Made by a program: the position numbers and the translations under genes. 52,961 nucleotides of DNA. Source: Escherichia phage mEp013. The stretch is taken from sequence record PP180002; one strand, given 5' to 3'. Below are positions 1 to 52,961 of the stretch, one piece after another (positions within the stretch are counted from its first letter, which is position 1; each line of letters opens with the position of its first letter). The notes beneath the pieces were generated by a model. The model saw only the letters and a list, made by a program, of their open reading frames with translations, was not told the DNA's origin and ran no database searches.

Positions 1-60
1 GTTTTTCGTCAGTCTACCCATTCAAAAGATAAGTAGGTAACGCCATTTCTATCATTTCAC

Positions 61-129
61 ATCGTGTCACATCGTTACCGCTTCACCTTGATTTTAAAAG
101 AAATATTTATTCTATCGTGTCATATCGTT
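61..129. repeat. two 16-bp direct repeats ATCGTGTCA(C/T)ATCGTT (61-76 and 114-129) upstream of int; candidate Int arm-type or regulatory sites
   Basis: Read directly; 15/16 identical copies 53 bp apart, related TCACATCGTG at 57-66. Confidence 0.35.
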
Positions 130-160
130 CCCCATTGTGTTACTATCCATGCGTAAAATG

Positions 161-182
161 TGTGTACCAAATAGTGACCAAA
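161..182. repeat. left copy of 22-bp direct repeat TGTGTACCAAATAGTGACCAAA (att-associated: core or Int arm site)
   Basis: 21/22 identical to 52891-52912; ends 3 nt before int ATG; itself two tandem ~11-mers GTG(T)ACCAAA. Confidence 0.45.
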
Positions 183-185
183 ATT

Positions 186-1385
186 ATGCTTACAGATACC
201 AAATTACGAAACATTCACGGCAAGCCATACGATGGCCCGGAAGAAGTACCGGACGCTGGCGGATTGTCTGCCAGGATAAGCCCGCGCGGAGTTATATCTT
301 TCCAGTACCGCTACCGATTCAACGGCAAGCCTCGACGGATGAAGATCGGCACATACGGAGAAATAACACTCAAGGAAGCGCGGGCGGCGGTGGCGGAGCA
401 TAAGGAAGTTCTAAACTCAGGTCGAGATCCATCGGTAGCAAAAAGAATGCGCCTTTCCCGCGTTACGACACGGGCAACGGTTGAGGATATTGTAATGGAG
501 TACATGGGATCGCCGCAGGCAAGGAACATGGTCAATTATAAGCAGGTTGAGGCCATGCTAGATAAGCACGTCATAAAACCATACGGTGGCTATATAGTCG
601 ATGATATGGACGCTATGATGTGGGAAGGTGTTTTTAGAAGGGTTGCTAATGGTGGCGCACCAGTTCAGGCAGGTATAGTTCTCAACAGAATGAAGGCCGT
701 AATAAAATACGCCATGCGCCGCCGCCGCGTGGATCGTGACGACATATCATTACTGTGCGTTAAAGACGTTGGCAAAAAACCAGCGCAAGGCAAGCGCGTT
801 TTGTCAATACAGGAGATCCACCATCTAATTAGCCTTGTAGACAGTTCAAAAATGGCGAGGCTGAATCAGATATTGATGAAGCTGATTATATTTACCGGGT
901 GCAGGACAAGCGAACTAACAAACGCAAGGCGAGAGCATTTCGATCTTGATAGCTGTGTGTGGACGGTTCCGGGTGCATTAAGTAAGAACAGGAATGAGTT
1001 TAAACGCGGCTTATCCGACGTTAGCGTGGCTTTATTGCGTGAGGCTATGGATCTGCATAGCTTTGATTTTGTCTTCGTTCCTGTGCTTTCTGGAAGGGAT
1101 GAAGCGGTGGACAGGAGCGTTCCTAAAACAGCAGCAAGGGATTTAATGATGAGGATGTGCGGCGAGCCGTGGTCGTGTCACGATCTACGCCGCACCGTGA
1201 GGACAAACCTTTCAGCGCTTGGCGTTGCGCCTCACGTCGCGGAAAAGGTTTTGGGGCATAAGCTGGCGGGGATGTTGGCTATATACGATCAGTATGACTA
1301 TGTGAGGGAACAAATAGAGGCGATGAATAAACTGGCTGATTATTACATGAAGCCCATTGATTTACAAAATGAAATAACGTCCTGA
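186..1385 (+). CDS. int: tyrosine recombinase, P4-type phage integrase
   Basis: N-terminus MLTDTKLRN..GGL and C-terminal HxLRRT-type region typical of P4-like integrases; ATG at 186 chosen inside longer ORF 117..1385. Confidence 0.9.
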   Translation: MLTDTKLRNIHGKPYDGPEEVPDAGGLSARISPRGVISFQYRYRFNGKPRRMKIGTYGEITLKEARAAVAEHKEVLNSGRDPSVAKRMRLSRVTTRATVEDIVMEYMGSPQARNMVNYKQVEAMLDKHVIKPYGGYIVDDMDAMMWEGVFRRVANGGAPVQAGIVLNRMKAVIKYAMRRRRVDRDDISLLCVKDVGKKPAQGKRVLSIQEIHHLISLVDSSKMARLNQILMKLIIFTGCRTSELTNARREHFDLDSCVWTVPGALSKNRNEFKRGLSDVSVALLREAMDLHSFDFVFVPVLSGRDEAVDRSVPKTAARDLMMRMCGEPWSCHDLRRTVRTNLSALGVAPHVAEKVLGHKLAGMLAIYDQYDYVREQIEAMNKLADYYMKPIDLQNEITS

Positions 1386-1561
1386 TAACGGTAAAGAGAG
1401 CCGCCGCGCTTTAACGCTGGCATTCCCTTAACAGGTTCCGGAAAAGGAGTTCCGGAATCTTTCCATTTTTTAACCAGTTTAAAAAATGCTGACTTACTAA
1501 GCCCGCCTAACATTTTTTGCACTTGCTCGCGATTAATAAGTATTGTGCCGATTTTATCCAT
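1343..1561 (-). CDS. putative excisionase / AlpA-like HTH protein
   Basis: 72 aa, Xis/AlpA-like pattern (LINREQVQKMLG..FPEPVK..RGGSLYRYQDV); RBS GGGGA; TAATG coupling with upstream gene; convergent overlap with int 3' end lowers confidence. Confidence 0.4.
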   Translation of the reverse strand: MDKIGTILINREQVQKMLGGLSKSAFFKLVKKWKDSGTPFPEPVKGMPALKRGGSLYRYQDVISFCKSMGFM

Positions 1562-2208
1562 TATCTTTTCCCCGTGTATTCAACGTGTCCGATACATCCA
1601 TCAATAATAGCTTGCGCCATATTGCGGTAGTCGCACGAAAAATCGTTGTCGCGGTTAAAGTTAATCTCTTTCGCCGCATCTTCACCGATAACCTTAGTGG
1701 CCAGTGCGAAAGCAATTTCAGCAAGTGCTTTTTCTTTCGGATCTATCCAGCGACGATACCTAAAACTACTCCATCTTGCTGTTTCTTCACATTTTCCATT
1801 CCTTCTAACAAATATCCCTAATTCATCGCCAGTAAAAATATATTTAGCCACGCAGTATACAGGGGCAAATTCTCCTGGGTAAAATTCTAGCCATACATCT
1901 AATGGTGGTCTTTCCCCTTGCTGCCATTCCTCGGCTTTTGGTTTATCGCAATCATGTCGCTCATCTTCGATTAATTCATCAATAATCTTACTTTCTTTAT
2001 TCATACCGTCATCATCCTTTTCATGGAAACGTATAAAGCGCCACGTATTAGCCATCAACGTATAAGATTCGCCACCAACCTTAGATCCTGCGTAATACTC
2101 CGTACCAAAATCGTAATAACTAGAAAACGTTGTTACTTCAAAAGGCGGAATATCAACACGGAAGCGGTGGATCATTGTTCCTATTGCAGAAGGTGTTTTG
2201 CTTGTCAT
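1561..2208 (-). CDS. hypothetical protein (215 aa), cargo next to int/xis
   Basis: Long ORF with RBS GGTGG; no recognisable motif. Confidence 0.6.
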   Translation of the reverse strand: MTSKTPSAIGTMIHRFRVDIPPFEVTTFSSYYDFGTEYYAGSKVGGESYTLMANTWRFIRFHEKDDDGMNKESKIIDELIEDERHDCDKPKAEEWQQGERPPLDVWLEFYPGEFAPVYCVAKYIFTGDELGIFVRRNGKCEETARWSSFRYRRWIDPKEKALAEIAFALATKVIGEDAAKEINFNRDNDFSCDYRNMAQAIIDGCIGHVEYTGKR

Positions 2209-2209
2209 G

Positions 2210-2371
2210 TTACGCCACCGTTACATTGTCAACTTTGATAAAGTATTCAGGGTGATTTTCTATTTCGTGCTTGAAGTGCGCGTGACACAGTCGCCAATCA
2301 CGCGCCTGATTGTGAAAATAGTAAACGTATTCGCCATCAATCTTGTATAAAATGCCTGTAGGTTTAGCCAT
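2210..2371 (-). CDS. hypothetical small protein (53 aa)
   Basis: Hand-translated MAKPTGILYKIDGEYVYYFHNQARDWRLCHAHF...; fills gap between NinB and next gene; no clear SD. Confidence 0.3.
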   Translation of the reverse strand: MAKPTGILYKIDGEYVYYFHNQARDWRLCHAHFKHEIENHPEYFIKVDNVTVA

Positions 2372-2378
2372 GTAATAA

Positions 2379-2816
2379 TTAACCATTATTGCCCCAGCGT
2401 TTTATAAATTCCTCGTTTAACTTCGTATCGCCAGACCACTGAACACCATGTTCAGCGCCGAACGAGTAGATCAGTTCGATTAATTCGCTAAATTCTGCTT
2501 TACTCATCCGGCTGGTTGACGTACCCAGCACAACAAACCCTGATTTATCCAGGTTAGGGACAACGCCATATTTCTTAAGTCCGGCAGTAAATACCGCTTT
2601 CCAATCTTCCGGTGACAGCTTTTTGCCGTACCAATTAACCTGATCGCTAACGTCTGTCAGCAGCGCCCAAAGCAACGCGTTTTGACTCAGTGAGCGTGTT
2701 TTCTCCTTGATGGTAATTACCAGTGGGCTTTTGCTATCAGGCTGGATCTCCTTTATCTGCCTGATAGCGTTTTCTTTTACGGCGTCGTTTACTATTTCAA
2801 ATCTTATCTGCCTCAT
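2379..2816 (-). CDS. ninB: NinB-family recombination protein
   Basis: 145 aa; close match in length and motifs to lambda NinB as recalled (SLSQNALLWALLTDVS, VVPNLDKSGFVVLG). Confidence 0.8.
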   Translation of the reverse strand: MRQIRFEIVNDAVKENAIRQIKEIQPDSKSPLVITIKEKTRSLSQNALLWALLTDVSDQVNWYGKKLSPEDWKAVFTAGLKKYGVVPNLDKSGFVVLGTSTSRMSKAEFSELIELIYSFGAEHGVQWSGDTKLNEEFIKRWGNNG

Positions 2817-3010
2817 AATACACCGTTGCTATTTTTCCACTGTGCCCGCGCATACATGATCGCCCGCAAAGAAATTAGGCGCGAGCTTGTCATAAAAGCG
2901 CTTTTTAAGTACCTCATATCAACCACAACAGGTTTATCAGGATCGTCGCCGCGCATGTATTCCGCAATTGTGCTTAAGTCTTCAACGGTTAAATCTAACT
3001 CTTTATTCAT
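2813..3010 (-). CDS. hypothetical protein (65 aa)
   Basis: ORF with RBS AAGGGG; ATGA-type overlap with ninB. Confidence 0.5.
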   Translation of the reverse strand: MNKELDLTVEDLSTIAEYMRGDDPDKPVVVDMRYLKSAFMTSSRLISLRAIMYARAQWKNSNGVL

Positions 3011-3019
3011 GATCGCCCC

Positions 3020-3226
3020 TTACACAATCCGCATTGTGTTTCGTAATTCACCGCGCAACGCCTGCAAAGCGTAACTAATTGGCACAAAAGCACGGTTAAA
3101 TTTTACGTGCCTGTACTTGCGCATAAGTGGAGGTGTATAAACCATCGCACCGCAAGAATTGCATGGAAATGTAAAGTGAGATTCGTCAATGAATGTTTCA
3201 ACTGAATAAAAAATTACCCGTCTCAT
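3020..3226 (-). CDS. hypothetical protein (68 aa)
   Basis: ORF in operon context; start overlaps upstream gene end. Confidence 0.45.
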   Translation of the reverse strand: MRRVIFYSVETFIDESHFTFPCNSCGAMVYTPPLMRKYRHVKFNRAFVPISYALQALRGELRNTMRIV

Positions 3227-3780
3227 AATTCCAACCCCGTTTCGCCGTTAAGTTTTTCAATCTCAAATACTGGTTTATCAGGTAGCAGGCCGTTATTTTT
3301 CCGGTATTCGTTCAGACGGCTGTCAAAGTCAAACGCCAAATCATTGGCGTGACCAAATCGACCAGGTTTAAACAGTGAGTAAAAATTAACCCCGTGTCTA
3401 TTTGGATCAACGCAAAGCGTTTCATCAATCACCATTAAACGCAGAGTACGAGAAAGATAATTCCACGGTATTCCCGTTTCAGCGCTAATGTCGCGCATAC
3501 GCTTTTTAACGCTGTAGTCACCAAATAACGACGCGACACGCTCACGACGTTCAGCATATAACTGTTTGATACGATAACCCAGCAGACGGCGGCGGCGTCC
3601 AAAACATGTATACACGCGCTCGACGATACCGTTTTTTATTAAGTGTTTAATTGTCTCAGGCAGTAACCCGTCTTTGTCATATCCAGCCAATAACCCCGTT
3701 TTATTGCGTAACTGGTGCATTGTTGCGATGCCATCAAGTTCAAGGATATTGATAACTTTTGTTTCAAGTTCAGCGCTCAT
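3223..3780 (-). CDS. hypothetical protein (~185 aa; start uncertain, ORF extends to 3816)
   Basis: ATG at 3780 has GAGG RBS; GTG at 3816 lacks one. Confidence 0.55.
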   Translation of the reverse strand: MSAELETKVINILELDGIATMHQLRNKTGLLAGYDKDGLLPETIKHLIKNGIVERVYTCFGRRRRLLGYRIKQLYAERRERVASLFGDYSVKKRMRDISAETGIPWNYLSRTLRLMVIDETLCVDPNRHGVNFYSLFKPGRFGHANDLAFDFDSRLNEYRKNNGLLPDKPVFEIEKLNGETGLEL

Positions 3781-3859
3781 TGCTTTTAGCCTCATTAAAA
3801 ACGCGATAACAGCCACCAGAAAGCGGTAAACTTTCCGGTAAGCCGTTTGCTCATATTGA

Positions 3860-5275
3860 TTAAAAAGATGCGTTATTCTGATTGTTTCGTTGGTTAAAAC
3901 GGCTTGTGCGATGATTCATTGACTGAATGCACGCGGCAGCGGCCCTGCCCTGGTCGCATGGTATGATGTTGCCGTTATCGTCAAACCGCTGGTAGACAGT
4001 CCCCGTTTTCCCGTGACGGTTTTTCGATACAATGATTTCCATATATTCGCGGGCAACAGACTGCTCATCGTAGTAGCCATCGCGGTACACCATGATGATC
4101 CTGTCAGCGTCCTGTTCAAGATTGCCGGAATCACGAAGATCCGAATTGTTAGGACGCTTGTTCGGTCGTTCCTCAACGCGGCGGGATAATTGCGCCAGCG
4201 CCAGCACCGGTACGCGCAATTCTTTCGCCATCATCTTCAACGACCATGACAATTGCCCTACGGCGAGATCATGACGTTCAGCCTTAGCCAGCTTCATCAA
4301 CCCGATGTAGTCAATCATTACCATACCCATGTTGGGATGTTCCTGTTTCATCCGTTCCGTGGTGGCGCGTATTTCCTCAACCGTTAACTGCGACGCGTCA
4401 ACGATCCACACATCAAGATTAGCAAGTGCGCTCATACCCTGGCCGACATGCGCCCACCCCTCATCATCAAGTTTTACCGGATTGCGCAGGCAGTCAGTTG
4501 ATAAATTTCCAGCGCCAGCTATGGCGCGCTCAGTCATCTGATCGAGCGACATTTCAAGCGTGAAGAACAAAACGCCAACCCGCTGATCCTTGCTGCCAGG
4601 GTAAGGGCGTTCAGCAGCAGCGCGGGCAATTGCCAGCGCCAACGCAGATTTACCAGACCCAGGGCGTCCGGCGAGAAGCACCAGATCAGTAGCGTTAATG
4701 CCGCCTAACATTTCGTCGAGTGGTTCTATCCCTGTTTTGATGTTGTCAGAATTGACACCGCACTCCATGCGCTTACTTAAAACTTCTGTGTACTCCTGGA
4801 CAGCATCGCGCAACAGAACAGGGATAATCTTGTCTTTAGTTACCTTTAATTTTGAATACCGGGAATCAAAATCTTTCATCGTCTCTTTGACGACCTCAAG
4901 CGTCCCCGTCTCCAGTTTGTAGCGCATATCGTCGATGAGTTCTAACATCTGCCGACGCTGGTGCTCTTCACGTAATAGCTGTGCGTATCCCTTCAGGTTG
5001 GCAGCAGAAGGACACGATCGCGCCGTTTGCATCAGCGGTACAAAATTTTCGTTGCCAATCTCATCACCAACCAGCAAGGCGTCGATAAGATTCCTGTTTC
5101 TGGCTTGCGCCCTGATAATTTCAAACGCACGTTTATACAGCGGAATCGTGAACACTTCAGGATCAAGAGTGGCGAGAACATCTTGCGCGTTAGGAGTTAG
5201 GCCGCCTAACAGCAGCCCGCCGATAACTGACGCTTCACGTTCCTGCCGTAGTGAGTTTATTTGCTCAGTTACCAT
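3860..5275 (-). CDS. replicative DNA helicase, DnaB family
   Basis: 471 aa; DnaB N-terminal signature SVIGGLLLG and Walker A GRPGSGKS. Confidence 0.9.
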   Translation of the reverse strand: MVTEQINSLRQEREASVIGGLLLGGLTPNAQDVLATLDPEVFTIPLYKRAFEIIRAQARNRNLIDALLVGDEIGNENFVPLMQTARSCPSAANLKGYAQLLREEHQRRQMLELIDDMRYKLETGTLEVVKETMKDFDSRYSKLKVTKDKIIPVLLRDAVQEYTEVLSKRMECGVNSDNIKTGIEPLDEMLGGINATDLVLLAGRPGSGKSALALAIARAAAERPYPGSKDQRVGVLFFTLEMSLDQMTERAIAGAGNLSTDCLRNPVKLDDEGWAHVGQGMSALANLDVWIVDASQLTVEEIRATTERMKQEHPNMGMVMIDYIGLMKLAKAERHDLAVGQLSWSLKMMAKELRVPVLALAQLSRRVEERPNKRPNNSDLRDSGNLEQDADRIIMVYRDGYYDEQSVAREYMEIIVSKNRHGKTGTVYQRFDDNGNIIPCDQGRAAAACIQSMNHRTSRFNQRNNQNNASF

Positions 5276-5293
5276 TATGTCATTACCTCATGT

Positions 5294-6412
5294 TTACAAA
5301 ATGGAAAATTCAGGGTAATAAACAAAGCGCCCGATCTCCCCATGATCCGGGCTGTAAATAATAACCGCTGCCAGACGCCGCGACCGCCAGCCGCCATTAG
5401 TTGAGTAAGCGTCTTTACCCGCTAACGTGCCGTGATACTCAACAACGCCTAACGATGATTCGATTAGCCGTTGATGGTGCCAGTGCCCGCAATGAGCGTA
5501 AACCGCCGCAGACTTGCCAAAATCCTCACGCCAGTCAGCTACGCAAGCAGACAATAAATTTTCCGGCTTTTTGATAGTGTGCCCGTGGTGGTAAGCAAGG
5601 AATGTTTTTCCGTACTGTGTGTGGTGGACGATGGCAGGGGACACATCAACCGTCACGCGCGGTTCATCTTCGTAAAAAGCAGCCAGCGCCGCACGTAGCC
5701 AGATCATTCCTGACTGGTCGTGATTGCCGGATAACACCTGGATTTCAACATCCTTATGATTTAATAACATCTTCCCTACCGCCCGCCGGACCGACCGGAT
5801 CGCTACATAAACAAGTTTTGCGTAGCGACTATCTTGATCAAGAATGTGCCCGCTTGTTGGAGTCACCGGGACCATGCCGTCAGAGTGAAGCAGATCCCCA
5901 CCGAGAAGCAATACAGCTTTTTCAGACATCGGCGCAGCGCCTACAGCGTAGTCAAAGAAGTCATTCAACACGCGCTCAGCAATCCCAGTGTCGTAGCTCT
6001 CGCCACATTCGGCTTTATGAGCAAGCGCCCCGATATGCAGATCAAATACCGGATAAAGGGCCAGGCTTTTTTGAAAATCAATTTCAGGCACTGGCACGGC
6101 ATCCGCGCGTGGTATTTCCTCCGTGAATGCGTCGCAGGCAGCTTCCATTAGCCTTTCCATTTCATCACGGTCACGGGCTGTTTTAATCCAGCGCATGATC
6201 ACATTGCCGTTCTTATCGACTAGTAACGACTCGCCATTGACGCCAAAACCAGGCGCGCGGCGTGTTGACAATAAACCGCGTTTAGCCAGCTTTGCGCCAA
6301 GACGCTCGACGTTGCGTTTTGACATGCCATATTTTTCGGCGATCTGTTTATACGTTAAACCATTGTTATATTCAGCGATCAATTGCTCATCGCTGATTTT
6401 TCTTTGTGACAT
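5294..6412 (-). CDS. HTH domain fused to calcineurin-like metallophosphoesterase
   Basis: N-terminal HTH (LTYKQIAEKYGMSKRNVERL); phosphoesterase motifs GDLLHSD, SGNHD, GHWHH; RBS GAGGA. Confidence 0.75.
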   Translation of the reverse strand: MSQRKISDEQLIAEYNNGLTYKQIAEKYGMSKRNVERLGAKLAKRGLLSTRRAPGFGVNGESLLVDKNGNVIMRWIKTARDRDEMERLMEAACDAFTEEIPRADAVPVPEIDFQKSLALYPVFDLHIGALAHKAECGESYDTGIAERVLNDFFDYAVGAAPMSEKAVLLLGGDLLHSDGMVPVTPTSGHILDQDSRYAKLVYVAIRSVRRAVGKMLLNHKDVEIQVLSGNHDQSGMIWLRAALAAFYEDEPRVTVDVSPAIVHHTQYGKTFLAYHHGHTIKKPENLLSACVADWREDFGKSAAVYAHCGHWHHQRLIESSLGVVEYHGTLAGKDAYSTNGGWRSRRLAAVIIYSPDHGEIGRFVYYPEFSIL

Positions 6413-6445
6413 AGTGTTATTTCCTCTGGTTTACATTTTGTATAT

Positions 6446-6982
6446 TCATTGACAGCAAACAATCTCTTTATATGCCTCTTCTACCATGTCGAATACTTCC
6501 GGCCTGTAATAGAAAAACTCATTGCTGCCATCAAATTTTACAGGAAAGTTAATTTTATAATTGCTGAAATATTTATGCATCGTGCTTTCTAGTTTATGTA
6601 TATTTTCGGTTGACCCTTCTAACGTTTTCACGATACACAAATCAGGGATTCTAACGCCTGCTTTATGTGCGCTTTTTAATATTTCATTTCTTCGCTCGTT
6701 ATCCTTAACGCTTACACCGATTTTCATTTGTGTAGGTAATTCCAGATCATCAACCATGATGTAAAGTTTGCCATACTCATAACTAAGGAAACCGTATTTC
6801 GCGCATTTTGGGCAGCCGCGCCCGCGCTTAAGGTCGCTAGGAGTAGCCGACCACTCATGATCACAAACCTTACAGCGGCATGATACTTTTGTTTTGCAAT
6901 TGATAATTTCTCCCAACACTTCAACATTGGGGTTAATTCTTGAGATAGCGGCAACTTGCTCCTTATGAGTTAACTTGCGCAT
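6446..6982 (-). CDS. zinc-ribbon plus GIY-YIG-like (T5orf172/MUG113-type) protein, single-repeat paralog of 39479..40789
   Basis: One LTHKEQVAAI..C.C..C.HEW..GCPKC repeat then GKLYIMVDD..KIGVS..ERRN..EFFYY domain shared with the 436-aa protein; ATG at 6982 has RBS AGGAG. Confidence 0.7.
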   Translation of the reverse strand: MRKLTHKEQVAAISRINPNVEVLGEIINCKTKVSCRCKVCDHEWSATPSDLKRGRGCPKCAKYGFLSYEYGKLYIMVDDLELPTQMKIGVSVKDNERRNEILKSAHKAGVRIPDLCIVKTLEGSTENIHKLESTMHKYFSNYKINFPVKFDGSNEFFYYRPEVFDMVEEAYKEIVCCQ

Positions 6983-7115
6983 TGTCATAGCTCCTAAAAA
7001 CGCATCAGACGCGCTACAACGCAAAAAATCCCACCGCGTAACCCACTTGTAAGGGTGCAGTGTCTTTTTTGCGCCAGAAGCGCAATCAGGTGGCTAATTT
7101 TTGATTTACAGACTG

Positions 7116-7217
7116 GTAGGTATGTTATGGATTGACTAGAAGGAACAAACCGCCGAACAAAGCGACGTTAACAGCAATTGCCGCAGCGATGGCAAAAGCC
7201 AGGGCGAAAACGTGTTT
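7116..7217 (-). CDS. small hydrophobic membrane peptide (33 aa)
   Basis: Hand-translated MDGKHVFALAFAIAAAIAVNVALFGGLFLLVNP; RBS GAGAGGA; below the 60-aa ORF-track cutoff. Confidence 0.4.
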
Positions 7218-7359
7218 ACCGTCCATTTTTAAATCCTCTCTGTAACGCTCTATAACGAGCTAATCGCAAAAAGGTATGCAAGTGTAGCACCCAATGCTTT
7301 TTAGCTCGCTGGTGAGCTTGTTTTGTGGGTAATTTTGGATTTTTGTGTATTGTGGTTGG

Positions 7360-8358
7360 TCAAAGAGCGCCAGCGCGTGTATCACGTAGCGTTTTTGGTT
7401 TAAGCAGGAAATCAAGTGTCGCAGTAAAGCCATTGCCGAAGTAAAAATCTGAAGCCGTGTTTTTGAACGTTTCGAAGTAGGCAACAAAGCCGTTAATGCT
7501 TTTATCTTTCAGGTAGTCAGTGAACGCATAGATCTTTCGTTCAAGATCCCGATCCAGTTCAGCAGGTGGCAACAGGCCATCAAACGTGATGTTAAACTCT
7601 TCCACCACATCGGCAGCGCTTACAGTAGCTGTAACTCTTCGCCATTGTTCAGCCTTTGCCCGGTATTCATCAAAGCGGCTTACCCTGGCGATCTTTATCG
7701 GTTCCGGTTTAAACGACCATGTTTCCGCTATCCAGTCGATAACCATGATCAAATCTTCTTCAGTATATGCGCCTCGTGTTTTTGTTTTCTTCAGTAGGTT
7801 AACAAAGTATTTTTTCTCCTTATGCTTGCTATTAAACTTGTTGTTATAGTGATCGAGTACGCGCGACGCTGCCAAATCAGCCGCCCGATCTTCTTCGCTG
7901 ATAGACTCGTCTTTTTCCAATACACGAAGTGTATTGTTTTTAATGTTCTCTTTACTGGTTATATATGACTGGTTAGGGTGACTCTGTGACACTACCCCCG
8001 GTGACTCTGTGTCACTACCCTGGTGACTCTGTGACACTACCCCCGGTGTCACAGTGACACTACCATGTAATGACGGGAGGACTATTACATAGAAATTACT
8101 AGTTTGCTCTTTTCCTCCGATCAAGTATCTTGGTTGTTTAATCAACAACCCTTTTTCACAAAGTGAGTCTACAGCCCTCATAGCTGTTCTTTTGCTGATC
8201 TCACACTCCTTTGCTATGTGATGGTAAGAAGGGTAACACTCGCCGTTATCATTAGCGTTATCAGCTAACTTCAACAGCACTAGTTTGTGCATTGGGTCGC
8301 CGACCTCAGTATGGAAGACTTCTACCATTAGCCGCATACTCATAAGCATTAACCTCAT
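7360..8358 (-). CDS. replication initiator, lambda O-like (phage replisome organiser N-terminal domain) with internal iterons
   Basis: N-terminal wHTH (ISKRTAMRAVDSLCEKGLLIK); in-frame repeated GVVSQSH peptide encoded by four 22-bp iterons; start not resolved (8358 vs downstream ATGs). Confidence 0.75.
   Translation of the reverse strand: MRLMLMSMRLMVEVFHTEVGDPMHKLVLLKLADNANDNGECYPSYHHIAKECEISKRTAMRAVDSLCEKGLLIKQPRYLIGGKEQTSNFYVIVLPSLHGSVTVTPGVVSQSHQGSDTESPGVVSQSHPNQSYITSKENIKNNTLRVLEKDESISEEDRAADLAASRVLDHYNNKFNSKHKEKKYFVNLLKKTKTRGAYTEEDLIMVIDWIAETWSFKPEPIKIARVSRFDEYRAKAEQWRRVTATVSAADVVEEFNITFDGLLPPAELDRDLERKIYAFTDYLKDKSINGFVAYFETFKNTASDFYFGNGFTATLDFLLKPKTLRDTRAGAL
7977..8066. repeat. four ~22-bp iterons GGTGACTCTGTGACACTACCC inside the O-like gene (candidate origin of replication)
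   Basis: Direct repeats at 7977, 8000, 8022, 8045, each with an internal inverted GTGAC/GTCAC; mirrors lambda ori inside O. Confidence 0.7.
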
Positions 8359-8364
8359 GACGAA

Positions 8365-8610
8365 CTAAAACATTAACTGATAAACACAGAAGAAACCTGG
8401 CAGCTGACTGATTAGGCCGCTTCTTTTCAGTTGATGCAGTGCAGAGATAGTGTCACGTAACGAAATTTCGCACATTTCAGCGATTTCTTCCGGCGTTACT
8501 TCGCTTTTGCCGTTGCATCCGGCCTTTGTTGCCAGTGCAATTAAGATGAGTTTTTGCGTCGGATCATTGTTATTCAGGCGAATATCAAAAGCCTTGCGAA
8601 CGTAATACAT
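8365..8610 (-). CDS. Cro-position winged-HTH DNA-binding protein (81 aa)
   Basis: First gene divergent from cI; RBS AGGAGAAAG; aligns with N-terminal domain of the O-like protein (DP.QKLILI..EISLRD); may be Cro- or CII-like. Confidence 0.55.
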   Translation of the reverse strand: MYYVRKAFDIRLNNNDPTQKLILIALATKAGCNGKSEVTPEEIAEMCEISLRDTISALHQLKRSGLISQLPGFFCVYQLMF

Positions 8611-8915
8611 GTTTCTTTCTCCTATGGTTAGGTGAACGCGCGGGCGGGTATCCAATTAGCATTAGATAGCAGTGACTGACCGCTGAACAGATCCCGCCGT
8701 TGCGTGATATTTGTTTTTCGCTTCGCAGCGACACCGGGTTTTTAAAGAGCTTTTAAGGTATGTGCCTTTTGTGCTTTCCCTTATCTCTTTCCTTGCATCA
8801 TTGCAAGTTCGGCTTTACCTTGTCTGTAAGTTTACAGAATGGCGTTAACAGATCAAGGATTGAAAATTACATTTTGTGACTTGCATCAAAATTTTTTAGG
8901 TTATAGGGTAGCGAC

Positions 8916-9563
8916 ATGAAAACAAAATGGTATGACCTGGCAAAACAACTCATGCGGGCGCAGGGCATGAGTCAAGATTCATTGGCAGATCTCATGGGGA
9001 TCACTAAAGGCGGCTTGTCACACTGGCTTAACGGTCGCCGCGAGCCAAATCTTGAAGACATTGCGCGGATTATGCGGGCGCTTGGGCGTCGGCAGTTCAC
9101 TGTCACACATGATGGAATGGTCATTGATGACTCTGTTTCTAACACGTTGCCGGGAGCGCCACCGCGTGATTTAGGCAGTTACCCGGTTGTTGACTGGAAG
9201 GATGTAGTAAACAATATGGAAGATGCAAGGCGATCAACATTACCACACGTTACGACTAGCGTTATTTGTTCAGATGATAGTTATTGGCTGGTAGCTAAAG
9301 GCGAATCAATGAACGCGCCGCAAGGATTGAGTATACCAGCGGGGACGATGATACTTGTCGATCCGCACGCGCCAGCTATTGACGGAAAACTGGTTATAGC
9401 CCAACTGGAGGAGGGGCAGATACCGACGTTTAAACAGTTGATTATTGATGGAGGCAGAAAACTTTTGCGTTCACTGAATCCGTTGTATCCGCCAATCCCT
9501 ATGAATCCAGAATCTAAAATCATAGGCGTGGTAGTGGATGCGAAGATCGTAAACCTGCCATAA
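8916..9563 (+). CDS. cI: CI-type repressor (HTH_XRE plus S24 LexA-like peptidase domain)
   Basis: N-terminal HTH (MSQDSLADLMGITKGGLSHWLNG); C-terminal autocleavage domain with GESM Ser and downstream Lys. Confidence 0.85.
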   Translation: MKTKWYDLAKQLMRAQGMSQDSLADLMGITKGGLSHWLNGRREPNLEDIARIMRALGRRQFTVTHDGMVIDDSVSNTLPGAPPRDLGSYPVVDWKDVVNNMEDARRSTLPHVTTSVICSDDSYWLVAKGESMNAPQGLSIPAGTMILVDPHAPAIDGKLVIAQLEEGQIPTFKQLIIDGGRKLLRSLNPLYPPIPMNPESKIIGVVVDAKIVNLP

Positions 9564-9568
9564 ACACT

Positions 9569-9593
9569 AGCCGCCTGATGGCGGCTTTTCTTT
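9569..9593 (+). terminator. rho-independent terminator after cI
   Basis: AGCCGCC-TGAT-GGCGGCT hairpin followed by TTTTCTTT. Confidence 0.7.
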
Positions 9594-9686
9594 GCCGGAA
9601 AAACACCAAAACGTAAACAGAAAACGTTATTTATTGTTTAAATATCAATAACATATAAAATATTTTAAAAAAGTATACAAAATGGA

Positions 9687-9715
9687 TTGACTCGGTGTTT
9701 TACGGGGCGTATATT
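9687..9715 (+). promoter_or_regulatory. PL-like sigma70 promoter (TTGACT-17-TATATT)
   Basis: Near-consensus hexamers with 17-nt spacer; flanked by 8-bp inverted repeat TTGACTCG/CGAGTCAA; TATACAAAATGG motif directly upstream. Confidence 0.65.
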
Positions 9716-9756
9716 GCGAGTCAAAGGAGGAAGCAAGGCAGGGAAAGAAGGTTACT

Positions 9757-9794
9757 TGCTCTTTAATAATCTGGTCAGCCGCTGGAAGTGCGGC
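9757..9794 (+). promoter_or_regulatory. nutL-like site: boxA (TGCTCTTTAATAA) plus boxB hairpin (GCCGC-TGGAAGT-GCGGC)
   Basis: boxA nearly identical to rrn/lambda boxA consensus; 5-bp stem 7-nt loop hairpin 8 nt downstream; sits between promoter and N-like gene. Confidence 0.55.
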
Positions 9795-9850
9795 AATTAA
9801 CGAAGATGATTTTTTATTAAGTATCATCAAGGATATAAGGAGATCAGATC

Positions 9851-10141
9851 ATGACAGTTACAATCATGTATGGCAAATGTGACAGTAAACTGAATGCCAG
9901 GGAACGCAGAAGAATAAAAAGAGAAAACGAAAGAAAATCATCACCTGCAATCAATAAAACGGACAATGTGGATAAAGCCATTCGCTTTGCAAACGAGGAA
10001 AGATGCAAACCCAATGGCATTAAAGAACGTCGCAAAGGATCAGTTAAATGGTATAAGGAAAACGAAAGCGGCAACTACTACCACGCAACGCAACCACGCC
10101 AGTTAGGGGAAAAACCCCTTGATAAAGTCCGTTACCATTAA
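9851..10141 (+). CDS. N-like antitermination protein (arginine-rich motif)
   Basis: 96 aa, basic; N-terminal ARM NARERRRIKRENERK; first gene after PL/nutL; strong RBS TAAGGAG. Confidence 0.5.
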   Translation: MTVTIMYGKCDSKLNARERRRIKRENERKSSPAINKTDNVDKAIRFANEERCKPNGIKERRKGSVKWYKENESGNYYHATQPRQLGEKPLDKVRYH

Positions 10142-10171
10142 TACAAAATGTAAATAATCGGAGGTGACATT

Positions 10172-10294
10172 ATGGTTATTCATGCGCTCCAATTCAAACT
10201 GGCGGTAGCGGAAATGCTTCATGATGCCGAAATGTGGAGCGCCGCGAATAAAGCCTTGTATGTAGTGTTAACAGCGAAGGAGATCAAAGAGTGA
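10172..10294 (+). CDS. hypothetical small protein (40 aa)
   Basis: Hand-translated; strong RBS GGAGGTG; stop overlaps erf GTG start. Confidence 0.45.
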   Translation: MVIHALQFKLAVAEMLHDAEMWSAANKALYVVLTAKEIKE

Positions 10295-10932
10295 AAACAG
10301 AGTTACACAAAAAACTGTGGACGATTCAGCAAACGCTGAATGCACCAAAAGGGCAATACAATAAATTCGGTGGATATTCATACAGATCTGCGGAGGATAT
10401 TTTAGAGGCAGTTAAGCCACTTCTACAGAATGTCACGTTAATGGTTAGCGATGAAATTGTTTTAATCGGTGATCGCTATTATGTGAAAGCAACGGCAACG
10501 CTAAGCGACGGCGAGGATTCAATTTCAGCCACTGCGTTCGCGCGTGAGGAAAAAGAGCAAAAAGGAATGACGGCAGGGCAGCTAACTGGCGCGACATCAA
10601 GTTACGCGCGGAAATATGCCCTGAACGGTCTGTTCTGTATAGACGATGCGAAAGATTTAGACACTGACGCTTACGCGAAGCAGACAGGCCAGCAGCCTCG
10701 CCAGCAGAAAAACACACCAAAACAACAACCACAGCAGCAGAAAGCGCAGCCAAATCCTGATGAAGTATTAGCACGTTTCTGTGATGCAGCAGCGAAAGCG
10801 CCTGATGCTAATAAGTTACGCGAGATCTTCGGCAAGTGCTGGAAGCTGTTACCTGAAAATTCAGAGCAACGAGTCAAAGCAAAAGATATTTACCAAATAA
10901 GGCTTGAGGAGTTAAATGGAAGTATTAACTAA
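10291..10932 (+). CDS. erf: Erf-family single-strand annealing protein
   Basis: LNAPK.QYN.FG.Y.YRS.EDILE.VKPLL N-terminal pattern as in P22 Erf (from memory); Q/P-rich C-terminus; RBS AAGGAG with GTG start. Confidence 0.75.
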   Translation: MKTELHKKLWTIQQTLNAPKGQYNKFGGYSYRSAEDILEAVKPLLQNVTLMVSDEIVLIGDRYYVKATATLSDGEDSISATAFAREEKEQKGMTAGQLTGATSSYARKYALNGLFCIDDAKDLDTDAYAKQTGQQPRQQKNTPKQQPQQQKAQPNPDEVLARFCDAAAKAPDANKLREIFGKCWKLLPENSEQRVKAKDIYQIRLEELNGSIN

Positions 10933-11524
10933 GACATGTAATAAATGCGGTAGGCGACTACCGCTTGATTGTTTTCCTAAACATAAAGGCTGCAAATATG
11001 GTGTTACTAGCACATGCGTTGAGTGCACTAAAATAAGCGTGAAAGCATTTAGGGAAAGGAATAAAGATAAAATAGCTGAACGAAATAGAAAATGGAGGGA
11101 AGAACATAAGGAAGAGATACGAGAGAAAGATAAGAAATACTACGAAGAACATAAGAAAGAATGTAATGATCGCGCGAAAAAATATAGAGAAAACAACAGG
11201 AAGAAAATTATAGAATATAAAAATGATTGGGTTAAAAGAAACGAAGAAAGATTGAAGGAGTACCGGAGAATATATCACGAAGATTATAAAGAAAGAAATA
11301 AGGCTGAACTAAAAGCAAGAACAAAACTAAGTAACGCCATTAGAGATGGCAAGATATTTAGGCCTGATAGGTGTGATCGTTGCGGAAATAAATGTACTCC
11401 TGATGGTCATCACTGGAATTATGCGTTTCCGCTTAACGTTATTTGGTTATGTAGATCTTGTCACAAAATAGTTCATGTTAAATTCGGGTGTATCCACGAA
11501 GATATTAACGGGGAGATCAATTAA
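10916..11524 (+). CDS. HNH endonuclease-like protein
   Basis: Cys-rich N-terminus; lysine-rich centre; C-terminal CDRCG..HHWNY..WLCRSCH HNH-type motif. Confidence 0.6.
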   Translation: MEVLTKTCNKCGRRLPLDCFPKHKGCKYGVTSTCVECTKISVKAFRERNKDKIAERNRKWREEHKEEIREKDKKYYEEHKKECNDRAKKYRENNRKKIIEYKNDWVKRNEERLKEYRRIYHEDYKERNKAELKARTKLSNAIRDGKIFRPDRCDRCGNKCTPDGHHWNYAFPLNVIWLCRSCHKIVHVKFGCIHEDINGEIN

Positions 11525-11988
11525 TGAGCTTAAATTCAATCACGCTGGGTGGTAACGTTGGTAACGATCTTGAAGTGCGCTACACGCAAAACGGGAAGGC
11601 GATTGGTAGTTTTCCGTTAGCTGTAACGAATGGCTACGGTGATAATAAGCGGACAATGTGGATCACTTGCCTGGTATTTGGTGAGCGTGCGGAAAAATTA
11701 GCTCCACATATCCGCAAGGGTGGAAAAATAGTGGTAAGCGGTCGCCTGGATGTTCGGCAATATGACCGGAACGACGGCACGAAGGGGACTGCGGTAGAAG
11801 TGGCGGTTAACGAATTTGAATTCATGAATGTTAACCAACAAGGCCAGCAGCAAGGACAGCAGCAGAAAGCGCCGCCGCAGCAGCATAATAATAACGGGAA
11901 TAATGTTCCTCCTGATTTCGATGACGACATCCCATTTGCTCCTATGGGGTTACAATATGGCAAAAGCAGGATCTACGCGCTATCTTGA
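11524..11988 (+). CDS. ssb: single-stranded DNA-binding protein
   Basis: OB-fold SSB pattern, Gln/Gly linker, acidic tail DDDIPF. Confidence 0.9.
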   Translation: MSLNSITLGGNVGNDLEVRYTQNGKAIGSFPLAVTNGYGDNKRTMWITCLVFGERAEKLAPHIRKGGKIVVSGRLDVRQYDRNDGTKGTAVEVAVNEFEFMNVNQQGQQQGQQQKAPPQQHNNNGNNVPPDFDDDIPFAPMGLQYGKSRIYALS

Positions 11989-12250
11989 TGCGCCGCCGAT
12001 TCCGCGAACAAAAGAGCAAGTATTAAAAGAAGCCCGTGATCAAATCGATCATGGGCTTTTTTTATGCGGCACGGCAGCGGAACGGATGGCGAAAAGATTT
12101 AGTGACCTGTACGCAAAACAAATATGGTTCGACAACTGGCAGGCAAGTTTTTATCCACTGCAAAGAAAACCGGATATGCACTGGCCTGAATATGTCGATC
12201 CACGTATGCGCAAATATCGCGGGCGTATGGGCCAGGTCATTAACGATTAA
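11957..12250 (+). CDS. hypothetical protein (97 aa)
   Basis: ATG at 11957 inside ORF 11828..12250; overlaps ssb 3' end. Confidence 0.5.
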   Translation: MAKAGSTRYLDAPPIPRTKEQVLKEARDQIDHGLFLCGTAAERMAKRFSDLYAKQIWFDNWQASFYPLQRKPDMHWPEYVDPRMRKYRGRMGQVIND

Positions 12251-12264
12251 TGAGGTATCAAATC

Positions 12265-12489
12265 ATGATCGAAGAAAAAGAAGTTGATAAAGAAATGCCT
12301 AACTCATCTGATGACTATGTCACTTTTAACGGCGGCCTGTATGAGTTCGAAACGTCTGCAGGCTGGCACGATAAATGGCCTATGCCAACGCGCAAGGAAT
12401 TAAGCGAACGTAAAACATTTGGCGAAGATGCCGAACGCCTGGCTAATAACAAATGGCTTGATAAGTTCATTGCGGAGGGTGGCAAATGA
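12265..12489 (+). CDS. hypothetical protein (74 aa)
   Basis: ATG at 12265 with GAGG RBS (alternative 12250). Confidence 0.5.
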   Translation: MIEEKEVDKEMPNSSDDYVTFNGGLYEFETSAGWHDKWPMPTRKELSERKTFGEDAERLANNKWLDKFIAEGGK

Positions 12490-12599
12490 ACCTTGCAAAA
12501 ATTGCCGCATTGCTTGCGGCTTTGTCTATCGCTGTGCTGTATCTCAGCGTATCGCTTTATATCACGGTAGCGATCATTAAACTCATTGCTAACATGTGA
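12486..12599 (+). CDS. small hydrophobic membrane peptide (37 aa)
   Basis: MNLAKIAALLAALSIAVLYLSVSLYITVAIIKLIANM; ATGA overlap with upstream stop. Confidence 0.45.
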   Translation: MNLAKIAALLAALSIAVLYLSVSLYITVAIIKLIANM

Positions 12600-12607
12600 G
12601 GTTAATC

Positions 12608-12730
12608 ATGAAAGTCGGTAAGGATATTGTGACGGTCGCGTTTTGCATTATTTGCTTCCTGTTTTCGGTTGTATTTTGTGGCGCACTTGCGGCGGTGATC
12701 AGCTTTATTGGTAAAGGGGTGATATTATGA
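12608..12730 (+). CDS. small hydrophobic membrane peptide (40 aa)
   Basis: MKVGKDIVTVAFCIICFLFSVVFCGALAAVISFIGKGVIL; ATGA overlap with next gene start. Confidence 0.45.
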   Translation: MKVGKDIVTVAFCIICFLFSVVFCGALAAVISFIGKGVIL

Positions 12731-12999
12731 TTCCGTGGAATGCAAAAGCTGGTGATCTGGTTGTTTTGCCTGCATATCGTAGTGATCCTGGTCTTGTGGT
12801 GCTGAATAAAGCATGTATAGAAATTGAGCGCCCGATCCTTGTCAAATACCTGGACGGAACAATTATAGAGCCTATTTTCTTCGACAAGATTGAGCTGAAA
12901 GCCCGTAATGTTCGCGTTAAGCCGTTCCGGGCTTATGTTGAAGACCACTGGCGGAAATTGTTCGCCGGACTGAATGGGATGTACGGCGTATGGCTATAA
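12727..12999 (+). CDS. hypothetical protein (90 aa)
   Basis: ORF in tightly packed early operon. Confidence 0.5.
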   Translation: MIPWNAKAGDLVVLPAYRSDPGLVVLNKACIEIERPILVKYLDGTIIEPIFFDKIELKARNVRVKPFRAYVEDHWRKLFAGLNGMYGVWL

Positions 13000-13181
13000 A
13001 ATTGGTGAAAGTTAAAGATTTAAAAGGCGGCGAAAAACTCCGCGCATGGTTCGGATATGAATTTATTGCTACTGCCTTTCATTTCGGGAAAGGGGGCCAG
13101 GTAACAATTTTTGATGAAGATTACGACGAAGTTGGGCAATGGCATCTTGAGCAATATATCGAGGTGTTAAATGAAAATTAA
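12990..13181 (+). CDS. hypothetical protein (63 aa)
   Basis: ORF in tightly packed early operon. Confidence 0.45.
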   Translation: MAIKLVKVKDLKGGEKLRAWFGYEFIATAFHFGKGGQVTIFDEDYDEVGQWHLEQYIEVLNEN

Positions 13182-13503
13182 ATTCCATAAAGCATATGAT
13201 AGCCAGACAAACAAGCTATCACTATTTATTGAGTTCGAACGCCGGATCGTGGTTGTTCCTTATTCTCGGCGCTTTAATGATGCAGCAGGGCGGAGACAGT
13301 TCGCGTTAGATATGTTGTTACGCGGTTGCGGCCTTATGCGCCCGCTATCTGATTTAAAACGGATGATGCCTGGATCGTTCGGTCAGATTGATGAAATTGA
13401 AGTAAGCCAGGAAGAGCTAAAACGGGCGCGTGATTTGTTCCTTTCAAGCGAAGGAAACCCGTTTAATCCAGAAACTGAAATGAAATGGCATCACCCACTA
13501 TAA
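13171..13503 (+). CDS. hypothetical protein (110 aa)
   Basis: ORF in tightly packed early operon. Confidence 0.5.
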   Translation: MKIKFHKAYDSQTNKLSLFIEFERRIVVVPYSRRFNDAAGRRQFALDMLLRGCGLMRPLSDLKRMMPGSFGQIDEIEVSQEELKRARDLFLSSEGNPFNPETEMKWHHPL

Positions 13504-13516
13504 AAGGATAAATATC

Positions 13517-14137
13517 ATGAACGACATCAAAACAGCTTATTCACTCGGCAGCGAAGGCATGTTAATCACTCGCTATACTGAAGATGCAAGTTTTCATGAA
13601 GTGGAAATTAAAGATTATCACGAAGTATTGAAAGATATGGAGGCTGGCAAGTATGACGCTGATTTGAATCTGGCGTTACAGATTGTTGATATTGTGATGG
13701 ACGCGTCGATCCGTGATTATGTGTCTTTAGACGCTGAAGAAAAAACGGCTGTAGCTCGTTATGTCTTCTGCCTTACTTTCGTGAAACGCATGGAAGAGGA
13801 ATTTGGTCGCGTGCCAGTTCCGGAAGAAATTGACCCGCTGGCGTTCGGAAGCGCTGTTATTTTCCCGTTAGATGAAAATCATACTGGTAGCGTTGCGCTG
13901 CATTCTATGCGCGGCGTAATGAAAAGCGTCTTTGAGGCTAAGGCGCTACAGAAGTGCGTTGATGAAGGGCACAACGAGGAAGACGTAAAGGAGATCATGC
14001 CGTTGTTTTATGGCGAAATGGTTGGTAATAACATGCGTGCAAATGATTTAGGTGTGCAGGCGGCCATATCCGTTCTTAATGAAGTACGGAAAATGGCACA
14101 GCCAATGCCTGAACAGGGAAAACGTGTACTGCATTAA
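13517..14137 (+). CDS. hypothetical protein (206 aa)
   Basis: Long ORF, acidic; no recognisable motif. Confidence 0.6.
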   Translation: MNDIKTAYSLGSEGMLITRYTEDASFHEVEIKDYHEVLKDMEAGKYDADLNLALQIVDIVMDASIRDYVSLDAEEKTAVARYVFCLTFVKRMEEEFGRVPVPEEIDPLAFGSAVIFPLDENHTGSVALHSMRGVMKSVFEAKALQKCVDEGHNEEDVKEIMPLFYGEMVGNNMRANDLGVQAAISVLNEVRKMAQPMPEQGKRVLH

Positions 14138-14235
14138 CATCGTGATTGCTATCACATGAATATACATTTTGTGTTGTGATCGCATATCCGTTTTGTAAAC
14201 TGAAATTAAAGGTTTACAGCGCGGAGGAAAGCAAG

Positions 14236-14454
14236 ATGGAACGTGAATACATGCTTTATTGCGTTGAGGGTGGCGTAGGTAGCGATGCCTACGTCGCAGG
14301 GAAAAGCTATCCAGCCGATGAAGTGCTTTCTAATATGCACTTCCGGGAAAATGAAAACCAGGTGTCTGTGTGGAAGCGATGCGTTGATGGTATTGAAGTC
14401 GTTAGCCTTGAAAGATATTTGGGTAAATTTGACTACGCATTGATCGAGGCTTAA
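14236..14454 (+). CDS. hypothetical protein (72 aa)
   Basis: ATG at 14236 with RBS GGAGGA; promoter-like TTGTGA-16-TAAACT at 14174-14201 upstream. Confidence 0.45.
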   Translation: MEREYMLYCVEGGVGSDAYVAGKSYPADEVLSNMHFRENENQVSVWKRCVDGIEVVSLERYLGKFDYALIEA

Positions 14455-14456
14455 CT

Positions 14457-14549
14457 ATGGACGAATCATTGCTATTCATGTGCATTTGCTGGGGTTTTAT
14501 TGCCTTATGCCTGTTTATCAGGTGGTTTATTGAATACCATATGAGGTGA
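14457..14549 (+). CDS. small hydrophobic membrane peptide (30 aa)
   Basis: MDESLLFMCICWGFIALCLFIRWFIEYHMR; follows upstream stop by 2 nt. Confidence 0.4.
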   Translation: MDESLLFMCICWGFIALCLFIRWFIEYHMR

Positions 14550-14553
14550 TTTT

Positions 14554-14745
14554 ATGAAAAAGGTTGGCGAATACATGATACCGGATAACGCTAAATTAGC
14601 CGGGATAGGTCAATTTGGTTGTTATTACTATAACTGTGTCGGTGATATTTATCAGGTCAGTATTGTTGGTGGTGTACAGCATTTTCGTCTTATGCACTTT
14701 GAATTAAGCGCACTTAAAAAGGCGGTGTTAATGTATGAAGTTTAA
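14554..14745 (+). CDS. hypothetical protein (63 aa)
   Basis: RBS GAGGTG. Confidence 0.5.
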   Translation: MKKVGEYMIPDNAKLAGIGQFGCYYYNCVGDIYQVSIVGGVQHFRLMHFELSALKKAVLMYEV

Positions 14746-14938
14746 ACAGTATAAAGAATGGAAGATTCCAGAAGAAGCAACAAAGGCAGCGCCCGGAAGT
14801 TTTTCGGGCGTTTACTTTTATATGGAAGGTAAATGGTATTTCGGCAGCAGGCCGGATCACTATTATCAAGAAGTATGCAAATCTCACACATGGGACATTA
14901 AGGAACGCGTGCAAGGTGGTGTAATAGACGAGGTTTAA
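14735..14938 (+). CDS. hypothetical protein (67 aa)
   Basis: ORF overlapping neighbours. Confidence 0.45.
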   Translation: MKFKQYKEWKIPEEATKAAPGSFSGVYFYMEGKWYFGSRPDHYYQEVCKSHTWDIKERVQGGVIDEV

Positions 14939-14939
14939 A

Positions 14940-15176
14940 ATGGTTAAGAGCTTTTTTAACTGGTTGTGTGCGTGGCTTTTGGCTACGATTTTTGTTTTCC
15001 TGGCGGCCCTGACTGTTATCGTTGTTATCATGCTGGGGGCTATGTTTATTACGTGGTCGCTGCCTGAATTTAACGACATTGGGAATATTCTTTTTGCAGC
15101 CCGCGCTTTATTGGCTGTTAGCGCATTCATTGGTTTTTGCTGGACTGTGGCGCCTGATTGGGGTGATGAATGGTGA
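14940..15176 (+). CDS. hypothetical membrane protein (78 aa, two predicted TM helices)
   Basis: Two hydrophobic stretches. Confidence 0.5.
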   Translation: MVKSFFNWLCAWLLATIFVFLAALTVIVVIMLGAMFITWSLPEFNDIGNILFAARALLAVSAFIGFCWTVAPDWGDEW

Positions 15177-15180
15177 TCAT

Positions 15181-15414
15181 ATGGCTTTGTTCAATATGTC
15201 AGAACTGCAATTTAATGCCGTAAAAGCAGCCGCCCGCGCTGCACTTTCTGCTTGCAAAGCGGAGGTAGAGAAAAACGGCTACAGCGATAAAGCTACGCGG
15301 CTGATATTAGAAAAGCATTATCGCAAGGTTGCCCCGCTAATCAGCATTGAGCGTTTTGTCTGGTTGGTTGGGTATCTCAATAACCGATGGGGGACTGACC
15401 AGGATTATTTTTAG
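15181..15414 (+). CDS. hypothetical protein (77 aa)
   Basis: ATG at 15181 inside ORF 15022..15414. Confidence 0.45.
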   Translation: MALFNMSELQFNAVKAAARAALSACKAEVEKNGYSDKATRLILEKHYRKVAPLISIERFVWLVGYLNNRWGTDQDYF

Positions 15415-15426
15415 TGGGGGATAGCA

Positions 15427-15966
15427 ATGAAAAATGATTTTGGAGGCAGTAATACGCCAAAAGAGATTAAAGACCTGTGGCAGACGCCGAAACCAGTTTT
15501 CAGGGGAATGGATCGTGAATTTGAATTTGTCGCTGACGTTGCGGCAAATAAGGAAAATGCGCTAATTCCGCGATATATAACCGAAGAAATGGACACGCTA
15601 CATTATCCGTGGGGAGCGGTGGCAATGCCTGGTGAATATGTATGGATGAATCCGCCATATTCGAATCCTGGGCCATTCGTTGACAAGGCGGCGCTAGAAC
15701 ATCAACGGAATCACATCGGTTGCGTAATGTTATTGCCCGCTGACGTTTCTGTTAGCTGGTTCATGAACGGCGTGGAGACTGCAAACGAATGCCGATTAAT
15801 CACGCGCGGGCGTCTGGCGTTTATCAATGCTGCGACTGGTAAGCCAGTAAGCGGAAACAACAAAGGCAGCTTGTTTTTGATCTGGCATCCACGGTGCAGA
15901 CATGAATGTATTTTTACACACATAACGCGTAAAGAGCTATATGCAAGAGGTGCAGAAAATGACTAG
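15427..15966 (+). CDS. phage Dam-like DNA N6-adenine methyltransferase
   Basis: 179 aa; catalytic NPPY-type motif (WMNPPYS); RBS GGGGG. Confidence 0.75.
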   Translation: MKNDFGGSNTPKEIKDLWQTPKPVFRGMDREFEFVADVAANKENALIPRYITEEMDTLHYPWGAVAMPGEYVWMNPPYSNPGPFVDKAALEHQRNHIGCVMLLPADVSVSWFMNGVETANECRLITRGRLAFINAATGKPVSGNNKGSLFLIWHPRCRHECIFTHITRKELYARGAEND

Positions 15967-16456
15967 TGCAGCAGATTTATTACGACTTGCAGCGGAAACA
16001 ATAGAGCAAAGGGGTAAACAAAACGGCTACGACAGAAAAGAGGAAAAATCGGCGCCCAAAATAGCCACTATATACAACGCTAAGAAGGGGGCAAATTTAA
16101 CACCACTTGATGTATGGGATCTAATGATTTGCCTTAAGGAGGCGCGATTAGAGGCCATTTTGGTTAATGGAAGCGATCCGACAGACACCCTGATAGATTT
16201 AATTAGCTACAGCGCACTGAAAGCGGAACAAATATTAACGGAGCGCGAGAAAGAGCAAAAGAAAAAACAGGACGCTTTTGATCTCCCTGTTGGTGGACTA
16301 GTTAAAGGTGAGGCGATAACCAGTTGTAAGGGATTGCCACCTTCTATGCTTGCACCTCAATGTGGCTGCATTCCAACTAGTGTTGGCGTGAAGTTTAATA
16401 GGGAAAATGCTATTCGTGACAAGAGGTATGACCCAAATGAAAAAGGTGGCAATTGA
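15959..16456 (+). CDS. conserved phage protein (LTP.DVW..M..LK.ARL family; function unknown)
   Basis: Recurring phage pattern RGK..GY...LTPLDVWDLMICLKEARL...DLISYSALKAE; RBS AAGAGG. Confidence 0.55.
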   Translation: MTSAADLLRLAAETIEQRGKQNGYDRKEEKSAPKIATIYNAKKGANLTPLDVWDLMICLKEARLEAILVNGSDPTDTLIDLISYSALKAEQILTEREKEQKKKQDAFDLPVGGLVKGEAITSCKGLPPSMLAPQCGCIPTSVGVKFNRENAIRDKRYDPNEKGGN

Positions 16457-16940
16457 CAGGTTACTGGCCTGCGTTTATGTCGCCGTTTTCGTGATCATCA
16501 ACCTTATTGTTAACCATTGCGGCCCGTGGGTGATTCCGATCACTACGGTAGCCGCTGTGTGTGTCAATATGATGATCCGTGACTTCCTGTTGTATGACGG
16601 CGGCCTTAAATGGTCGGCTACAACATGCGCAGCCGCTGGCGCAATTACGGTGCTGATAAATTACGATGCCGGTATGGTGGCGATAGCGTCATTAGTTGCG
16701 GTTGTTTCCGGTGCGCTTATTTCTGGCGGCGTTTACCGGGTTTTACCTGATGATTTCGATTCTAAGCGCTGGCCTGCAAATATAGCGTCCGCCATTGGCG
16801 ATGCGTTAATTTTCCCGACGCTATCGTTTATGGCATTTATGCCTGAAATATCAGCTATGCAATTCATCTCAAAAATGGCAGCGGTAACGGTGATCACGAT
16901 CATTATGCGCCGCTATTTCACGTTTGAGGGCAAAAAATGA
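16437..16940 (+). CDS. YhhQ/DUF165 (VUT-family) queuosine-precursor transporter-like membrane protein
   Basis: Polytopic; motifs resemble YhhQ family (IPITTVAAVCVNMMIRDFLLYDGG, RWPANIASAIGDALIFPTLSF); family call from memory. Confidence 0.5.
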   Translation: MKKVAIDRLLACVYVAVFVIINLIVNHCGPWVIPITTVAAVCVNMMIRDFLLYDGGLKWSATTCAAAGAITVLINYDAGMVAIASLVAVVSGALISGGVYRVLPDDFDSKRWPANIASAIGDALIFPTLSFMAFMPEISAMQFISKMAAVTVITIIMRRYFTFEGKK

Positions 16941-17701
16941 GCAAGGCTAAACACTGGTTAAATAACTGGCTTAGAAGTTGGGTTGTATGGTCGCTGTACG
17001 ACGGCAGCGGGTACGCCGTTAAAGATTGGGCGGAGGCTGGATATAAGTGCTATTGCTTCAACTATGACGGCGCAAATCACGGCGATTATGACGGGGTAAA
17101 AATAATTCATCCAAATATTGAATACGTTAACGTCTGGATTGATAGCCACTTCCTGGTAATGTTCTCCCCTGAATTGTCTGTTTATCCAGAGCCTGACATC
17201 ATCATTGGCTTTCCTCCATGCGACGATCTCGCTGTTTCTGGTGCTGCCTGGTTTTCTGTTAAGCGTGAAAAAGATCCTAACTTCCAGGTGAAGGCGGCGA
17301 ATAGCGCCAAACTGGTAGAAAAACTGGCGAATATGTATAACGTGCCGTGGATGGTGGAAAATCCGGTTGGCGTACTGTCAACGTTATGGCGCAAACCTGA
17401 TTTTATTTTCAACCCGTGCGCTTACGGTGGCTACCTGCCGGAAGATGACAAACATCCCGCTTTCCCTGAATACATCGCCGACCGCGACGCGTACACGAAG
17501 AAAACTTGTATCTGGTGTGGTAACGGATTTAAACAGCCGATTTTTAGACCTGTATCACTGACTGACGAACCTGGTAACAGTCAACAGCACAGAAAGTTAG
17601 GTGGCAAAAGCAAGCGCACTAAGATGATCCGCTCACTAACGCCGCGCGGCTTTGCCCGTGCTGTATTCCTTGCTAACCATGACCGCGCTTTACCGGACTG
17701 A
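16937..17701 (+). CDS. compact C5-cytosine methyltransferase-like protein (254 aa)
   Basis: Motif I-like LYDGSG, IV-like GFPPCDDLAVSG, VI-like ENPVG, C-terminal LTPRGFARA; ATGA coupling to YhhQ-like gene; short for a canonical enzyme. Confidence 0.5.
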   Translation: MSKAKHWLNNWLRSWVVWSLYDGSGYAVKDWAEAGYKCYCFNYDGANHGDYDGVKIIHPNIEYVNVWIDSHFLVMFSPELSVYPEPDIIIGFPPCDDLAVSGAAWFSVKREKDPNFQVKAANSAKLVEKLANMYNVPWMVENPVGVLSTLWRKPDFIFNPCAYGGYLPEDDKHPAFPEYIADRDAYTKKTCIWCGNGFKQPIFRPVSLTDEPGNSQQHRKLGGKSKRTKMIRSLTPRGFARAVFLANHDRALPD

Positions 17702-17860
17702 AATTTACAAAATGGCGTCATTGCGTGATGTGGATCACATAATGGCGCTTTTCACCTTGTTCTGACGTATCCATTTTGTATACTTCAATCAAGCAAAATG
17801 CTCTTTAAAAATCCGGCAGCGCTGAAATGCGTAGAAATCACCTGAAAAGGAGAGAGCATT

Positions 17861-18037
17861 ATGCCTTTTGATAATTACCAATGGCATGACGACTATGAAC
17901 GAGAAAGCGTCATGCGTGCAATGTGCAATGTATGCAGCACGAAGAAAGGAGACTGCAACGAGTGCAACGAATGTTTAGATCATTGGCTAAGGGCCGGACA
18001 CGCCGAAAGGCTGAACGAAACAGAGAATCAAAAATAA
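17861..18037 (+). CDS. small Cys-rich protein (58 aa)
   Basis: Hand-translated; CNVCSTKKGDCNECNEC cluster; RBS AAAGGAG. Confidence 0.4.
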   Translation: MPFDNYQWHDDYERESVMRAMCNVCSTKKGDCNECNECLDHWLRAGHAERLNETENQK

Positions 18038-18051
18038 TCGGGGTGGTTTTT

Positions 18052-18657
18052 ATGCAGAACCCTAAAAAACCCATAAGACGCCGTTGCAAGTGCTGCGGCG
18101 TTTTTTTTGAGCCTAAATATCATAATCAAACGTGGTGCAGTGATGAATGTCTGGAGGAACTGAAGTTTGACCAGTTATGCCGCGACCGAGAAAAGGCTAT
18201 GAAGGCTATGGAGCGGAAGAAACGCCGTGATAGCCAGCGTGAAGAACGCAACCGGAAGCGTAAACAGTTAAATCCGCGTAGTTATTGGATCAAACAAGTT
18301 CAAAATGTATTTAACGCCTATATTCGAGAACGTGACGCGCGCTTGCCGTGTATATCTTGCGGGACTTACTACGGTGAGCAATGCGGGTGGGATGCAGGCC
18401 ATTACAGGACGGTAGCCGCCGCCGGACACCTTCGCTTCAACGAGGATAATTGCCATAAGCAATGTAGGCACTGCAACCAGACACTAGACGGCAATATCGG
18501 AGGGTATCGCCCGGCACTGATTCGAAAAATTGGCCTCGCCAGGGTGGTAGCTCTGGAGAACAACAACGAAACTCACAAATGGACGATTGCAGAATGTAAG
18601 GAGCTAATAAACATCTATCAGGCTAAATTGGACGCCTTAAGGAGAAAGGCAGCATGA
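18052..18657 (+). CDS. ninG: NinG/Rap-family recombination protein
   Basis: Strong resemblance to lambda NinG as recalled (RRRCK, PRSYWIKQ, LPCISCGT, WDAGHYRT, HKQC..CN); ATG at 18052 with RBS. Confidence 0.8.
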   Translation: MQNPKKPIRRRCKCCGVFFEPKYHNQTWCSDECLEELKFDQLCRDREKAMKAMERKKRRDSQREERNRKRKQLNPRSYWIKQVQNVFNAYIRERDARLPCISCGTYYGEQCGWDAGHYRTVAAAGHLRFNEDNCHKQCRHCNQTLDGNIGGYRPALIRKIGLARVVALENNNETHKWTIAECKELINIYQAKLDALRRKAA

Positions 18658-19061
18658 ACGAATATACATTTAGCCTACCTTACCCGCCATCGAATAATCG
18701 CTATTACCGACATTCGCGCGGTTTTCACTATATCAGCAAAGTGGGGAAGGAATACAGGGAACAAGTAAGAGACATCATTGAGCTATTAAATTTAAATATT
18801 AACCTGCCTTGCCGACTGGCAATTGCAATTTACGCCGCGCCGCCGGATAACCGGATCAGAGATCTGGATAATATCCCTAAATGCCTTTTTGATAGCCTTA
18901 CTTATGCCGGATTCTGGATGGATGACGGGCAAATTGACTCAATAAAAATTGTCCGCTGCCGGAAGATAAAAGGCGGACGCTTGTTTATTAAGATCCGCGA
19001 ACGCGGCGACCTACTACCGGATATTGACGAATACGCGACTAATATGTGGGGTGAGCAATGA
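18654..19061 (+). CDS. rusA: RusA-family Holliday junction resolvase
   Basis: 135 aa; N-terminal LPYPPSNNRYYR signature; position after ninG. Confidence 0.75.
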   Translation: MNEYTFSLPYPPSNNRYYRHSRGFHYISKVGKEYREQVRDIIELLNLNINLPCRLAIAIYAAPPDNRIRDLDNIPKCLFDSLTYAGFWMDDGQIDSIKIVRCRKIKGGRLFIKIRERGDLLPDIDEYATNMWGEQ

Positions 19062-19240
19062 AAAACGAAATTAAAGATCTGCAAATAGATATTCAGCGCG
19101 ATGAGCATGATTTAGCTACAGTCAGACAAATCCAGGCTTTCCACATGAGAGAACTGCTTGCGCTGAAAGAGCTTGAAAGAAAGTTGGTCCAATCAATATC
19201 TGATCGTAAACGTCTGGTTGCTCGTTACGGGGGCAAATAA
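19058..19240 (+). CDS. hypothetical protein (60 aa, coiled-coil)
   Basis: ORF coupled between rusA and Q. Confidence 0.45.
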   Translation: MKNEIKDLQIDIQRDEHDLATVRQIQAFHMRELLALKELERKLVQSISDRKRLVARYGGK

Positions 19241-19962
19241 TGAATCTGGAATCAATTCTTAAATTCCACTTCCCAAAATCACCGCGTTTGTCAGATGAAA
19301 GCCGTGGCACGTCCCCGGATGCTCTTAATACTACTGATGCACTAACTGCCGCAGGTATGGCGCAATCGCGCGTAGAGCTTGGTTACAGCGCTTTTTTAGG
19401 GAAGATGGAACTATCACAAGCCGAAAAGCACAGGGCCGTAGTTTTGCTTACAGAGCGTTTAATGGCTATGGCAAAAGATTATGAATACGTTATGGAACTG
19501 GACGAGGCCAAACGCAATGATCTCATTATTCTTATTGCCGTTTTCGCGTTTCGGGATTATTGCCAGAGCGCCGCGACGGAAAAAACTTGTATGGAGTGCG
19601 GCGGATATAAATTTACGTTTGACGAATACGGGGAAAAACACCTTTGCAAAAAATGTAAGGGGCATGGGAAAGTTCTTAATCATTGCAAACAATGCAAGGG
19701 CCGTGGCGAAGTACCGGATAAAGCAGCCAGTGAAGCGGCGGAAATGCCAGTGTTCAAAACGTGCCAGCACTGCGGCGGGCGAGGGTACTCGCGTTTCCCT
19801 GTAGATCTTGTCCGGCAGGCTGTTAATCAGCTTGTTTTTCCGGTAAGCCGATCAACATGGTGGAAAAAATACCGGGTTTTCTATGAAGACGCCATTGCTG
19901 AATTGTTCAAAGAAGAGGCGCGGGCTGATAACGAAATTAAGCAGGTGACGCGGGGTGAATGA
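19240..19962 (+). CDS. Q: late antiterminator Q (lambda-type)
   Basis: Matches lambda Q as recalled (LESILKFHFPKSP, AAGMAQS, CQSAAT, zinc-finger CxxC..CxxC, GYSRFP). Confidence 0.8.
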   Translation: MNLESILKFHFPKSPRLSDESRGTSPDALNTTDALTAAGMAQSRVELGYSAFLGKMELSQAEKHRAVVLLTERLMAMAKDYEYVMELDEAKRNDLIILIAVFAFRDYCQSAATEKTCMECGGYKFTFDEYGEKHLCKKCKGHGKVLNHCKQCKGRGEVPDKAASEAAEMPVFKTCQHCGGRGYSRFPVDLVRQAVNQLVFPVSRSTWWKKYRVFYEDAIAELFKEEARADNEIKQVTRGE

Positions 19963-20162
19963 TGGATAAGCTGGAAATAAACGATCAGTTTGCTGTTATC
20001 TTGTTCGAAGATAAAACAGGCGGTGCATGGTGTAAGAAGGTCACTGGTGCGGAAGCGCGTTTAATATTAGGCATGGCAAGCGCGTTAAACGAAGGCGAAT
20101 TGCCAGCCATCCCTATTAAGCCTGTCAAAATTTACAAGCGTGGTGACGATGATGAAGCCTAA
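19959..20162 (+). CDS. hypothetical protein (67 aa)
   Basis: RBS GGGGTG; overlaps Q stop. Confidence 0.45.
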   Translation: MMDKLEINDQFAVILFEDKTGGAWCKKVTGAEARLILGMASALNEGELPAIPIKPVKIYKRGDDDEA

Positions 20163-20421
20163 ATTAAAAGAACATCTATTTGCAAAGCTGGTTAATGACC
20201 TGACATTATCCGCGCGGTTGTGCCGTGATACACAACAATTAAGGGCGTGGATAGCAAGGGATTTAAAAAAATATATTGAGCCTGGCGTGCCAGGTGGCGA
20301 AATCACAATGGACGAGGCCATCAAACGCCGTTCGGCTGATTGGTCGGTGAGTAACACCGGATTAACCGGATACATTGAAGGCTATAACGACTGTTTACAG
20401 GATCATAGCAATGAAAAGTAA
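20149..20421 (+). CDS. hypothetical protein (~90 aa)
   Basis: ORF 20140..20421; first ATG at 20149. Confidence 0.45.
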   Translation: MMKPKLKEHLFAKLVNDLTLSARLCRDTQQLRAWIARDLKKYIEPGVPGGEITMDEAIKRRSADWSVSNTGLTGYIEGYNDCLQDHSNEK

Positions 20422-20623
20422 CCGTAAGCGCATTGTAAGGGCATACGATAAAGCATTAAAGGCTTTTGATGATCTGCGACGCAATAAGCGCCAGCGCCGT
20501 AAATGGGCGCGGATGCTTGTAAGGGAATGGCATGGCGAGGACTATTTCCTTGATGCCAAGCACATGACGCAGGATGTAGCTGACATGTTAGCTGACGAGA
20601 ACGTTTATTATATGATGTGGTGA
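20411..20623 (+). CDS. hypothetical basic protein (70 aa)
   Basis: ATG at 20411 inside ORF 20375..20623. Confidence 0.45.
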   Translation: MKSNRKRIVRAYDKALKAFDDLRRNKRQRRKWARMLVREWHGEDYFLDAKHMTQDVADMLADENVYYMMW

Positions 20624-20627
20624 TAAT

Positions 20628-20993
20628 ATGCAAATAATCATTGATTATCTCTGCCATGCTGTGAATACGCTTTTTGGTTTTTATCAACAACCATTCCTCA
20701 AAGAATGGGATGAAATGCTTAATGACATCATCGACAAAGGGTTAATAGTTGAAGTAGGCGAGCTAACGATAAAATTCAATTACGAAGGAAAAGAATATGA
20801 AATATGGGTAGGGAATAGATGGTACTCGTACGGTCATATCTATTCAATTGGCGGTAAGTACATTAAACGCAGCCAGGAGTTCAGGCCGCGATTCCGCACA
20901 ATGCGCCGCCTGCGTGACCTGCATATGAATATATTTGAAAATCAGGAAACGTGTGAACTATTCAAGATCTACGGGGATAAATCATGGAATTAA
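20628..20993 (+). CDS. hypothetical protein (121 aa)
   Basis: ORF with RBS. Confidence 0.5.
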   Translation: MQIIIDYLCHAVNTLFGFYQQPFLKEWDEMLNDIIDKGLIVEVGELTIKFNYEGKEYEIWVGNRWYSYGHIYSIGGKYIKRSQEFRPRFRTMRRLRDLHMNIFENQETCELFKIYGDKSWN

Positions 20994-21214
20994 AAATCTG
21001 GCAGGCTATCGACGTAGTTGATAATGAATTGTCTATGTTCGCCACTAACGGGAAGCGCGTTGTGATCGCTACATGGACACGTAACCATGATGATATTGCT
21101 TTTCGTCGCGCTGCGGCGGAATTGCTTTTCTCTGATGGCGGCTACACGATGAACATCGCACAGCTTGCCAGAATGAAAGATGAAAAGCTGGTGGACAGCT
21201 ACACAACTGCATAA
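20984..21214 (+). CDS. hypothetical protein (76 aa)
   Basis: RBS GGGGA. Confidence 0.45.
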   Translation: MELKIWQAIDVVDNELSMFATNGKRVVIATWTRNHDDIAFRRAAAELLFSDGGYTMNIAQLARMKDEKLVDSYTTA

Positions 21215-21224
21215 CGGGGTGAAT

Positions 21225-21458
21225 ATGCGTATCTATGAGCACAAGCGGGATAAAACCCGCTTTTTTGTTCGTGCTGGCGTAGCGTACCAGTATCACGAAT
21301 GCGGATATATTGAGGCGCTTGCTTACGACCTGGATTTTGAGCAGGAAAAAGAATGGTTCGATTTTAAAATTTACCGGAAACGCAAACCAACTCGCGACGA
21401 ACGCCACGCTATCAGGGATTTTTTAATCAGTATTGAGCGATGGGAGACAGAGGAATGA
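21225..21458 (+). CDS. hypothetical protein (77 aa)
   Basis: ATG at 21225 with RBS GGGGTG. Confidence 0.45.
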   Translation: MRIYEHKRDKTRFFVRAGVAYQYHECGYIEALAYDLDFEQEKEWFDFKIYRKRKPTRDERHAIRDFLISIERWETEE

Positions 21459-21679
21459 GAACTAAGAAAGCTGCAGATCAGAAAGCGTTGGTTATAGCAA
21501 CAAGGGATGTCTCGTTATTCACTAAGGGTGAAGAGATAGATCTTAAATTGCTTTGGGGCATGTTTGAACCACACGAAAAACCGTGGTTCGTGCATGAAGA
21601 TAAGCAAGGAAATATGCGCGTAGTCGTGCCTGACAGTAAAAGCGATATATTTTTTTGGCATTCCAGATCCGTTACATGA
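21455..21679 (+). CDS. hypothetical protein (74 aa)
   Basis: ATG at 21455 with RBS GAGGA. Confidence 0.45.
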   Translation: MRTKKAADQKALVIATRDVSLFTKGEEIDLKLLWGMFEPHEKPWFVHEDKQGNMRVVVPDSKSDIFFWHSRSVT

Positions 21680-21736
21680 CGGTGAGTTGTTGGCTGTATT
21701 GTTGATTTCTGATGCTGTTACTTATAAGGGTTAAAG

Positions 21737-21964
21737 ATGAAAGTAAAATTCTTGCACGATCACGGTTATCCGTCACTGAAACAGGTTGTTGGCAAGGTCG
21801 TTAACGTCGTTCATAGTGATAATGTCACATGTATGATTAACGGTGCTGACCTAATTGCCGCTGGCGCTGATGACCATTACATCAATCAGGAATGGTCGTA
21901 TACGTTCAGCCTGGGCGACTTCGTTGGCGACAAGGGGCGCGGGCTGGAAGTAGTCGAGGGTTAA
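21737..21964 (+). CDS. hypothetical protein (75 aa)
   Basis: RBS AAGGG. Confidence 0.45.
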   Translation: MKVKFLHDHGYPSLKQVVGKVVNVVHSDNVTCMINGADLIAAGADDHYINQEWSYTFSLGDFVGDKGRGLEVVEG

Positions 21965-21968
21965 CATC

Positions 21969-22217
21969 ATGGACGTTTACGAAGATCTATACCTCCAGAC
22001 AAACACATGCACTTTTTATTTTGTTAAAAACGGCGTCGTATATCGCAGTGATGACGGGATAGTAATAAAGGAGTGGCTATTTAAAAGCAAAGACCTACTT
22101 GAAGATCTTGTCTTCGCTGGTGTGTTCCGTAAACGTCCTGCCAACCTGGAAGAAGAAATGTTGATAGAGGTATATCAAAATGAAAATCAGGGTAAGTTAT
22201 TTCCGGGCGAAAGATAA
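21969..22217 (+). CDS. hypothetical protein (82 aa)
   Basis: RBS GAGGG. Confidence 0.45.
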   Translation: MDVYEDLYLQTNTCTFYFVKNGVVYRSDDGIVIKEWLFKSKDLLEDLVFAGVFRKRPANLEEEMLIEVYQNENQGKLFPGER

Positions 22218-22431
22218 GGCAACAGGAAAGCAGATGGCGATCCTGGTTAACGAGGCGCGTTACATGTTTGTGCTTCAGCCGTGGTGTGTTGTAGACCTTA
22301 ACGACAATTGCCGCCGTCACGCTGCGCGGAGTGCGGTAGGCATGAAAGGCTGGCAACCGCGCGACATGGAAAGCTATTGTGAATGGAAGCTGATAGCAAA
22401 ATACACGGTCGATTATAAGGGGGTTTTCTGA
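22180..22431 (+). CDS. hypothetical protein (83 aa)
   Basis: ORF overlapping upstream gene. Confidence 0.4.
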   Translation: MKIRVSYFRAKDKATGKQMAILVNEARYMFVLQPWCVVDLNDNCRRHAARSAVGMKGWQPRDMESYCEWKLIAKYTVDYKGVF

Positions 22432-22433
22432 TT

Positions 22434-22649
22434 ATGTTTGCAAGGTGCGTTTATTCTGACACTTCGTGCTTTACTGTTGGGGAATTATATAGCGTTGACC
22501 TTCTTAACGGGTGTAAGCGCGGCGCTGGCGGTATTCATTATGTAAAAGATAATGATGGCGATGCGTGGCAATTTTACGGCGATTATGCAAAAGGGGTTGT
22601 TAAGGGTAGTTTTGATAATCGTGTAATGGCGCGTTTCGTTAAGTGGTGA
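22434..22649 (+). CDS. hypothetical protein (71 aa)
   Basis: RBS AAGGGGG. Confidence 0.45.
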   Translation: MFARCVYSDTSCFTVGELYSVDLLNGCKRGAGGIHYVKDNDGDAWQFYGDYAKGVVKGSFDNRVMARFVKW

Positions 22650-22658
22650 GGTAGTGTC

Positions 22659-22955
22659 ATGAGCCGGAATCAGAGATACCAGTGCACATATTCACGATGT
22701 AGCGCGTTTTTTAAGAATGGCAAGATCTACGAAGTCGGCGCGGCATTGGTTGACGCAAAGAATCAGGAATATATTCACGCCATTACTGACGACCAGGGCC
22801 AGTTATGGCGATTTTATAAGATGGGGTGTGGCACGGCGCTTGTTTATGCGCGTGCTGGTGGTGGCGAGTGGGTAGCGCCAATCATTAAGACGACGCGAGA
22901 AACAATTAAAATATTTCTTGATGCTGGTGAACTGGTAAAGGTTAGCGACCTATGA
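22659..22955 (+). CDS. hypothetical protein (98 aa)
   Basis: RBS GTGGTGAGG. Confidence 0.45.
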   Translation: MSRNQRYQCTYSRCSAFFKNGKIYEVGAALVDAKNQEYIHAITDDQGQLWRFYKMGCGTALVYARAGGGEWVAPIIKTTRETIKIFLDAGELVKVSDL

Positions 22956-23128
22956 ACGAGATCGAAGATGGCATCTATTTGCATAAGGTATTTGACATCG
23001 CCTATTTGGTAAGAGGCGAAGAGGTGATGATAAGGAATGAAGATGTTCCTTATTGGGAATTAAGCGACATGGATCGCGAACACATGCAAACATTGCTTGA
23101 TAACGGACTGATATACAGAACTGCGTAA
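22952..23128 (+). CDS. hypothetical protein (58 aa)
   Basis: Hand-translated; ATGA overlap with upstream gene. Confidence 0.4.
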   Translation: MNEIEDGIYLHKVFDIAYLVRGEEVMIRNEDVPYWELSDMDREHMQTLLDNGLIYRTA

Positions 23129-23136
23129 AGCCGTAT

Positions 23137-23165
23137 TTGTGGGTCGAAAACAAACAGATTAAAAT
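23137..23165 (+). promoter_or_regulatory. candidate late promoter (PR'-like), TTGTGG-17-TAAAAT
   Basis: Hexamers with 17-nt spacer ~30 nt upstream of a strong terminator and the holin gene; lambda PR'-qut-tR' style. Confidence 0.45.
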
Positions 23166-23193
23166 ATTACCTAACAATGCGAAACTGTAACTA

Positions 23194-23217
23194 CCCGGCC
23201 CCGCGCCGGGTTTTTGC
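23194..23217 (+). terminator. rho-independent terminator (tR'-like) before the lysis cassette
   Basis: CCCGGC-CCCGC-GCCGGG 6-bp GC stem followed by TTTTTGCTTT. Confidence 0.7.
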
Positions 23218-23235
23218 TTTGTTGGAGGAAAATCT

Positions 23236-23436
23236 ATGTTCGACAGAATACGGGAGGCGTGTGCGTATGTGACTGGGGCCGTAACTGCTTTTTTCGGCGC
23301 TATAACCATCAATGACGTCGCTGTTTTCGTTGGTATCTTATCAACCATAGGCACATTTGCCGTTAATTATTACTTCAAATCACAGGAGAACAAGCGAGCG
23401 CAAGAGGAACACGACGCGCGAATGGGGAATAAGTAA
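23236..23436 (+). CDS. holin
   Basis: 66 aa, two hydrophobic TM segments and charged C-terminus; directly precedes endolysin; RBS GGAGGA. Confidence 0.7.
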
Positions 23437-23437
23437 A

Positions 23438-23929
23438 ATGATTAGCCAATCGCTGAAAAACAAGATTGTTGCGGCGGCGGCTGGTGGGGCGATCGCTATT
23501 GCGGCGGTGATGATTAAGCCATTAGAGGGCGTGGAATACGATCCTTATCGTGATGTTGTTGGTGTATGGACTGTTTGCTATGGTCACACAGGAAAAGACA
23601 TTATGTTGGGCAAGACATACACGCAATCAGAATGCGATGCTTTGTTAAATAAAGATCTACACAAGACCGCAAAAGCGATTGACCCATATATCAAAGTTGA
23701 AATATCAGATTTTACCCGCGCTGCACTTTATTCATTCGCCTATAACGTAGGCGCGACCAACTTCAAAACATCAACCTTATTAAAACTGCTCAATGACGGC
23801 AAGAAATCAGAGGCGTGCGCACAGCTTAAGCGCTGGGTATACGCTGGCGGTAAGAAGTGGCAAGGCCTGGTAAACCGCCGCGAGGTTGAATATGCCGTTT
23901 GCGAATGGGGGGAAACGTGGACAAGGTGA
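23438..23929 (+). CDS. SAR endolysin (T4-lysozyme-like muramidase with signal-anchor-release domain)
   Basis: N-terminal Gly/Ala-rich weakly hydrophobic segment then lysozyme-like catalytic region ([21 protein letters not shown]); ATG at 23438 two nt after holin stop. Confidence 0.8.
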
Positions 23930-24387
23930 AGGCGTTAATTATCGCCGCTGTTGTTTGCATCATTGCCAGCCTTACCGCAGTAACATGCCATTACCAGAGT
24001 GAGGCGACAAGGTTACAGGAAGAATTAACGACCACGCAAGGCGCACTGAAAACGGCAAGTAACACTATTCAGCAGATGAAGGAGCGAAACGCCGAACTGT
24101 CAAAACTTGATAAGAGGTATCACGATGAGATTAAAGCAATCAGATCTGACATTGCCGATCTGCGCACTGGTATTGATAACGGCACTATCAGGCTGCGCGT
24201 CAACGCAATACCCGTGCGAGTGTCCGACTCCACCGGATCCGCCAGCACCATTAATGGAGCCTCCTGTAGACTCACTCCCGACGCTGAATCGGCTTATCTA
24301 TCCCTCAGAGAACAACTAAAAGAGAAAGACGCGAAGATAACCGCGCTTCAGGGATACATCAAAACGCAGTGCTTACGCAAAGAATAA
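23905..24387 (+). CDS. Rz-like i-spanin
   Basis: N-terminal TM helix then coiled-coil; overlaps endolysin 3' end; contains embedded Rz1 frame. Confidence 0.7.
24125..24319 (+). CDS. Rz1-like o-spanin lipoprotein, embedded in Rz in +1 frame
   Basis: Lipobox LSGC; proline-rich mature region ([16 protein letters not shown]). Confidence 0.7.
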   Translation: MRLKQSDLTLPICALVLITALSGCASTQYPCECPTPPDPPAPLMEPPVDSLPTLNRLIYPSENN

Positions 24388-24723
24388 CAGTGCGTTGACG
24401 TGTCGCCGTTTCCTCCAGCCAGCCATAACCGGGCCAATCCTTCCCGCGAGCGACGGCGGAAATTCAAAAACACGTAATACCGGGTAAACAACCTCATTAA
24501 CAGGTCCGGCGCTACCTGGGTAGAAGAAAGCGCCATTACTCACCTGCCATGAGTAGGAAGAGCGTTCGGATCTGTTTATCAGAGATGTTGAGCAGGTCCA
24601 GTTTTATAAAATTCCAAAAACGGTACTAACTCAGCGCCGTTTTTAGTGTTTTATAGCTGTTTTCACTCCCTGCGGTGTCCAGTTTTGCGGGGGTTATATT
24701 TTTCAGGATAGAGGAATATTCTG

Positions 24724-25257
24724 ATGGCTAAGGCTAAAGGCATTAAGTTGCCTCAATTCAAAGTCCCGCTCTTTGAGCATACAACAGTTTTCTTTTGCCC
24801 GACCCGCGAGATGTTCTATGAATTTTGCGAAAAGGCAGGGATCCCAATCGAACCTGATTTCGAACTGGCAGGAGGATTGACGCTTACTTGCACGGGTGAG
24901 AAAGGCGGTAACTTCTACGTGATCGCAGTATTCGATAATGAGTTAGGAACGCTAACACATGAAGTGGCACATGCTACATTTCATTGTTTAAGTGATGTTG
25001 GCGTAATGGCTGCAACAGATCCCAGCCATCCAGCCAATGAGACTTACGCTTATATGATTGGGCGCATGTTTGATGCTTTTTATCCTGTACTACTTGAAAG
25101 CATAGACGCACAAGCCGCAGCTATCCGGGCGCAACAAGCGCTAGAAGAAGCTGAAAGAAAAAAAGAAGCCAAAAGAAAAGCAAAAGCAAAAGCAAAAGAG
25201 CCGCCAAAAGTGGAAAAATACATTGTTGCGTGGCGTAGCCGTTATGCAATGGGATGA
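24724..25257 (+). CDS. HExxH-motif protein (putative zinc metallopeptidase-like), lysine-rich C-terminus
   Basis: HEVAH motif; KAKAKAK tail; RBS GAGGAA. Confidence 0.5.
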   Translation: MAKAKGIKLPQFKVPLFEHTTVFFCPTREMFYEFCEKAGIPIEPDFELAGGLTLTCTGEKGGNFYVIAVFDNELGTLTHEVAHATFHCLSDVGVMAATDPSHPANETYAYMIGRMFDAFYPVLLESIDAQAAAIRAQQALEEAERKKEAKRKAKAKAKEPPKVEKYIVAWRSRYAMG

Positions 25258-25729
25258 TTATTTCAGTTATAACCAAGAAACAGGGGATCTAATGTGGAAG
25301 GTGTACAGATCGCCAAACGCAAAGCCAGGTGACATTATCAGAGGGACTAAATCAAGAAACAAGCATTTGCGAGTGAATTTAAACAGAAAATGTTATCAAG
25401 TTCATTGCATTATTTGGGAAATGCACAACGGCCCAATCCCTGAAGGTTATGAGATAGACCATATTGACCATGATAGATGGAATAACAGGTTATCTAATTT
25501 GAGGCTTGTTGATGATGAAGGCAATGCGCACAATATGAGTTTGTTTAAAACCAATACAAGCGGTGTTTCCGGGGTGGGCTGGCATAGTCAACGTAAAAAA
25601 TGGCGTGCAACAATATGGCATAAATGCAAACAAGTATCACTTGGTTTGTTTGACAATTTTGATGATGCTGTAATGGCACGGCGTGAAGCCGAGATTAAAT
25701 ATGGCTATCACCCAAATCATGGTCATTAA
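25244..25729 (+). CDS. HNH endonuclease with AP2-like DNA-binding domain (terminase-associated)
   Basis: HNH motif YEIDHIDHDRWNNRLSNL; AP2-like SGVSGVGWHSQRKKWRATIW; upstream of terS. Confidence 0.75.
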   Translation: MQWDDYFSYNQETGDLMWKVYRSPNAKPGDIIRGTKSRNKHLRVNLNRKCYQVHCIIWEMHNGPIPEGYEIDHIDHDRWNNRLSNLRLVDDEGNAHNMSLFKTNTSGVSGVGWHSQRKKWRATIWHKCKQVSLGLFDNFDDAVMARREAEIKYGYHPNHGH

Positions 25730-25746
25730 TTTAAACGAGGCTGATT

Positions 25747-35792: not shown

Positions 35793-35820
35793 AAAGGGGC
35801 TATTTAGCCCCTTCCTTTTA
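35793..35820 (+). terminator. rho-independent terminator/attenuator after major tail gene
   Basis: AAAGGGGC-TATTTA-GCCCCTT then CCTTTTAG. Confidence 0.6.
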
Positions 35821-35831
35821 GGGTGAATACT

Positions 35832-36512
35832 ATGATCCATGTTCGTACCGGACAATTTGCGGCTGTGGTGAACGGTAAGCGCTATAAATTTAACCCGTGT
35901 TTCGCTGCGATGGCTAAAATCGGTAATGACAGGGAGCTTGTGGAATGTTTCGCAACCATCCACGGTAGCAAATACCCTTCACGATTACCTACAGATCCAG
36001 ACCTCCGCAATCGCATTATGGCGCGGTGTTATGGTGAGATAGTGCAAACGTCTATACACATCCTGAAATGTTGCTCAGACGACGAAACAGGCCCGTTATT
36101 AGGCGAATGCTGGTTCACTCCTTCGGGTAAATTGAGATTAAAACCGGGAATAATGCCAGTTGATGATGTTATTACGCTGGCGCAACACTGCATGTACCAC
36201 GGTTTAATTGGTGACAGCCCTGAAGAGGTCGCAAGCGATAGACGGGAAGGTGAATACAAACCAACGTTCGACATACTGGAGTTTGTTTATTCTGCCGTTG
36301 CTCACCTGGGGTTATCAGAATCAGAAGCGTGGAATATGACAATGACCGGATATAGGGCCGCTGTGCGTGCTAAAACGCCACCAGAAGCAAGAAGCAAACA
36401 AAAACGACCAAATGTATTGCTTGATAAAAAGGCTTATGACGATGGAATGAGGGAGGCTATGGAGGTGCTGGAAAGACTAAAAAAATCCAAAGAACAAAAA
36501 GCCCGGAATTAG
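35832..36512 (+). CDS. tail assembly chaperone (G/GT-like)
   Basis: Position immediately upstream of tape measure region; RBS AGGG. Confidence 0.55.
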   Translation: MIHVRTGQFAAVVNGKRYKFNPCFAAMAKIGNDRELVECFATIHGSKYPSRLPTDPDLRNRIMARCYGEIVQTSIHILKCCSDDETGPLLGECWFTPSGKLRLKPGIMPVDDVITLAQHCMYHGLIGDSPEEVASDRREGEYKPTFDILEFVYSAVAHLGLSESEAWNMTMTGYRAAVRAKTPPEARSKQKRPNVLLDKKAYDDGMREAMEVLERLKKSKEQKARN

Positions 36513-36526
36513 CCGGGCCTTTCTTT
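36496..36526. terminator. bidirectional terminator between convergent genes
   Basis: GCCCGG-AATTA-GCCGGGC flanked by A-run and T-run. Confidence 0.6.
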
Positions 36527-36899
36527 AATTGAAATCTTTGACGGCAGCGCCTGGTGAGCTGTGATTAATTGTGCCATATACAGTCTTCGCCTTGCTGCGA
36601 TCTTTCCATTCTTTCAGAATACAATTATCAAACTTCGCTATAACCCTTGAAGGGGATAACTCTTCAACATCCATGTATGTAAAACCTACCGTACTTGTTA
36701 CCGACCACCATACGTGATAGCTGTACTTGCCGTCATACTCAATCCTTTGAGGCTCACCCATGATTTTAGTAACCTGCTCGCAAGTCATTCCAGCCTGCAA
36801 CTTGTTATCAGCCAACCTAACAAAATCAGTTGATCTTGCACACCCAGCGATCGACAGAGCAATAACACCAATCAGCGCGGCTTTTAATACGTTTTTCAT
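36525..36899 (-). CDS. lipoprotein with BamE/SmpA-OmlA-like domain (moron)
   Basis: Signal peptide with lipobox LSIAGC; LQAGMTCEQVTKIMGEPQ BamE-like motif; ATG at 36899 inside ORF 36525..37097. Confidence 0.6.
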   Translation of the reverse strand: MKNVLKAALIGVIALSIAGCARSTDFVRLADNKLQAGMTCEQVTKIMGEPQRIEYDGKYSYHVWWSVTSTVGFTYMDVEELSPSRVIAKFDNCILKEWKDRSKAKTVYGTINHSSPGAAVKDFN

Positions 36900-36910
36900 A
36901 ATTAGCACAT

Positions 36911-37090
36911 TTAAGCCATAAACCAGCGGATTAAAGCATCCAGCGCACCCCAGCCAGGGATGAACGCCTTTTGACCTGCGATCTGCATCATGAGCATTGC
37001 ATTTGGAGCTTGCCAGTAAAGCACGGTCATGTGCACACAGATTGCAAGAGCAATGGCAACCACCAGGATTTTGTTGATTAAACTTTTCAT
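36911..37090 (-). CDS. small membrane protein (59 aa, moron)
   Basis: Hand-translated MKSLINKILVVAIALAICVHMTVLYWQ...; RBS GAGGTG; 11 nt upstream of lipoprotein gene. Confidence 0.45.
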   Translation of the reverse strand: MKSLINKILVVAIALAICVHMTVLYWQAPNAMLMMQIAGQKAFIPGWGALDALIRWFMA

Positions 37091-37216
37091 AATTCACCTC
37101 GTTTTTGTTTGATTTCTTAACTGTTCCCTATGGCTTCTTTATACAAAATGGAGTCGCTGAAGTAAAGCCATTTTGTATAAAATAGAGACACAGATCACAA
37201 AACCGGAGTAGCAATC

Positions 37217-39424
37217 ATGACCACAAATGTAGGCACGATCGAATATACCGTTGATGCAAAAACCGAACGGTTGCTCGTAGCTCAACGCAAGGCGGAAGAC
37301 TCGTTTGATAAAATCGAGCAGGGCGCTAAACGTACCGATAAATCAGTTCGGTCACTTAACACCACGATAAGTAATTTATCCAAAGCTGTGAACATTGGAA
37401 TGATGGTCATGGCTGCAAAAAAATTCCTGGAGATCGCAGATAACGTGAATCTGCTACGCGCCAGGGTGACGCGACTATCGAGTGGCATTGCTGACGCAAA
37501 ATCGAATTTTGACGGGATTATTCAGATATCGAATCGCACAGGGATGAGTGTTCAAAGCACCGGGAAGCTGTGGGAAAGCCTAAAGGCCAGCCTACAGGAT
37601 ACCAGTGCGACAAGTCAGCAGGTATTGCAACTTACCGACTCGCTTCAGAAAATAGGCCGTATCGGAGGTAGCTCCTCAGATGAAATGTCAAACGCACTTC
37701 GCCAGTTAGGACAATCCCTGACGGGTGGCATTGTTCGCGCGGAAGAATACAACTCTGTGCTTGAAAACATGCCCGAAGTATGGCGACGCGTCGCTAAACA
37801 AATGGGGATCTCGATGGGTGAACTTCGCGCAAGAATGCTTGATGGTAAGCTCACCGCCGAGGATGTTACCAACTCAATTCTTGCTGGCGCAGAAGATATA
37901 GAGAAGGACTTCGCACAGCTGCCAACAACAACAGATCAGGCATTTAACGAGCTAAAAAACAACTTCGATCTGTTAATTGACACGCTAAACCAAACGCTTG
38001 GAGTGTCTGATTTGGTAGTTGCTGGTATACAGGCTGTTTCTAGTGAAGTTCAGATATTATCAGGTTGGTTTAAGTCCCTGGCGAGCGATAGCACGTCATT
38101 AACTGATAAATTGTGGCTATTGGCTGGGGCGTTCGAGGGTATAGTACCTGGGCTTAGTTTGTTCCGCTCTCAAGCGAAACAGGTTGGATGGTTTGGCGAT
38201 GGAGATCAGGAGTTTGTTTCTACGCTTCCCACGGGGCAAGCTGGTGTAAGTCGCATAACATTTAAGCCTCAACCTGGTGGTAGAGGTAAGAACGGAAAAG
38301 GTAAAAAATCCGGCAAGTCAGAAGCCGAACGCCTTGCGGAACAGGGTGTACGCGTTTCAGATACATATAACGAAGATTCAGCAGCAATGCGTAAAGCGCT
38401 TGAGTCACAAAAAGCTCTGGATGCTGCATTTAAAGCCGGGAAAATAACCATGCTTGAATACAAAGGCGCAATGAAGGGAATTGGTGATGAATTGCGCGAA
38501 ACTCTAGCAGAAATTAACGACCCGATCAATAGTCTGCAAGAAAAATGGGACAAAATGATTCCATCACTGGATCAGAAACGCGGCGAGCTGGACCCAATAC
38601 AGCAGGCGCAAAATGAATGGACCATACGCAAGCAAATGCTGGAAGATCTTGGCGCTACCGAGCAATACATGAAGGAGCAAGAAAGAGCGCACGCACAAGA
38701 AATGCTATCCCTTGAATGGGAGCGATATAAAGCACAGTCAATGAGCTACAAACTATTGGGTGATACCGTTGATGCAATGGGAGGATCTGCAACAAATGCG
38801 CTTGTGGGCCTGGTTAACGGCACTCAAAGTTGGCAGCAGGCGCTGGCTAACATTGGCAATACAATCCTTTCCTCCGTTATCGGTACACTTGTTCAAATGG
38901 GTGCTGAATGGGTTAAACAGCAATTGATCGGTGAGGCCGCCAGCGCTGCGGCAACAGCTAAAGCACTAGCCGAGGCTACTGCATTAGGATCTGCGTGGGC
39001 CACTCCTGCATACCTGGCAAACGTTGCCACGATGGGCGGAGCGGCGACCGTGGGGGGCACGAGTCTTGCCACTGGTGTGGCTGGGGCTAAGGCGCTTGGG
39101 CTTGCTGGCGCTCGTTATAACGGCGGTGCGGTTAATGGTGGCAATCTTTATAGGGTCGGGGAAGGTGGAAAAATGGAGCTGTTCACCACTACTGACGGGA
39201 AACAGTACATGATCCCCGGAGAAAACGGGCGTATCACTCCTAATCGCGACCTTGTCAGCGGTGGTGGCGTCACAATCAATAGTCCGATCACCATTAACAC
39301 TACGAATGGCTTCAGTGAGGAAGACTCAAGACGTCTGGAAGACACCATGAAGCGCGTTGCTATGGGAGTAGTTAGAGAGCAAAGTTCAAGGCCCGGAGGA
39401 CTTATCCAACCGCGAAGAAAATAA
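37217..39424 (+). CDS. H: tail tape measure protein
   Basis: 735 aa, Gly/Ala-rich C-terminal region, position before M/L/K/I/J. Confidence 0.85.
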   Translation: MTTNVGTIEYTVDAKTERLLVAQRKAEDSFDKIEQGAKRTDKSVRSLNTTISNLSKAVNIGMMVMAAKKFLEIADNVNLLRARVTRLSSGIADAKSNFDGIIQISNRTGMSVQSTGKLWESLKASLQDTSATSQQVLQLTDSLQKIGRIGGSSSDEMSNALRQLGQSLTGGIVRAEEYNSVLENMPEVWRRVAKQMGISMGELRARMLDGKLTAEDVTNSILAGAEDIEKDFAQLPTTTDQAFNELKNNFDLLIDTLNQTLGVSDLVVAGIQAVSSEVQILSGWFKSLASDSTSLTDKLWLLAGAFEGIVPGLSLFRSQAKQVGWFGDGDQEFVSTLPTGQAGVSRITFKPQPGGRGKNGKGKKSGKSEAERLAEQGVRVSDTYNEDSAAMRKALESQKALDAAFKAGKITMLEYKGAMKGIGDELRETLAEINDPINSLQEKWDKMIPSLDQKRGELDPIQQAQNEWTIRKQMLEDLGATEQYMKEQERAHAQEMLSLEWERYKAQSMSYKLLGDTVDAMGGSATNALVGLVNGTQSWQQALANIGNTILSSVIGTLVQMGAEWVKQQLIGEAASAAATAKALAEATALGSAWATPAYLANVATMGGAATVGGTSLATGVAGAKALGLAGARYNGGAVNGGNLYRVGEGGKMELFTTTDGKQYMIPGENGRITPNRDLVSGGGVTINSPITINTTNGFSEEDSRRLEDTMKRVAMGVVREQSSRPGGLIQPRRK

Positions 39425-39478
39425 TTTATTAATTTGATCTTACGCCCGCAAGATAATGATGTATCCTGCGGGCTTTGC

Positions 39479-40789
39479 TTACGCTGCTTTTATAATTTCT
39501 TCATACTTATCTTCCACCATGCTAAAAACTTCTGGTCTATAGTAGAAAAATTCGCAACTACCATCAAATTTTACGGGGAAGTTAATTTTGTAATTACTAA
39601 GTTTTTTGTGTATCGCGCCCTCTAGTTCAAAGATATTTTGTGTCGGACCTTCTAATGTTTTTACGATATGTAAATCAGGAATTGTCACACCAGCCTTATG
39701 TGCACTGCTTAGTATTCTATTCCTTCGTTCGTTTTCCTTAACACTTACCCCTACTTTCATTAGCGTTGGCACTTCCATATCGTCAACCATGATATAAAGT
39801 TTGCCGCGTTCGTAGGATAAAAAACCTTTTTTCGCACATTTTAAACATCCGCTACCTCCTTTAAGTTTTTGCGGCGTGGTTCTCCACTTATAGCCACACA
39901 CTTTACATAGACACGATACTTTGGTTTTGTTTCCTGTTATCTTACCAACAACTTTGATATTAGGGTTGATGTTGGCAATGGCTTTTATTTGTTCTTCATG
40001 CGATATTCTTCGCGCTTGTGCTCTTTTTGATGCCGCGCACTTCGGGCAACCAGTGCCTTTTTTAAGGCTGGCTGGAGTAGTTAACCATTCATGACCGCAA
40101 TACTTACAGCTGCATAACGTCCTTGTAGTATTGCTAATAATTTTCCCTAACACCTCAACGCCAGGGCTAGTTTTCGCAATAGCTGTAACCTGTTCTTTGT
40201 GTGATAATTTCATCTTCCCTGAACATTTCGGGCAGCCAGTACCATGCTTGAGATTATTTGGAGTGGCTGACCATTCATAATTGCAAATCTTACATTTGCA
40301 TAATACGTTTTTTAAACTTGAAGTAATTTTTCCCAAGATTTCAATATTGCTGTTAACCTTCGCAATGGATGCAACTTGTTCTTCATGCGTTAATCTTCTA
40401 TCTGTACATTTCGGGCAACCTTGCCCGATTTTAAGTGTTTCAGGTCTAGCCATCCATTCGTGATTACAAACCTTGCAATGGCATAATACTTTTGTTTTAT
40501 TATTAATAATTTTCCCTAATACCTTAACATCAGGATTAACTTTAGCAATAATTGCAATCTGTTCTTCATGTGGTAATGCTCGTTTTTGCGCTCTTTTTGA
40601 TGCCGCGCACTTCGGGCAACCAATACCACGCTTAAGATCAGCAGGTCTACCAAACCATTCGTGATTACAAGTTTTGCAGCAGCATGATACTTTTTCCATA
40701 TTCCCGGTAATTACCCCTATCACCTCGATGTTGGGGTTAACTTTTGCAATGGCGGCAACTTGTTCTTCGTGTGTTAATTTTTTTGTCAT
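39479..40789 (-). CDS. five tandem zinc-ribbon repeats plus GIY-YIG-like (T5orf172/MUG113-type) C-terminal domain
   Basis: Five ~62-aa repeats (L.HEEQ.A.IAKVNP...C.C..C.HEW...GCPKC) then GKLYIMVDD..KVGVS..ERRN..EFFYY domain; paralog of 6446..6982. Confidence 0.7.
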   Translation of the reverse strand: MTKKLTHEEQVAAIAKVNPNIEVIGVITGNMEKVSCCCKTCNHEWFGRPADLKRGIGCPKCAASKRAQKRALPHEEQIAIIAKVNPDVKVLGKIINNKTKVLCHCKVCNHEWMARPETLKIGQGCPKCTDRRLTHEEQVASIAKVNSNIEILGKITSSLKNVLCKCKICNYEWSATPNNLKHGTGCPKCSGKMKLSHKEQVTAIAKTSPGVEVLGKIISNTTRTLCSCKYCGHEWLTTPASLKKGTGCPKCAASKRAQARRISHEEQIKAIANINPNIKVVGKITGNKTKVSCLCKVCGYKWRTTPQKLKGGSGCLKCAKKGFLSYERGKLYIMVDDMEVPTLMKVGVSVKENERRNRILSSAHKAGVTIPDLHIVKTLEGPTQNIFELEGAIHKKLSNYKINFPVKFDGSCEFFYYRPEVFSMVEDKYEEIIKAA

Positions 40790-40866
40790 AATACCGCTCC
40801 TACATTATTCCGTTTCATGAATAATCATTACTAACCACAATTGTGTTATTAATTACATGAATAAAT

Positions 40867-41037
40867 TTACTCAAATCTTGTATATCCTCTTTCAATTTTC
40901 CCTCCGTGTACACTTCTTGCAAACACCGCGTCAGTATACCTGAAAAATGGACATGTATATGTATCCACTTTGCTATCCATATATTTTAGCACCCATGCCA
41001 TGCGTTTTACATTGCTTTTATTTGCCTGGCTTTTCAT
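40867..41037 (-). CDS. hypothetical protein (56 aa)
   Basis: Hand-translated MKSQANKSNVKRMAWVLKYMD...; RBS GGAGGAAAA. Confidence 0.4.
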   Translation of the reverse strand: MKSQANKSNVKRMAWVLKYMDSKVDTYTCPFFRYTDAVFARSVHGGKIERGYTRFE

Positions 41038-41055
41038 TTTATTTTCCTCCGCAAA

Positions 41056-41148
41056 TCACAACCTGCCGTTTCTTGCTATGTAGCTGCGAGCAAACATCAC
41101 CTGCCAGATGTTCCAGATCTCCCTCCAGGTGAATTTATCGTCATCCAT
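41056..41148 (-). CDS. hypothetical small protein (30 aa)
   Basis: Hand-translated MDDDKFTWREIWNIWQVMFARSYIARNGRL; RBS GAGGTG. Confidence 0.3.
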   Translation of the reverse strand: MDDDKFTWREIWNIWQVMFARSYIARNGRL

Positions 41149-41156
41149 ATTTCACC

Positions 41157-41411
41157 TCATTTATGTGCCCCTTTTACGCCACAGTGTCGGTTGTATTCCA
41201 GATGGTCAATAATTAACCACATCTTTAAATCTTCGCTGAATAACCGCCAATCTGGGTTGATGTCAAATTTATAACCGTAGCCATCGCGTAATTTTTTGGG
41301 GTTGGCCTCTTTTTTCAGGAAAGCGTTTAATAAGGCTTTGCCCTTTTTGATGATCCGGTCCTGTGCGTTTTTCTGTGCTTTCAGGTTTTTACCAATCGCC
41401 ACCAATTTCAT
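41157..41411 (-). CDS. hypothetical basic protein (84 aa)
   Basis: ATG at 41411 with RBS GGGGTGG inside ORF 41157..41429. Confidence 0.5.
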   Translation of the reverse strand: MKLVAIGKNLKAQKNAQDRIIKKGKALLNAFLKKEANPKKLRDGYGYKFDINPDWRLFSEDLKMWLIIDHLEYNRHCGVKGAHK

Positions 41412-41429
41412 AATCCACCCCGCAATCAA

Positions 41430-41585
41430 TTAGTTGACCACTTTCAGGAAGAAATCACGGTATTCGTCTTCTTTTGCGTTCATCATGAACTGACCGTATT
41501 TGAATGCGTCATCAAAGCCTTTGACTATCGCCACCTCAACCTGCTCGAATGCTTTGTTTAGCATTACCACTACATAGCGTTTCAT
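41430..41585 (-). CDS. hypothetical protein (51 aa)
   Basis: ATG at 41585 with RBS GTGGGG inside ORF 41430..41636. Confidence 0.4.
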   Translation of the reverse strand: MKRYVVVMLNKAFEQVEVAIVKGFDDAFKYGQFMMNAKEDEYRDFFLKVVN

Positions 41586-41754
41586 ATTGTCCCCACTTTG
41601 TTGGTACTGTTTTCTCTTCTTGCTTTCTGTATACATCTTGTTACGTCCTGCGTGAAGCCATTTCGTAAACTGGGTATAATTCTTGTGACGAAGTTCTCAT
41701 TTTCGCGTAGAAGCGCGTAAAGATGTATGCAATATGTAACTTATAGGGGGAATC

Positions 41755-42108
41755 ATGCCGGAAGTTTTCAGATGGACGCCGCAAAGAAGCTACAGCGTGA
41801 CCAGGGAACCAAATGTGTCGGTCGTTAAACTTGGTGATGGTTATGAACAGCGCCAGGCGAAAGGGATTAACACGTTGCTTGATAGCTACACCCTGGTTTT
41901 TAAAGGCAGTAGCGCAGGATGCGGTGATAGTGGGAACGTGGCGATCCAGGCAGAAGCATTCTTGAGGGCGCGCGGCGCTGTCGAGGCTTTTTACTGGTCG
42001 CCGTCTATGGATGGAGTGCAAAGGCTTTTTGTTTGCCGTAGCTGGAGTATGACAAAGGACGGGCCTGTATACACGCTAAACGCAACATTTGAGCAAGTTG
42101 TCAGCTAG
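41755..42108 (+). CDS. M: minor tail protein, lambda gpM-like
   Basis: 117 aa; matches lambda M pattern as recalled (FRWTP, KLGDGY.QR, F..A.GA...FYW.P, FEQVV). Confidence 0.8.
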   Translation: MPEVFRWTPQRSYSVTREPNVSVVKLGDGYEQRQAKGINTLLDSYTLVFKGSSAGCGDSGNVAIQAEAFLRARGAVEAFYWSPSMDGVQRLFVCRSWSMTKDGPVYTLNATFEQVVS

Positions 42109-42119
42109 TGGGGGTTAAT

Positions 42120-42305
42120 ATGTACGGGACTTGTGTAGTGGACAAAACTGACGCTTTTACATTGTTTGACGACTACGAGATCAACGACCTTACTGTAAAG
42201 GCTGACAATGGCGATACCTGGTATCTTCATGATGTTGGTGACGGGTATGTGGGATGCAGATCCAGGGAAGGCAAGGAGGTTTTATTTTTGGTTGATGGCG
42301 TATAA
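42120..42305 (+). CDS. hypothetical protein (61 aa)
   Basis: ATG at 42120 with RBS GTGGGGG. Confidence 0.4.
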   Translation: MYGTCVVDKTDAFTLFDDYEINDLTVKADNGDTWYLHDVGDGYVGCRSREGKEVLFLVDGV

Positions 42306-42308
42306 TAA

Positions 42309-42336
42309 CAACCCCGCTTCGCGCGTGGTTTTCTTT
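42309..42336 (+). terminator. terminator-like hairpin (imperfect copy of the J terminator)
   Basis: AACCCCGC-TTCG-CGCGTGGTT (one stem mismatch) plus TTTTCTTTT; part of 36-bp repeat shared with 49833-49868. Confidence 0.4.
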
Positions 42337-42380
42337 TAGTAGTTAATATGCATCAAACTCATTGGGTGAGCGTGCGCCAT

Positions 42381-42473
42381 ATTATTGGCTATCGCCGCCC
42401 AGTCCCAATCGGCAGCATGAACGCCAAATACTATCAGTCCCATTATTATTAGCGCCAAAACTTCTATTTTCAT
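42381..42473 (-). CDS. hypothetical small hydrophobic peptide (30 aa)
   Basis: Hand-translated MKIEVLALIIMGLIVFGVSCCRLGLGGDSQ; RBS AGGTGA. Confidence 0.3.
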
Positions 42474-42483
42474 AATCTGTCAC

Positions 42484-42732
42484 CTATAAGTTATCACGCA
42501 GGTAATTAACGCCCTTATCAGTGACGAATGAATGGTTGACCTGGTTTTCATCCGTCATGATGACGAATAACTTTTCCTGTAGGTATTTCGCTTTCGGGTA
42601 CAGTGTTAAACAGACCTGGTACAGTATCCCGCGCTCAATCAGCAAATCAATAAATTCGTGCTCATGATAACCGATGAGGCGGGCGGCCTGTTTCAACGTG
42701 TACACATAATCACCGTGATTGCGCCGCGCCAT
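42484..42732 (-). CDS. hypothetical protein (82 aa), possible HTH
   Basis: RBS AGGTGGGA. Confidence 0.5.
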   Translation of the reverse strand: MARRNHGDYVYTLKQAARLIGYHEHEFIDLLIERGILYQVCLTLYPKAKYLQEKLFVIMTDENQVNHSFVTDKGVNYLRDNL

Positions 42733-42741
42733 ACTCCCACC

Positions 42742-43092
42742 TTATTTATCGAAAGCAGATAGGTTGTCTATACAGAAATCTTTTGCAGCTTTTTCGTATT
42801 CGCGTTTTGCTTGCGGATCGTCTGCCGGGAAACCTTTTGCGTGTATTTCACCAGGGCAAGACTGATCCATAGAATCAGCAAATTCAACATTGACGTTAAA
42901 GTTAATATCTTTCGGGTTCATCTCTTCCACCTTATCAGGTACTTGGACCGGAGTAATAACAAAATCACGAGCGTTAGACCAACAGCGAAGTAATTCGCGA
43001 CCTTCATCACGCGCCGCAGTATATGTGTCAAATAGGCCCATGCATTCCCATTCACATTTACCAGTCCACACGTCTAGGCTGTATTTTTGCAT
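42742..43092 (-). CDS. hypothetical protein (116 aa)
   Basis: RBS GAGAGG. Confidence 0.5.
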   Translation of the reverse strand: MQKYSLDVWTGKCEWECMGLFDTYTAARDEGRELLRCWSNARDFVITPVQVPDKVEEMNPKDINFNVNVEFADSMDQSCPGEIHAKGFPADDPQAKREYEKAAKDFCIDNLSAFDK

Positions 43093-43104
43093 TTTGTTAA
43101 CCTC

Positions 43105-43260
43105 TCATTTGACAGGTTCTATCCTGTACCCCAAAACGCGTTCATCTTCAGCAAGTAAAAGCGCGTCATTCAGTGCCTCGCCTTCATCCTTATACAGAGC
43201 TACAGTCATTTCCCTGCCATCCGCAAGGAACACCGTTAACCTCCACACCTTATCAACCAT
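43105..43260 (-). CDS. hypothetical protein (51 aa)
   Basis: ATG at 43260 with strong RBS GGAGGTG inside ORF 43105..43335. Confidence 0.45.
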   Translation of the reverse strand: MVDKVWRLTVFLADGREMTVALYKDEGEALNDALLLAEDERVLGYRIEPVK

Positions 43261-43306
43261 CTCACACCTCCGCGCCATTTTGTTAACCATGCTTCCTTTT
43301 GAGTAC

Positions 43307-43335
43307 AATATACATATTGTAAAAAGCGCTATCAA
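43307..43335 (-). promoter_or_regulatory. sigma70-like promoter for the minus-strand cassette (TTGATA-17-TATATT)
   Basis: On minus strand: TTGATA, 17-nt spacer, TATATT, ~40 nt upstream of the cassette's first start. Confidence 0.55.
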
Positions 43336-43387
43336 CCGTTTTGGTATGATTTAGCGTGACGTCGATCACAAATTACAAGGTGATAAA

Positions 43388-44092
43388 ATGCGCAGCATAC
43401 CTACAGAAATGATTATTGATTCCGTGGATGCCGGAGTCGGCGCGGTAATTGACTTGTTTGAATTAGACCTCACGCCCCTTGGTGGCGAGGTTATCCGCTT
43501 CCATTCCGGCGCTAATGGCTATTACGGCCCGGTTATCTGGAAGGGAGTGGCTTACAACAGCTACCCAATCGAGGCAACTGGCTTCGAAATGAAAAACGAA
43601 GGCGTTTACTCACGCCCCCAAATGGTAGTAGCCAACATTGGCGGGCTAATCACCGGGATGAACAACGATTTCAATGACCTGCGAGGAATGAAGGTTACGC
43701 GCCGCCAGGTGGAAGTAAAATACCTGGATGCCATCAATTTCCCCAACGGCAACCCGGATGCAGATCCATCTATCGAGGCAGTATCTTTTTACGTCGTTGA
43801 GGCGATGAGCGAAGAAACAGCCGACCAGGTGCAATATGAACTGTCAACGCCAATTGATGCTGACAAGGCGGTTATCCCGGGGCGCACAATTCTCGCTGAC
43901 GTTTGCCAGTGGCAATATCGCGGCGACGGTTGCAGATACAGTGGCGGCCCCGTAGCTACTGACAAAGACGAGCCAACAAGTGATCCAAAGCTGGATAAAT
44001 GCAGCCACCGCCTGAGCGGTTGCCGTTTGCGTTTTCCGCGTCCTAATCCGTTACCAATTTCCTGTTTCCCAGGATCTAGTAAGGTAGGTTGA
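43388..44092 (+). CDS. L: minor tail protein, lambda gpL-like
   Basis: Matches lambda L as recalled (TGM..D...L.G..V.RR, YRGD.C.YSG, DKCS..LSGC..RF). Confidence 0.85.
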   Translation: MRSIPTEMIIDSVDAGVGAVIDLFELDLTPLGGEVIRFHSGANGYYGPVIWKGVAYNSYPIEATGFEMKNEGVYSRPQMVVANIGGLITGMNNDFNDLRGMKVTRRQVEVKYLDAINFPNGNPDADPSIEAVSFYVVEAMSEETADQVQYELSTPIDADKAVIPGRTILADVCQWQYRGDGCRYSGGPVATDKDEPTSDPKLDKCSHRLSGCRLRFPRPNPLPISCFPGSSKVG

Positions 44093-44094
44093 TT

Positions 44095-52961: not shown

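What the first reader, a model, noticed from the sequence alone, without database searches (positions are those of the whole stretch)
161..182. 22-bp direct repeat at both ends of the window delimits the prophage
TGTGTACCAAAT(A/T)GTGACCAAA occurs at 161-182, ending 3 nt before the int start, and at 52891-52912, just after the tail-fibre terminator. These are either the att core duplication or matching Int arm-type sites on the P' and P arms. Additional 16-bp direct repeats at 61-76 and 114-129 favour the arm-site reading, with the true core at or beyond the window edges.
Basis: partly seen in the sequence, partly recalled or inferred. Interest (0 to 1): 0.5.

Follow-up and report, generated by a model that had tools for sequence, protein, structure and literature searches.

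The report
Integrase arm-binding sites flanking phage attP
The 22-bp repeat is real but is not the prophage boundary duplication: it is most likely a pair of docking sites for the phage integrase, one on each side of the true 10-bp crossover site, which is an ordinary feature of phage integration modules.

Summary
The 22-bp repeat is confirmed at 161-182 and 52891-52912 (0 chance matches in 100 shuffles). The window is a complete mEpimmI-group coliphage genome, opened 23 bp left of its attachment core, not a prophage with host flanks. Comparing attP, attL, attR and attB puts the crossover within AAAAGATAAG (window 24-33), in the 3' end of E. coli abgT, a site already published for this integrase type. 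Both 22-mers therefore lie inside attP, 231 bp apart. One follows the tail-fibre terminator (P arm). The other ends 3 nt before the int ATG (P' arm).

Each 22-mer is two tandem half-sites, nGTG(T)ACCAAAt. The element keeps its sequence, position and spacing (231, 232 or 241 bp) in relatives that integrate at ydaM or mppA. The DNA between the copies is only 56-59% identical. The integrase arm-binding domain is its best-conserved part (68-74%, against 31-43% for the core-binding domain). Type III phages carry a changed version in both arms.

Binding itself is untested. This is a textbook kind of feature, apparently not annotated or discussed for this phage group. Interest is low.

The parts
52863..52886 (+). 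Intrinsic terminator stem-loop at the end of the tail-fibre operon. Its T-tail runs into the first base of the P-arm 22-mer.
   Evidence: Scan (10-pair stem, 6 GC pairs, followed by TTTTTGTGTA). The terminator plus 22-mer block is conserved in all att types, even where the upstream tail-fibre sequence differs.
52891..52912 (+). P-arm copy of the 22-mer: two tandem half-sites, TGTGTACCAAAT and TGTGACCAAA. Proposed arm-type Int-binding sites P1 and P2. It ends 72 bp left of the core.
   Evidence: It is 20-22/22 identical in type Ia, Ib and II attPs and present as a variant in type III.
52913..52961 (+). P-arm spacer, A-tract rich (AAATCAAAAACAAAAACAAAGC...). It continues into window 1-23.
   Evidence: In attR of prophages, and in phage MagusPhagus, window 52961 runs straight on into window 1.
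1..23 (+). Core-proximal end of the P arm. It includes a possible core-type half-site, TACCCATTC (15-23).
   Evidence: This stretch is phage-derived in attR and is replaced by abgT sequence in attL. The inverted-repeat relation to 31-39 is only 6/9, by my own reading of the sequence.
24..34 (+). att core: AAAAGATAAGT is identical in attP and in K-12 attB. The crossover is confined to 24-33.
   Evidence: Four-way comparison of attP, attB, attL and attR. All 13 chromosomal prophages start matching the window at position 24. The C/T polymorphism at position 34 segregates with the P'/B' side in UMNK88 and N1286.
51..140 (+). Candidate binding sites for the excisionase, or for another accessory factor.
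   Evidence: The family is conserved within type II but replaced by unrelated repeats in type I (TAATxCCGTWC) and type III (GCGTAAAC). The role is inferred.
161..182 (+). P'-arm copy of the 22-mer: half-sites TGTGTACCAAAT and AGTGACCAAA. Proposed arm-type Int-binding sites P'1 and P'2. It starts 126 bp right of the core and ends 3 nt before the int ATG.
   Evidence: It is an island of conservation (20-22/22) in a P' arm that is otherwise 56-59% identical between att types.
186..1385 (+). int: a tyrosine integrase of 399 aa with an N-terminal arm-DNA-binding domain.
   Evidence: Pfam hits: Arm-DNA-bind_3 at residues 2-87 (7.6e-20), Phage_int_M, and Phage_integrase. PDB 3JU0 and 3JTZ arm-binding domains match residues 2-88. 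PHROG 1 integrase.
1343..1561 (-). Candidate recombination directionality factor (excisionase): a 72-aa helix-turn-helix protein whose gene overlaps the int 3' end.
   Evidence: ORF. Family support is weak: a Phage_AlpA hit that is not significant (E = 0.2) and phrog_4745 'DNA binding protein'. Homologues are present in types Ib and III at 43-46% identity. The function is inferred.

Best explanation
The two 22-mers are arm-type binding sites for the N-terminal domain of the phage integrase. One tandem pair sits in the P arm and one in the P' arm of attP.

Shown:
- The window is a whole temperate-phage genome of the mEpimmI group. Its record is opened 23 bp left of the att core.
- Recombination with the host takes place within AAAAGATAAG (window 24-33), in the 3' end of abgT.
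- Both 22-mers therefore belong to attP. After integration one ends up in attL, next to int, and the other in attR, next to the tail-fibre terminator.

Inferred:
- Four Int protomers bind the four half-sites (nGTG(T)ACCAAAt) through their Arm-DNA-bind_3 domains, while their core-binding and catalytic domains hold the core. This folds about 230 bp of attP into an intasome.
- Because the P' pair ends 3 nt before the int start codon, bound Int probably also lowers int transcription. This is what happens for intS of the KplE1 prophage.
- The type-specific repeats between the core and the P' pair are candidate excisionase sites.
For: 1. The 22-mer is not the core.
- The attP/attB/attL/attR comparison puts the crossover at 24-33.
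- All 13 prophages begin matching the window at position 24.
- Both copies occur on contiguous phage DNA, 231 bp apart: phage MagusPhagus and six IMG/VR contigs. This equals the window's circular distance.

2. Int has the required domain.
- Arm-DNA-bind_3 covers residues 2-87.
- Solved arm-binding domains 3JU0 and 3JTZ match.

3. Phylogenetic footprint against type Ia and Ib phages, which use a different core in ydaM.
- The 22-mers are 20-22/22 identical.
- The 210-220 bp between them is 56-59% identical, and the first 75 nt of int 65-71%.

4. The architecture is conserved.
- Copy-to-copy spacing is 231 bp in 5/5 type II, 241 bp in 6/6 type I, and 232 bp in type III.
- The distance from the P copy to the core is 93-94 bp in every type.

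5. The protein pattern fits.
- Between types, Int residues 1-65 are 68-74% identical.
- The core-binding region (residues 91-190) is 31-43% identical, and the catalytic part 46-55%.
- PMC11893012 also notes the conserved N-terminus.

6. The two arms changed together.
- Type III (mppA) phages carry ACCAT-type variants in both arms.
- G2, G4, C7, C8 and A9 are invariant in the 17 half-sites compiled (units I read from the sequences).

7. The motif is specific to attP.
- Only 5 GTG(N)ACCAAA motifs occur in the 53-kb window, and 4 of them are in the two 22-mers.

8. There is a precedent.
- In KplE1, IntS arm-type P' sites and TorI sites overlap the intS promoter and repress it (PMC2951348).
Against: - No binding, footprinting or mutational data exist. 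The mEpimmI paper does not mention attP, arm-type sites or direct repeats.
- The P copy is contiguous with a conserved terminator, so part of its conservation could be hitch-hiking.
- The candidate excisionase is also conserved across types (43-46% identity), so conservation alone cannot rule it out as the binder.
- The simple scan found no sigma-70 promoter in attP, so the autoregulation step has no mapped promoter.
- No exact IHF consensus was found.
- The Int N-domain of type III is no more diverged than that of type I, yet its sites differ more, so the protein-to-site correspondence is loose.
Confidence: 0.78

Rival explanations
1. The 22-mer is the att core itself, duplicated by integration, so the two copies mark the prophage ends and the sequence outside them is host DNA.
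For: The copies are direct repeats near both ends of the window, one next to int. That is the classic first impression of attL and attR.
Against: - Window 1-160 and 52913-52961 are phage DNA. They are contiguous in MagusPhagus and in IMG/VR contigs, which hold both copies 231 bp apart.
- In chromosomal prophages the host junctions lie at window 24-33, and the duplicated sequence is AAAAGATAAG.
- The unoccupied K-12 site shares only that core with the window.
Confidence: 0.01
2. The 22-mers are binding sites for the excisionase (the 72-aa HTH protein, 1343-1561 minus strand) or for another accessory DNA-bending protein, and the type-specific repeats (ATCGTGTCAY) are the real Int arm-type sites.
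For: - A homologous small HTH protein is present in types II, Ib and III, so a conserved binder other than Int exists.
- Tandem direct repeats with about 11-bp phasing are also typical of excisionase sites (general knowledge).
Against: - Excisionase sites normally lie on one arm, between the core and the arm-type sites. The 22-mer lies on both arms, distal to the core, whereas the type-specific repeats occupy the position expected for an excisionase.
- The Int N-domain is better conserved (68-74%) than the HTH protein (43-46%). Most residues just downstream of the conserved GG(L/I)S motif, where I expect the DNA-contacting helix, differ between types. That matches type-specific sites, not invariant ones.
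- If the variable repeats were arm sites, a conserved N-domain would have to read three unrelated motifs.
Confidence: 0.1
3. The repeat is an operator for a regulator shared by the whole immunity group (for example the common repressor), controlling int, rather than part of the recombination machinery.
For: - All mEpimmI phages share one immunity repressor (PMC11893012).
- The element is conserved across all of them, and one copy abuts the int start.
Against: - No further copy exists anywhere in the window, including the immunity region, even with 3 mismatches allowed. There is only one stray half-site, at 3349.
- The element is a tandem direct repeat, not a palindrome.
- The second copy sits behind a terminator with no gene to regulate.
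- The conserved spacing on both sides of the core points to recombination geometry.
Confidence: 0.04
4. The conservation is passive. The P copy rides with the conserved terminator at a mosaic boundary, and the P' copy is a leftover of an ancestral duplication with no present function.
For: - The P copy directly abuts a conserved terminator, and the divergent att module starts right after it.
- Two metagenomic contigs have lost the 231 bp between the copies, which shows that the repeats can recombine.
Against: - The P' copy is flanked on both sides by diverged sequence yet is 20-22/22 conserved.
- Position and spacing are held in four att types.
- Type III changed both arms in the same direction.
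- A neutral repeat that promotes deletion of the core should be lost, not kept.
Confidence: 0.05

Closest known systems
KplE1 (CPS-53) prophage attL / intS module of E. coli K-12, and its relatives HK620 and Sf6
   Same: - int reads away from attL, so its upstream region is the P' arm.
- IntS arm-type P' sites and excisionase (TorI) sites lie between the core and the int ATG and repress intS (PMC2951348).
- IntS aligns end to end with the window's Int (residues 12-386), so the architecture looks the same (IntS itself was not scanned for domains).
- By eye, tandem TTTTACCC repeats sit just before the intS ATG. I did not match these to the paper's mapped P' sites.
   Different: - Only 23% protein identity.
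- The arm-site motif is different, and the target is argW tRNA rather than the abgT coding sequence.
- KplE1's sites are mapped experimentally. Those here are predicted.
Bacteriophage lambda attP (P1, P2, P'1-P'3 arm-type sites, core C-O-C', Xis, IHF and Fis sites)
   Same: - A heterobivalent tyrosine integrase.
- Arm-type sites on both arms that are unrelated to the core sequence.
- An attP of about 240 bp.
- Tandem arm sites about one helical turn apart.
- Accessory-protein sites between the arm sites and the core on one arm. (Established knowledge; summarised in PMC2951348.)
   Different: - Lambda's N-domain belongs to a different family.
- Lambda int is transcribed towards attP, so its arm sites do not overlap its promoter.
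- Here only four half-sites are visible, and no exact match to the IHF consensus was found.
mEpimmI phage group att sites (Front Microbiol 2025, PMC11893012)
   Same: - It is the same phage group. The window starts at the same base as the mEp010 and mEp044 records and is probably mEp013 (PP180002), though I could not verify this.
- The paper already reports type II integrases integrating at the 3' end of abgT, and the conserved integrase N-terminus.
   Different: - The paper describes only the core 'insertion motifs'. It has no mention of attP, arm-type sites or direct repeats.
- The GenBank records carry no att or binding-site features here.
- The 22-mer, its half-site structure, its conservation across types and its fixed spacing are added here.
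P4 / CP4-57-like integrases with the Arm-DNA-bind_3 (DUF4102) domain
   Same: The same N-terminal domain family and the same three-domain layout.
   Different: - Most members of this family target tRNA or tmRNA genes. This one targets a protein-coding gene and truncates it: AbgT goes from 508 to 481 aa.
- I did not compare arm-site motifs with P4 itself.

Membership tests
Arm-type sites of a heterobivalent tyrosine integrase attP | The integrase carries a separate N-terminal arm-DNA-binding domain. | tested here: met
   Pfam Arm-DNA-bind_3 at residues 2-87, E = 7.6e-20, above the curated cutoff. PDB 3JU0 and 3JTZ arm-binding domains match.
Arm-type sites of a heterobivalent tyrosine integrase attP | The sites lie within attP but outside the core, on both arms, and their sequence is unrelated to the core. 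| tested here: met
   The core is at 24-34. The copies end 72 bp left of it and start 126 bp right of it, and both are present in contiguous phage DNA. The motif GTG(T)ACCAAA is unrelated to AAAAGATAAGT.
Arm-type sites of a heterobivalent tyrosine integrase attP | The sites co-vary with, or are conserved with, the arm-binding domain and are independent of core specificity. | tested here: met
   The 22-mers are 20-22/22 identical across types Ia, Ib and II, which have different cores, while the N-domain is 68-74% identical and the core-binding domain 31-43%. Type III changed both arms together.
Arm-type sites of a heterobivalent tyrosine integrase attP | The sites are bound specifically by the Int N-terminal domain. 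| not testable with these tools
   This needs gel shifts or footprinting with purified Int or its residues 1-90.
Arm-type sites of a heterobivalent tyrosine integrase attP | The sites are required for integrative and/or excisive recombination. | not testable with these tools
   This needs attP mutagenesis and integration or excision assays.
att core duplication (direct repeats bounding a prophage) | The repeat is the sequence shared by attP and attB, and there is only one copy in the excised phage. | tested here: not met
   The excised or virion-form genomes hold two copies 231 bp apart. The K-12 ogt-abgT stretch read around attB (L006 4200-4500) contains no 22-mer and shares only AAAAGATAAGT with the phage.
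att core duplication (direct repeats bounding a prophage) | The sequence outside the repeats is host DNA. | tested here: not met
   Window 35-160 and 52913-52961 plus 1-23 are phage DNA, found in all relatives. Host abgT sequence begins only at the 24-33 core.
Self-regulated integrase genes of the KplE1 type (int promoter overlapping attL) | int is transcribed away from attL, so its upstream region contains recombination-protein binding sites. | tested here: met
   int (186-1385, + strand) starts 152 bp right of the core, and the P' 22-mer ends 3 nt before the ATG.
Self-regulated integrase genes of the KplE1 type (int promoter overlapping attL) | A mapped int promoter overlaps the arm-type sites and is repressed by Int. 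| tested here: inconclusive
   The simple scan found no sigma-70 consensus promoter in attP. A TAAAAT hexamer lies at 154-159, by my reading of the sequence, but has no convincing -35. This needs 5'-RACE and reporter fusions.

The most novel reading that the evidence does not exclude
The mEpimmI phages could be a natural modular retargeting system. A constant scaffold is reused: the Int arm-binding domain, the four GTG(T)ACCAAA half-sites, and fixed arm-to-core distances that differ by whole helical turns (231 against 241 bp). The core-binding domain, the core DNA and the putative excisionase sites are swapped as a cassette, redirecting integration among three loci that the mEpimmI paper places about 7 kb apart (ydaM, abgT, mppA). 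In addition, the P' pair would double as an operator for int autoregulation, and the two direct repeats would occasionally recombine to give core-less, non-integrating variants, as seen in contigs L025 and L037.
Probability: 0.35. Interest if true: 0.4.

Novelty: new member of a known kind. Interest (0 to 1): 0.2.

Why it matters
It fixes the anatomy of attP for a prevalent group of gut coliphages: the core, both arms, the probable Int docking sites, and candidate excisionase sites. It also corrects two things. The window has no host flanks, and the integrase starts at 186, not upstream through the repeat as some records annotate it.

The comparison across four att specificities gives a clean natural experiment. 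The arm sites and the N-domain stay constant while the cores and the core-binding domain vary. That could guide integrase retargeting experiments and prophage-boundary prediction. Beyond that, it is a standard feature of lambda-type site-specific recombination.

Tried and rejected
1. tRNA/tmRNA target: ARAGORN found nothing in the window. The target is the abgT coding sequence.

2. Core-duplication reading: rejected by the four-way att comparison.

3. Loose pattern scans (GTACCAAANNNNGACCAAA) of genome contigs and viral contigs.
- After filtering only a few hits had meaningful context: L228 and L250 (type Ia attL), L117 and L205.

4. Sigma-70 promoter scan across attP: no hit, so the int promoter stays unmapped.

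5. Exact IHF consensus WATCAANNNNTTR: no hit in the contiguous attP locus.

6. Core-type inverted repeats: TACCCATTC (15-23) against AAGTAGGTA (31-39) around a 7-bp spacer is only 6/9 complementary, and attB is weaker still. I treat this as suggestive, not established.

7. Common-repressor operator: rejected because no further copy exists in the genome.

8. An upstream int start that would make the 22-mer coding (GTG 117 in this window; ATG near 150 in the mEp010 and MagusPhagus annotations).
- Rejected because spacer indels (ATT, TT, AATC) break that frame among type II relatives.
- All Int types begin MLTDT or MALSDT at the conserved ATG.

9. Identity of the window with mEp013 (PP180002): plausible, but that record is not in the searchable collection and the paper's main text does not contain the string '52961' or give this phage's length.

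Full report
**Observation**

- TGTGTACCAAATAGTGACCAAA lies at 161-182 and TGTGTACCAAATTGTGACCAAA at 52891-52912, both on the + strand.
- With up to three mismatches allowed, these are the only two matches in the 52,961-bp window. None of 100 dinucleotide-preserving shuffles produced any match.
- The left copy ends 3 nt before the int ATG at 186.
- The right copy starts in the T-tail of a predicted intrinsic terminator (stem 52863-52886) after the tail-fibre ORF (50284-52833).
- The 16-bp repeats at 61-76 and 114-129 are also real.

**What the window is**

- Both window ends coincide with the record ends of phages mEp010 and mEp044, at 96% identity.
- In phage MagusPhagus the two window ends are adjacent on one strand.
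- Six IMG/VR viral contigs carry both 22-mers on one stretch, 231 bp apart. That is exactly the circular distance from 52891 to 161 in the window.
- So the window is a complete phage genome of the published mEpimmI group (PMC11893012) written in prophage order. It is not a prophage with host flanks.
- It is probably mEp013, the third type II member of that study. I could not verify this.

**Where the real att core is**

- Thirteen E. coli chromosomes carry related prophages, and every one starts matching the window at position 24.
- They sit between ogt and abgT and split abgT.
- Reading attL and attR from strains N1286 and UMNK88 against the unoccupied K-12 site gives:
  - attB: ccaccAAAAAGATAAGTggataggg
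  - attP: cattcAAAAGATAAGTaggtaacg
  - The expected hybrids at attL and attR.
- The base at position 23 and a C/T polymorphism at position 34 both segregate with their flanks. This confines the crossover to AAAAGATAAG, window 24-33.
- At attR the sequence runs from window 52961 straight into window 1-23, which confirms that the window ends are contiguous phage DNA.
- Integration truncates AbgT from 508 to 481 residues.
- The abgT target for type II integrases is already published.

**Consequence for the repeat**

- Both 22-mers are inside attP. The P-arm copy ends 72 bp left of the core, and the P'-arm copy starts 126 bp right of it.
- The core-duplication reading is therefore refuted.

**Evidence that the sites are functional and read by Int**

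1. Int (186-1385) has an Arm-DNA-bind_3 domain at residues 2-87, followed by the central and catalytic domains. Solved CP4-like arm-binding domains match it.

2. Each 22-mer is two tandem half-sites about 11 bp apart, giving four in all. Only one other GTG(N)ACCAAA occurs in the whole genome.

3. Relatives with other integrase types use other cores: types Ia and Ib in ydaM, type III in mppA. They keep the element in both arms.
   - mEp021 and mEp554.
   - Type Ia contigs.
   - LSU61 and two further mppA prophages.

4. Against the window, the 22-mers of types Ia and Ib are 20-22/22 identical. The 210-220 bp between them is only 56-59% identical, and the start of int 65-71%.

5. Geometry is held.
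   - Copy-to-copy spacing is 231 bp in 5/5 type II attPs, 241 bp in 6/6 type I, and 232 bp in type III.
   - The distance from the P copy to the core is 93-94 bp in every type.
   - 231 and 241 bp are close to 22 and 23 turns of 10.5 bp. This is suggestive only.

6. Between types, Int residues 1-65 are 68-74% identical. The core-binding region is 31-43% identical and the catalytic part 46-55%. That is the pattern expected if the arm sites are shared and the cores differ.

7. Type III carries ACCAT-type variants in both arms. Across the 17 half-sites compiled, G2, G4, C7, C8 and A9 are invariant.

**Other parts of attP**

- Between the core and the P' pair, each att type has its own family of two or three direct repeats:
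  - TAATxCCGTWC in type I.
  - GCGTAAAC in type III.
- A 72-aa helix-turn-helix protein is encoded across the int 3' end (1343-1561, minus strand). Its family support is weak: an AlpA hit that is not significant, plus phrog_4745.
- It has homologues in types Ib and III at 43-46% identity. Most residues just downstream of the conserved GG(L/I)S motif, where I expect the DNA-contacting helix, differ between types.
- I infer that this protein is the excisionase and that the type-specific repeats are its sites. This is not shown.

**Mechanism proposed**

- Int protomers bridge the four arm half-sites and the core, folding attP for recombination with abgT.
- int is transcribed away from attL and the P' pair abuts its ATG. 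Bound Int therefore probably represses int, as demonstrated for intS of KplE1, where P' arm-type sites and TorI sites overlap the promoter (PMC2951348).
- The window's Int is only 23% identical to IntS but aligns with it end to end, so the architecture looks the same.
- The autoregulation step is the weakest. No consensus promoter was found in attP, and type II int has no visible Shine-Dalgarno sequence.

**Rivals**

- Binding by the excisionase or another accessory protein cannot be excluded by conservation alone. It fits the two-arm, core-distal placement poorly.
- A shared-repressor operator is unlikely, because no further copy exists in the genome.
- Passive conservation is contradicted by the isolated P' island, the fixed spacing, and the parallel change in type III.

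**Novelty**

- Arm-type sites are textbook features.
- The att site and integrase types of this group are published, but the paper never mentions attP, arm-type sites or direct repeats.
- The att-region stretches I retrieved from the mEp010, mEp021 and mEp554 records annotate none.
- This is a new, well-supported example of a known kind, of modest interest.

Noticed in passing
L025 (IMGVR_UViG_3300045988_076816) and L037 (IMGVR_UViG_3300045988_064823); corresponds to window 52913-52961 plus 1-182: In two type II viral contigs from one metagenome, the terminator is followed by a single 22-mer and then directly by the int ATG. About 230 bp, including the att core, is missing, as if the two direct repeats had recombined (or the assembly collapsed). 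Int is intact in L025. Such phages should be unable to integrate.
   Followed up: partly
L013 (IMGVR_UViG_3300045988_111075), downstream of the P arm and core: After ccattcAAAAGATAAGT the sequence does not continue into abgT. By my reading of the DNA it continues into what looks like a small AlpA/Vis-like ORF (...KDGGFPAPIKMGRSSRWLKSEVEAWL...). This suggests a second integrative element sitting in tandem at the same att site.
   Followed up: no
window 24-33 junction; L003 and L005 (attR); L263, L265, L266 (type III attR): Integration at abgT creates a TGA at the core/P-arm junction and truncates AbgT from 508 to 481 aa without restoring the C-terminus. By contrast, type III phages integrating in mppA supply a substitute start and signal-peptide-like 5' end (by my translation, MNKIMIYILFLPLCIISLSYA...), and RefSeq annotates a full-length-sized mppA CDS there.
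   Followed up: partly
L117 4100-4143 (MAG, Robiginitomaculum sp., contig JAJFFP010000073.1): An exact copy of the window's right-hand 22-mer, plus a third TGTGTACCA unit, lies 22 nt upstream of an integrase gene in an alphaproteobacterial MAG. That integrase has a DUF6538-type N-terminus, not Arm-DNA-bind_3. It could be chance, given a 15-base search pattern on 596 Gb, or a shared motif. It is unexplained.
   Followed up: partly
L205 about 7185-7220 (IMGVR_UViG_3300002898_000029): Three tandem TGTACCA-type units (CTTGTACCATTT, TTTGTACCAAAT, AGAGACCAAA) lie just after what looks by eye like a tRNA 3' end and a terminator-like hairpin, at the lysis-gene end of a viral contig. ARAGORN called no tRNA, presumably because the contig end cuts it. 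The same arm motif may be used by a tRNA-targeting integrase elsewhere.
   Followed up: no
window 149-186; mEp010 record CDS 150-1385; L001 CDS 1638-2873: The mEp010 and MagusPhagus records start the integrase CDS at an upstream ATG, so the P' 22-mer is annotated as coding. In the window that ATG is out of frame, and the spacer between the 22-mer and the ATG varies (ATT, TT, AATC). The true start is therefore the conserved ATG at 186. Type II int has no visible Shine-Dalgarno sequence, whereas types I and III have GAGG or GGGGG there.
   Followed up: partly
window 197-204 (int codons 4-6): A third TACCAAAT unit lies 21 bp after the second P' half-site, inside the int coding sequence (GAT ACC AAA TTA). 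It is conserved in type II only. It may be an extra arm-type site or just codon usage.
   Followed up: no
window 52913-52940 and the aligned P arms of all types: The run CAAAAACAAAAACAAAG just right of the P-arm 22-mer is partly conserved across att types whose flanks are otherwise diverged. It may be an intrinsically bent segment or a host-factor site. No exact IHF consensus was found.
   Followed up: no
L027 (IMGVR_UViG_3300045988_049781), downstream of the type I core: The type I core CATTCCAGACAGG is followed by sequence that is neither ydaM nor a P' arm. This could be a different host context or another tandem element.
   Followed up: no

What the first reader, a model, noticed from the sequence alone, without database searches (positions are those of the whole stretch)
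1343..9563. Module order differs from lambda: replication operon inverted next to int, while recombination, nin, Q and late genes share one strand with cI
Read directly: int (+), then a minus-strand operon from the Cro-position gene through O-like, DnaB, ninB to a Xis-like gene; cI (+) is followed on the same strand by a terminator, PL-like promoter, nut site, N-like gene, erf, ssb, ninG, rusA, Q and all late genes. Relative to lambda, the rightward replication operon ends at int and Q sits at the end of the PL-like operon, implying different timing logic for late-gene activation.
Basis: partly seen in the sequence, partly recalled or inferred. Interest (0 to 1): 0.45.

Follow-up and report, generated by a model that had tools for sequence, protein, structure and literature searches.

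The report
Known mEp021-type phage early-region layout
The unusual gene order is real, but it is the already published, conserved layout of the mEp021-like (mEpimmI) E. coli phages, best read as a lambda-type map with its early control region flipped once, so it is ordinary for that group.

Summary
Thirteen consecutive minus-strand genes run from a first gene beside the repressor (8610) through an O-like initiator, DnaB and ninB to a small HTH gene that overlaps the int 3' end. cI (+) is followed by a terminator, a promoter, a nut site, an N-like gene, erf, ssb, abc2, ninG, rusA, Q, lysis genes and virion genes.

It is not a mis-assembly. The same order occurs in mEp044, mEp010, mEp554, mEp515, mEp021 and MagusPhagus, and in an E. 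coli chromosomal prophage read in full. The central junction alone matches 35 complete E. coli chromosomes.

The window belongs to the published mEpimmI group. Its cI is 98.6% identical to Rep021, and its N-like protein is 97.9% identical to Gp17. It has exactly three boxA sites, at the published nutL, nutR1 and nutR2 positions.

Against P22, HK97 and lambda, five homologues (ninB, DnaB, O, cI, erf) are strand-flipped and order-reversed. ninG, rusA, Q, lysis and tail genes stay collinear. That is the signature of one inversion. The convergent int/xis arrangement is as in phi80.

Xis-like and Q each remain the distal gene of an N-dependent early operon. The claim of "different timing logic" is therefore only weakly supported. 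Novelty: already known.

The parts
186..1385 (+). Tyrosine integrase. It is type II of the mEpimmI scheme and phi80-like in sequence and orientation.
   Evidence: Pfam Phage_integrase and Arm-DNA-bind_3; PHROG 1. 97% identical to mEp044 int. 32% identical to phi80 int over 395 aa.
1343..1561 (-). Small winged-HTH protein and candidate excisionase. It is the last gene of the leftward operon and overlaps the int 3' end by 43 bp, convergently.
   Evidence: ORF and sequence. PHROG 4745 DNA-binding, E 4e-4. AlpA only at E 0.2. AlphaFold2 model from a 17-sequence alignment, pLDDT 79.7; its best PDB matches are MerR-type winged HTH domains, none significant.
1561..2386 (-). Two genes of unknown function (215 aa and 58 aa) between ninB and the xis-like gene.
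   Evidence: No Pfam or PHROG hit. Conserved in relatives.
2379..2816 (-). ninB. It marks the left end of the block that is inverted relative to lambdoid phages.
   Evidence: PF05772, E 1.7e-47. 52-53% identical to the ninB of lambda, P22 and HK97, on the opposite strand.
3860..5275 (-). DnaB-type replicative helicase.
   Evidence: PF03796, E 3.4e-76. 57% identical to P22 gp12, strand-flipped.
5294..6412 (-). HTH plus metallophosphoesterase protein between the initiator and the helicase.
   Evidence: PHROG 704, E 5.6e-141. Closest relatives outside the group are phages such as Klebsiella Sushi and KOX1, at 60-66% identity.
7360..8358 (-). O-like replication initiator with four internal 23-bp iterons at 7977-8064 (candidate origin).
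   Evidence: PHROG 428/8540. Tandem repeat of period 23, 3.9 copies. C-terminal part similar to P22 gp18 and HK97 O.
8365..8610 (-). First gene of the leftward operon ('Cro position'). It is an 81-aa winged HTH and a paralogue of the initiator's N-terminal domain.
   Evidence: PHROG 4617/8540. 37% identical to O-like residues 21-79, E 2e-10. In MagusPhagus it varies together with the O N-terminal domain and not with cI.
8715..8752 (-). nutL: boxA GCTCTTTAA (8750-8742) plus a boxB-like hairpin.
   Evidence: One of only three boxA matches in the window. Aligned with the other two. Hairpin predicted. Position as published for mEp021 (PMC11893012).
8829..8856 (-). Candidate leftward early promoter, TTGATC-16-TAAACT.
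   Evidence: Read from the sequence. Conserved in five genomes. Below the threshold of the scan tool, so inferred only.
8916..9563 (+). CI-type repressor (HTH plus S24 domain), immunity I.
   Evidence: Pfam HTH_3 and Peptidase_S24. 98.6% identical to Rep021 of mEp021. Rep021 was shown experimentally to confer immunity (PMC11893012).
9569..9594 (+). Intrinsic terminator after cI.
   Evidence: 7-bp GC-rich stem plus TTTCTTT. Annotated as T2 in mEp044 and TERM_1 in mEp021.
9687..9715 (+). Rightward early promoter, TTGACT-17-TATATT.
   Evidence: 10 of 12 consensus matches.
9756..9796 (+). nutR1: boxA plus a boxB-like hairpin.
9851..10141 (+). N-like antiterminator (Gp17 orthologue) with an arginine-rich motif (R17, R19, R20, R21, R24).
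   Evidence: PHROG 271, E 1.2e-10. 97.9% identical to mEp021 Gp17. Residues read from the translation.
10291..12250 (+). Recombination genes erf, ssb and an abc2-like anti-RecBCD gene, in the same order as in the PL operons of P22 and HK97. An HNH gene is inserted at 10916-11524.
   Evidence: Pfam ERF and SSB. PHROG 656 abc2. erf is 53-55% identical to P22 and HK97 erf, strand-flipped. The HNH gene is absent from mEp044 and strain 190.
15427..15966 (+). Dam methylase. It is the first gene clearly collinear with lambdoid nin regions and lies just outside the right breakpoint.
   Evidence: PF05869, E 3.4e-52. 43% identical to HK97 gp62, which is adjacent to ninB in HK97, on the same strand.
17798..17836 (+). 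nutR2: boxA plus a boxB-like hairpin, 1.4 kb upstream of Q.
17861..19962 (+). ninF, ninG, rusA, a small ORF, and Q.
   Evidence: Pfam NinG (E 2e-66), RusA, and Antiterm Q (E 4.6e-30). PHROGs. Collinear with lambda, P22 and HK97.
23137..23211 (+). Candidate late promoter, qut-like pause element and terminator: -10 TAAAAT 23160-23165, AACAAT 23173-23178, hairpin 23193-23211. It lies directly upstream of the holin gene at 23236.
   Evidence: Terminator scan. The segment is almost invariant in five genomes while the flanking coding sequence diverges. Its geometry resembles lambda PR' TAAATT-N6-AACGAT. Function is inferred.

Best explanation
The window is a member of the mEpimmI (mEp021-like) temperate coliphages, and the flagged region is that group's conserved early-control architecture.

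A CI-type repressor gene sits between two early promoters.

- Leftward transcript: it crosses nutL and expresses a small initiator-like HTH protein, an O-like initiator that carries the origin iterons, a phosphoesterase, the DnaB helicase, ninB, and finally a small HTH protein that is the candidate excisionase. It ends convergently on int.
- Rightward transcript: it starts after the cI terminator and crosses nutR1. It expresses the N-like antiterminator Gp17, then erf, ssb and abc2, then accessory and methylase genes. It crosses a third nut site (nutR2) and reaches ninF, ninG, rusA and Q.
- Late step: Q then most likely acts at a late promoter, pause element and terminator placed just before the holin gene.

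The regulatory cascade (CI, then N with nut sites, then Q) is therefore the lambda one.

Relative to lambdoid maps, the block from ninB through cI to abc2 is inverted once, and int and xis are convergent as in phi80. The two distal genes, xis-like and Q, kept their places at the ends of the two early operons. The promoter-proximal payloads, replication versus N plus recombination, changed sides.

Basis of each step:
- Shown here: gene identities, strands, conservation and synteny.
- Shown by others in mEp021: Rep021 immunity, and Gp17 action at three nut sites.
- Inferred: the single-inversion history, the promoter assignments, the late-promoter candidate and the excisionase role.
For: - Group membership: 90-93% nucleotide identity to mEp044, mEp010, mEp554 and mEp515 over 74-91% of the first 20 kb. 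cI is 98.6% identical to Rep021, N-like 97.9% to Gp17, and int 97% to mEp044 int.
- Gene calls.
- Same order elsewhere: mEp044 and mEp021 annotations, the chromosomal prophage of E. coli strain 190 next to ogt, and the independently assembled MagusPhagus, which also shows tail fibre followed by int across the circular junction.
- Central junction: it matches 35 complete E. coli chromosomes, and in 4 of them the match covers at least 80% of the query. The 8596-8930 region is nearly invariant in five genomes.
- Inversion signature: ninB, DnaB, O, cI and erf are strand-flipped and order-reversed against P22 and HK97. dam, ninG, rusA, Q, lysis and tail genes are collinear. HK97 has ninB directly next to dam, and these two genes lie on opposite sides of the block here.
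- Preserved internal orders: N then erf then abc2, and O then DnaB then ninB, each match the corresponding lambdoid operon.
- phi80 has int (+) convergent with xis (-).
- There are exactly three boxA GCTCTTTAA sites, at the published nutL, nutR1 and nutR2 positions (PMC11893012).
- Iterons lie inside the O-like gene.
- The late-promoter candidate is conserved.
Against: - The direction and number of rearrangement events cannot be established from extant genomes.
- The leftward operon is a mosaic. Its 372-aa phosphoesterase is closest to phages outside the lambdoid set used here, and the head genes have no match in the four lambdoid references. Assembly from modules rather than inversion of a lambdoid ancestor therefore remains possible.
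- No promoter, terminator or nut function was tested here. The boxB hairpins are no more stable than shuffled sequence.
- The N-like protein has no detectable similarity to lambda N by BLASTP and is below the Pfam N_peptide cut-off.
- The excisionase assignment is positional.
- The 2023 paper on Gp17 could not be read, so its results are cited only as summarised in PMC11893012.
Confidence: 0.8

Rival explanations
1. Mis-assembly or chimera: the divergent junction near 8600-8900, or the int/xis junction, is an artefact of joining two phages.
For: None found. The only prompt is that the order is unusual compared with lambda.
Against: The same contiguous order occurs in five separately sequenced mEp phages, in MagusPhagus from another country and in the chromosomal prophage of strain 190. 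The central junction matches 35 complete E. coli chromosomes. Region 8596-8930 is 93% identical column by column across five genomes.
Confidence: 0.01
2. Independent modular assembly: the layout is not derived from a lambdoid map by inversion. It is a separate ancestral arrangement that later acquired lambdoid-type genes by horizontal exchange.
For: - The replication operon contains genes closest to phages outside the lambdoid references (phosphoesterase 60-66% identical).
- Head and packaging genes have no lambdoid match.
- The group forms its own proteome-level clade (PMC11893012).
- Identities to lambdoid homologues are only 30-57%.
Against: Within each block the gene order matches the lambdoid operon order: O, DnaB, ninB; N, erf, abc2; dam, ninF, ninG, rusA, Q. 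The five shared early genes are exactly order-reversed and strand-flipped. One inversion explains this more simply than many independent acquisitions.
Confidence: 0.17
3. Programmed invertible segment: the early region flips between two orientations by site-specific recombination, as the G, C and P segments of some phages do.
For: phi80, whose int/xis layout is similar, carries a Pin invertase.
Against: No invertase gene was found in the region. No long inverted repeats flank the block; the best pairs are 16-34 nt, and the longest (34 nt, 76% complementary) is at the level I estimated for chance. All related genomes examined show one orientation.
Confidence: 0.01
4. Truly different late-timing circuit: placing Q in the same operon as N, with an extra nut site and possibly an internal promoter before it, uncouples late-gene activation from replication and changes the lysis timing or decision logic compared with lambda.
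For: - Q lies 9.5 kb from the early promoter, behind several predicted terminators.
- nutR2 and a conserved promoter-like element (TTGTTC-16-TATACT, 17757-17784) directly precede ninF to Q.
- The late-promoter candidate is 3.2 kb downstream of Q instead of adjacent to it.
- There is no Cro-family gene next to the operators.
Against: Both early operons carry nut sites, and both presumably answer to the same repressor, although no shared operator was identified. Q would then still be a delayed-early product that depends on N, as in lambda. No expression data are available.
Confidence: 0.2

Closest known systems
mEpimmI phages (archetype mEp021, MH706966; also mEp044, mEp010, mEp013, mEp515, mEp554; Negrete-Mendez et al. 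2025, PMC11893012)
   Same: Nucleotide identity is 89-93% over most of the early region, and the gene order is identical. The repressor, the N-like Gp17 and Q are 94-99% identical. The three nut sites and the type II integrase are present. The window is a member of this group.
   Different: Only accessory content differs. The window has an HNH gene between erf and ssb, and an endonuclease-like gene at 6446-7024, that some relatives lack. The O-like protein (76-82%) and orf215 (54-73%) are more divergent.
Lambdoid phages lambda, P22 and HK97
   Same: - Shared gene families: CI, ERF, Abc2, DnaB, O C-terminal domain, NinB, NinG, RusA, Q, Rz, and tail proteins M, L, K, I, J.
- The same three-tier control: repressor, N with nut sites, Q.
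- Origin iterons lie inside the initiator gene.
   Different: - The block from ninB to abc2 is inverted, so replication runs towards int, and N plus recombination runs towards Q.
- There is no Cro-family protein.
- There are three nut sites rather than two.
- The candidate late promoter is 3.2 kb from Q.
- Head genes are unrelated.
- The group is reported not to give viable hybrids with lambda (PMC11893012).
Phage phi80 integration module
   Same: int is on the same strand as the late genes, downstream of attP, and convergent with a small xis gene that ends an early operon. The integrase is 32% identical over 395 aa.
   Different: In phi80 the operon ending in xis is the N and recombination (PL) operon. 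Here it is the replication operon. The convergent overlap is 43 bp here and 4 bp in phi80.

Membership tests
mEpimmI (mEp021-like) phage group | High nucleotide similarity and synteny with mEp021-group genomes | tested here: met
   Megablast gives 90-93% identity over 74-91% of the first 20 kb to four mEp phages, and 89% to mEp021. The gene-by-gene order is identical.
mEpimmI (mEp021-like) phage group | Immunity-I repressor (Rep021 type: Cro/CI HTH plus S24 domain) | tested here: met
   98.6% amino-acid identity to the mEp021 repressor over 215 aa. Pfam HTH_3 and Peptidase_S24.
mEpimmI (mEp021-like) phage group | Gp17 N-like antiterminator with conserved arginines R17, R19, R20, R24, and nutL, nutR1 and nutR2 | tested here: met
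   97.9% identity to Gp17, with the arginines present in the translation. There are exactly three boxA sites, at 8742-8750 (-), 9758-9766 (+) and 17800-17808 (+).
mEpimmI (mEp021-like) phage group | One of four integrase types tied to the ydaM, abgT or mppA insertion sites | tested here: met
   int is 97% identical to mEp044 int (type II) and 94% to that of the strain 190 prophage, which lies next to ogt. The window carries no host flank, so its own insertion site cannot be read.
mEpimmI (mEp021-like) phage group | Nus dependence, immunity-I phenotype, siphovirus morphology | not testable with these tools
   These are phenotypes reported in PMC11893012.
Lambdoid phages (shared genome organisation) | Canonical order: int-xis, PL operon (N, recombination), cI, cro, replication, nin, Q, lysis, structural genes | tested here: not met
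   Five early homologues are strand-flipped and order-reversed against P22, HK97 and lambda, while the distal nin, Q and late genes are collinear.
Lambdoid phages (shared genome organisation) | Cro-family repressor as first gene of the operon divergent from cI | tested here: not met
   The first gene matches replication-initiator N-terminal families (PHROG 4617/8540) and the phage's own O-like protein. In MagusPhagus it diverges to 38% while cI (96%) and the whole intergenic region stay conserved.
Lambdoid phages (shared genome organisation) | CI, N and Q regulators all present | tested here: met
Lambdoid phages (shared genome organisation) | Ability to form viable hybrids with lambda | not testable with these tools
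   Reported as negative for the group in PMC11893012.
Lambda N / nut antitermination | Arginine-rich N peptide | tested here: inconclusive
   PHROG 271 N-like, E 1.2e-10. Pfam N_peptide scores 16.4 bits, below the 27.9 cut-off. BLASTP finds no similarity to lambda N. Function was shown for the 98%-identical Gp17 according to PMC11893012.
Lambda N / nut antitermination | boxA followed by a boxB hairpin downstream of each early promoter | tested here: met
   Three aligned sites carry GCTCTTTAA plus a short hairpin. The hairpin energies are not distinguishable from shuffled sequence.
Excisionase / AlpA-type recombination directionality factors | Small winged-HTH protein of the Xis/AlpA/HTH_17 families encoded next to int | tested here: inconclusive
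   The gene is adjacent to int and convergent with it. AlpA is found only at E 0.2, and HTH_17 in 1 of 17 family members. The AlphaFold2 model (pLDDT 79.7) has its best matches to MerR-type winged HTH domains, but at E of 0.2 or worse and TM 0.5 or less. Homologues are few and mostly from E. coli.
Lambda Q late antitermination | Q protein of the lambda family | tested here: met
   PF03589, E 4.6e-30. 34% identical to lambda Q over 238 aa.
Lambda Q late antitermination | Late promoter with a promoter-proximal -10-like pause element, followed by a terminator | tested here: inconclusive
   The candidate is TAAAAT-N7-AACAAT followed by a strong hairpin at 23193-23211. It is nearly invariant in five genomes and resembles lambda TAAATT-N6-AACGAT. 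The -35 element is poor and not conserved, and there is no functional test.

The most novel reading that the evidence does not exclude
The most novel reading still open has three parts.

- The switch may work without a Cro-type antagonist. The gene in the Cro position is a small paralogue of the initiator's DNA-binding domain. It travels with the origin-specificity cassette rather than with the immunity module.
- Q may be physically uncoupled from its target, because the candidate late promoter lies 3.2 kb away.
- A third nut site and a possible internal promoter may gate Q.

Together these would give a lysis-lysogeny and late-timing circuit that differs mechanistically from lambda, despite using homologous parts.
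Probability: 0.15. Interest if true: 0.5.

Novelty: already known. Interest (0 to 1): 0.15.

Why it matters
The value of this check is mainly negative. The odd gene order is a real, conserved and already published genome architecture (mEp021 genome 2018; Gp17 and nut sites 2023; group description 2025). It is neither an assembly artefact nor a new system.

Two modest points may be useful to people who work on these phages.
- The layout reduces to the lambdoid map with one inversion plus a phi80-type int/xis module. The regulatory cascade stays intact. The inverted order may also contribute to the reported failure to form viable hybrids with lambda, though that link is my inference.
- The gene in the Cro position belongs to the replication and origin cassette, not to the immunity module. 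This leaves open whether these phages have a Cro function at all.

Tried and rejected
- Mis-assembly was rejected on conservation.
- A programmed invertible segment was rejected. There are no flanking long inverted repeats, no invertase, and only one orientation in all relatives. I judged the 34-nt inverted pair at 6410/10141 to be at chance level.
- Operator search: repeats shared by the two early-promoter regions gave only short, unconvincing matches (CTTGCA half-sites near 8793-8808 and 8880-8888; a 15-nt repeat at 8922 and 9677). The operators are left unassigned.
- Xis identity: Pfam and NCBIfam searches, BLASTP against phi80 Xis, a single-sequence AlphaFold2 model (pLDDT 52, unusable), a profile search against PDB sequences (only spurious hits) and Foldseek on the better model (no significant hit). 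None was decisive.
- Direct similarity of the N-like protein to lambda N: none.
- The Arch Virol 2023 paper on Gp17 is not held in the library.
- I tried to polarise the inversion using the phosphoesterase gene as a marker. Its relatives are phages outside the lambdoid references, so it says nothing about orientation.
- No tRNA genes were found.

Full report
**1. What is in the sequence**

int occupies 186-1385 on the + strand.

A tightly packed minus-strand series then follows:
- a 72-aa HTH gene (1343-1561) whose 3' end overlaps the int 3' end by 43 bp;
- two unknown genes;
- ninB (2379-2816);
- two small ORFs;
- a MarR-like gene;
- DnaB (3860-5275);
- a 372-aa HTH-phosphoesterase (5294-6412);
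- an endonuclease-like gene (6446-7024);
- an O-like initiator (7360-8358) that contains four 23-bp iterons at 7977-8064;
- an 81-aa first gene (8365-8610).

On the + strand, in order:
- cI (8916-9563), a hairpin terminator (9569-9586) and a strong promoter match (9687-9715);
- the N-like gene (9851-10141);
- erf, an HNH gene, ssb and an abc2-like gene;
- a run of small genes;
- dam, two further genes and a cytosine methylase;
- ninF, ninG, rusA and Q (19240-19962);
- thirteen small ORFs, then holin, endolysin and Rz;
- terminase, portal, capsid and tail genes.

GC skew flips sign where the coding strand flips.

There are three caveats:
- A few minus-strand inserts lie among the late genes.
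- The 'Xis-like' label is positional.
- The 'Cro-position' gene is not a Cro-family protein.

**2. What the window is**

Megablast of the first 20 kb finds Escherichia phages mEp044, mEp010, mEp554 and mEp515 at 90-93% identity over 74-91% of the query. It finds mEp021 at 89%.

Gene by gene:
- the repressor is 98.6% identical to Rep021 of mEp021;
- the N-like protein is 97.9% identical to Gp17;
- Q is 94% identical to its mEp021 counterpart;
- int is 97% identical to the type II integrase of mEp044, but only 50% to the mEp021 integrase.

The annotated records of mEp044 and mEp021 show the same order and strands.

The group is described in Negrete-Mendez et al. 2025 (PMC11893012). That paper reports:
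- 48 genomes with high synteny;
- a CI-like repressor shown experimentally to confer immunity;
- four integrase types;
- an N-like antitermination system in which Gp17 acts at nutL (between the repressor gene and the leftward operon), nutR1 (upstream of gp17) and nutR2 (downstream of the methylase genes).

In the window, the boxA core GCTCTTTAA occurs exactly three times, at 8742-8750 (-), 9758-9766 (+) and 17800-17808 (+). Chance would give 0.64 occurrences. The three sites align, each with a short hairpin downstream. The window is thus a member of this published group.

The record of mEp013 did not appear among the hits. From the accession series I infer that the window may be that phage or a close relative.

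**3. Not an artefact**

- A query spanning the O-like gene to erf (7360-10932) matches 35 complete E. coli chromosomes; in 4 of them the match covers at least 80% of the query.
- In strain 190 the whole prophage lies next to ogt. Its order is int (+), HTH (-), ninB (-), helicase (-), HTH genes (-), LexA-family repressor (+), ERF (+), SSB (+), NinG, RusA and antiterminator (+).
- MagusPhagus, isolated in the USA and deposited with a different circular permutation, has the same order. It also shows that in the circular genome the tail-fibre genes are followed by int on the same strand.
- Region 8596-8930 is nearly invariant in five genomes.

**4. Relation to lambdoid maps**

- Against P22 and HK97, ninB, DnaB, the O C-terminal domain, cI and erf all match on the opposite strand, and their order is exactly reversed.
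- dam, ninG, rusA, Q, the lysis genes and tail genes M, L, K, I, J match on the same strand in the same order.
- Inside each block the order of transcription is the lambdoid one: O, helicase, ninB; N, erf, abc2; dam, ninF, ninG, rusA, Q.
- HK97 has ninB directly next to dam. Here those two genes sit at the two sides of the flipped block.

The simplest description is a single inversion. The left breakpoint lies between ninB and the xis-proximal genes. The right breakpoint lies between abc2 (ending at 12250) and dam (15427).

The integrase is phi80-like (32% identity), and phi80 has the same convergent int (+) / xis (-) arrangement.

No long inverted repeats flank the block, and no invertase is present. 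This is therefore a fixed rearrangement, not a switch.

The paper on the group does not use the words inversion, inverted or orientation. This framing may not have been stated before, but it adds little beyond the published maps.

**5. How it most likely works**

- Shown by others for mEp021: Rep021 confers immunity, and Gp17 antiterminates at the three nut sites (PMC11893012).
- Shown here: the parts, their order and their conservation.
- Inferred: derepression fires a leftward promoter (candidate TTGATC-16-TAAACT, 8856-8829) and the rightward promoter at 9687-9715.
- Gp17, made from the rightward transcript, modifies polymerase at nutR1, nutL and nutR2.
- The leftward operon then delivers replication functions, with the xis-like gene last.
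- The rightward operon delivers recombination functions and accessory genes, with Q last.

Predicted intrinsic terminators lie along both operons. One hairpin sits just upstream of nutR2.

Downstream of Q there is no intergenic gap for a late promoter. The only strong terminator before the lysis genes is at 23193-23211. It is preceded by TAAAAT-N7-AACAAT, and this 75-bp segment is almost invariant in five genomes whose flanking coding sequence diverges. Lambda PR' has TAAATT-N6-AACGAT, the pause element needed for Q loading. I therefore place the candidate late promoter 3.2 kb downstream of Q, directly before the holin gene.

**6. The 'different timing logic' claim**

Both distal genes kept their positions.
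- The xis-like gene still ends an early operon that carries a nut site and runs into the int/att region.
- Q still ends the other early operon and leads into the late genes.

The difference is that replication and Q are no longer co-transcribed, and N shares an operon with Q. Q lies 9.5 kb from its promoter, against roughly 6 kb in lambda by my reckoning from the annotated map. It also has a dedicated nut site 1.4 kb upstream.

These are quantitative differences within the same cascade. A truly different circuit remains possible but has no direct support (rival 4).

**7. The Cro-position gene**

The 81-aa protein matches replication-initiator N-terminal families and the phage's own O-like protein (37% identity, E 2e-10).

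In MagusPhagus:
- cI is 96% identical to the window's cI;
- the whole intergenic region, including nutL and the leader, is conserved up to the start codon;
- the first gene drops to 38% identity;
- the N-terminal half of the O-like protein is unrelated, while its C-terminal half is 67% identical.

The gene therefore travels with the origin-specificity cassette and not with the immunity module. That argues against a classical Cro role. This is an inference from co-variation, not a test.

**8. The Xis-like gene**

Family searches are weak: AlpA at E 0.2 and a PHROG DNA-binding family at E 4e-4. Homologues are few.

A 17-sequence alignment gave an AlphaFold2 model at pLDDT 79.7 with a strand-helix-helix-wing-helix topology. 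Its best PDB matches are MerR-type winged HTH domains, but none is significant.

The excisionase role remains a positional inference.

**9. Verdict**

The finding is real but already known. Its interpretation is partly supported. Interest is low.

Noticed in passing
window 8365-8610 (-); L008 955-2265: The first gene of the leftward operon is a paralogue of the O-like initiator's N-terminal winged HTH domain. In MagusPhagus it diverges to 38% identity together with the O N-terminal domain, while cI (96%) and the whole intergenic region stay conserved up to its start codon. It looks like part of an origin-specificity cassette rather than a Cro.
   Followed up: partly
window 23137-23211 (+): Candidate late promoter, pause element and terminator (TAAAAT-N7-AACAAT, then a strong hairpin) directly before the holin gene and 3.2 kb downstream of Q. 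It is almost invariant in five genomes while the neighbouring coding sequence diverges, and its geometry resembles lambda PR'.
   Followed up: partly
window 17713-17784 (+): Between the methylase gene and nutR2 lie a hairpin with a T run and a conserved promoter-like element (TTGTTC-16-TATACT, 17757-17784). An internal promoter feeding nutR2, ninF, ninG, rusA and Q is possible but untested.
   Followed up: partly
window 10916-11524 (+): An HNH-type endonuclease gene sits between erf and ssb. It is absent from mEp044 and the strain 190 prophage, and only 34% similar to a gene at a different position in mEp021. It is probably a mobile insertion.
   Followed up: partly
window 6446-7024 (-) and 39479-40789 (-): Two endonuclease-like genes share the same PHROG families (681/559); the first also matches Pfam T5orf172 and zinc-ribbon domains. 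The first occupies a variable slot between the O-like gene and the phosphoesterase, where relatives carry other genes. The second lies on the opposite strand inside the tail gene cluster, in a low-GC stretch (0.416 at 40-42 kb).
   Followed up: no
window 5294-6412 (-): The 372-aa HTH-phosphoesterase in the replication operon has its closest relatives outside the group in phages such as Klebsiella Sushi and KOX1 (60-66% identity; more than 2000 phage records match). From memory these are T1-like virulent siphophages. The replication operon is therefore a mosaic.
   Followed up: partly
window 161-185 and 52891-52915 (+); terminator about 52865-52890: A 25-nt sequence (TGTGTACCAAAT.GTGACCAAA..T) is repeated near both ends of the window, upstream of int and after the tail-fibre gene. 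These may be integrase arm sites flanking attP. A strong hairpin terminator follows the tail-fibre gene.
   Followed up: no
window 1343-1460: int and the xis-like gene overlap convergently by 43 bp. The predicted terminator for int (1433-1460, +) lies inside the xis-like coding sequence, and no minus-strand terminator follows the xis-like gene. Antiterminated leftward transcription would therefore run antisense into int.
   Followed up: no
window 7977-8064: Four 23-bp direct repeats (86% matches) lie inside the O-like gene. They encode the repeated GVVSQSH peptide and are the likely origin iterons.
   Followed up: partly

What the first reader, a model, noticed from the sequence alone, without database searches (positions are those of the whole stretch)
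5294..6412. HTH fused to a metallophosphoesterase in the replication operon
The 372-aa protein between DnaB and the zinc-ribbon paralog combines an N-terminal HTH with intact calcineurin-like phosphoesterase motifs (GDLLHSD, GNHD, GHWHH). A DNA-targeted phosphoesterase here could be a nuclease or a signalling-nucleotide hydrolase involved in replication or counter-defence.
Basis: partly seen in the sequence, partly recalled or inferred. Interest (0 to 1): 0.4.

Follow-up and report, generated by a model that had tools for sequence, protein, structure and literature searches.

The report
Phage HTH-fused metallophosphoesterase (T1 gp16 family)
This is a real phage gene that joins a small DNA-binding domain to an intact metal-dependent phosphodiesterase. 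It belongs to a very common but never-tested phage protein family (phage T1 gp16), most likely a DNA-cutting enzyme, so it is an untested member of a known family rather than a new kind of system.

Summary
Window 5294-6412 (- strand) encodes a 372-aa protein with an N-terminal three-helix HTH and a C-terminal calcineurin-like metallophosphoesterase (MPE). All five motifs are intact. The gene sits between a zinc-ribbon/T5orf172 gene and DnaB in the early operon of an mEp554/mEp021-like temperate coliphage.

It is not a novel fusion. It matches PHROG 704 end to end ("DNA repair exonuclease", E 5.6e-141) and is 57% identical to phage T1 gp16. Homologues occur in 2038 of 50,697 phage records and in 4409 50%-identity clusters. 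I found no functional study of the family.

The link to replication genes is specific to this lineage. DnaB is adjacent only in the mEp group, and no partner gene is conserved across 69 subgroups.

Fold searches place it nearest Mre11/SbcD, the MJ0936 phosphodiesterase and PolD DP1. It has no capping domain and no Rad50 partner. All eight metal and catalytic residues are intact in 388 of 400 members.

The closest functional analogue is T5 A1, which has a DNA-binding N-terminus and an MPE and is necessary and sufficient for host DNA degradation. Specific homology to A1 is not shown.

Best reading: an HTH-tethered DNA phosphodiesterase (nuclease). A signalling-nucleotide hydrolase role has no specific support. 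Interest is modest.

The parts
5294..6412 (-). Complete HTH-MPE gene (372 aa plus stop), the orthologue of mEp554_11 / mEp021_11 and of T1 gp16
   Evidence: ORF. 96% aa identity to mEp554. PHROG 704 at E 5.6e-141. 57% identity to T1 ST16.
6281..6391 (-). N-terminal three-helix HTH (residues 8-44), sigma-70 region 4 / LuxR-GerE-like
   Evidence: AF2 helices 8-16, 21-27 and 32-44 with pLDDT 83-86. Weak Pfam HTH hits in the query and strong ones in homologues. Family profile vs PDB GerE at E 0.0055.
6125..6250 (-). Family-specific beta-hairpin (residues 60-77; G69 and W75 nearly invariant) plus helix (79-96), linking the HTH to the MPE core
   Evidence: Secondary structure. Conservation. In most distant homologues the conserved core starts at about residue 50-58.
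5297..6064 (-). Calcineurin-like metallophosphoesterase domain (residues 117-372). It runs to the C-terminus, so there is no capping domain.
6029..6046 (-). MPE motif I, F-D124-L-H126-I-G
   Evidence: D124 conserved in 398/400 and H126 in 399/400 family members.
5879..5902 (-). MPE motif II, G-G-D173-L-L-H176-S-D (GDxxH type)
   Evidence: D173 conserved in 400/400 and H176 in 394/400. DNA read.
5825..5878 (-). Family-specific conserved loop, residues 179-196 (VTPxSGHxLDxDxR), modelled with low confidence. Candidate substrate-binding element.
   Evidence: T184 399/400, D192 394/400, R196 395/400. pLDDT below 50 for residues 179-193.
5717..5728 (-). MPE motif III, G-N230-H231-D232
   Evidence: N230 and H231 each conserved in 399/400.
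5579..5590 (-). MPE motif IV, H-H276-G-H278
   Evidence: H276 conserved in 399/400.
5474..5488 (-). MPE motif V, G-H310-W-H312-H
   Evidence: H310 conserved in 390/400 and H312 in 398/400.
3860..5275 (-). DnaB-family replicative helicase, the downstream gene in the operon (context only, not a conserved partner)
   Evidence: DnaB_C at 3.4e-76. Adjacent to the MPE gene only in the mEp group.
6446..7024 (-). Zinc-ribbon plus T5orf172/MUG113 (homing-endonuclease-like) gene, the upstream neighbour (context only)
   Evidence: Paralogue at 39479-40789.
7360..8358 (-). O-like replication initiator that heads the replication part of the operon (context only)
   Evidence: HTH_36 at 4.9e-15; PHROG 428, 8540 and 345.

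Best explanation
The gene encodes a stand-alone, catalytically active binuclear-metal phosphodiesterase. Its N-terminal helix-turn-helix holds it on DNA, making it an HTH-tethered, Mre11/SbcD-like DNA nuclease that works without a Rad50-type ATPase.

It is transcribed during lytic development with the O-like initiator and DnaB from the early operon facing the CI-like repressor gene. I infer that it cuts or resects DNA to favour phage replication. The target could be host chromosomal DNA, for nucleotide supply and host shut-off as with T5 A1 and mycobacteriophage gp48. It could also be DNA ends or branched intermediates that feed the phage's Erf, NinB and Rap recombination functions.

Shown here: the domain architecture, the intact active site under strong purifying selection, the MPE fold with nuclease-type nearest neighbours, and the lack of any obligatory partner gene.

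Inferred: that the substrate is DNA, that the HTH binds DNA, and what the enzyme does during infection.
For: - Architecture and active site: all five motifs are present in the query. All 8 metal and catalytic residues are intact in 388 of 400 full-length members.
- DNA-binding module: N-termini of diverse members match many different HTH families, while the core from about residue 55 is conserved. This suggests selection for a DNA-binding module as such.
- Gene context: the family lies in or at the end of DNA and nucleotide-metabolism modules. Neighbours include helicase, VRR-NUC and Dam upstream in T1-like phages, dNMP kinase in 10 of 69 subgroups, and a PNKP-type 3'-phosphatase adjacent in 4 of 18 viral subgroups.
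- T5 A1 precedent: it has an N-terminal DNA-binding domain and a C-terminal predicted metallophosphatase. It is necessary and sufficient for host DNA degradation (bioRxiv 10.64898/2026.04.02.716235; 10.1101/2022.08.27.505566).
- Mycobacteriophage A10ZJ24 gp48 precedent: this MPE degrades DNA in vitro and host DNA in vivo (PMC12287305).
- Motif class: GDxxH in motif II and GHxH in motif V fit the phosphodiesterase/nuclease branch rather than PPP protein phosphatases. This rests on my own knowledge of the superfamily and was not tested here.
Against: - No biochemical or genetic data exist for any member of this family.
- Sequence-level links to Mre11/SbcD are not significant (E 0.38-1.3).
- The link to T5 A1 is weak: hhalign probability 17%, or 37.8% on the trimmed MPE domains.
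- There is no capping domain and no Rad50/SbcC gene.
- The phage is temperate. Unrestrained host-chromosome destruction from an early operon would conflict with lysogeny, so wholesale host-DNA degradation is doubtful for this member (inference).
- DNA binding by the HTH is untested.
Confidence: 0.5

Rival explanations
1. It is an RNA or nucleic-acid end-healing enzyme. In this reading the MPE is a 2',3'-cyclic phosphodiesterase or 3'-phosphoesterase. It acts with a PNKP-type 3'-phosphatase to repair RNA or DNA ends damaged by host anticodon nucleases or other defence nucleases.
Against: The window phage has no HAD_PNKP or dNMP kinase homologue (tblastn found nothing better than E 5). In T1 the two genes are 35 kb apart. 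An HTH is not expected on an RNA-repair enzyme. No RNA ligase was seen among the recurrent neighbours.
Confidence: 0.12
2. It is a replisome accessory factor. Either it is a PolD-DP1-like 3'-5' exonuclease, or it is a DnaB-associated factor that takes the slot occupied by the helicase loader in lambdoid replication modules.
Against: DnaB is adjacent only in the mEp group; two other subgroups have a DnaB 2.6-4.5 kb away. T1-like and Jersey-like phages carry the gene far from any DnaB, next to lysis or tail genes. In mEp021 an HNH gene separates it from dnaB. P22-type initiator-plus-DnaB modules are known to work without a loader (my own knowledge).
Confidence: 0.1
3. It is a signalling-nucleotide hydrolase used for counter-defence, degrading cyclic oligonucleotides or similar immune messengers.
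Against: A conserved DNA-binding HTH has no obvious role for a small-molecule hydrolase. The gene is a persistent core gene (508 of 522 Drexlerviridae, PMC13164509), not an accessory gene that comes and goes. There was no PADLOC or literature link. The known anti-CBASS and anti-Pycsar enzymes have other folds (my own knowledge).
Confidence: 0.08
4. It is primarily a transcription regulator. In this reading a sigma-70 region-4-like HTH protein switches on or times late-gene expression, and the MPE domain acts as a sensor or has a secondary role.
For: The HTH resembles sigma-70 region 4 and GerE. In many genomes the gene lies immediately upstream of late genes. Endolysin is the commonest neighbour (16 of 69 subgroups), and large terminase or portal genes lie 2.7-4 kb downstream in 6-7 subgroups. 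In T1 it precedes the lysis cassette.
Against: The active site is under near-absolute conservation, which points to catalysis as the selected function. In the window the gene lies mid-operon, far from the late genes, and the phage has its own Q-like antiterminator at 19240-19962. In Jerseyvirus it is embedded in the tail cluster on the opposite strand.
Confidence: 0.06

Closest known systems
Phage T1 gp16 (ST16, YP_003929.1) / PHROG 704 'DNA repair exonuclease', also annotated 'putative phosphoesterase'; a core gene of Drexlerviridae
   Same: Full-length homologue with the same HTH, hairpin and MPE architecture. It is 57% identical to T1 gp16 and matches PHROG 704 end to end. All active-site residues are shared.
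   Different: The genomic setting differs. In T1-like phages the gene sits at the end of the early DNA-metabolism genes, just upstream of holin-endolysin-spanin. Here it lies between a T5orf172 gene and dnaB in a temperate phage. Neither protein has been characterised; the 'exonuclease' name comes from annotation transfer.
Phage T5 A1 (pre-early protein)
   Same: It has an N-terminal DNA-binding domain and a C-terminal predicted metallophosphatase whose fold resembles Mre11 and PolD-type nucleases. The MPE motifs are colinear: D304-x-H306, H339-D340, N396-H397-D398, H476 and G500-H501-x-H503 are invariant in the A1 family. Many A1 relatives carry Pfam HTH domains (PF13384, PF13936, PF02796).
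   Different: A1 is 556 aa and has a roughly 230-residue middle region that is absent here. Specific homology is not established: hhalign probability is 17% for the full profiles and 37.8% for the trimmed MPE domains. A1 works with A2 in second-step DNA transfer and is highly toxic. This phage is temperate and has no A2-like setting.
Mre11 / SbcD nucleases
   Different: There is no capping domain, because the protein ends with the MPE core. No Rad50/SbcC gene is in the window or among the recurrent neighbours. Sequence similarity is not significant (E 0.38 or worse). An N-terminal HTH is present instead.
Mycobacteriophage A10ZJ24 gp48 (Cluster A phage MPE)
   Same: It is a phage-encoded, stand-alone MPE made early in infection. 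It has phosphodiesterase and DNase activity and damages host DNA (PMC12287305).
   Different: Motif I lies at the very N-terminus (D10), so no HTH precedes the catalytic core. I did not compare its sequence with this family.
PolD small subunit DP1 and the eukaryotic polymerase B subunits
   Different: They act as subunits of a dedicated polymerase. No PolD-like catalytic subunit was seen in the window, and the recurrent neighbours include no polymerase.

Membership tests
Calcineurin-like metallophosphoesterase superfamily | Five conserved motifs: DxH, GDxx(D/H), GNH(D/E), H, GHxH | tested here: met
   D124-x-H126, G-D173-LL-H176, G-N230-H231-D232, H276 and G-H310-x-H312 are present. They are conserved in 388 of 400 members.
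Calcineurin-like metallophosphoesterase superfamily | Beta-sandwich MPE fold | tested here: met
Calcineurin-like metallophosphoesterase superfamily | Match to Pfam PF00149 or PF12850 above the gathering score | tested here: not met
   The query has no Metallophos hit at E<=0.01. 9 and 8 of 51 homologues hit at E down to 2.7e-5. This means the family is divergent, not that it lies outside the superfamily.
PHROG 704 / T1 gp16 family | Full-length profile match and the shared HTH-hairpin-MPE architecture | tested here: met
   E 5.6e-141, residues 4-368 on profile positions 2-387 of 390. 57% identity to T1 ST16. Alignments A1 to A3.
Mre11/SbcD nucleases | Nuclease (MPE) domain closest in structure | tested here: inconclusive
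Mre11/SbcD nucleases | C-terminal capping domain next to the active site | tested here: not met
   The MPE core runs to residue about 365 of 372, leaving no room for another domain.
Mre11/SbcD nucleases | Partner Rad50/SbcC ATPase encoded alongside | tested here: not met
   All ORFs of 400 aa or more in the window are DnaB, integrase, large terminase, portal, tape measure, tail J, tail fibre or a homing-endonuclease-like gene. No such family is among the recurrent neighbours in 147 loci.
Mre11/SbcD nucleases | Significant sequence homology | tested here: not met
   Family profile against the PDB: T. maritima SbcD/Mre11 at E 0.38-1.3.
T5 A1 family | N-terminal DNA-binding domain plus C-terminal metallophosphatase | tested here: met
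   Query architecture. A1 architecture from the literature and the motifs I read.
T5 A1 family | Profile-level sequence homology | tested here: inconclusive
   hhalign probability 17% over 65 columns covering motifs II-III. Probability is 37.8% on trimmed domains, with motifs III-V colinear.
T5 A1 family | Causes host DNA degradation and toxicity | not testable with these tools
   Needs expression and infection experiments.
Tri-helical HTH (sigma-70 region 4 / LuxR-GerE type) | Three-helix bundle with a recognition helix, and a Pfam match | tested here: inconclusive
   Three confident helices in the model. The query's Pfam hits are below the gathering scores. Homologues reach 1.5e-9 and 2.4e-8. 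The family profile matches GerE at E 0.0055. DNA binding itself is untested.
Known anti-defence nucleotide hydrolases or defence proteins | Match to a catalogued defence or counter-defence family | tested here: not met
   No PADLOC model matched. Literature searches found no link for this family.

The most novel reading that the evidence does not exclude
The T1 gp16 / mEp gp11 family may be the counterpart, in T1-like, Jersey-like and mEp-like phages, of T5 A1. That would make it a DNA-anchored metallophosphoesterase nuclease that on its own dismantles or selectively cuts host DNA.

Because it also sits in the early operon of temperate phages, its swappable HTH would have to direct or restrain the cutting, for example to particular sites or structures. 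That would define a very widespread class of HTH-guided MPE nucleases, found in more than 2000 sequenced phages. As with A1 and retron Ec67, such a protein could also be a trigger sensed by host defence systems.
Probability: 0.2. Interest if true: 0.55.

Novelty: new member of a known kind. Interest (0 to 1): 0.3.

Why it matters
The family is one of the most persistent genes of Drexlerviridae (508 of 522 genomes) and is common in Jerseyvirus, Vibrio phages and many proteobacterial prophages. These groups include many candidate therapeutic phages for Klebsiella, E. coli and Salmonella. Yet no member has been tested, and the 'DNA repair exonuclease' label is only annotation transfer.

If it is a DNA-tethered nuclease like T5 A1, it would explain how T1-type phages break down host DNA. 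It would also be a likely determinant of host takeover, toxicity and sensing by defence systems. For this particular window it adds no new biology: this is an ordinary member in a lineage-specific position.

Tried and rejected
- Conserved partner gene: neighbourhood clustering over 147 loci in 69 MPE subgroups found none. Endolysin, HNH, dNMP kinase and NinB are the commonest neighbours, none present in more than 16 of 69 subgroups.
- DnaB or replication linkage as a family trait: rejected. Adjacency occurs only in the mEp group.
- Rad50/SbcC partner: none in the window or in the neighbourhoods.
- Defence-system relationship: no PADLOC hit.
They covered the domain names, Drexlerviridae, T1-like phages, SECphi27, escaper and anti-defence terms, and the PHROG and protein accessions. 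They found only genome annotations. Two candidate papers, on retrons and Druantia, did not concern this gene. The Vibrio 'exonuclease' retron escapers involve a different, RNase T-type protein. In Metis, the defence protein MisA is itself a metallophosphatase, and the phage escapers map to T4/T6 denA rather than to this family.
- Specific homology to T5 A1: hhalign reached only 17-38% probability, so I treat A1 as an analogue, not a relative.
- Sequence-level link to solved structures: none significant for the MPE part.
- Promoter and terminator scan of 2000-9200: counts were at or below chance, so there is no evidence for an internal transcription unit.

Full report

Yes. The ORF at 5294..6412 on the - strand is 372 aa long and starts with ATG. 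An AGAGGAA Shine-Dalgarno-like sequence lies about 9 nt upstream. The dnaB start follows 18 nt after its stop, and the upstream zinc-ribbon gene ends 33 nt before its start, so the three genes are packed as in an operon. A simple promoter and terminator scan of 2000-9200 found nothing above chance inside this block.

The five metallophosphoesterase (MPE) motifs are all present: D124-x-H126, G-D173-L-L-H176, G-N230-H231-D232, H276 and G-H310-W-H312.

The query itself does not reach Pfam Metallophos even at E 0.01. Its N-terminal HTH hits (Rrf2, Sigma70_r4_2, HTH_IclR, HTH_28, HTH_36) are all below Pfam's gathering scores. Independent evidence supports both assignments:
- Among 51 diverse homologues, 9 hit PF00149 and 8 hit PF12850. 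The N-termini hit Sigma70_r4_2 (best 1.5e-9), GerE (2.4e-8) and many other HTH families.
- The family profile matches the GerE structure at E 0.0055.
- An AlphaFold2 model (mean pLDDT 75.7, pTM 0.64) shows three helices at residues 8-44 with pLDDT 83-86. A beta-hairpin (60-77) and a helix (79-96) follow, and an alpha/beta domain runs from residue 117 to the C-terminus.

DnaB lies at 3860-5275 (DnaB_C 3.4e-76). A treble-clef zinc-finger plus T5orf172/MUG113 protein lies at 6446-7024, and its paralogue at 39479-40789 is 66% identical.

**2. What genome is this?**

The region is 91.5-92.5% identical at the DNA level to the Mexican coliphages mEp010, mEp044, mEp554, mEp515 and mEp021. The protein is 96% identical to mEp554_11. 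These phages form the 'mEpimmI' group of Nus-dependent, non-lambdoid temperate phages (PMC11893012). That paper does not discuss this gene, which is annotated 'hypothetical protein'.

The window carries an integrase (117-1385) and a CI-like repressor (8916-9563). The leftward early operon, in order of transcription (genes at descending coordinates), is:
- a small HTH protein (8365-8655);
- an O-like initiator (7360-8358);
- the zinc-ribbon/T5orf172 gene;
- the HTH-MPE gene;
- DnaB;
- a MarR-like protein (3223-3816);
- NinB (2379-2816).

The window also encodes an Erf-like annealing protein, an endonuclease-VII-like protein, SSB, NinG/Rap and a Q-like antiterminator.

**3. How common is the protein?**

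It is very common.
- It matches PHROG 704 ('DNA repair exonuclease') end to end at E 5.6e-141.
- tblastn finds it in 2038 of 50,697 phage records, with at least 80% coverage in 1984. The main hosts are Escherichia (559 records), Klebsiella (468), Salmonella (373) and Vibrio (254).
- An exhaustive HMMER search finds 4409 clusters at 50% identity with E<=0.001, of which 936 have E<=1e-30.
- The phage T1 orthologue is gp16 (ST16, YP_003929.1), at 57% identity.
- Homologues also occur in presumed prophages of many alpha-, beta- and gammaproteobacteria.
- 35 of 5426 complete E. coli genomes carry it, annotated 'hypothetical protein'.

Names in the databases range over 'putative phosphoesterase', 'DNA repair exonuclease', 'Rrf2 family transcriptional regulator', 'DNA polymerase II small subunit' and 'serine/threonine protein phosphatase'. 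All of these are annotation transfers. I found no experimental paper on any member.

**4. Is it tied to replication?**

Not as a family trait.
- In T1-like phages the gene closes the early DNA-metabolism block (helicase, VRR-NUC, Dam and others) and precedes the lysis cassette.
- In Jerseyvirus it lies inside the tail cluster on the opposite strand.
- In Vibrio phages it lies between lysis and head genes.

I clustered all ORFs from 147 loci that represent 69 MPE subgroups at 80% identity. No neighbour family is present in more than 16 subgroups. The commonest are endolysin (16), HNH endonuclease (14), dNMP kinase (10), NinB (8), a large helicase (7) and large terminase (7). DnaB is directly adjacent only in the mEp group.

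In four of 18 viral subgroups a stand-alone PNKP-type HAD 3'-phosphatase follows the gene, often with a dNMP kinase. The window phage has neither.

No Rad50/SbcC-like gene appears in the window or among the recurrent neighbours. The protein is therefore an autonomous unit that usually travels with DNA and nucleotide-metabolism genes. Homing-endonuclease-type genes (HNH, T5orf172) frequently sit next to it.

**5. What does the protein look like functionally?**

The active site is under near-absolute conservation. Of 400 full-length members, 388 keep all eight metal and catalytic residues tested (D124, H126, D173, N230, H231, H276, H310, H312). It is therefore an enzyme, not a degenerate scaffold like Vps29 or the polymerase B subunits.

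Two further loops are equally conserved but modelled with low confidence. They are residues 179-196 (VTPxSGHxLDxDxR) and 331-346 (KDAYxxxGGWxSxR). I take them as candidate substrate-binding elements; this is an inference.

Across the family the first 50 or so residues vary and match different HTH families. Conservation starts at about residue 55. This suggests that a DNA-binding module of some kind is required, while its specificity may differ between phages.

Fold searches give the following.
- By Foldseek, the first 11 PDB hits are all Mre11/SbcD, including DNA complexes (E 1.6e-7 to 3.5e-5). Vps29, Rv0805 and PolD follow.

These scores are at the generic MPE level. Sequence profiles do not link the domain significantly to any solved protein (SbcD E 0.38). 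The protein lacks the Mre11 capping domain. It therefore works like a nuclease-type MPE but is not a member of the Mre11/SbcD family.

**6. Functional precedents**

Two phage MPEs have experimental support as DNA-degrading factors.

[quoted passage not shown] Four of five retron-Ec67 escape mutations map to the DNA-binding domain (10.1101/2022.08.27.505566). [quoted passage not shown]
- **Mycobacteriophage A10ZJ24 gp48.** This is a stand-alone MPE with phosphodiesterase and DNase activity. It degrades host DNA and is required for killing M. tuberculosis (PMC12287305).

I read the MPE motifs in the A1 sequence myself and found them invariant in 23 A1 relatives. Many A1 relatives have N-terminal Pfam HTH domains. 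A1 is thus an architectural parallel to the window protein.

Profile-profile comparison gives only 17% probability for the full profiles and 37.8% for the trimmed MPE domains, with motifs III-V and the C-terminal strand colinear. A specific evolutionary relationship is therefore not established. I treat A1 as an analogue.

**7. Most likely mechanism**

I commit to an HTH-tethered, metal-dependent DNA phosphodiesterase (nuclease) that acts alone, with confidence about 0.5. The step-by-step estimates below are my own judgement:
- an active phosphodiesterase: about 0.9;
- the substrate is DNA: about 0.55;
- the role is bulk host-DNA degradation in the T1-like members: about 0.25, and lower for this temperate phage.

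Early expression of an indiscriminate chromosome-destroying enzyme would be hard to reconcile with lysogeny. For the mEp phage, a more restricted activity seems more plausible (inference). Examples are end or branch processing that feeds the Erf, NinB and Rap recombination functions, or cutting directed by the HTH.

The rivals are an RNA or DNA end-healing phosphoesterase working with the PNKP-type phosphatase (0.12), a replisome or DnaB accessory (0.10), a signalling-nucleotide hydrolase (0.08) and a transcription regulator (0.06). About 0.14 remains unassigned.

**8. Novelty and verdict**

The finding is accurate but not new in kind. The fusion is the standard architecture of a large, catalogued and already loosely annotated phage family (PHROG 704 / T1 gp16). 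Its position next to dnaB is a peculiarity of the mEpimmI lineage.

What remains interesting is that so persistent a phage gene has never been characterised, and that its architecture parallels T5 A1.

- Novelty: new member of a known kind.
- Interest: 0.3.
- Most novel reading not excluded: a widespread class of HTH-guided MPE nucleases that carry out host-DNA attack in T1-type and related phages, and that must be controlled in temperate ones (probability about 0.2; interest if true 0.55).

Noticed in passing
window 6446-7024 (-) and 39479-40789 (-): Two paralogous genes share 66% identity over the zinc-ribbon plus T5orf172/MUG113 part. The second copy carries four extra tandem zinc-ribbon repeats and sits in the tail region on the opposite strand to its neighbours. 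They look like a homing-endonuclease-like mobile gene present twice. The first copy gives a weak PADLOC PDC-S57 hit (E 4.8e-5).
   Followed up: partly
window 3860-6412 versus its flanks: GC content steps up here. dnaB is 50.8% and the HTH-MPE gene 50.5% (its MPE part 52.0%, its HTH part 40.9%). The adjacent zinc-ribbon gene is 39.9% and the whole window 45.7%. This suggests the dnaB-MPE segment, or the MPE core, has a different origin from the rest of the phage.
   Followed up: no
other phages: L006 (T1) 42028-42510, L007 (mEp021) 4636-5139, L005 6208-6717: HNH endonuclease genes lie immediately next to the MPE gene in T1, mEp021, a Vibrio phage and others (14 of 69 subgroups). In mEp021 the HNH gene separates the MPE gene from dnaB. 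This fits homing endonucleases targeting a gene that is conserved between co-infecting phages.
   Followed up: partly
L003 (Klebsiella phage Sushi) 7161-8227 and related loci: In Webervirus and three other subgroups, a stand-alone PNKP-type HAD 3'-phosphatase follows the MPE gene (annotated 'polynucleotide kinase' but lacking a kinase domain), together with a dNMP kinase. This looks like a small nucleic-acid or nucleotide processing cassette. It is absent from the window.
   Followed up: partly
T5 A1 relatives (P0343, P0345-P0347, P0349, P0373, P0385): Proteins 45-48% identical to T5 A1 over 87-88% of A1's length carry N-terminal Pfam HTH domains (HTH_23, HTH_38, HTH_7, HTH_31, CENP-B N-terminal domain). 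The A1 family therefore also has swappable HTH N-termini.
   Followed up: partly
window 7025-7359: A 335-bp gap separates the O-like initiator gene from the zinc-ribbon gene. In mEp554 the equivalent stretch is annotated with two tiny ORFs (mEp554_13 and mEp554_14). Weak terminator-like hairpins lie on the - strand at about 7149-7195. This could be an origin or a regulatory region.
   Followed up: no
window 10291-11988 (+): An Erf-like annealing protein, an endonuclease-VII-like zinc-ribbon protein and SSB lie together. No cognate Exo/RecE-type exonuclease was detected among the proteins I scanned. T1, by contrast, has RecE plus Erf as well as the MPE.
   Followed up: no
window 5294-6412 versus virulent phages: This temperate-phage protein is 66% identical to those of virulent Drexlerviridae (Warwickvirus) and 72% identical to a protein of Salmonella phages ST44/ST65. 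The gene has evidently moved between temperate and virulent phages.
   Followed up: no

What the first reader, a model, noticed from the sequence alone, without database searches (positions are those of the whole stretch)
7977..8066. Four iterons embedded in the O-like initiator gene (candidate ori)
Four ~22-bp direct repeats (GGTGACTCTGTGACACTACCC and variants) lie inside the coding sequence, encoding a repeated GVVSQSH peptide, exactly as lambda ori sits inside O. This marks the probable replication origin and could be mistaken for a CRISPR-like or slippage repeat.
Basis: partly seen in the sequence, partly recalled or inferred. Interest (0 to 1): 0.45.

Follow-up and report, generated by a model that had tools for sequence, protein, structure and literature searches.

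The report
Phage replication origin inside initiator gene
Four 22-23-bp repeats inside the replication-initiator gene of coliphage mEp013 are very probably the initiator's binding sites at the phage's replication origin, built like the lambda and P22 origins: a correct but ordinary finding.

Summary
Four tandem units lie at 7977-8066, and the motif occurs nowhere else in the 53-kb window, which is the phage mEp013 genome. They sit inside the initiator gene (7360..8358, minus strand), just after its winged-helix DNA-binding domain. An AT-rich tract follows (7930-7970, least stable 0.5% of the genome), then a hairpin.

The repeat is selected as DNA, not as peptide:
- Units are read in two alternating frames, so GVVSQSH occurs twice, not four times.
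- Substitutions ignore codon position.
- Copy number changes only in pairs (2, 4 or 6 units).

Repeat sequence tracks the initiator's predicted recognition helix with no exception among 117 close homologs. The DNA just downstream recombines freely. Of 117 distinct homologous N-domains across Gammaproteobacteria, 104 are followed by such an array.

The protein is not in the lambda O family. It combines an HTH_36 N-domain with a C-terminus homologous to P22 gp18. A helicase 57% identical to P22 gp12 lies downstream.

Verdict: a new, unannotated member of a known kind of origin. Binding and initiation remain untested. A conserved GAACCAGTCA element next to the arrays is the one possibly new detail.

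The parts
7360..8358 (-). Replication initiator gene. The ORF is 332 aa as listed. The probable start is 8343 (MSMRLMV) or 8349 (GenBank mEp013 'DNA replication protein O', 329 aa).
   Evidence: ORF list. Pfam HTH_36 at aa 22-72, E=4.9e-15. PHROG 428/8540/345/391 'replication initiation (O-like)', E=1e-25 to 6e-33. P0001 is 100% identical.
8143..8295 (-). Coding region of the winged-helix (HTH_36) DNA-binding domain. The predicted recognition helix SKRTAMRAVDSL is encoded at 8161-8196.
   Evidence: Pfam. The AF2 model shows a helix-turn-helix plus beta wing. Foldseek matches only winged-helix DNA binders, and weakly. Helix type co-varies with repeat type.
8045..8066 (-). Iteron 1 in gene order. 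Core GGTAGTGTCACTGTGACACC holds a perfect 7-bp inverted repeat, GTGTCAC-T-GTGACAC. Read as G S V T V T P.
8022..8044 (-). Iteron 2. Core GGTAGTGTCACAGAGTCACC. Read in the other frame as G V V S Q S H Q.
8000..8021 (-). Iteron 3. Core GGTAGTGACACAGAGTCACC, with dyad GTGAC-ACAGA-GTCAC. Read as G S D T E S P.
7977..7999 (-). Iteron 4, next to the AT-rich tract. Core GGTAGTGTCACAGAGTCACC. Read as G V V S Q S H P.
7952..7975 (-). Two copies of the family-wide GAACCAGTCA element: TAACCAGTCA at 7966-7975 and TAACCAGTAA at 7952-7961. They lie directly after the last iteron. Role unknown.
   Evidence: AACCAGT occurs at the equivalent place in 106 of 116 distinct homologous genes, about 108-fold over background. 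It is always in sense orientation and is read in all three frames.
7920..7976 (.). AT-rich tract and candidate DNA-unwinding element. GC is 0.30-0.33. The 40-bp window 7930-7970 is among the least stable 0.5% in the genome. It is A-rich on the gene-sense strand.
   Evidence: It is nearly invariant among 9 related phages down to about 7938 (gene nt about 405).
7918..7936 (.). Hairpin-forming inverted repeat CAATACAC-GAA-GTGTATTG at the far edge of the AT-rich tract. A T-run follows on the + strand.
   Evidence: The stems are kept and the loop varies in relatives. P22's ori region also ends in an inverted repeat (CCCCCT-AAA-GGGGGA).
7900..8076 (-). Segment encoding the predicted disordered interdomain linker (P0001 residues 92-150). 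It contains the whole origin core.
   Evidence: AF2 pLDDT is 23-35 with no secondary structure. Natural length variants of -15 and +15 residues exist.
7363..7641 (-). Coding region of the C-terminal domain homologous to the C-terminus of P22 gp18. Inferred to be the helicase-recruiting part.
   Evidence: BLASTP: aa 240-332 against P22 gp18 aa 175-271, 32% identity, E=1e-12. The same C-terminal half is attached to a different N-domain in mEp515 and MagusPhagus.
3860..5275 (-). Phage-encoded DnaB-type replicative helicase, downstream in the same leftward operon.
   Evidence: Pfam DnaB_C E=3.4e-76 and DnaB N E=7.9e-12. 57% identical to P22 gp12 over 444 aa.
8365..8655 (-). Small winged-helix paralog of the initiator's N-domain, immediately upstream. 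Relatives annotate it as 81 aa (8365..8610). It is not the likely iteron binder.
   Evidence: 37% identity to initiator aa 21-79, E=3e-10. Its helix is identical in phages with iteron types A, B and C.
8916..9563 (+). CI-like repressor (HTH_3 plus Peptidase_S24), divergently transcribed. The 8656-8915 gap is the presumed early control region for the operon that contains the origin.
   Evidence: Annotated 'cI repressor' in mEp010, mEp044 and mEp554.

Best explanation
The array is the initiator-binding part of the lytic replication origin of phage mEp013, embedded in the initiator's own gene.

Proposed steps (all inferred; none tested here):
1. After repression is lifted, the leftward early operon expresses the initiator.
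2. Dimers of its N-terminal winged-helix domain bind the four dyad-symmetric iterons (GTGWC-N5-GWCAC, about 22.7 bp apart) and form a lambda 'O-some'-like complex.
3. This complex helps open the adjacent AT-rich tract (7930-7970).
4. The C-terminal, P22 gp18-like domain brings in the phage's own DnaB-type helicase (3860..5275). No lambda P-type loader is involved.
5. Host primase and polymerase then take over.

Shown here:
- the anatomy of the region;
- selection on the repeat as DNA;
- linkage between helix type and iteron type;
- conservation of the layout across the family;
- homology to P22 gp18 (C-terminus) and gp12.
For: 1. Real and unique. There are 4 matches against 0.00 expected, and it is the top tandem repeat in the window.

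2. Placement. The array lies in a gene matching phage initiator families, directly after the HTH_36 domain. Lambda's annotated iterons and P22's annotated rep_origin sit at the same relative place.

3. Flanking DNA. The neighbouring 40 bp are in the least stable 0.5% of the genome (z=2.5). A hairpin follows.

4. DNA-level constraint.
- Units are read in two frames.
- Among 9 related phages, the N-domain varies at codon positions 1/2/3 in 13/1/60 sites. The array varies in 12/10/6 sites (third positions p=1.8e-5; first plus second p=4.9e-7).
- Unit positions 1-7, 9-10, 15 and 18-20 are fixed apart from two single-unit changes. Positions 8, 11-14 and 16-17 change together in most or all units.

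5. Specificity linkage in close homologs.
- Among 117 cluster representatives, helix SKRT..DSL goes only with QSH-type repeats (60/60).
- [SG]KST..DAL goes only with SERH-type (36/36), and NKST..IEAL only with AESN-type (15/15).
- One hybrid helix carries a hybrid repeat.
- Every helix type occurs with both downstream segment types.

6. Specificity linkage family-wide. With Arg at helix position 3, the GTG-N9-CAC dyad is present at least 3 times in 90 of 91 loci. With Ser it is present in 0 of 24.

7. Family-wide layout. 104 of 117 distinct N-domains (144 of 159 loci) are followed by a 21-24-bp-period array. Background is 0.012 per equal-sized segment.

8. Copy number. The array changes only in pairs, giving 2, 4 or 6 units. 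This fits published data that two iterons plus the AT-rich tract suffice for lambda, and that Stx phages have six (PMC7466680).

9. Replication module. The helicase is 57% identical to P22 gp12. The initiator's C-terminus is homologous to that of gp18.

10. Alternative allele. mEp515 and MagusPhagus have a different N-domain with their own 4 x 11-bp array and AT-rich tract at the same place.

11. Linker. The array encodes a predicted disordered linker.
Against: - No experiment bears on binding or on the start site of replication.
- The helix-repeat association involves DNA only about 100-200 bp apart and related sequences, so linkage and shared descent contribute. The contrast with free recombination just downstream lessens this concern but does not remove it.
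- The purine strand asymmetry typical of lambda's AT-rich tract is not marked here (0.56 over 57 nt, 42nd percentile).
- The GC-skew minimum at 8520 coincides with the switch in transcription direction, so it is not independent evidence.
- A second AT-rich stretch (7780-7860) lies about 120 bp further on and could be the site that actually opens.
- The structural model is of low overall confidence (mean pLDDT 57.7).
Confidence: 0.8

Rival explanations
1. The units do bind the initiator, but their main role is regulatory: autoregulation, copy-number control by handcuffing, or exclusion of related phages. Strand opening and initiation would occur elsewhere, for example at the 7780-7860 AT-rich stretch or in the intergenic control region.
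For: A second low-stability region lies at 7780-7860 (z about 2.0-2.1). In plasmids, iterons act in both initiation and control (PMC5043065). Ectopic lambda origin copies inhibit phage growth (PMC4488673, title and abstract).
Against: The least stable DNA directly abuts the last unit. [quoted passage not shown] No copy of the motif lies near any promoter region or anywhere else in the genome.
Confidence: 0.1
2. The array is only a coding repeat made by replication slippage in a tolerant linker, with no function as DNA.
For: It encodes a Gly/Ser/Thr/Pro/Gln-rich segment predicted to be disordered. Copy number varies among isolates.
Against: - The unit length is not a multiple of three, and units are read in two frames.
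- Third codon positions are more conserved than in the neighbouring domain. First and second positions are less conserved.
- All units change together and track the recognition helix.
- Arrays occupy the same place in 104 of 117 distinct homologs whose peptides differ.
Confidence: 0.04
3. The units are binding sites for another protein, such as the small winged-helix paralog encoded just upstream (8365..8655) or the CI-like repressor.
For: The paralog shares 37% identity with the initiator's DNA-binding domain and is encoded next to it.
Against: The paralog's recognition helix is identical in phages of iteron types A, B and C, whereas the initiator's helix changes with the type. Repressor proteins in this phage group are about 96% similar (PMC11893012), while the iterons differ.
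Confidence: 0.03
4. The array is a packaging, recombination or CRISPR-like element.
For: It is a tandem repeat with dyad symmetry. A mosaic boundary between alleles lies just downstream of it.
Against: There are no spacers between units and no cas genes nearby. The array lies about 18 kb from the large structural-gene block and is inside the replication module. The mosaic boundary is what modular exchange of a cognate binding-domain/site pair would produce.
Confidence: 0.02

Closest known systems
Salmonella phage P22 replication module (gene 18 initiator with internal ori, gene 12 DnaB-type helicase)
   Same: - Origin repeats lie inside the initiator gene, just after the DNA-binding domain, followed by an AT-rich tract and an inverted repeat.
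- The initiator's C-terminal ~95 residues are homologous (32% identity, E=1e-12).
- The helicase is 57% identical.
- Gene order is initiator, helicase, ninB in both.
- Both lie in an early operon next to a divergent repressor gene.
   Different: - The N-terminal DNA-binding domain belongs to another family: HTH_36 here, Phage_rep_O in P22.
- The iteron sequences are unrelated.
- Two extra genes lie between the initiator and the helicase: a homing-endonuclease-like ORF and a phrog_704 ORF.
- The host phage group is described as non-lambdoid (PMC11893012).
Phage lambda ori inside gene O
   Same: - Four roughly 20-bp iterons with internal dyad symmetry, spaced 20/24/23 bp (23/22/23 here), lie in the middle of the initiator gene.
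- An A-rich AT tract lies on the downstream side.
- Lambda iterons bind O dimers and lie in an operon under repressor control (PMC5043065, PMC7466680).
   Different: - The protein fails the lambda O N-terminal profiles (TIGR01610, PF04492).
- There is no lambda P-type loader; the phage has its own DnaB-type helicase.
- The purine strand bias of the AT-rich tract is weak.
- The repeats are much more regular than lambda's, which TRF does not even detect.
Salmonella phage L gene 18 (six 11-bp repeats proposed as ori)
   Same: A distantly related initiator carries its own short repeats inside its coding region and is paired with a DnaB-type gp12 (PMC8022706). The alternative mEp515/MagusPhagus allele, with four 11-bp GGGTCATGA units, is comparable.
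   Different: The window's units are 22-23 bp with a 15-bp dyad, not 11-mers. No sequence comparison with phage L was made here.
Iteron-controlled plasmid origins (F, P1, R6K, RK2, pSC101)
   Same: Arrays of initiator-specific repeats lie next to an AT-rich unwinding element, and the initiators are winged-helix proteins (PMC5043065). Foldseek places the N-domain near a plasmid Rep-DNA complex, but only weakly (5kbj, E=0.26).
   Different: - Plasmid iterons are direct repeats bound by monomers and usually lie outside the rep gene. Here the units are dyad-symmetric and lie inside the gene.
- No plasmid Rep family was matched.
- There is no DnaA-box cluster.

Membership tests
Lambda/P22-type phage origin embedded in the initiator gene | Three or more initiator-specific repeats of about 11-24 bp inside the initiator coding region, just downstream of the part that encodes the DNA-binding domain | tested here: met
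   Four units lie at gene nt 293-382, directly after the HTH_36 domain. Lambda's are at O nt 349-433 and P22's at gene 18 nt 353-497.
Lambda/P22-type phage origin embedded in the initiator gene | Internal dyad symmetry in each repeat, consistent with binding of initiator dimers | tested here: met
   GTGWC-N5-GWCAC occurs once per unit: 4 matches against 0.08 expected. Unit 1 holds a perfect 7-bp inverted repeat.
Lambda/P22-type phage origin embedded in the initiator gene | AT-rich, easily melted tract directly beside the repeats on the downstream side | tested here: met
   7930-7970 is in the least stable 0.5% of 40-bp windows. GC is 0.30-0.33.
Lambda/P22-type phage origin embedded in the initiator gene | Repeat sequence matches the specificity of the cognate initiator | tested here: met
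   Indirect test by co-variation. The association is perfect in 117 close homologs and in 115 distinct family members. Shared descent and physical linkage are a caveat.
Lambda/P22-type phage origin embedded in the initiator gene | The initiator physically binds the repeats | not testable with these tools
   Needs gel shift or footprinting.
Lambda/P22-type phage origin embedded in the initiator gene | Replication starts at this site | not testable with these tools
   Needs marker-frequency analysis, 2D gels or an origin-plasmid assay. The GC-skew minimum at 8520 is confounded by transcription direction.
Lambda O protein family (Pfam Phage_rep_O PF04492 / NCBIfam TIGR01610 phage_O_Nterm) | The N-terminal domain matches the O-family profile | tested here: not met
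   The window protein has no hit at E<=0.01 in Pfam or NCBIfam. Lambda O hits at 5.7e-36 and 5.4e-39, and P22 gp18 at 6.9e-38.
P22 gene 18/12-type replication module | Initiator C-terminal domain homologous to that of gp18 | tested here: met
   32% identity over 97 residues, E=1e-12.
P22 gene 18/12-type replication module | Phage-encoded DnaB-type helicase downstream in the same operon | tested here: met
   DnaB_C E=3.4e-76. 57% identity to gp12.
   Window N-domain: Pfam HTH_36, E=4.9e-15. 104 of 117 distinct homologs have the array. 106 of 116 have the AACCAGT element. The window has both.
CRISPR array | Repeats separated by unique spacers of similar length, usually with cas genes nearby | tested here: not met
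   Units abut each other with 2-3 bp between the 20-bp cores. The neighbouring genes are replication and immunity genes.

The most novel reading that the evidence does not exclude
The conserved, orientation-fixed GAACCAGTCA element is an undescribed functional part of the origin in a large family of HTH_36-type phage initiators across Gammaproteobacteria. There are one to three copies, 12 or 17 bp apart, between the iteron array and the AT-rich tract. It could, for example, be a sequence-specific single-strand or low-affinity site that the conserved part of the initiator, or a host factor, uses to open or hold open the DNA. It would play a role like the 13-mers of oriC and RK2. It is kept as DNA in all three reading frames while the iterons beside it diverge freely.
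Probability: 0.3. Interest if true: 0.5.

Novelty: new member of a known kind. Interest (0 to 1): 0.3.

Why it matters
It gives the mEpimmI coliphages a concrete, testable origin. This group is common in the human gut and is described as non-lambdoid. Neither the related GenBank records retrieved here nor the 2025 paper on the group mentions an origin.

It also shows that their replication module is a P22-type 18/12 system whose DNA-binding domain and cognate iterons have been swapped as one unit. At least three iteron specificities and a second, unrelated N-domain allele circulate in the group.

Practical uses:
- annotating origins in more than 100 related prophages;
- building origin plasmids;
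- predicting replication incompatibility or cross-activation between co-resident prophages.

It does not change what is known about how such origins work.

Tried and rejected
- A full-text search for the string AACCAGTCA returned only unrelated primer sequences.
- The Pf-5 mobile-element paper concerns a different, plasmid-like oriV.
- NCBIfam gave no usable family for the initiator, its paralog or the mEp515 allele.
- A sequence search of solved structures found nothing relevant.
- Foldseek against PDB gave only generic winged-helix matches (E>=0.08) and nothing for the confident middle domain.
- Promoter-like sites in 7000-9200 are no more frequent than in shuffles (2 against 2.8), so no claim is made about internal promoters.
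- DnaA boxes and GATC sites do not cluster at the array.
- The GC-skew minimum (8520) was set aside as confounded by transcription direction.
- Purine strand asymmetry like lambda's was looked for and is not marked.
- The idea that the upstream paralog binds the iterons was rejected, because its helix does not vary with iteron type.
- TRF as a positive control failed on lambda's proven iterons. Absence of a TRF hit therefore does not show absence of iterons, and the 104/117 figure is a lower bound.
Full report
**What is there**

The window is the complete genome of Escherichia phage mEp013. The encoded protein is 100% identical to GenBank's 'DNA replication protein O [Escherichia phage mEp013]', which lies on a contig of exactly 52,961 bp.

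At 7977-8066 there are four head-to-tail units, with + strand starts at 7977, 8000, 8022 and 8045 (spacing 23/22/23 bp). Tandem Repeats Finder scores the array 134 (period 23) or 148 (period 45), the highest score in the window. The 20-bp core, allowing three mismatches, occurs only at these four places, against 0.00 expected from shuffles. Each core contains the dyad GTGWC-N5-GWCAC: 4 matches against 0.08 expected.

The array lies inside ORF 7360..8358 on the minus strand.

**The host gene**

The product has an N-terminal winged-helix domain (Pfam HTH_36, aa 22-72, E=4.9e-15). It matches several PHROG families annotated as replication initiation or O-like proteins (E down to 5.6e-33).

An AlphaFold model built from 43 close homologs has low overall confidence (mean pLDDT 57.7). 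It shows three parts:
- a helix-turn-helix with a beta wing at residues 5-90;
- no structure at residues 92-150 (pLDDT 23-35);
- a confident helical domain at residues 151-240.

The unstructured stretch is encoded by 7900-8076. It therefore contains the array, the AT-rich tract and the hairpin described below.

**Flanking DNA**

In the gene's direction, three features follow the array in turn:
- Two copies of AACCAGT (TAACCAGTCA at 7966-7975 and TAACCAGTAA at 7952-7961).
- An AT-rich tract. The 40-bp window 7930-7970 is among the least stable 0.5% of the genome (z=2.5).
- An 8-bp-stem hairpin at 7918-7936.

Lambda's record annotates four iterons at O nt 349-433, spaced 20/24/23 bp, followed by an A-rich tract. 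P22's record annotates a rep_origin at gene 18 nt 353-497, with repeats, an A-rich tract and an inverted repeat. The layout here is the same.

**Is the repeat selected as DNA or as peptide?**

Four observations point to DNA.

- Reading frame. The unit length is not a multiple of three. Successive units are read in two alternating frames, giving GSVTVTP | GVVSQSHQ | GSDTESP | GVVSQSHP.
- Codon positions. Among nine related phages, the N-domain coding region varies mostly at third codon positions (13/1/60 variable sites at positions 1/2/3, of 92 each). The array varies evenly (12/10/6 of about 30 each). Third positions are more conserved than in the N-domain (p=1.8e-5), and first plus second positions are less conserved (p=4.9e-7).
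- Position within the unit. Variation follows the unit, not the codon. Unit positions 1-7, 9-10, 15 and 18-20 are fixed apart from two single-unit changes. Positions 8, 11-14 and 16-17 change together in most or all units.
- Copy number. Among 117 cluster representatives, copy number changes only in steps of 45 bp (two units, 15 codons). Ten have 2 units, 103 have 4 and four have 6.

**Does the repeat track the initiator's DNA-binding surface?**

In the 120 closest homologs, 117 of which could be parsed, three types occur:

| Predicted recognition helix | Repeat type | Association |
|---|---|---|
| SKRT..DSL | QSH / DTESP | 60 of 60 |
| [SG]KST..DAL | SERH | 36 of 36 |
| NKST..IEAL | AESN / GTKQ | 15 of 15 |

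The single hybrid helix (SKRTAMRAIEEL) carries a hybrid repeat. Every helix type is found with both versions of the segment that begins about 100 bp downstream of the array. So recombination is frequent there, yet it has never separated the helix from the array.

Across 115 distinct family members from many genera, Arg at helix position 3 goes with at least three GTG-N9-CAC dyads in 90 of 91 cases. Ser goes with none in 24 of 24. Shared descent and close linkage contribute to these associations, so they are supportive, not proof.

The small paralog encoded upstream (8365..8655; 37% identical to the N-domain) has the same helix in all three iteron types. It is therefore an unlikely binder.

**Is this a family-wide design?**

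Scans with an alignment of N-domains returned 160 loci from viral contigs and from Enterobacterales, Pseudomonas, Aeromonas, Shewanella, Vibrio and others.

A tandem array (period 9-30, at least 2.5 copies) lies at gene nt 200-520 in 144 of 159 usable loci. That is 104 of 117 distinct N-domains, mostly with period 21-24 starting at nt 263-300. The rate elsewhere in the same loci is 0.012 arrays per equal-sized segment.

Since TRF misses lambda's proven iterons altogether and scores P22's at only 71, this count is a lower bound.

The two relatives that share only the C-terminal half, mEp515 and MagusPhagus, have a Lin1244_N-type N-domain instead. At the equivalent place they carry their own array of four 11-bp GGGTCATGA units, read in three frames, followed by an AT-rich (TTAGAA)n tract. 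The binding domain and its repeats thus behave as one exchangeable module.

**Which known system is it?**

The kind is well known. A phage L genome paper states that lambda O, P22 gene 18 (four ~20-bp repeats) and L gene 18 (six 11-bp repeats) each carry their own iterons within the coding region. It also states that gp12 is a DnaB-type helicase (PMC8022706). A study of Stx phages records four iterons in lambda and six in Stx phages, and cites work showing that two iterons plus the AT-rich tract suffice for unwinding (PMC7466680). That fits the natural 2-, 4- and 6-unit variants seen here.

Membership in the lambda O protein family was tested and not met. Lambda O and P22 gp18 hit Phage_rep_O or phage_O_Nterm at E=1e-36 to 1e-39, and the window protein does not.

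The closest module is P22 18/12:
- The initiator's last ~95 residues are 32% identical to the C-terminus of gp18 (E=1e-12).
- The downstream helicase (3860..5275; DnaB_C E=3.4e-76) is 57% identical to gp12.
- ninB follows the helicase in both phages.

The initiator is therefore a domain chimera: an HTH_36 DNA-binding domain with its own iterons, joined to a gp18-type C-terminal domain.

**Mechanism proposed**

Initiator dimers bind the four iterons. The resulting complex helps melt the adjacent AT-rich tract. The gp18-like C-terminal domain recruits the phage's own DnaB-type helicase, without a lambda P-type loader. Binding, opening and recruitment are all inferences from anatomy and homology; none was tested here.

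The gene lies second in the leftward operon that starts opposite the CI-like repressor gene (8916..9563). Expression, and transcription through the origin, would therefore follow loss of repression, as in lambda (PMC5043065).

**What does not fit, or stays open**

- The purine strand bias characteristic of lambda's AT-rich tract is weak here.
- A second AT-rich stretch at 7780-7860 could be the region that actually opens.
- The cumulative GC-skew minimum at 8520 is close to the array, but it coincides with the change in transcription direction.
- No DnaA-box cluster is present.

**The one possibly new detail**

AACCAGT (consensus GAACCAGTCA) occurs at gene nt 250-520 in 106 of 116 distinct family members. 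That is 5.8 per kb against 0.054 per kb elsewhere. All 182 copies are in the sense orientation, usually 12 or 17 bp apart. The motif is read in all three frames (6/120/56), and 49 loci use more than one frame.

It stays constant while the iterons beside it diverge. It is absent from the Lin1244-type allele and from lambda O. P22 has AATCAGTCA directly after its last iteron. I found no description of it. Its role is unknown.

**Novelty**

The 2025 paper that defines the mEpimmI group never uses the word iteron and does not discuss a replication origin (PMC11893012). None of the six related phage records retrieved annotates one.

This is a new, unannotated member of a well-known kind of origin.

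Noticed in passing
window 7952-7975 (-); loci L013-L172 at gene nt 250-520; L174 at about 1915-1923: A GAACCAGTCA element lies just after the iteron array in 106 of 116 distinct HTH_36-type initiator genes. It is always in the gene's orientation, is read in all three frames, and is about 108-fold enriched. It is absent from the Lin1244-type allele and from lambda O. P22's ori has AATCAGTCA right after its last iteron.
   Followed up: partly
L005 3285-3330 (mEp515) and L006 3281-3326 (MagusPhagus): These phages carry an alternative initiator allele. It has a Lin1244_N N-terminal domain with its own four 11-bp GGGTCATGA units and a (TTAGAA)n AT-rich tract at the equivalent position. It is joined to the same C-terminal half as the window's protein.
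   Followed up: partly
window 8365-8655 (-): A small stand-alone paralog of the initiator's winged-helix domain (37% identity) lies immediately upstream, as the first gene of the early leftward operon. Its recognition helix is invariant across iteron types. Its function is unknown; it may be a Cro-like regulator.
   Followed up: partly
proteins P0017, P0019, P0026, P0067 (6 units); P0022, P0025, P0030, P0107, P0110 (2 units): Natural variants of the array have 2 or 6 units instead of 4. The change is always in pairs of units (45 bp, 15 codons), which keeps the reading frame.
   Followed up: yes
window 6446-7024 (-): A homing-endonuclease-like ORF (T5orf172/MUG113 plus zinc finger; PHROG 681) sits between the initiator and the next replication gene. 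Relatives carry different genes in this slot: a zinc-ribbon protein in mEp021, a DNA-binding protein in mEp044 and a Rha regulator in E21845.
   Followed up: no
window 5294-6412 (-): A conserved 372-aa protein (PHROG 704 'DNA repair exonuclease', with weak N-terminal HTH hits) lies between the initiator and the DnaB-type helicase. Its role in replication is unknown.
   Followed up: no
window 7799-7826 (+) and 7918-7946 (+): A promoter-like site on the strand antisense to the initiator gene is followed about 90 bp later by the origin hairpin plus a T-run, which looks like a terminator. This might specify a short antisense RNA. Promoter-like sites here are no more frequent than in shuffles. Terminator-like sites in 7000-9200 are (8 against 2.3 expected).
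   Followed up: no
window 7642-7900 (-), middle of the initiator gene: The initiator's middle segment exists in two versions that reassort freely with all N-domain and iteron types: the window type (..HYNNKFNSKHK..) and the mEp010 type (..FYNDKAGCKC..). The AlphaFold model is confident for this segment (pLDDT 81-94), but the fold search found no similar structure.
   Followed up: no
window 11099-11160 and 25145-25210: Two other tandem repeats (21 bp x 2.8 and 18 bp x 3.7) lie inside ORFs and look like lysine/glutamate-rich coding repeats. They do not resemble iterons.
   Followed up: no

What the first reader, a model, noticed from the sequence alone, without database searches (positions are those of the whole stretch)
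8365..8610. Cro-position protein is homologous to the N-terminal domain of the adjacent initiator
The 81-aa protein in the Cro slot aligns with the N-terminus of the O-like protein (FDIRLNNNDPTQKLILIAL versus FHTEVGDPMHKLVLLKL, then EISLRD/EISKRT), suggesting duplication of the initiator DNA-binding domain. No separate Cro-like ORF was found in the 305-bp cI-proximal region, which contains inverted repeats CTTGCA-TCAT-TGCAAG (8792-8807) and TCTGTAA-GT-TTACAGA (8823-8838) as candidate operators.
Basis: seen in the sequence. Interest (0 to 1): 0.4.

Follow-up and report, generated by a model that had tools for sequence, protein, structure and literature searches.

The report
Initiator-like winged-helix cassette, not Cro
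The 81-residue protein really is a free-standing copy of the DNA-binding domain found at the front of phage replication initiators, but related phages show it is an optional, swappable add-on to the replication genes and not the phage's Cro switch protein.

Summary
The window is a coliphage of the mEpimmI group (mEp021-like). ORF 8365-8610(-) is the orthologue of mEp021 gp14.

**Homology: confirmed.**
- BLASTP against the adjacent initiator gives E=2e-10.
- hhalign gives 99.2% probability, E=6e-20, over the whole domain.
- The best PHROG and BFVD matches are replication initiators.
- The AlphaFold model (pLDDT 91.6) is a winged helix.

**Local duplication: not supported.** The protein is no closer to its neighbour than to unrelated initiators, so this is old family-level paralogy.

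**Cro role: not supported.**
- The gene lies downstream of nutL, directly before the initiator. That is lambda's cII position, not cro's.
- In 46 relatives with the same repressor and a conserved regulatory region, the slot holds a 33-38%-identical allele family (b1/b2/b3) or nothing.
- The gene is precisely absent in 3 loci and in 3 complete E. coli prophages.
- Alleles do not co-vary with operators, iterons or integrase.
- Three remote stand-alone relatives each sit directly upstream of an HTH_36 initiator. Two of these loci also encode a P22_Cro-type protein.

dN/dS of 0.04-0.45 shows the gene is functional.

**Best reading:** an optional accessory cistron of the replication module. The mechanism (modulating initiator or origin assembly) is inferred, not shown.

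The parts
8365..8610 (-). 81-aa stand-alone winged-helix (HTH_36-type) protein; orthologue of mEp021 gp14 (mEp021_14); allele 'a' of an optional cassette
   Evidence: ORF and RBS. 97.5-98.8% identical in mEp010/044/554/021. Homology to initiator N-domains. AF2 pLDDT 91.6 with H-H-b-H-H-b-b topology. dN/dS 0.04-0.10 within allele a.
8619..8623 (-). Shine-Dalgarno AGGAG, 8 nt before the ATG; last conserved bases of the leader and left edge of the cassette junction
   Evidence: Alignment of 31 distinct leaders: conserved up to AACCATAGGAG, divergent after it. In L010/L015/L044 the same RBS serves the initiator directly.
7360..8343 (-). Replication initiator (mEp021 gp13 orthologue): N-terminal HTH_36 winged helix, iteron-encoding linker, C-terminal domain. 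Probable start is ATG 8343 (MSMRLMVEV...); an upstream in-frame ATG lies at 8358.
   Evidence: Pfam HTH_36 55.5 bits. PHROG replication initiation families. GAGG 8 nt before ATG 8343, and the relatives start at MSM.
7977..8064 (.). Four 23-bp iterons (GGTGACTCTGTGACACTACCCCC) inside the initiator gene, next to an AT-rich stretch: the probable origin
   Evidence: TRF score 134, 3.9 copies; repeat families. Iteron sequence varies among type-A relatives together with the initiator's helix 3, but not with the small protein.
8742..8750 (-). boxA of nutL (GCTCTTTAA) on the leftward transcript
   Evidence: Same 9-mer on the + strand at 9758 (nutR1). Invariant in all relatives. nutL is reported upstream of the repressor gene in PMC11893012.
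8718..8731 (-). boxB-like hairpin of nutL (TCGCT-GCGA-AGCGA)
   Evidence: Read from the sequence; nearly invariant in relatives. Assignment as boxB is inferred; the original mapping paper was not available.
8829..8856 (-). Candidate early-left promoter: TTGATC, 16 nt, TAAACT
   Evidence: Read: the hexamers are conserved and the spacer is variable among relatives. It matches 8/12, below the scan threshold, so one search did not list it. Inferred, not mapped.
8823..8838 (.). Inverted repeat TCTGTAA-GT-TTACAGA overlapping the candidate -10
   Evidence: Present. Perfect in only 2 of 46 relatives; the majority form is TTTGTAAACTTGCAGA.
8792..8807 (.). Inverted repeat CTTGCA-TCAT-TGCAAG in the transcribed leader
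   Evidence: Present. Arms mostly conserved and centre variable; perfect in 12 of 46 relatives.
8845..8873 (+). Weak promoter-like site toward the repressor gene (TTAACA-17-TACATT)
   Evidence: Consensus scan, 9/12. Not conserved as a good match in relatives.
8916..9563 (+). CI-like repressor (Rep, mEp021 gp15 orthologue), HTH_3 + Peptidase_S24
   Evidence: Pfam. 92-100% identical in 44 IMG/VR loci. Function shown for Rep021 in PMC11893012.

Best explanation
The 81-aa ORF is a real gene under selection. It encodes a free-standing winged-helix domain of the kind that forms the origin-binding N-terminus of many phage replication initiators (Pfam HTH_36 type).

It is the first cistron of the early-left operon: candidate promoter, nutL, small gene, initiator with internal iteron origin, nuclease-like genes, DnaB helicase. 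This operon is presumably repressed by the CI-like Rep and, according to the published work on mEp021, is antiterminated by the N-like Gp17.

It is not the phage's Cro. It is an optional cassette sitting exactly between a conserved leader/RBS and the initiator start codon. Homoimmune sister phages carry a 33-38%-identical allele family, or no gene at all. The same 'small HTH_36 gene abutting an HTH_36 initiator' pair recurs in unrelated phage or prophage loci, two of which encode their own P22_Cro-type protein.

Most likely it is an accessory of the replication module: a domain-only paralogue made together with the initiator, which tunes or antagonises initiator/origin complex formation, either its own or that of a co-resident relative.

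- **Shown here:** gene reality, fold, homology, cassette behaviour, lack of co-variation with operators, iterons or integrase, and the recurrent pairing.
- **Inferred:** transcription signals, DNA binding, and the modulatory mechanism.

The confidence of 0.5 is for the whole statement. The identity and 'not Cro' parts alone would rate about 0.85, the proposed mechanism about 0.3.
For: **Homology and fold:**

**Phage group and annotation:**

**Operon context with nutL:**

**Cassette behaviour**
- Homology between the window and mEp515 breaks at 7675-8615 and resumes at 8616.
- 46 readable loci carry a (6), b1 (21), b2 (13), b3 (3) or none (3).
- The gene is precisely absent, with the same RBS feeding the initiator, in L010, L015 and L044 and in 3 complete E. 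coli genomes.
- 12-mers that discriminate b1 from b2 lie almost entirely inside the small gene; 3 in each direction fall within rep.
- L027 against L018: small gene pN 0.19/pS 0.59; initiator N-terminus pS 0.03; rep pS 0.09.

**Selection:** dN/dS is 0.04-0.10 within a and 0.1-0.45 within or between b alleles.

**Immunity:** one repressor excludes phages with allele a and allele b2 (PMC11893012; alleles).

**Recurrent pairing:** P0010, P0016 and P0014 each lie directly upstream of an HTH_36-type initiator, with a 4-nt overlap. The proteins of each pair are 42%, 30% and 33% identical. P22_Cro-type genes are present in L098/L099 and L100, and a CP76-family gene in L098/L099.
Against: - No experiment addresses the protein.
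- Its helix 3 does not co-vary with the iterons. Allele a is invariant while type-A iterons and the initiator's helix 3 change, and b1/b2/b3 all sit beside the same 11-bp iterons. A simple 'competes for the same iterons' model is therefore not supported.
- In most sister phages the partner initiator has a Lin1244_N domain, not an HTH_36 domain. This argues against a mechanism that needs two like domains.
- Helix 3 and the wing are the least constrained parts, which is unusual for a sequence-specific DNA binder.
- The phages that lack the gene were not shown to be viable.
- The pairing was sampled in only three remote relatives, and two HTH_36 initiators lack a partner.
Confidence: 0.5

Rival explanations
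1. Cro analogue. As first product of the operon divergent from the repressor gene, the protein binds operators in 8650-8915 and shuts down repressor synthesis and early transcription.
For: It is the first ORF of the leftward operon, no other small regulator lies between the two genes, and it has a DNA-binding fold. No HTH_3-type or P22_Cro-type Cro was found beside the repressor gene on either side, in the parts of the window examined.
Against: - Homoimmune phages with a conserved regulatory region carry 33-38%-identical alleles with different helix 3, or none (immunity data).
- Near-identical leaders go with different alleles (L018 against L020/L027).
- The gene lies after nutL, not between promoter and nut.
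- The equivalent small gene coexists with a P22_Cro-type gene in two unrelated loci.
Confidence: 0.1
2. CII-like establishment regulator. This self-contained cassette would have its binding site and an activator-dependent rightward promoter inside its own coding sequence, driving antisense transcription into the repressor gene, as lambda CII does at pRE.
For: The position is lambda's cII position: after nut, directly before the initiator. Allele differences are almost entirely confined to the gene itself, as expected if protein and site travel together.
Against: - No promoter-like site on the + strand inside 8365-8610.
- No similarity to CII or CP76 families.
- Integrated prophages exist without the gene.
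- In L098 the small gene coexists with a CP76-family (phage 186 CII-type) gene.
Confidence: 0.1
3. Orphaned domain turned competition factor. The gene would be the leftover N-terminal domain of an earlier initiator, stranded when a new origin-binding module (domain plus iterons) was inserted. It would be retained because it binds the origins or initiators of competing phages and interferes with them.
For: - b alleles start MSM..., with the same first 10 nt (ATGAGTATGC) as type-A initiators, and end exactly where the winged helix ends.
- Two initiator N-domain types with different iterons are joined to one C-terminal domain.
- Old alleles persist between near-identical flanks.
- No co-varying site lies within +/-4 kb.
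Against: - No full-length initiator with a closely related N-domain was found for a or b.
- No defence-system family match.
- The gene sits in a repressed operon, so it would not protect a lysogen.
- Purely inferential.
Confidence: 0.15
4. Cox/Apl-like bifunctional protein: an early-operon winged helix serving as excisionase (recombination directionality factor) and switch repressor.
For: P2 Cox is a small winged-helix protein encoded first in the early operon divergent from the repressor gene (own knowledge).
Against: - Every allele occurs with both integrase types (a 3/1, b1 5/14, b2 9/2).
- A 72/76-aa protein next to int co-varies with integrase type wherever both could be read; in 11 further loci cut at the contig end only the small protein was readable.
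- The gene is absent from integrated prophages.
Confidence: 0.02

Closest known systems
N-terminal origin-binding winged helix of HTH_36-type phage replication initiators (PHROG 4617/8540/391 'replication initiation O-like'; functionally like the lambda O N-domain)
   Same: Same domain family by sequence profile and fold, over the full domain length. Encoded in the replication operon.
   Different: No iteron-encoding linker and no C-terminal domain. Helix 3 differs from the neighbour's and does not track the iterons.
Lambda Cro / P22 Cro
   Same: Small, DNA-binding fold, first ORF of the operon divergent from a CI-like repressor gene.
   Different: Different fold family; located after nut; not linked to the immunity region; optional. 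Coexists with a P22_Cro-type gene elsewhere.
Lambda CII / phage 186 CII (CP76)
   Same: Gene position immediately upstream of the initiator and downstream of a nut site; similar size.
   Different: No sequence relationship. Dispensable for prophage formation, judging by prophages that lack it. Coexists with a CP76-family gene in L098.
Domain-only paralogues that modulate a full-length DNA-transaction protein: IS1 InsA vs InsAB', Tn5 Inh vs Tnp, papillomavirus E2-TR vs E2, Mu repressor vs MuA N-domain (own knowledge)
   Same: A short protein consisting of the DNA-binding domain, encoded with or just before the full-length protein that carries a related domain.
   Different: In those systems the two proteins share the binding specificity. 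Here the recognition helices differ, and most alleles pair with an initiator of another domain family. No functional data.
DnaD N-terminal domain (PF21984)
   Same: Weak profile similarity (E 0.024 for the small protein, 0.0016 for the initiator). It is a winged helix used for oligomerisation, not base recognition (own knowledge). This would fit the relaxed helix 3.
   Different: Scores are far below the family threshold. No evidence of oligomerisation.

Membership tests
Pfam HTH_36 (PF13730) | Score at or above the gathering threshold (25 bits) | tested here: not met
   The window protein scores 21.1 bits, E=2.7e-4. One b2 allele scores 32.5 bits and another b-type allele only 14.7 bits. The neighbouring initiator scores 55.5 bits.
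Pfam HTH_36 (PF13730) | Homology to family members by more sensitive methods, and winged-helix fold | tested here: met
   hhalign 99.2%, E=6e-20 against HTH_36 initiators. AF2 winged helix at pLDDT 91.6. BFVD top hits are HTH/replication proteins.
Phage replication initiator (O-like, HTH_36 type) | N-terminal origin-binding domain | tested here: met
Phage replication initiator (O-like, HTH_36 type) | Iteron array within or next to its own gene | tested here: not met
   The only iteron array in this region is 7977-8064, inside the neighbouring gene; none lies in 8365-8610.
Phage replication initiator (O-like, HTH_36 type) | C-terminal domain that recruits helicase or loader | tested here: not met
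   The protein ends at the last strand of the winged helix.
Cro (functional class: lytic repressor paired with CI) | Sequence or fold membership in a known Cro family (HTH_3/Cro-CI, P22_Cro, lambda Cro) | tested here: not met
   No such Pfam hit; structural matches are winged-helix proteins.
Cro (functional class: lytic repressor paired with CI) | Belongs to the immunity module: co-inherited and co-varying with repressor and operators | tested here: not met
   Alleles a/b1/b2/b3/none occur with 92-100%-identical Rep and a conserved leader. Cross-immunity is reported in PMC11893012.
Cro (functional class: lytic repressor paired with CI) | Present in all members that use the switch | tested here: not met
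   Absent in 3 of 46 loci and in 3 of 34 E. coli genomes that carry the leader.
Cro (functional class: lytic repressor paired with CI) | Binds the operators shared with the repressor | not testable with these tools
   Needs EMSA or footprinting on 8650-8915.
CII-type establishment activator | Membership in Phage_CII or Phage_CP76 | tested here: not met
   No hit.
CII-type establishment activator | Activator-dependent promoter directed toward the repressor gene | tested here: inconclusive
   No + strand promoter-like site in 8365-8610, but activator-dependent promoters match the consensus poorly.
Cox/Xis-type recombination directionality factor | Co-variation with integrase/att type | tested here: not met
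   Each allele is found with both integrase types. The int-adjacent 72/76-aa protein co-varies with integrase type wherever both were readable.
Known anti-phage defence proteins (PADLOC) | Match to a defence-system model | tested here: not met
   No hit for allele a; only marginal HTH-level hits for b.

The most novel reading that the evidence does not exclude
A recurrent two-gene replication module. A domain-only paralogue of the initiator's winged helix is translationally coupled to the initiator and acts as a built-in antagonist or tuner of origin firing, or as a weapon against the origins of competing phages. In the mEpimmI group it survives as an allelic cassette even after the initiator's own DNA-binding domain was replaced by another family.
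Probability: 0.2. Interest if true: 0.55.

Novelty: new member of a known kind. Interest (0 to 1): 0.33.

Why it matters
The mEpimmI phages are common temperate coliphages of the human gut, and their switch is only partly described: the repressor, the N-like Gp17 and the nut sites.

This analysis removes an attractive but wrong assignment, gp14 as Cro. It places gp14 with the replication module, so the group still has no identified Cro-like function.

It also exposes a natural experiment. Phages with identical flanks carry four diverged alleles of the gene, or none, and the initiators use two different origin-binding domains on one C-terminal domain. If the small protein modulates initiation, it would be a simple, testable case of a domain-only regulator of a phage origin. 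If it does nothing measurable, it is an ordinary accessory HTH gene.

Tried and rejected
- **Recent tandem duplication.** Rejected: the protein is not closer to its neighbour than to unrelated initiators.
- **Pseudogene or relic without function.** Rejected by dN/dS of 0.04-0.45.
- **Iteron competitor with the same specificity.** Not supported: no co-variation with iterons or with the initiator's helix 3.
- **Excisionase/Cox-like.** Rejected by the integrase cross-tabulation.
- **Defence protein.** No PADLOC or NCBIfam family.
- **Positive selection on helix 3.** pN/pS < 1 in every segment.
- **Second iteron-like array as a target.** None elsewhere in the window.
- **Shared operator motif between the left and right regulatory regions.** Only boxA and leader similarities were found.
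- **Solved structures.** Sequence search gave nothing significant; the PDB fold search gave only generic winged helices.
- **Database searches with allele a and b.** Only close, short relatives in E. coli were returned.
- **tblastn of P0010 against cultured phages.** Only initiator hits, no further tandem pairs.
- **Literature.** The paper that mapped the nut sites (Arch Virol 2023) is not held. The supplements of PMC11893012 do not mention the gene.

Full report
**What the window is.** The region matches the mEpimmI group of temperate coliphages (mEp044, mEp010, mEp554, mEp021) at 91-94% nucleotide identity.

| Window feature | Identity |
|---|---|
| ORF 8365-8610(-) | Orthologue of mEp021_14, annotated 'putative helix-turn-helix domain-containing protein'; 97.5-98.8% identical |
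| Downstream gene | Replication protein gp13 |
| 8916-9563(+) | CI-like repressor Rep (HTH_3 + Peptidase_S24) |
| 9851-10141(+) | N-like antiterminator Gp17 |
| 3860-5275(-) | DnaB helicase |

The group paper (PMC11893012) shows that Rep021 excludes mEp021, 010, 013, 044, 554 and 515. It places a nutL site upstream of the repressor gene. It does not discuss gp13 or gp14.

**Check of the observation.**
- The ORF, its AGGAG RBS and its ATG are as described.
- BLASTP against the neighbour gives 37% identity over 59 residues, E=2e-10.
- Profile methods confirm and extend this. hhalign of small-protein against initiator alignments gives 99.2% probability, E=6.3e-20, over 85 columns. The best PHROG is a replication-initiation family, E=9.4e-11.
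- With a 16-sequence alignment, AlphaFold gives a confident winged helix (pLDDT 91.6).
- Its best matches among viral models are replication proteins (TM 0.84-0.88). The PDB returns only generic winged helices.
- Pfam HTH_36 itself is just below threshold: 21.1 against 25 bits.
- The 305-bp gap has no credible ORF.
- The two palindromes exist, but two such repeats in 305 bp is only marginally unusual (P=0.067). In 46 relatives they are perfect in only 12 and 2 respectively.

**The regulatory leader.**
- On the leftward strand the gap contains a conserved TTGATC-16-TAAACT promoter candidate (8856-8829). Its spacer is variable among relatives.
- Next come the conserved CTTGCA...TGCAAG element, then GCTCTTTAA (8750-8742) and a GC hairpin (8731-8718).
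- The same boxA 9-mer occurs on the + strand at 9758, ahead of Gp17.
- The small gene is therefore downstream of a nut site and directly before the initiator. That is the position of lambda cII, not cro. Nothing is encoded between the promoter candidate and nutL.

**Comparative test.** Using Rep as anchor I fetched 47 IMG/VR loci; 44 have Rep at 92-100% identity. Together with mEp021, mEp515, mEp044 and the window, 46 loci have a readable slot.

- The leader is conserved up to AACCATAGGAG and then diverges.
- The slot holds allele a (window type, 6 loci), three b alleles (b1 21, b2 13, b3 3) or nothing (3). The b alleles are 33-38% identical to a and 58-76% to each other.
- In L010, L015 and L044 the same RBS feeds the initiator directly. 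That junction is also found, contiguous and 99.6% identical, in three complete E. coli chromosomes. 34 genomes carry the leader and 4 carry allele a.
- The window and mEp515 are homologous on both sides, but not across 7675-8615.

**What the alleles do and do not track.**
- Initiators come in two N-terminal types on one shared C-terminal domain. Type A is HTH_36 with 23-bp iterons. Type B is Lin1244_N with 11-bp iterons AAAGGGTCATG.
- Allele a occurs with type A. All b alleles occur with type B, although type B has no HTH_36 domain.
- Among type-A phages, the iterons and the initiator's helix 3 change together while allele a's helix 3 is invariant. Among type-B phages, b1, b2 and b3 sit beside the same iterons.
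- 12-mers that separate b1 from b2 lie almost entirely inside the small gene; 3 in each direction fall within rep.
- L027 and L018 differ at pS 0.59 in the small gene, but 0.03 in the initiator N-terminus and 0.09 in rep.
- Two integrase types exist. A 72/76-aa neighbour co-varies with integrase type wherever both were readable. Every small-gene allele occurs with both types.
- The gene is under purifying selection: dN/dS 0.04-0.10 within a and 0.1-0.45 for b. Helix 3 and the wing are the least constrained segments, and no segment exceeds 1.

**Is it a copy of its neighbour?** No more than of any family member. The small protein scores 42 bits against its own initiator, 48-50 against two unrelated initiators, and 46-60 against the b alleles. 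Database searches return only short stand-alone relatives in E. coli for both a and b, and no full-length initiator with a closely related N-domain.

**The arrangement recurs elsewhere.**
- The three remote stand-alone relatives found by the exhaustive search (P0010, P0016, P0014) each lie immediately upstream of a larger protein whose N-terminus is another HTH_36-type domain, with a 4-nt overlap. The proteins of each pair are 42%, 30% and 33% identical.
- The L098 initiator gene carries 21-bp tandem repeats that look like iterons.
- L098/L099 also encode a CI-like repressor, a P22_Cro-type protein and a CP76-family (phage 186 CII-type) protein. L100 has a P22_Cro-type protein too.
- Two other HTH_36 initiators (P0011, P0013) have no such partner. 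The pairing is therefore recurrent but optional.

The Cro reading fails four tests that could be run: family or fold, linkage to the immunity module, universality among homoimmune phages, and coexistence with P22_Cro-type genes in analogous loci. The 'duplication of the adjacent initiator domain' reading is not supported as a local event.

The best-supported description is an optional accessory cistron of the replication module that encodes an initiator-type winged helix. How it acts is inferred. A domain-only paralogue made in fixed proportion with the initiator could modulate initiator or origin assembly, or interfere with related origins. Against a simple competition model stand the lack of co-variation with iterons and the pairing with Lin1244_N initiators.

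CII-like and 'orphaned domain' readings remain possible at low probability. A Cox-like role is disfavoured.

**Verdict.** This is a real gene and a real homology with an ordinary domain. The arrangement is modestly interesting and apparently undescribed. The 'Cro' label should be dropped.

Noticed in passing
window 7360-8343 versus L002 (mEp515) 2561-3616 and most IMG/VR loci: The initiator exists in two chimeric forms sharing one C-terminal domain. One has an HTH_36 N-domain with four 23-bp iterons. The other has a Lin1244_N N-domain with about four 11-bp iterons (AAAGGGTCATG) followed by an A-rich tract. This is a clean natural swap of an origin-specificity module.
   Followed up: partly
window 9687-9724 (+): Strong promoter-like site TTGACT-17-TATATT (10/12), upstream of nutR1 and Gp17. 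It is bracketed by a perfect 8-nt inverted repeat, TTGACTCG (9687-9694) / CGAGTCAA (9717-9724): a candidate operator pair for the early-right promoter.
   Followed up: no
window 8905-8916 and 8010-8021; 8723-8738 and 8042-8057: Iteron-like words occur at the repressor start (TGTCGCTACCCT on the - strand, 11/12 identical to an iteron segment) and within nutL (CCCGGTGTC...). Both are conserved even in phages with the other iteron type, so they are probably coincidental.
   Followed up: partly
window 117-1385 (+) and 1343-1561 (-); loci L051-L094: Two integrase types (~50% identical) occur in the group. Each is paired with its own 72- or 76-aa neighbour (~45% identical), which co-varied with integrase type in every locus where both were readable. 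It is therefore the likely excisionase, although it has no Pfam family.
   Followed up: partly
window 6801-6961 versus L001 (mEp021) 2735-3503: A ~140-160-bp segment of the window's 192-aa zinc-ribbon/T5orf172 endonuclease-like gene (6446-7024) matches five tandem positions in mEp021 gp12. The mEp021 gene therefore carries a repeated domain array that the window phage has only once.
   Followed up: no
window 9735-9758 versus L001 6447-6685: mEp021 has about 240 bp, including its tiny gp16, between the repressor terminator and nutR1. The window phage lacks this stretch.
   Followed up: no
window 8611-8915 and 9564-9850: No canonical Cro-type gene was found on either side of the repressor gene in this phage group, so the lytic-side regulator of the switch remains unidentified.
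   Followed up: partly
window 3223-3816 (-): A 197-aa protein just downstream of the DnaB helicase gene on the minus strand matches a PHROG 'MarR family transcription regulator' (E=6e-9). It is another uncharacterised DNA-binding protein in this gene block.
   Followed up: no

What the first reader, a model, noticed from the sequence alone, without database searches (positions are those of the whole stretch)
9687..10141. Complete N-type antitermination unit: PL-like promoter, boxA/boxB and an ARM-containing small protein
A near-consensus promoter (TTGACT-17-TATATT) is followed by a boxA almost identical to the rrn boxA (TGCTCTTTAATAA), a boxB-like hairpin 8 nt later, and a 96-aa basic protein with an arginine-rich motif NARERRRIKRENERK. 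A possible boxA-like sequence (GCTCTTTAAAAAC on the minus strand near 8739-8751) may serve the replication operon. The promoter is also bracketed by an 8-bp inverted repeat TTGACTCG/CGAGTCAA (9687-9694 and 9717-9724) that may be an operator.
Basis: partly seen in the sequence, partly recalled or inferred. Interest (0 to 1): 0.5.

Follow-up and report, generated by a model that had tools for sequence, protein, structure and literature searches.

The report
Known N-like antitermination unit (Gp17/nutR1)
The region is a genuine phage early-gene switch: a promoter, an RNA loading site and a small arginine-rich protein that lets RNA polymerase read through terminators. The same system has already been shown experimentally in the near-identical coliphage mEp021, so it is correct but ordinary.

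Summary
The window is a coliphage of the published mEpimmI group, 92-95.5% DNA identity to mEp554, mEp044, mEp021, mEp010 and mEp515. The 96-aa protein (9851-10141) is 98% identical to mEp021 Gp17, with an identical arginine-rich motif. Gp17 is reported as the experimentally shown N-like early antiterminator acting on nutL, nutR1 and nutR2. The finding's boxA/boxB is nutR1. The minus-strand boxA near 8738-8750 is nutL. GCTCTTTAA occurs exactly three times in the window, each followed by a short hairpin. The hairpin stem shows compensatory changes at 4 of 5 pairs across relatives. A covariance model of these sites finds only these three in the window. It also picks out exactly the two annotated nut sites in phage P22, so the system is closer to P22 gene 24 than to lambda N. 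The proposed operator (8-bp inverted repeat) is real but only its outer 4 bp are conserved; that part is unsupported. In passing I noticed an over-represented motif CCATTTTGTAWAC, three paralogous promoter modules with CRP-like sites, and a 215-nt leader insertion in mEp021 that this window lacks. Verdict: correct, already known.

The parts
9687..9715 (+). Early promoter of the N-like gene (TTGACT-17-TATATT). The predicted start is near 9722 and has not been mapped.
   Evidence: The -35 TTGAC and the -10 CGTATA are invariant in 7 diverse relatives (A1) and recognisable in the distant relative L099.
9757..9769 (+). nutR1 boxA, TGCTCTTTAATAA. It differs by one base from GCTCTTTAACAA, which most relatives carry.
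   Evidence: Identification of TGCTCTTTAACAA as the rrn boxA consensus is from my own knowledge; I did not read the papers found.
9778..9794 (+). nutR1 boxB hairpin GCCGC-UGGAAGU-GCGGC.
   Evidence: Fold. Variants with compensatory stem changes. Covariance-model hit 9758-9797 at 48.7 bits.
9851..10141 (+). Gp17-like N-type antiterminator, 96 aa, with the ARM at residues 15-29.
   Evidence: 98% identity to mEp021 Gp17. PHROG 271 at E=1.2e-10. The N-terminus aligns to P22 gp24. RBS AAGGAG at 9837-9842.
8738..8750 (-). nutL boxA, GCTCTTTAAAAAC.
   Evidence: Nearly invariant in 47 loci.
8718..8731 (-). nutL boxB, UCGCU-GCGA-AGCGA (a GNRA tetraloop; one relative has GUGA).
   Evidence: Covariance-model hit 8714-8750 at 53.7 bits.
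8829..8856 (-). Candidate leftward early promoter feeding nutL (TTGATC-16-TAAACT). This is an inference.
   Evidence: Both hexamer regions are conserved in 31 sequence variants.
17799..17811 (+). nutR2 boxA, TGCTCTTTAAAAA.
17819..17832 (+). nutR2 boxB, GCGC-UGAAAU-GCGU. Relatives have CCGC..GCGG and ACGC..GCGU.
   Evidence: Covariance-model hit 17800-17836 at 52.1 bits.
17757..17784 (+). Candidate promoter 15 nt upstream of the nutR2 boxA (TTGTTC-16-TATACT), paralogous to the leftward promoter. This is an inference.
8916..9563 (+). cI-type repressor (HTH_3 plus Peptidase_S24), followed by its terminator at 9569-9586. It sits between the two early promoters, as in lambda.
14788..14812 (+). Strong intrinsic terminator in the rightward operon downstream of nutR1; a likely antitermination target.
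   Evidence: -19.0 kcal/mol, z=-3.95. The syntenic position in mEp021 is annotated TERM_3.
18082..18108 (+). Intrinsic terminator (hairpin plus U8) about 250 nt downstream of nutR2, inside the 5' end of ninG; a likely target.
   Evidence: -16.8 kcal/mol, z=-3.46. mEp554 carries a predicted terminator, T7, at the same place.
19240..19962 (+). Q-type late antiterminator (Pfam Antiterm), the downstream beneficiary of early antitermination.
   Evidence: E=4.6e-30.

Best explanation
This is the nutR1/gp17 module of an mEpimmI-group temperate coliphage. When repression is lifted, host RNA polymerase starts at TTGACT-17-TATATT (9687-9715). About 35 nt into the transcript it makes boxA (9757-9769), and 8 nt later the boxB hairpin (9778-9794). 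The first gene encodes a 96-aa basic protein. Its N-terminal arginine-rich motif binds the boxB loop. Together with host NusA, NusB, NusE and NusG assembled on boxA, it converts the polymerase into a terminator-resistant complex. The same protein acts at two further sites. One is nutL (8718-8750, minus strand), at the head of the leftward replication operon. The other is nutR2 (17799-17832), ahead of ninF, ninG, rusA and the Q-like gene. Early transcription therefore reaches the replication genes and Q. Shown here: all sequence elements are present, there are exactly three sites, they are conserved, the boxB stem covaries, and the protein is homologous to Gp17 and to the N/gp24 family. Taken from the literature: Gp17 antiterminates at these three sites, and the phage group needs Nus factors. 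Inferred: the transcription start sites, ARM-to-loop contacts, which terminators are overcome, and GNRA-type folding of the loops.
For: The window is 92-95.5% identical to mEpimmI phages. The protein is 98% identical to mEp021 Gp17, with an identical ARM. R17, R20 and R24 are invariant and R19, R21 and K23 nearly so across the family, in line with the conserved arginines reported in PMC11893012. That paper states that Gp17 is responsible for early antitermination in mEp021, acting on nutR1, nutR2 and nutL, in a Nus-dependent phage group. PHROG 271 'N-like' matches at E=1.2e-10 over residues 2-95; P22 gp24 (7e-40) and lambda N (4e-23) hit the same family. BLASTP to the P22 gp24 N-terminus gives 11/20 identities, E=0.007, and hhalign gives E=3.5e-4. 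GCTCTTTAA occurs exactly 3 times against 0.64 expected. boxB covariation: 4 of 5 pairs change on both sides, score 0.585 against 0.187 in shuffles (0/500), and slid controls collapse (the same on 18 sites). A covariance model of the sites finds only the three in the window; the next hit scores 11 bits. Out of sample, it finds exactly the two annotated nut sites of P22 (20.4 and 16.1 bits) and nothing else at E<=1. A distant relative (N-like P0052, 44% identical to the window protein over the 59 residues that BLASTP aligns, in the C-terminal part) has the same layout with boxA GCTCTTTAACAA and boxB CGCU-GAAA-AGCG and UUGCU-GAAA-AGCAA. Strong terminators lie downstream. Gene order is cI, terminator, promoter, nut, N-like, kil-like, erf, ssb.
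Against: No experiment was done on this exact sequence. The primary paper (Arch Virol 168:92) could not be read, so the experimental claim rests on its summary in PMC11893012. Pfam N_peptide is below its threshold (16.4 against 27.9 bits). There is no pairwise similarity to lambda N, no match to any PDB sequence, and no Rfam family. The hairpins are not thermodynamically exceptional. mEp021, the phage tested, carries a 215-nt leader insertion and a boxA variant (GCTCATTAACAA) that the window lacks, so nutR1 efficiency could differ.
Confidence: 0.93

Rival explanations
1. Factor-independent, rrn-type antitermination. The near-consensus boxA alone recruits NusB/NusE (with NusA, NusG and SuhB) and suppresses mainly Rho-dependent termination. 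On this reading the hairpin and the 96-aa protein are not needed.
For: The boxA is one base from GCTCTTTAACAA, and most relatives carry exactly that sequence. By my own knowledge it equals the E. coli rrn boxA. The boxA-plus-spacer sequence is more conserved than boxB.
Against: Each boxA is followed by a covarying hairpin at a fixed distance. An N-family protein is encoded immediately downstream. Gp17 is reported as responsible for early antitermination in mEp021.
Confidence: 0.04
2. The 96-aa protein acts as a Nun-like exclusion factor. Its ARM binds the boxB of other phages and provokes termination, rather than serving as the phage's own antiterminator.
For: An ARM-bearing small protein in the N position is also what HK022 Nun looks like (my own knowledge). 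The boxB loops tolerated are diverse.
Against: The phage carries three cognate nut sites of its own, placed ahead of essential operons with terminators. The literature reports antitermination. Lambda plated normally on cells expressing the group's repressor, but no exclusion by Gp17 is reported.
Confidence: 0.02
3. The inverted repeat TTGACTCG/CGAGTCAA bracketing the promoter is the repressor's operator.
For: An exact 8-bp inverted repeat spans -35 to +1. The candidate leftward promoter is bracketed in the same way by CTTG(A)TCTG...CAGACAAG. In L099 the arms are TTGC...GCAA.
Against: Among phages with near-identical repressors, only TTGA/TCAA is conserved, and the inner positions vary without compensation. 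TTGAC is explained by the -35 and TCAA lies at the predicted start. The arms are about 30 bp apart, which is atypical for one HTH dimer. The best-conserved block near the promoter is instead AAAAAGTATACAAAATG.
Confidence: 0.15

Closest known systems
Gp17 / nutL-nutR1-nutR2 of coliphage mEp021 (Valencia-Toxqui et al. 2023, Arch Virol 168:92; group survey in PMC11893012)
   Same: The protein is 98% identical with an identical ARM. The three nut sites are at the same genomic positions, with identical boxB at nutR1, nutR2 and nutL. The repressor, erf, ssb, ninG and Q context is the same.
   Different: The window has the short leader: it lacks the ~215-nt conserved insertion between promoter and nutR1 that mEp021 carries. 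Its nutR1 boxA is GCTCTTTAATAA rather than GCTCATTAACAA.
Gene 24 protein and nutL/nutR of Salmonella phage P22
   Same: The N-termini match: MTVITYGK...NAKTRRHERRRK against MTVTIMYGK...NARERRRIKRE. Both have the boxA core GCTCTTTAA and a boxB of the form CGCUGA.AA.GCG. A model built only from mEpimmI-type sites recovers both P22 nut sites and nothing else in 41.7 kb. Both proteins fall in the same PHROG.
   Different: P22 has a 5-nt loop (GACAA). Here the loops read as 4-nt GNRA (GAAA, GCGA, GGAA) closed by U-A or U.U. There are three sites instead of two. nutL precedes the first gene, whereas P22 nutR lies downstream of cro. The C-terminal halves show no pairwise similarity.
Lambda N / nutL-nutR
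   Same: The logic and the position next to the repressor gene are the same. Both need Nus factors (literature). Both hit PHROG 271. There is a possible shared C-terminal WY motif (RKGSVKWYKE against RKNQRTWYSK), but only at hhalign E=0.02, which is weak.
   Different: There is no BLASTP similarity. Lambda boxA is CGCTCTTA(A) and its boxB is GCCCUGAAGAAGGGC. The lambda nutL stretch searched (L097) is not found by the model at E<=1. In lambda, Q lies in the cro/O/P operon; here Q is downstream of the N-like gene and replication is in the opposite operon.
E. coli rrn operon boxA antitermination
   Same: The boxA sequence is practically identical (my own knowledge for the rrn sequence; window sequence).
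   Different: The rrn system uses no phage ARM protein and no boxB recognition.

Membership tests
N-type (lambda N / P22 gp24) processive antiterminators | Sequence-profile membership in the N family | tested here: met
   PHROG 271 'anti-termination protein N-like' matches at E=1.2e-10, residues 2-95. P22 gp24 and lambda N hit the same profile. Pfam N_peptide PF25694 gives only 16.4 bits against a 27.9 cut-off, so the case rests on PHROGs and on the P22 N-terminal alignment.
N-type (lambda N / P22 gp24) processive antiterminators | Small basic protein with an N-terminal arginine-rich motif | tested here: met
   96 aa, pI 10.0, 10 K+R in the first 30 residues. NARERRRIKR is conserved; R17, R20 and R24 are invariant.
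N-type (lambda N / P22 gp24) processive antiterminators | Cis-acting nut sites (boxA, short spacer, boxB hairpin) in the early transcripts | tested here: met
   There are three sites. The boxB stem covaries. The model cross-detects the P22 nut sites.
N-type (lambda N / P22 gp24) processive antiterminators | boxB loop adopts a GNRA-like fold recognised by the ARM | not testable with these tools
   The loops can be written as GAAA, GCGA/GUGA or GGAA closed by U-A or U.U. This is sequence inference only; no structure or binding data were obtained.
N-type (lambda N / P22 gp24) processive antiterminators | Protein-dependent read-through of terminators | not testable with these tools
   Reported for the 98%-identical mEp021 Gp17 (PMC11893012). 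The primary paper is not held.
N-type (lambda N / P22 gp24) processive antiterminators | Dependence on host Nus factors | not testable with these tools
   The mEp collection was defined as Nus-dependent (PMC11893012). The near-consensus boxA is consistent with this.
N-type (lambda N / P22 gp24) processive antiterminators | First gene of an early operon adjacent to the immunity repressor | tested here: met
   The order is cI-type repressor 8916-9563, terminator, promoter, nut, then the gene at 9851.
mEpimmI phage group (Gp17 system) | Gp17 orthologue plus nutL, nutR1 and nutR2 at syntenic positions, with a Rep021-type repressor | tested here: met
   The published positions are given.

The most novel reading that the evidence does not exclude
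The early circuit may differ from the lambda and P22 textbook layout in two untested ways. First, nutR2 may not be a relay site on the transcript from the gp17 promoter. It may be loaded from its own promoter 15 nt upstream (17757-17784). That promoter belongs to a family of three paralogous modules (leftward promoter, 14.1 kb, 17.7 kb). Each module carries a CRP-like TGTGA-N6-TCACA site centred near -61 and the motif CCATTYTG fused to the -10 hexamer. On this reading, replication and Q expression would be cAMP-CRP-gated and N-dependent from three separate starts. Second, one ARM reads three different true GNRA tetraloops rather than pentaloops.
Probability: 0.3. Interest if true: 0.45.

Novelty: already known. 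Interest (0 to 1): 0.15.

Why it matters
As a finding it matters little. It re-identifies from raw sequence a system already characterised in mEp021 and surveyed across 48 genomes. It does confirm that a tool-free reader can recognise a full N/nut module. What this analysis adds is modest:

- formal covariation support for the boxB stem;
- the result that the site architecture and the protein N-terminus are P22-like rather than lambda-like;
- the absence of a fourth site;
- the natural short-leader variant;
- leads on promoter and operator architecture that the group survey I could read (PMC11893012) does not address.

Tried and rejected
**Database searches that found nothing useful**
- Rfam at permissive E-values over 7000-12000, and over the mEp021 leader, gave only chance-level hits.
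- A PDB sequence search returned no N peptide, only noise.
- Pfam N_peptide was sub-threshold.
- A HMMER profile search of 1.84 billion representatives returned only the protein's own family plus one distant relative, P0052. It does not bridge to P22 or lambda N.
- BLASTP to lambda N gave nothing.

**Operator hunting**
- The palindrome CTTGCA-N4-TGCAAG (8792-8807) is conserved but unique in the window.
- Repeat searches between the two promoter regions gave nothing convincing beyond the ACAAAATGG motif.

**The 37-aa ORF**
- The ORF 9687-9800, annotated as hypothetical in mEp554, starts at the TTG of the -35 hexamer. It therefore lies upstream of the predicted start, so I treat it as spurious.
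- In mEp021 a different 37-aa ORF, annotated as mEp021_16, lies in the same leader, inside the insertion. In relatives it takes a frameshift and non-conservative changes that preserve RNA pairing.

**Other**
- The 13-bp motif sites show no orientation bias relative to transcription, which argues against a stoperator-like model.
- Two calls were wasted on input errors (64, 93) and two on bad coordinates (72, 73).

Full report
**Observation**

- Promoter: TTGACT 9687-9692, a 17-nt spacer, TATATT 9710-9715. It is also one of the four 10-of-12 matches at the top of a scan of 5000-24000.
- Inverted repeat: TTGACTCG 9687-9694 and CGAGTCAA 9717-9724.
- boxA: TGCTCTTTAATAA 9757-9769, followed by an 8-nt spacer.
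- Hairpin: GCCGCUGGAAGUGCGGC 9778-9794, a 5-bp stem with a 7-nt loop at -10.1 kcal/mol.
- Gene: AAGGAG 9837-9842 and a 96-aa ORF at 9851-10141. The protein has pI 10.0.
- The minus-strand GCTCTTTAAAAAC lies at 8750-8738.

**What the window is**

The region 8300-10400 is 92-95.5% identical to Escherichia phages mEp554, mEp044, mEp021, mEp010 and mEp515. These are the published mEpimmI group of Nus-dependent, non-lambdoid temperate coliphages (PMC11893012).

The 96-aa protein is 98% identical to mEp021 Gp17 (mEp021_17), and the arginine-rich segment is identical.

PMC11893012 makes these statements:
- Gp17 is the N-lambda-like protein responsible for early antitermination in mEp021.
- It acts on three sites: nutL upstream of the repressor gene, nutR1 upstream of gp17, and nutR2 downstream of a cytosine-methyltransferase gene.
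- R17, R19, R20 and R24 are fully conserved.
- The sites are conserved in 48 genomes.

The primary experimental paper (Arch Virol 168:92) is not held, so the experimental claim rests on this summary.

**The three nut sites in the window**

GCTCTTTAA occurs exactly three times, against 0.64 expected: 9758 (+), 8750 (-) and 17800 (+). Each copy is followed 8-12 nt later by a hairpin that shares the core C-UG..A..-G.

| Site | boxB hairpin | Coordinates |
|---|---|---|
| nutR1 | GCCGC-UGGAAGU-GCGGC | 9778-9794 (+) |
| nutL | UCGCU-GCGA-AGCGA | 8718-8731 (-) |
| nutR2 | GCGC-UGAAAU-GCGU | 17819-17832 (+) |

The finding is therefore nutR1. nutR2 was missed.

**Conservation and covariation**

I collected relatives in two ways: by exact protein look-up and by a 17-mer scan of viral contigs.
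- Among 49 loci, nutR1 has 11 sequence variants.
- The boxB stems are GCCGC/GCGGC, GCUAC/GUAGC, GCAC/GUGC, UGCAC/GUGCA and CGC/GCG.
- nutR2 varies as GCGC/GCGU, CCGC/GCGG and ACGC/GCGU.
- nutL is nearly invariant, with one loop change from GCGA to GUGA.

On an 11-hairpin alignment, 4 of 5 pairs change on both sides. The covariation score is 0.585 against 0.187 in shuffles (0/500), and slid registers collapse. The result is the same with 18 full sites that include a distant relative. The outermost pair is not conserved.

A covariance model of boxA, spacer and boxB finds the three sites at 49-54 bits. These were in the training set, so they match by construction. The next hit scores only 11 bits, so there is no fourth site.

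Out of sample, the model finds exactly the two annotated nut sites in the 41.7-kb P22 genome, at 20.4 and 16.1 bits, with nothing else at E<=1. It does not find the nutL in the lambda stretch searched (L097).

**The protein**
- PHROG 271 'anti-termination protein N-like' matches residues 2-95 at E=1.2e-10. P22 gp24 (7e-40) and lambda N (4e-23) hit the same profile.
- The N-terminus aligns to P22 gp24: MTVTIMYGKCDSKLNARERR against MTV-ITYGKSTFAGNAKTRR, 11/20 identities, E=0.007. hhalign gives E=3.5e-4.
- There is no pairwise similarity to lambda N. Pfam N_peptide is sub-threshold. Nothing matches in the PDB.
- The family is narrow. There are 51 clusters in 5.8 billion proteins; every source name is E. 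coli apart from one metagenome-assembled Caudoviricetes sequence, and the unnamed rest come from run or metagenome assemblies.
- In 1.84 billion representatives, only one further relative appears, P0052.
- P0052's locus (L099) has the same order: cI, N-like, kil-like, erf, ssb. Its rightward site has boxA GCTCTTTAACAA and boxB CGCU-GAAA-AGCG. Its leftward site (UUGCU-GAAA-AGCAA) is placed after a cro-like gene, as in lambda.
- Prophage copies of the window's module are present in 35 of 5426 complete E. coli genomes.

**Mechanism**

Transcription from 9687-9715 produces nutR1. The ARM of the 96-aa protein binds boxB, and Nus factors assemble on the rrn-like boxA. The modified polymerase then reads through terminators:
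- 14788-14812, at -19 kcal/mol;
- 18082-18108, a hairpin plus U8;
- weaker ones such as 12504-12520.

It continues through erf, ssb and ninG to the Q-type gene at 19240-19962. nutL does the same for the leftward replication operon.

Shown here: anatomy, conservation, covariation and homology. From the literature: antitermination and Nus dependence. Inferred: start sites, contacts and targets.

I also infer that the loops are true GNRA tetraloops (GAAA, GCGA/GUGA, GGAA) closed by U-A or U.U. This would contrast with the pentaloops of lambda (GAAGA) and P22 (GACAA).

**The operator claim**

The 8-bp inverted repeat is real. But in relatives with near-identical repressors only TTGA/TCAA persists. 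TTGAC is the -35, and TCAA sits at the predicted start. The candidate leftward promoter shows a similar bracket, again with only the outer 4 bp conserved. I rate the operator reading at about 0.15.

**Things noticed on the way**

1. *An over-represented motif.* CCATTTTGT occurs 11 times against 0.86 expected. It extends to an asymmetric CCATTTTGTAWAC. As the 15-mer CCATTYTGTAWACTT it gives 8 hits with up to 2 mismatches, against 0.52 expected.
   - Copies abut the -35 of the gp17 promoter (9671-9685, minus strand).
   - Copies overlap the -10 of the candidate leftward promoter (8828-8842).
   - One sits 15 nt upstream of the nutR2 boxA (17771-17785).
   - The early-region copies are positionally conserved in five relatives, and the core is kept in L099.

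2. *Three paralogous promoter modules.* The sites are 8890 to 8828 on the minus strand, 14141-14201, and 17724-17784. Each shares a CRP-like site (T/C)GTGA-N6-TCACA about 61 bp upstream of the predicted start, then a TTGNNN -35, then CCRTTYTG fused to a TAWACT -10. The half-sites are conserved and the N6 varies in relatives. This suggests nutR2 may have its own promoter.

3. *A leader insertion absent from the window.* 35 of the 49 family loci with a recognisable nutR1, among them mEp021, and also phages mEp010, mEp515 and MagusPhagus, carry a ~215-nt insertion between the promoter and nutR1. The window lacks it.
   - It is almost invariant even where Gp17 is only 72% identical.
   - It is closed by a ~19-bp long-range stem.
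   - One hairpin in it has three compensatory pairs.
   - It begins with a degenerate boxA-like GCACTTTAAAAATCAGGC.
   - It has no Rfam match and occurs only in this phage group.

4. *No cro-type gene.* The window has no cro-type HTH_3 gene. The first leftward gene (8368-8610) resembles the N-terminal winged helix of replication initiators. L099, by contrast, has a cro-like gene.

5. *Possible identity of the window.* PP180002 (mEp013), the only sequenced group member absent from the collection, may be this window. This is not verified.

**Verdict**

It is already known and of low interest as a discovery.

Noticed in passing
window 5296-5304, 8828-8842, 8922-8930, 9671-9685, 17701-17715, 17771-17785, 29639-29647, 33531-33539, 37143-37151, 37168-37176, 43275-43283, 50236-50244: An asymmetric motif CCATTTTGT(AWAC) is strongly over-represented: 11 exact 9-mers against 0.86 expected, and 8 hits of the 15-mer with up to 2 mismatches against 0.52 expected. 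Copies sit at or next to the early promoters and in several intergenic regions. There is no orientation bias. Early-region copies are positionally conserved in relatives, and the core is kept in the distant relative L099. It could be a regulator or operator site, or part of a promoter module.
   Followed up: partly
window 8828-8890 (-), 14141-14201 (+), 17724-17784 (+); also 43355-43370: Three paralogous promoter modules share a CRP-like site (T/C)GTGA-N6-TCACA centred about 61 bp upstream of the predicted start, a TTGNNN -35, and CCRTTYTG fused to a TAWACT -10. One module lies 15 nt upstream of the nutR2 boxA, so nutR2 may have its own promoter. The half-sites are conserved and the N6 varies in relatives. 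A fourth CRP-like site at 43.36 kb precedes TTGATA-17-TATATT on the minus strand.
   Followed up: partly
L008 (mEp021) about 11995-12215; absent from the window between 9749 and 9750: A ~215-nt insertion lies in the gp17 leader between the promoter and nutR1 in 35 of the 49 family loci with a recognisable nutR1. It is almost invariant, closed by a ~19-bp long-range stem, and contains a hairpin with 3 compensatory pairs. It starts with a degenerate boxA-like sequence. It has no Rfam match and is found only in this phage group. The 37-aa ORF annotated in it (mEp021_16) is frameshifted in one relative. The window is the minority short-leader form.
   Followed up: partly
window 8365-8916: There is no cro-type gene between the repressor and the replication genes. 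The first leftward gene (81 aa, 8368-8610) looks like the N-terminal winged helix of a replication initiator (HTH_36; PHROG 4617). nutL lies upstream of it. The distant relative L099 instead has a cro-like HTH_3 gene with the nut site after it, as in lambda.
   Followed up: partly
window 9569-9686 (-): The conserved block AAAAAGTATACAAAATG read on the minus strand gives a -10-like TATACT pointing towards the bidirectional terminator 9569-9586. A small leftward RNA of about 90 nt, antisense to the end of the repressor gene, is conceivable. There is no good -35, and only chance-level Rfam hits.
   Followed up: no
window 8792-8807: A perfect palindrome CTTGCA-TCAT-TGCAAG lies between the candidate leftward promoter and nutL. 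The arms are conserved and the spacer varies in relatives. It is unique in the window. It could be a protein-binding site.
   Followed up: partly
window 10172-10294: A 40-aa ORF directly after the N-like gene has a weak Lambda_Kil match (Pfam E=2e-4, below threshold; PHROG 2055 E=0.0013). This is the same position as kil in lambda and P22.
   Followed up: no
whole window: Of the six sequenced mEpimmI phages, only mEp013 (PP180002) is missing from the phage collection. The window may be that genome. This is not verified.
   Followed up: partly
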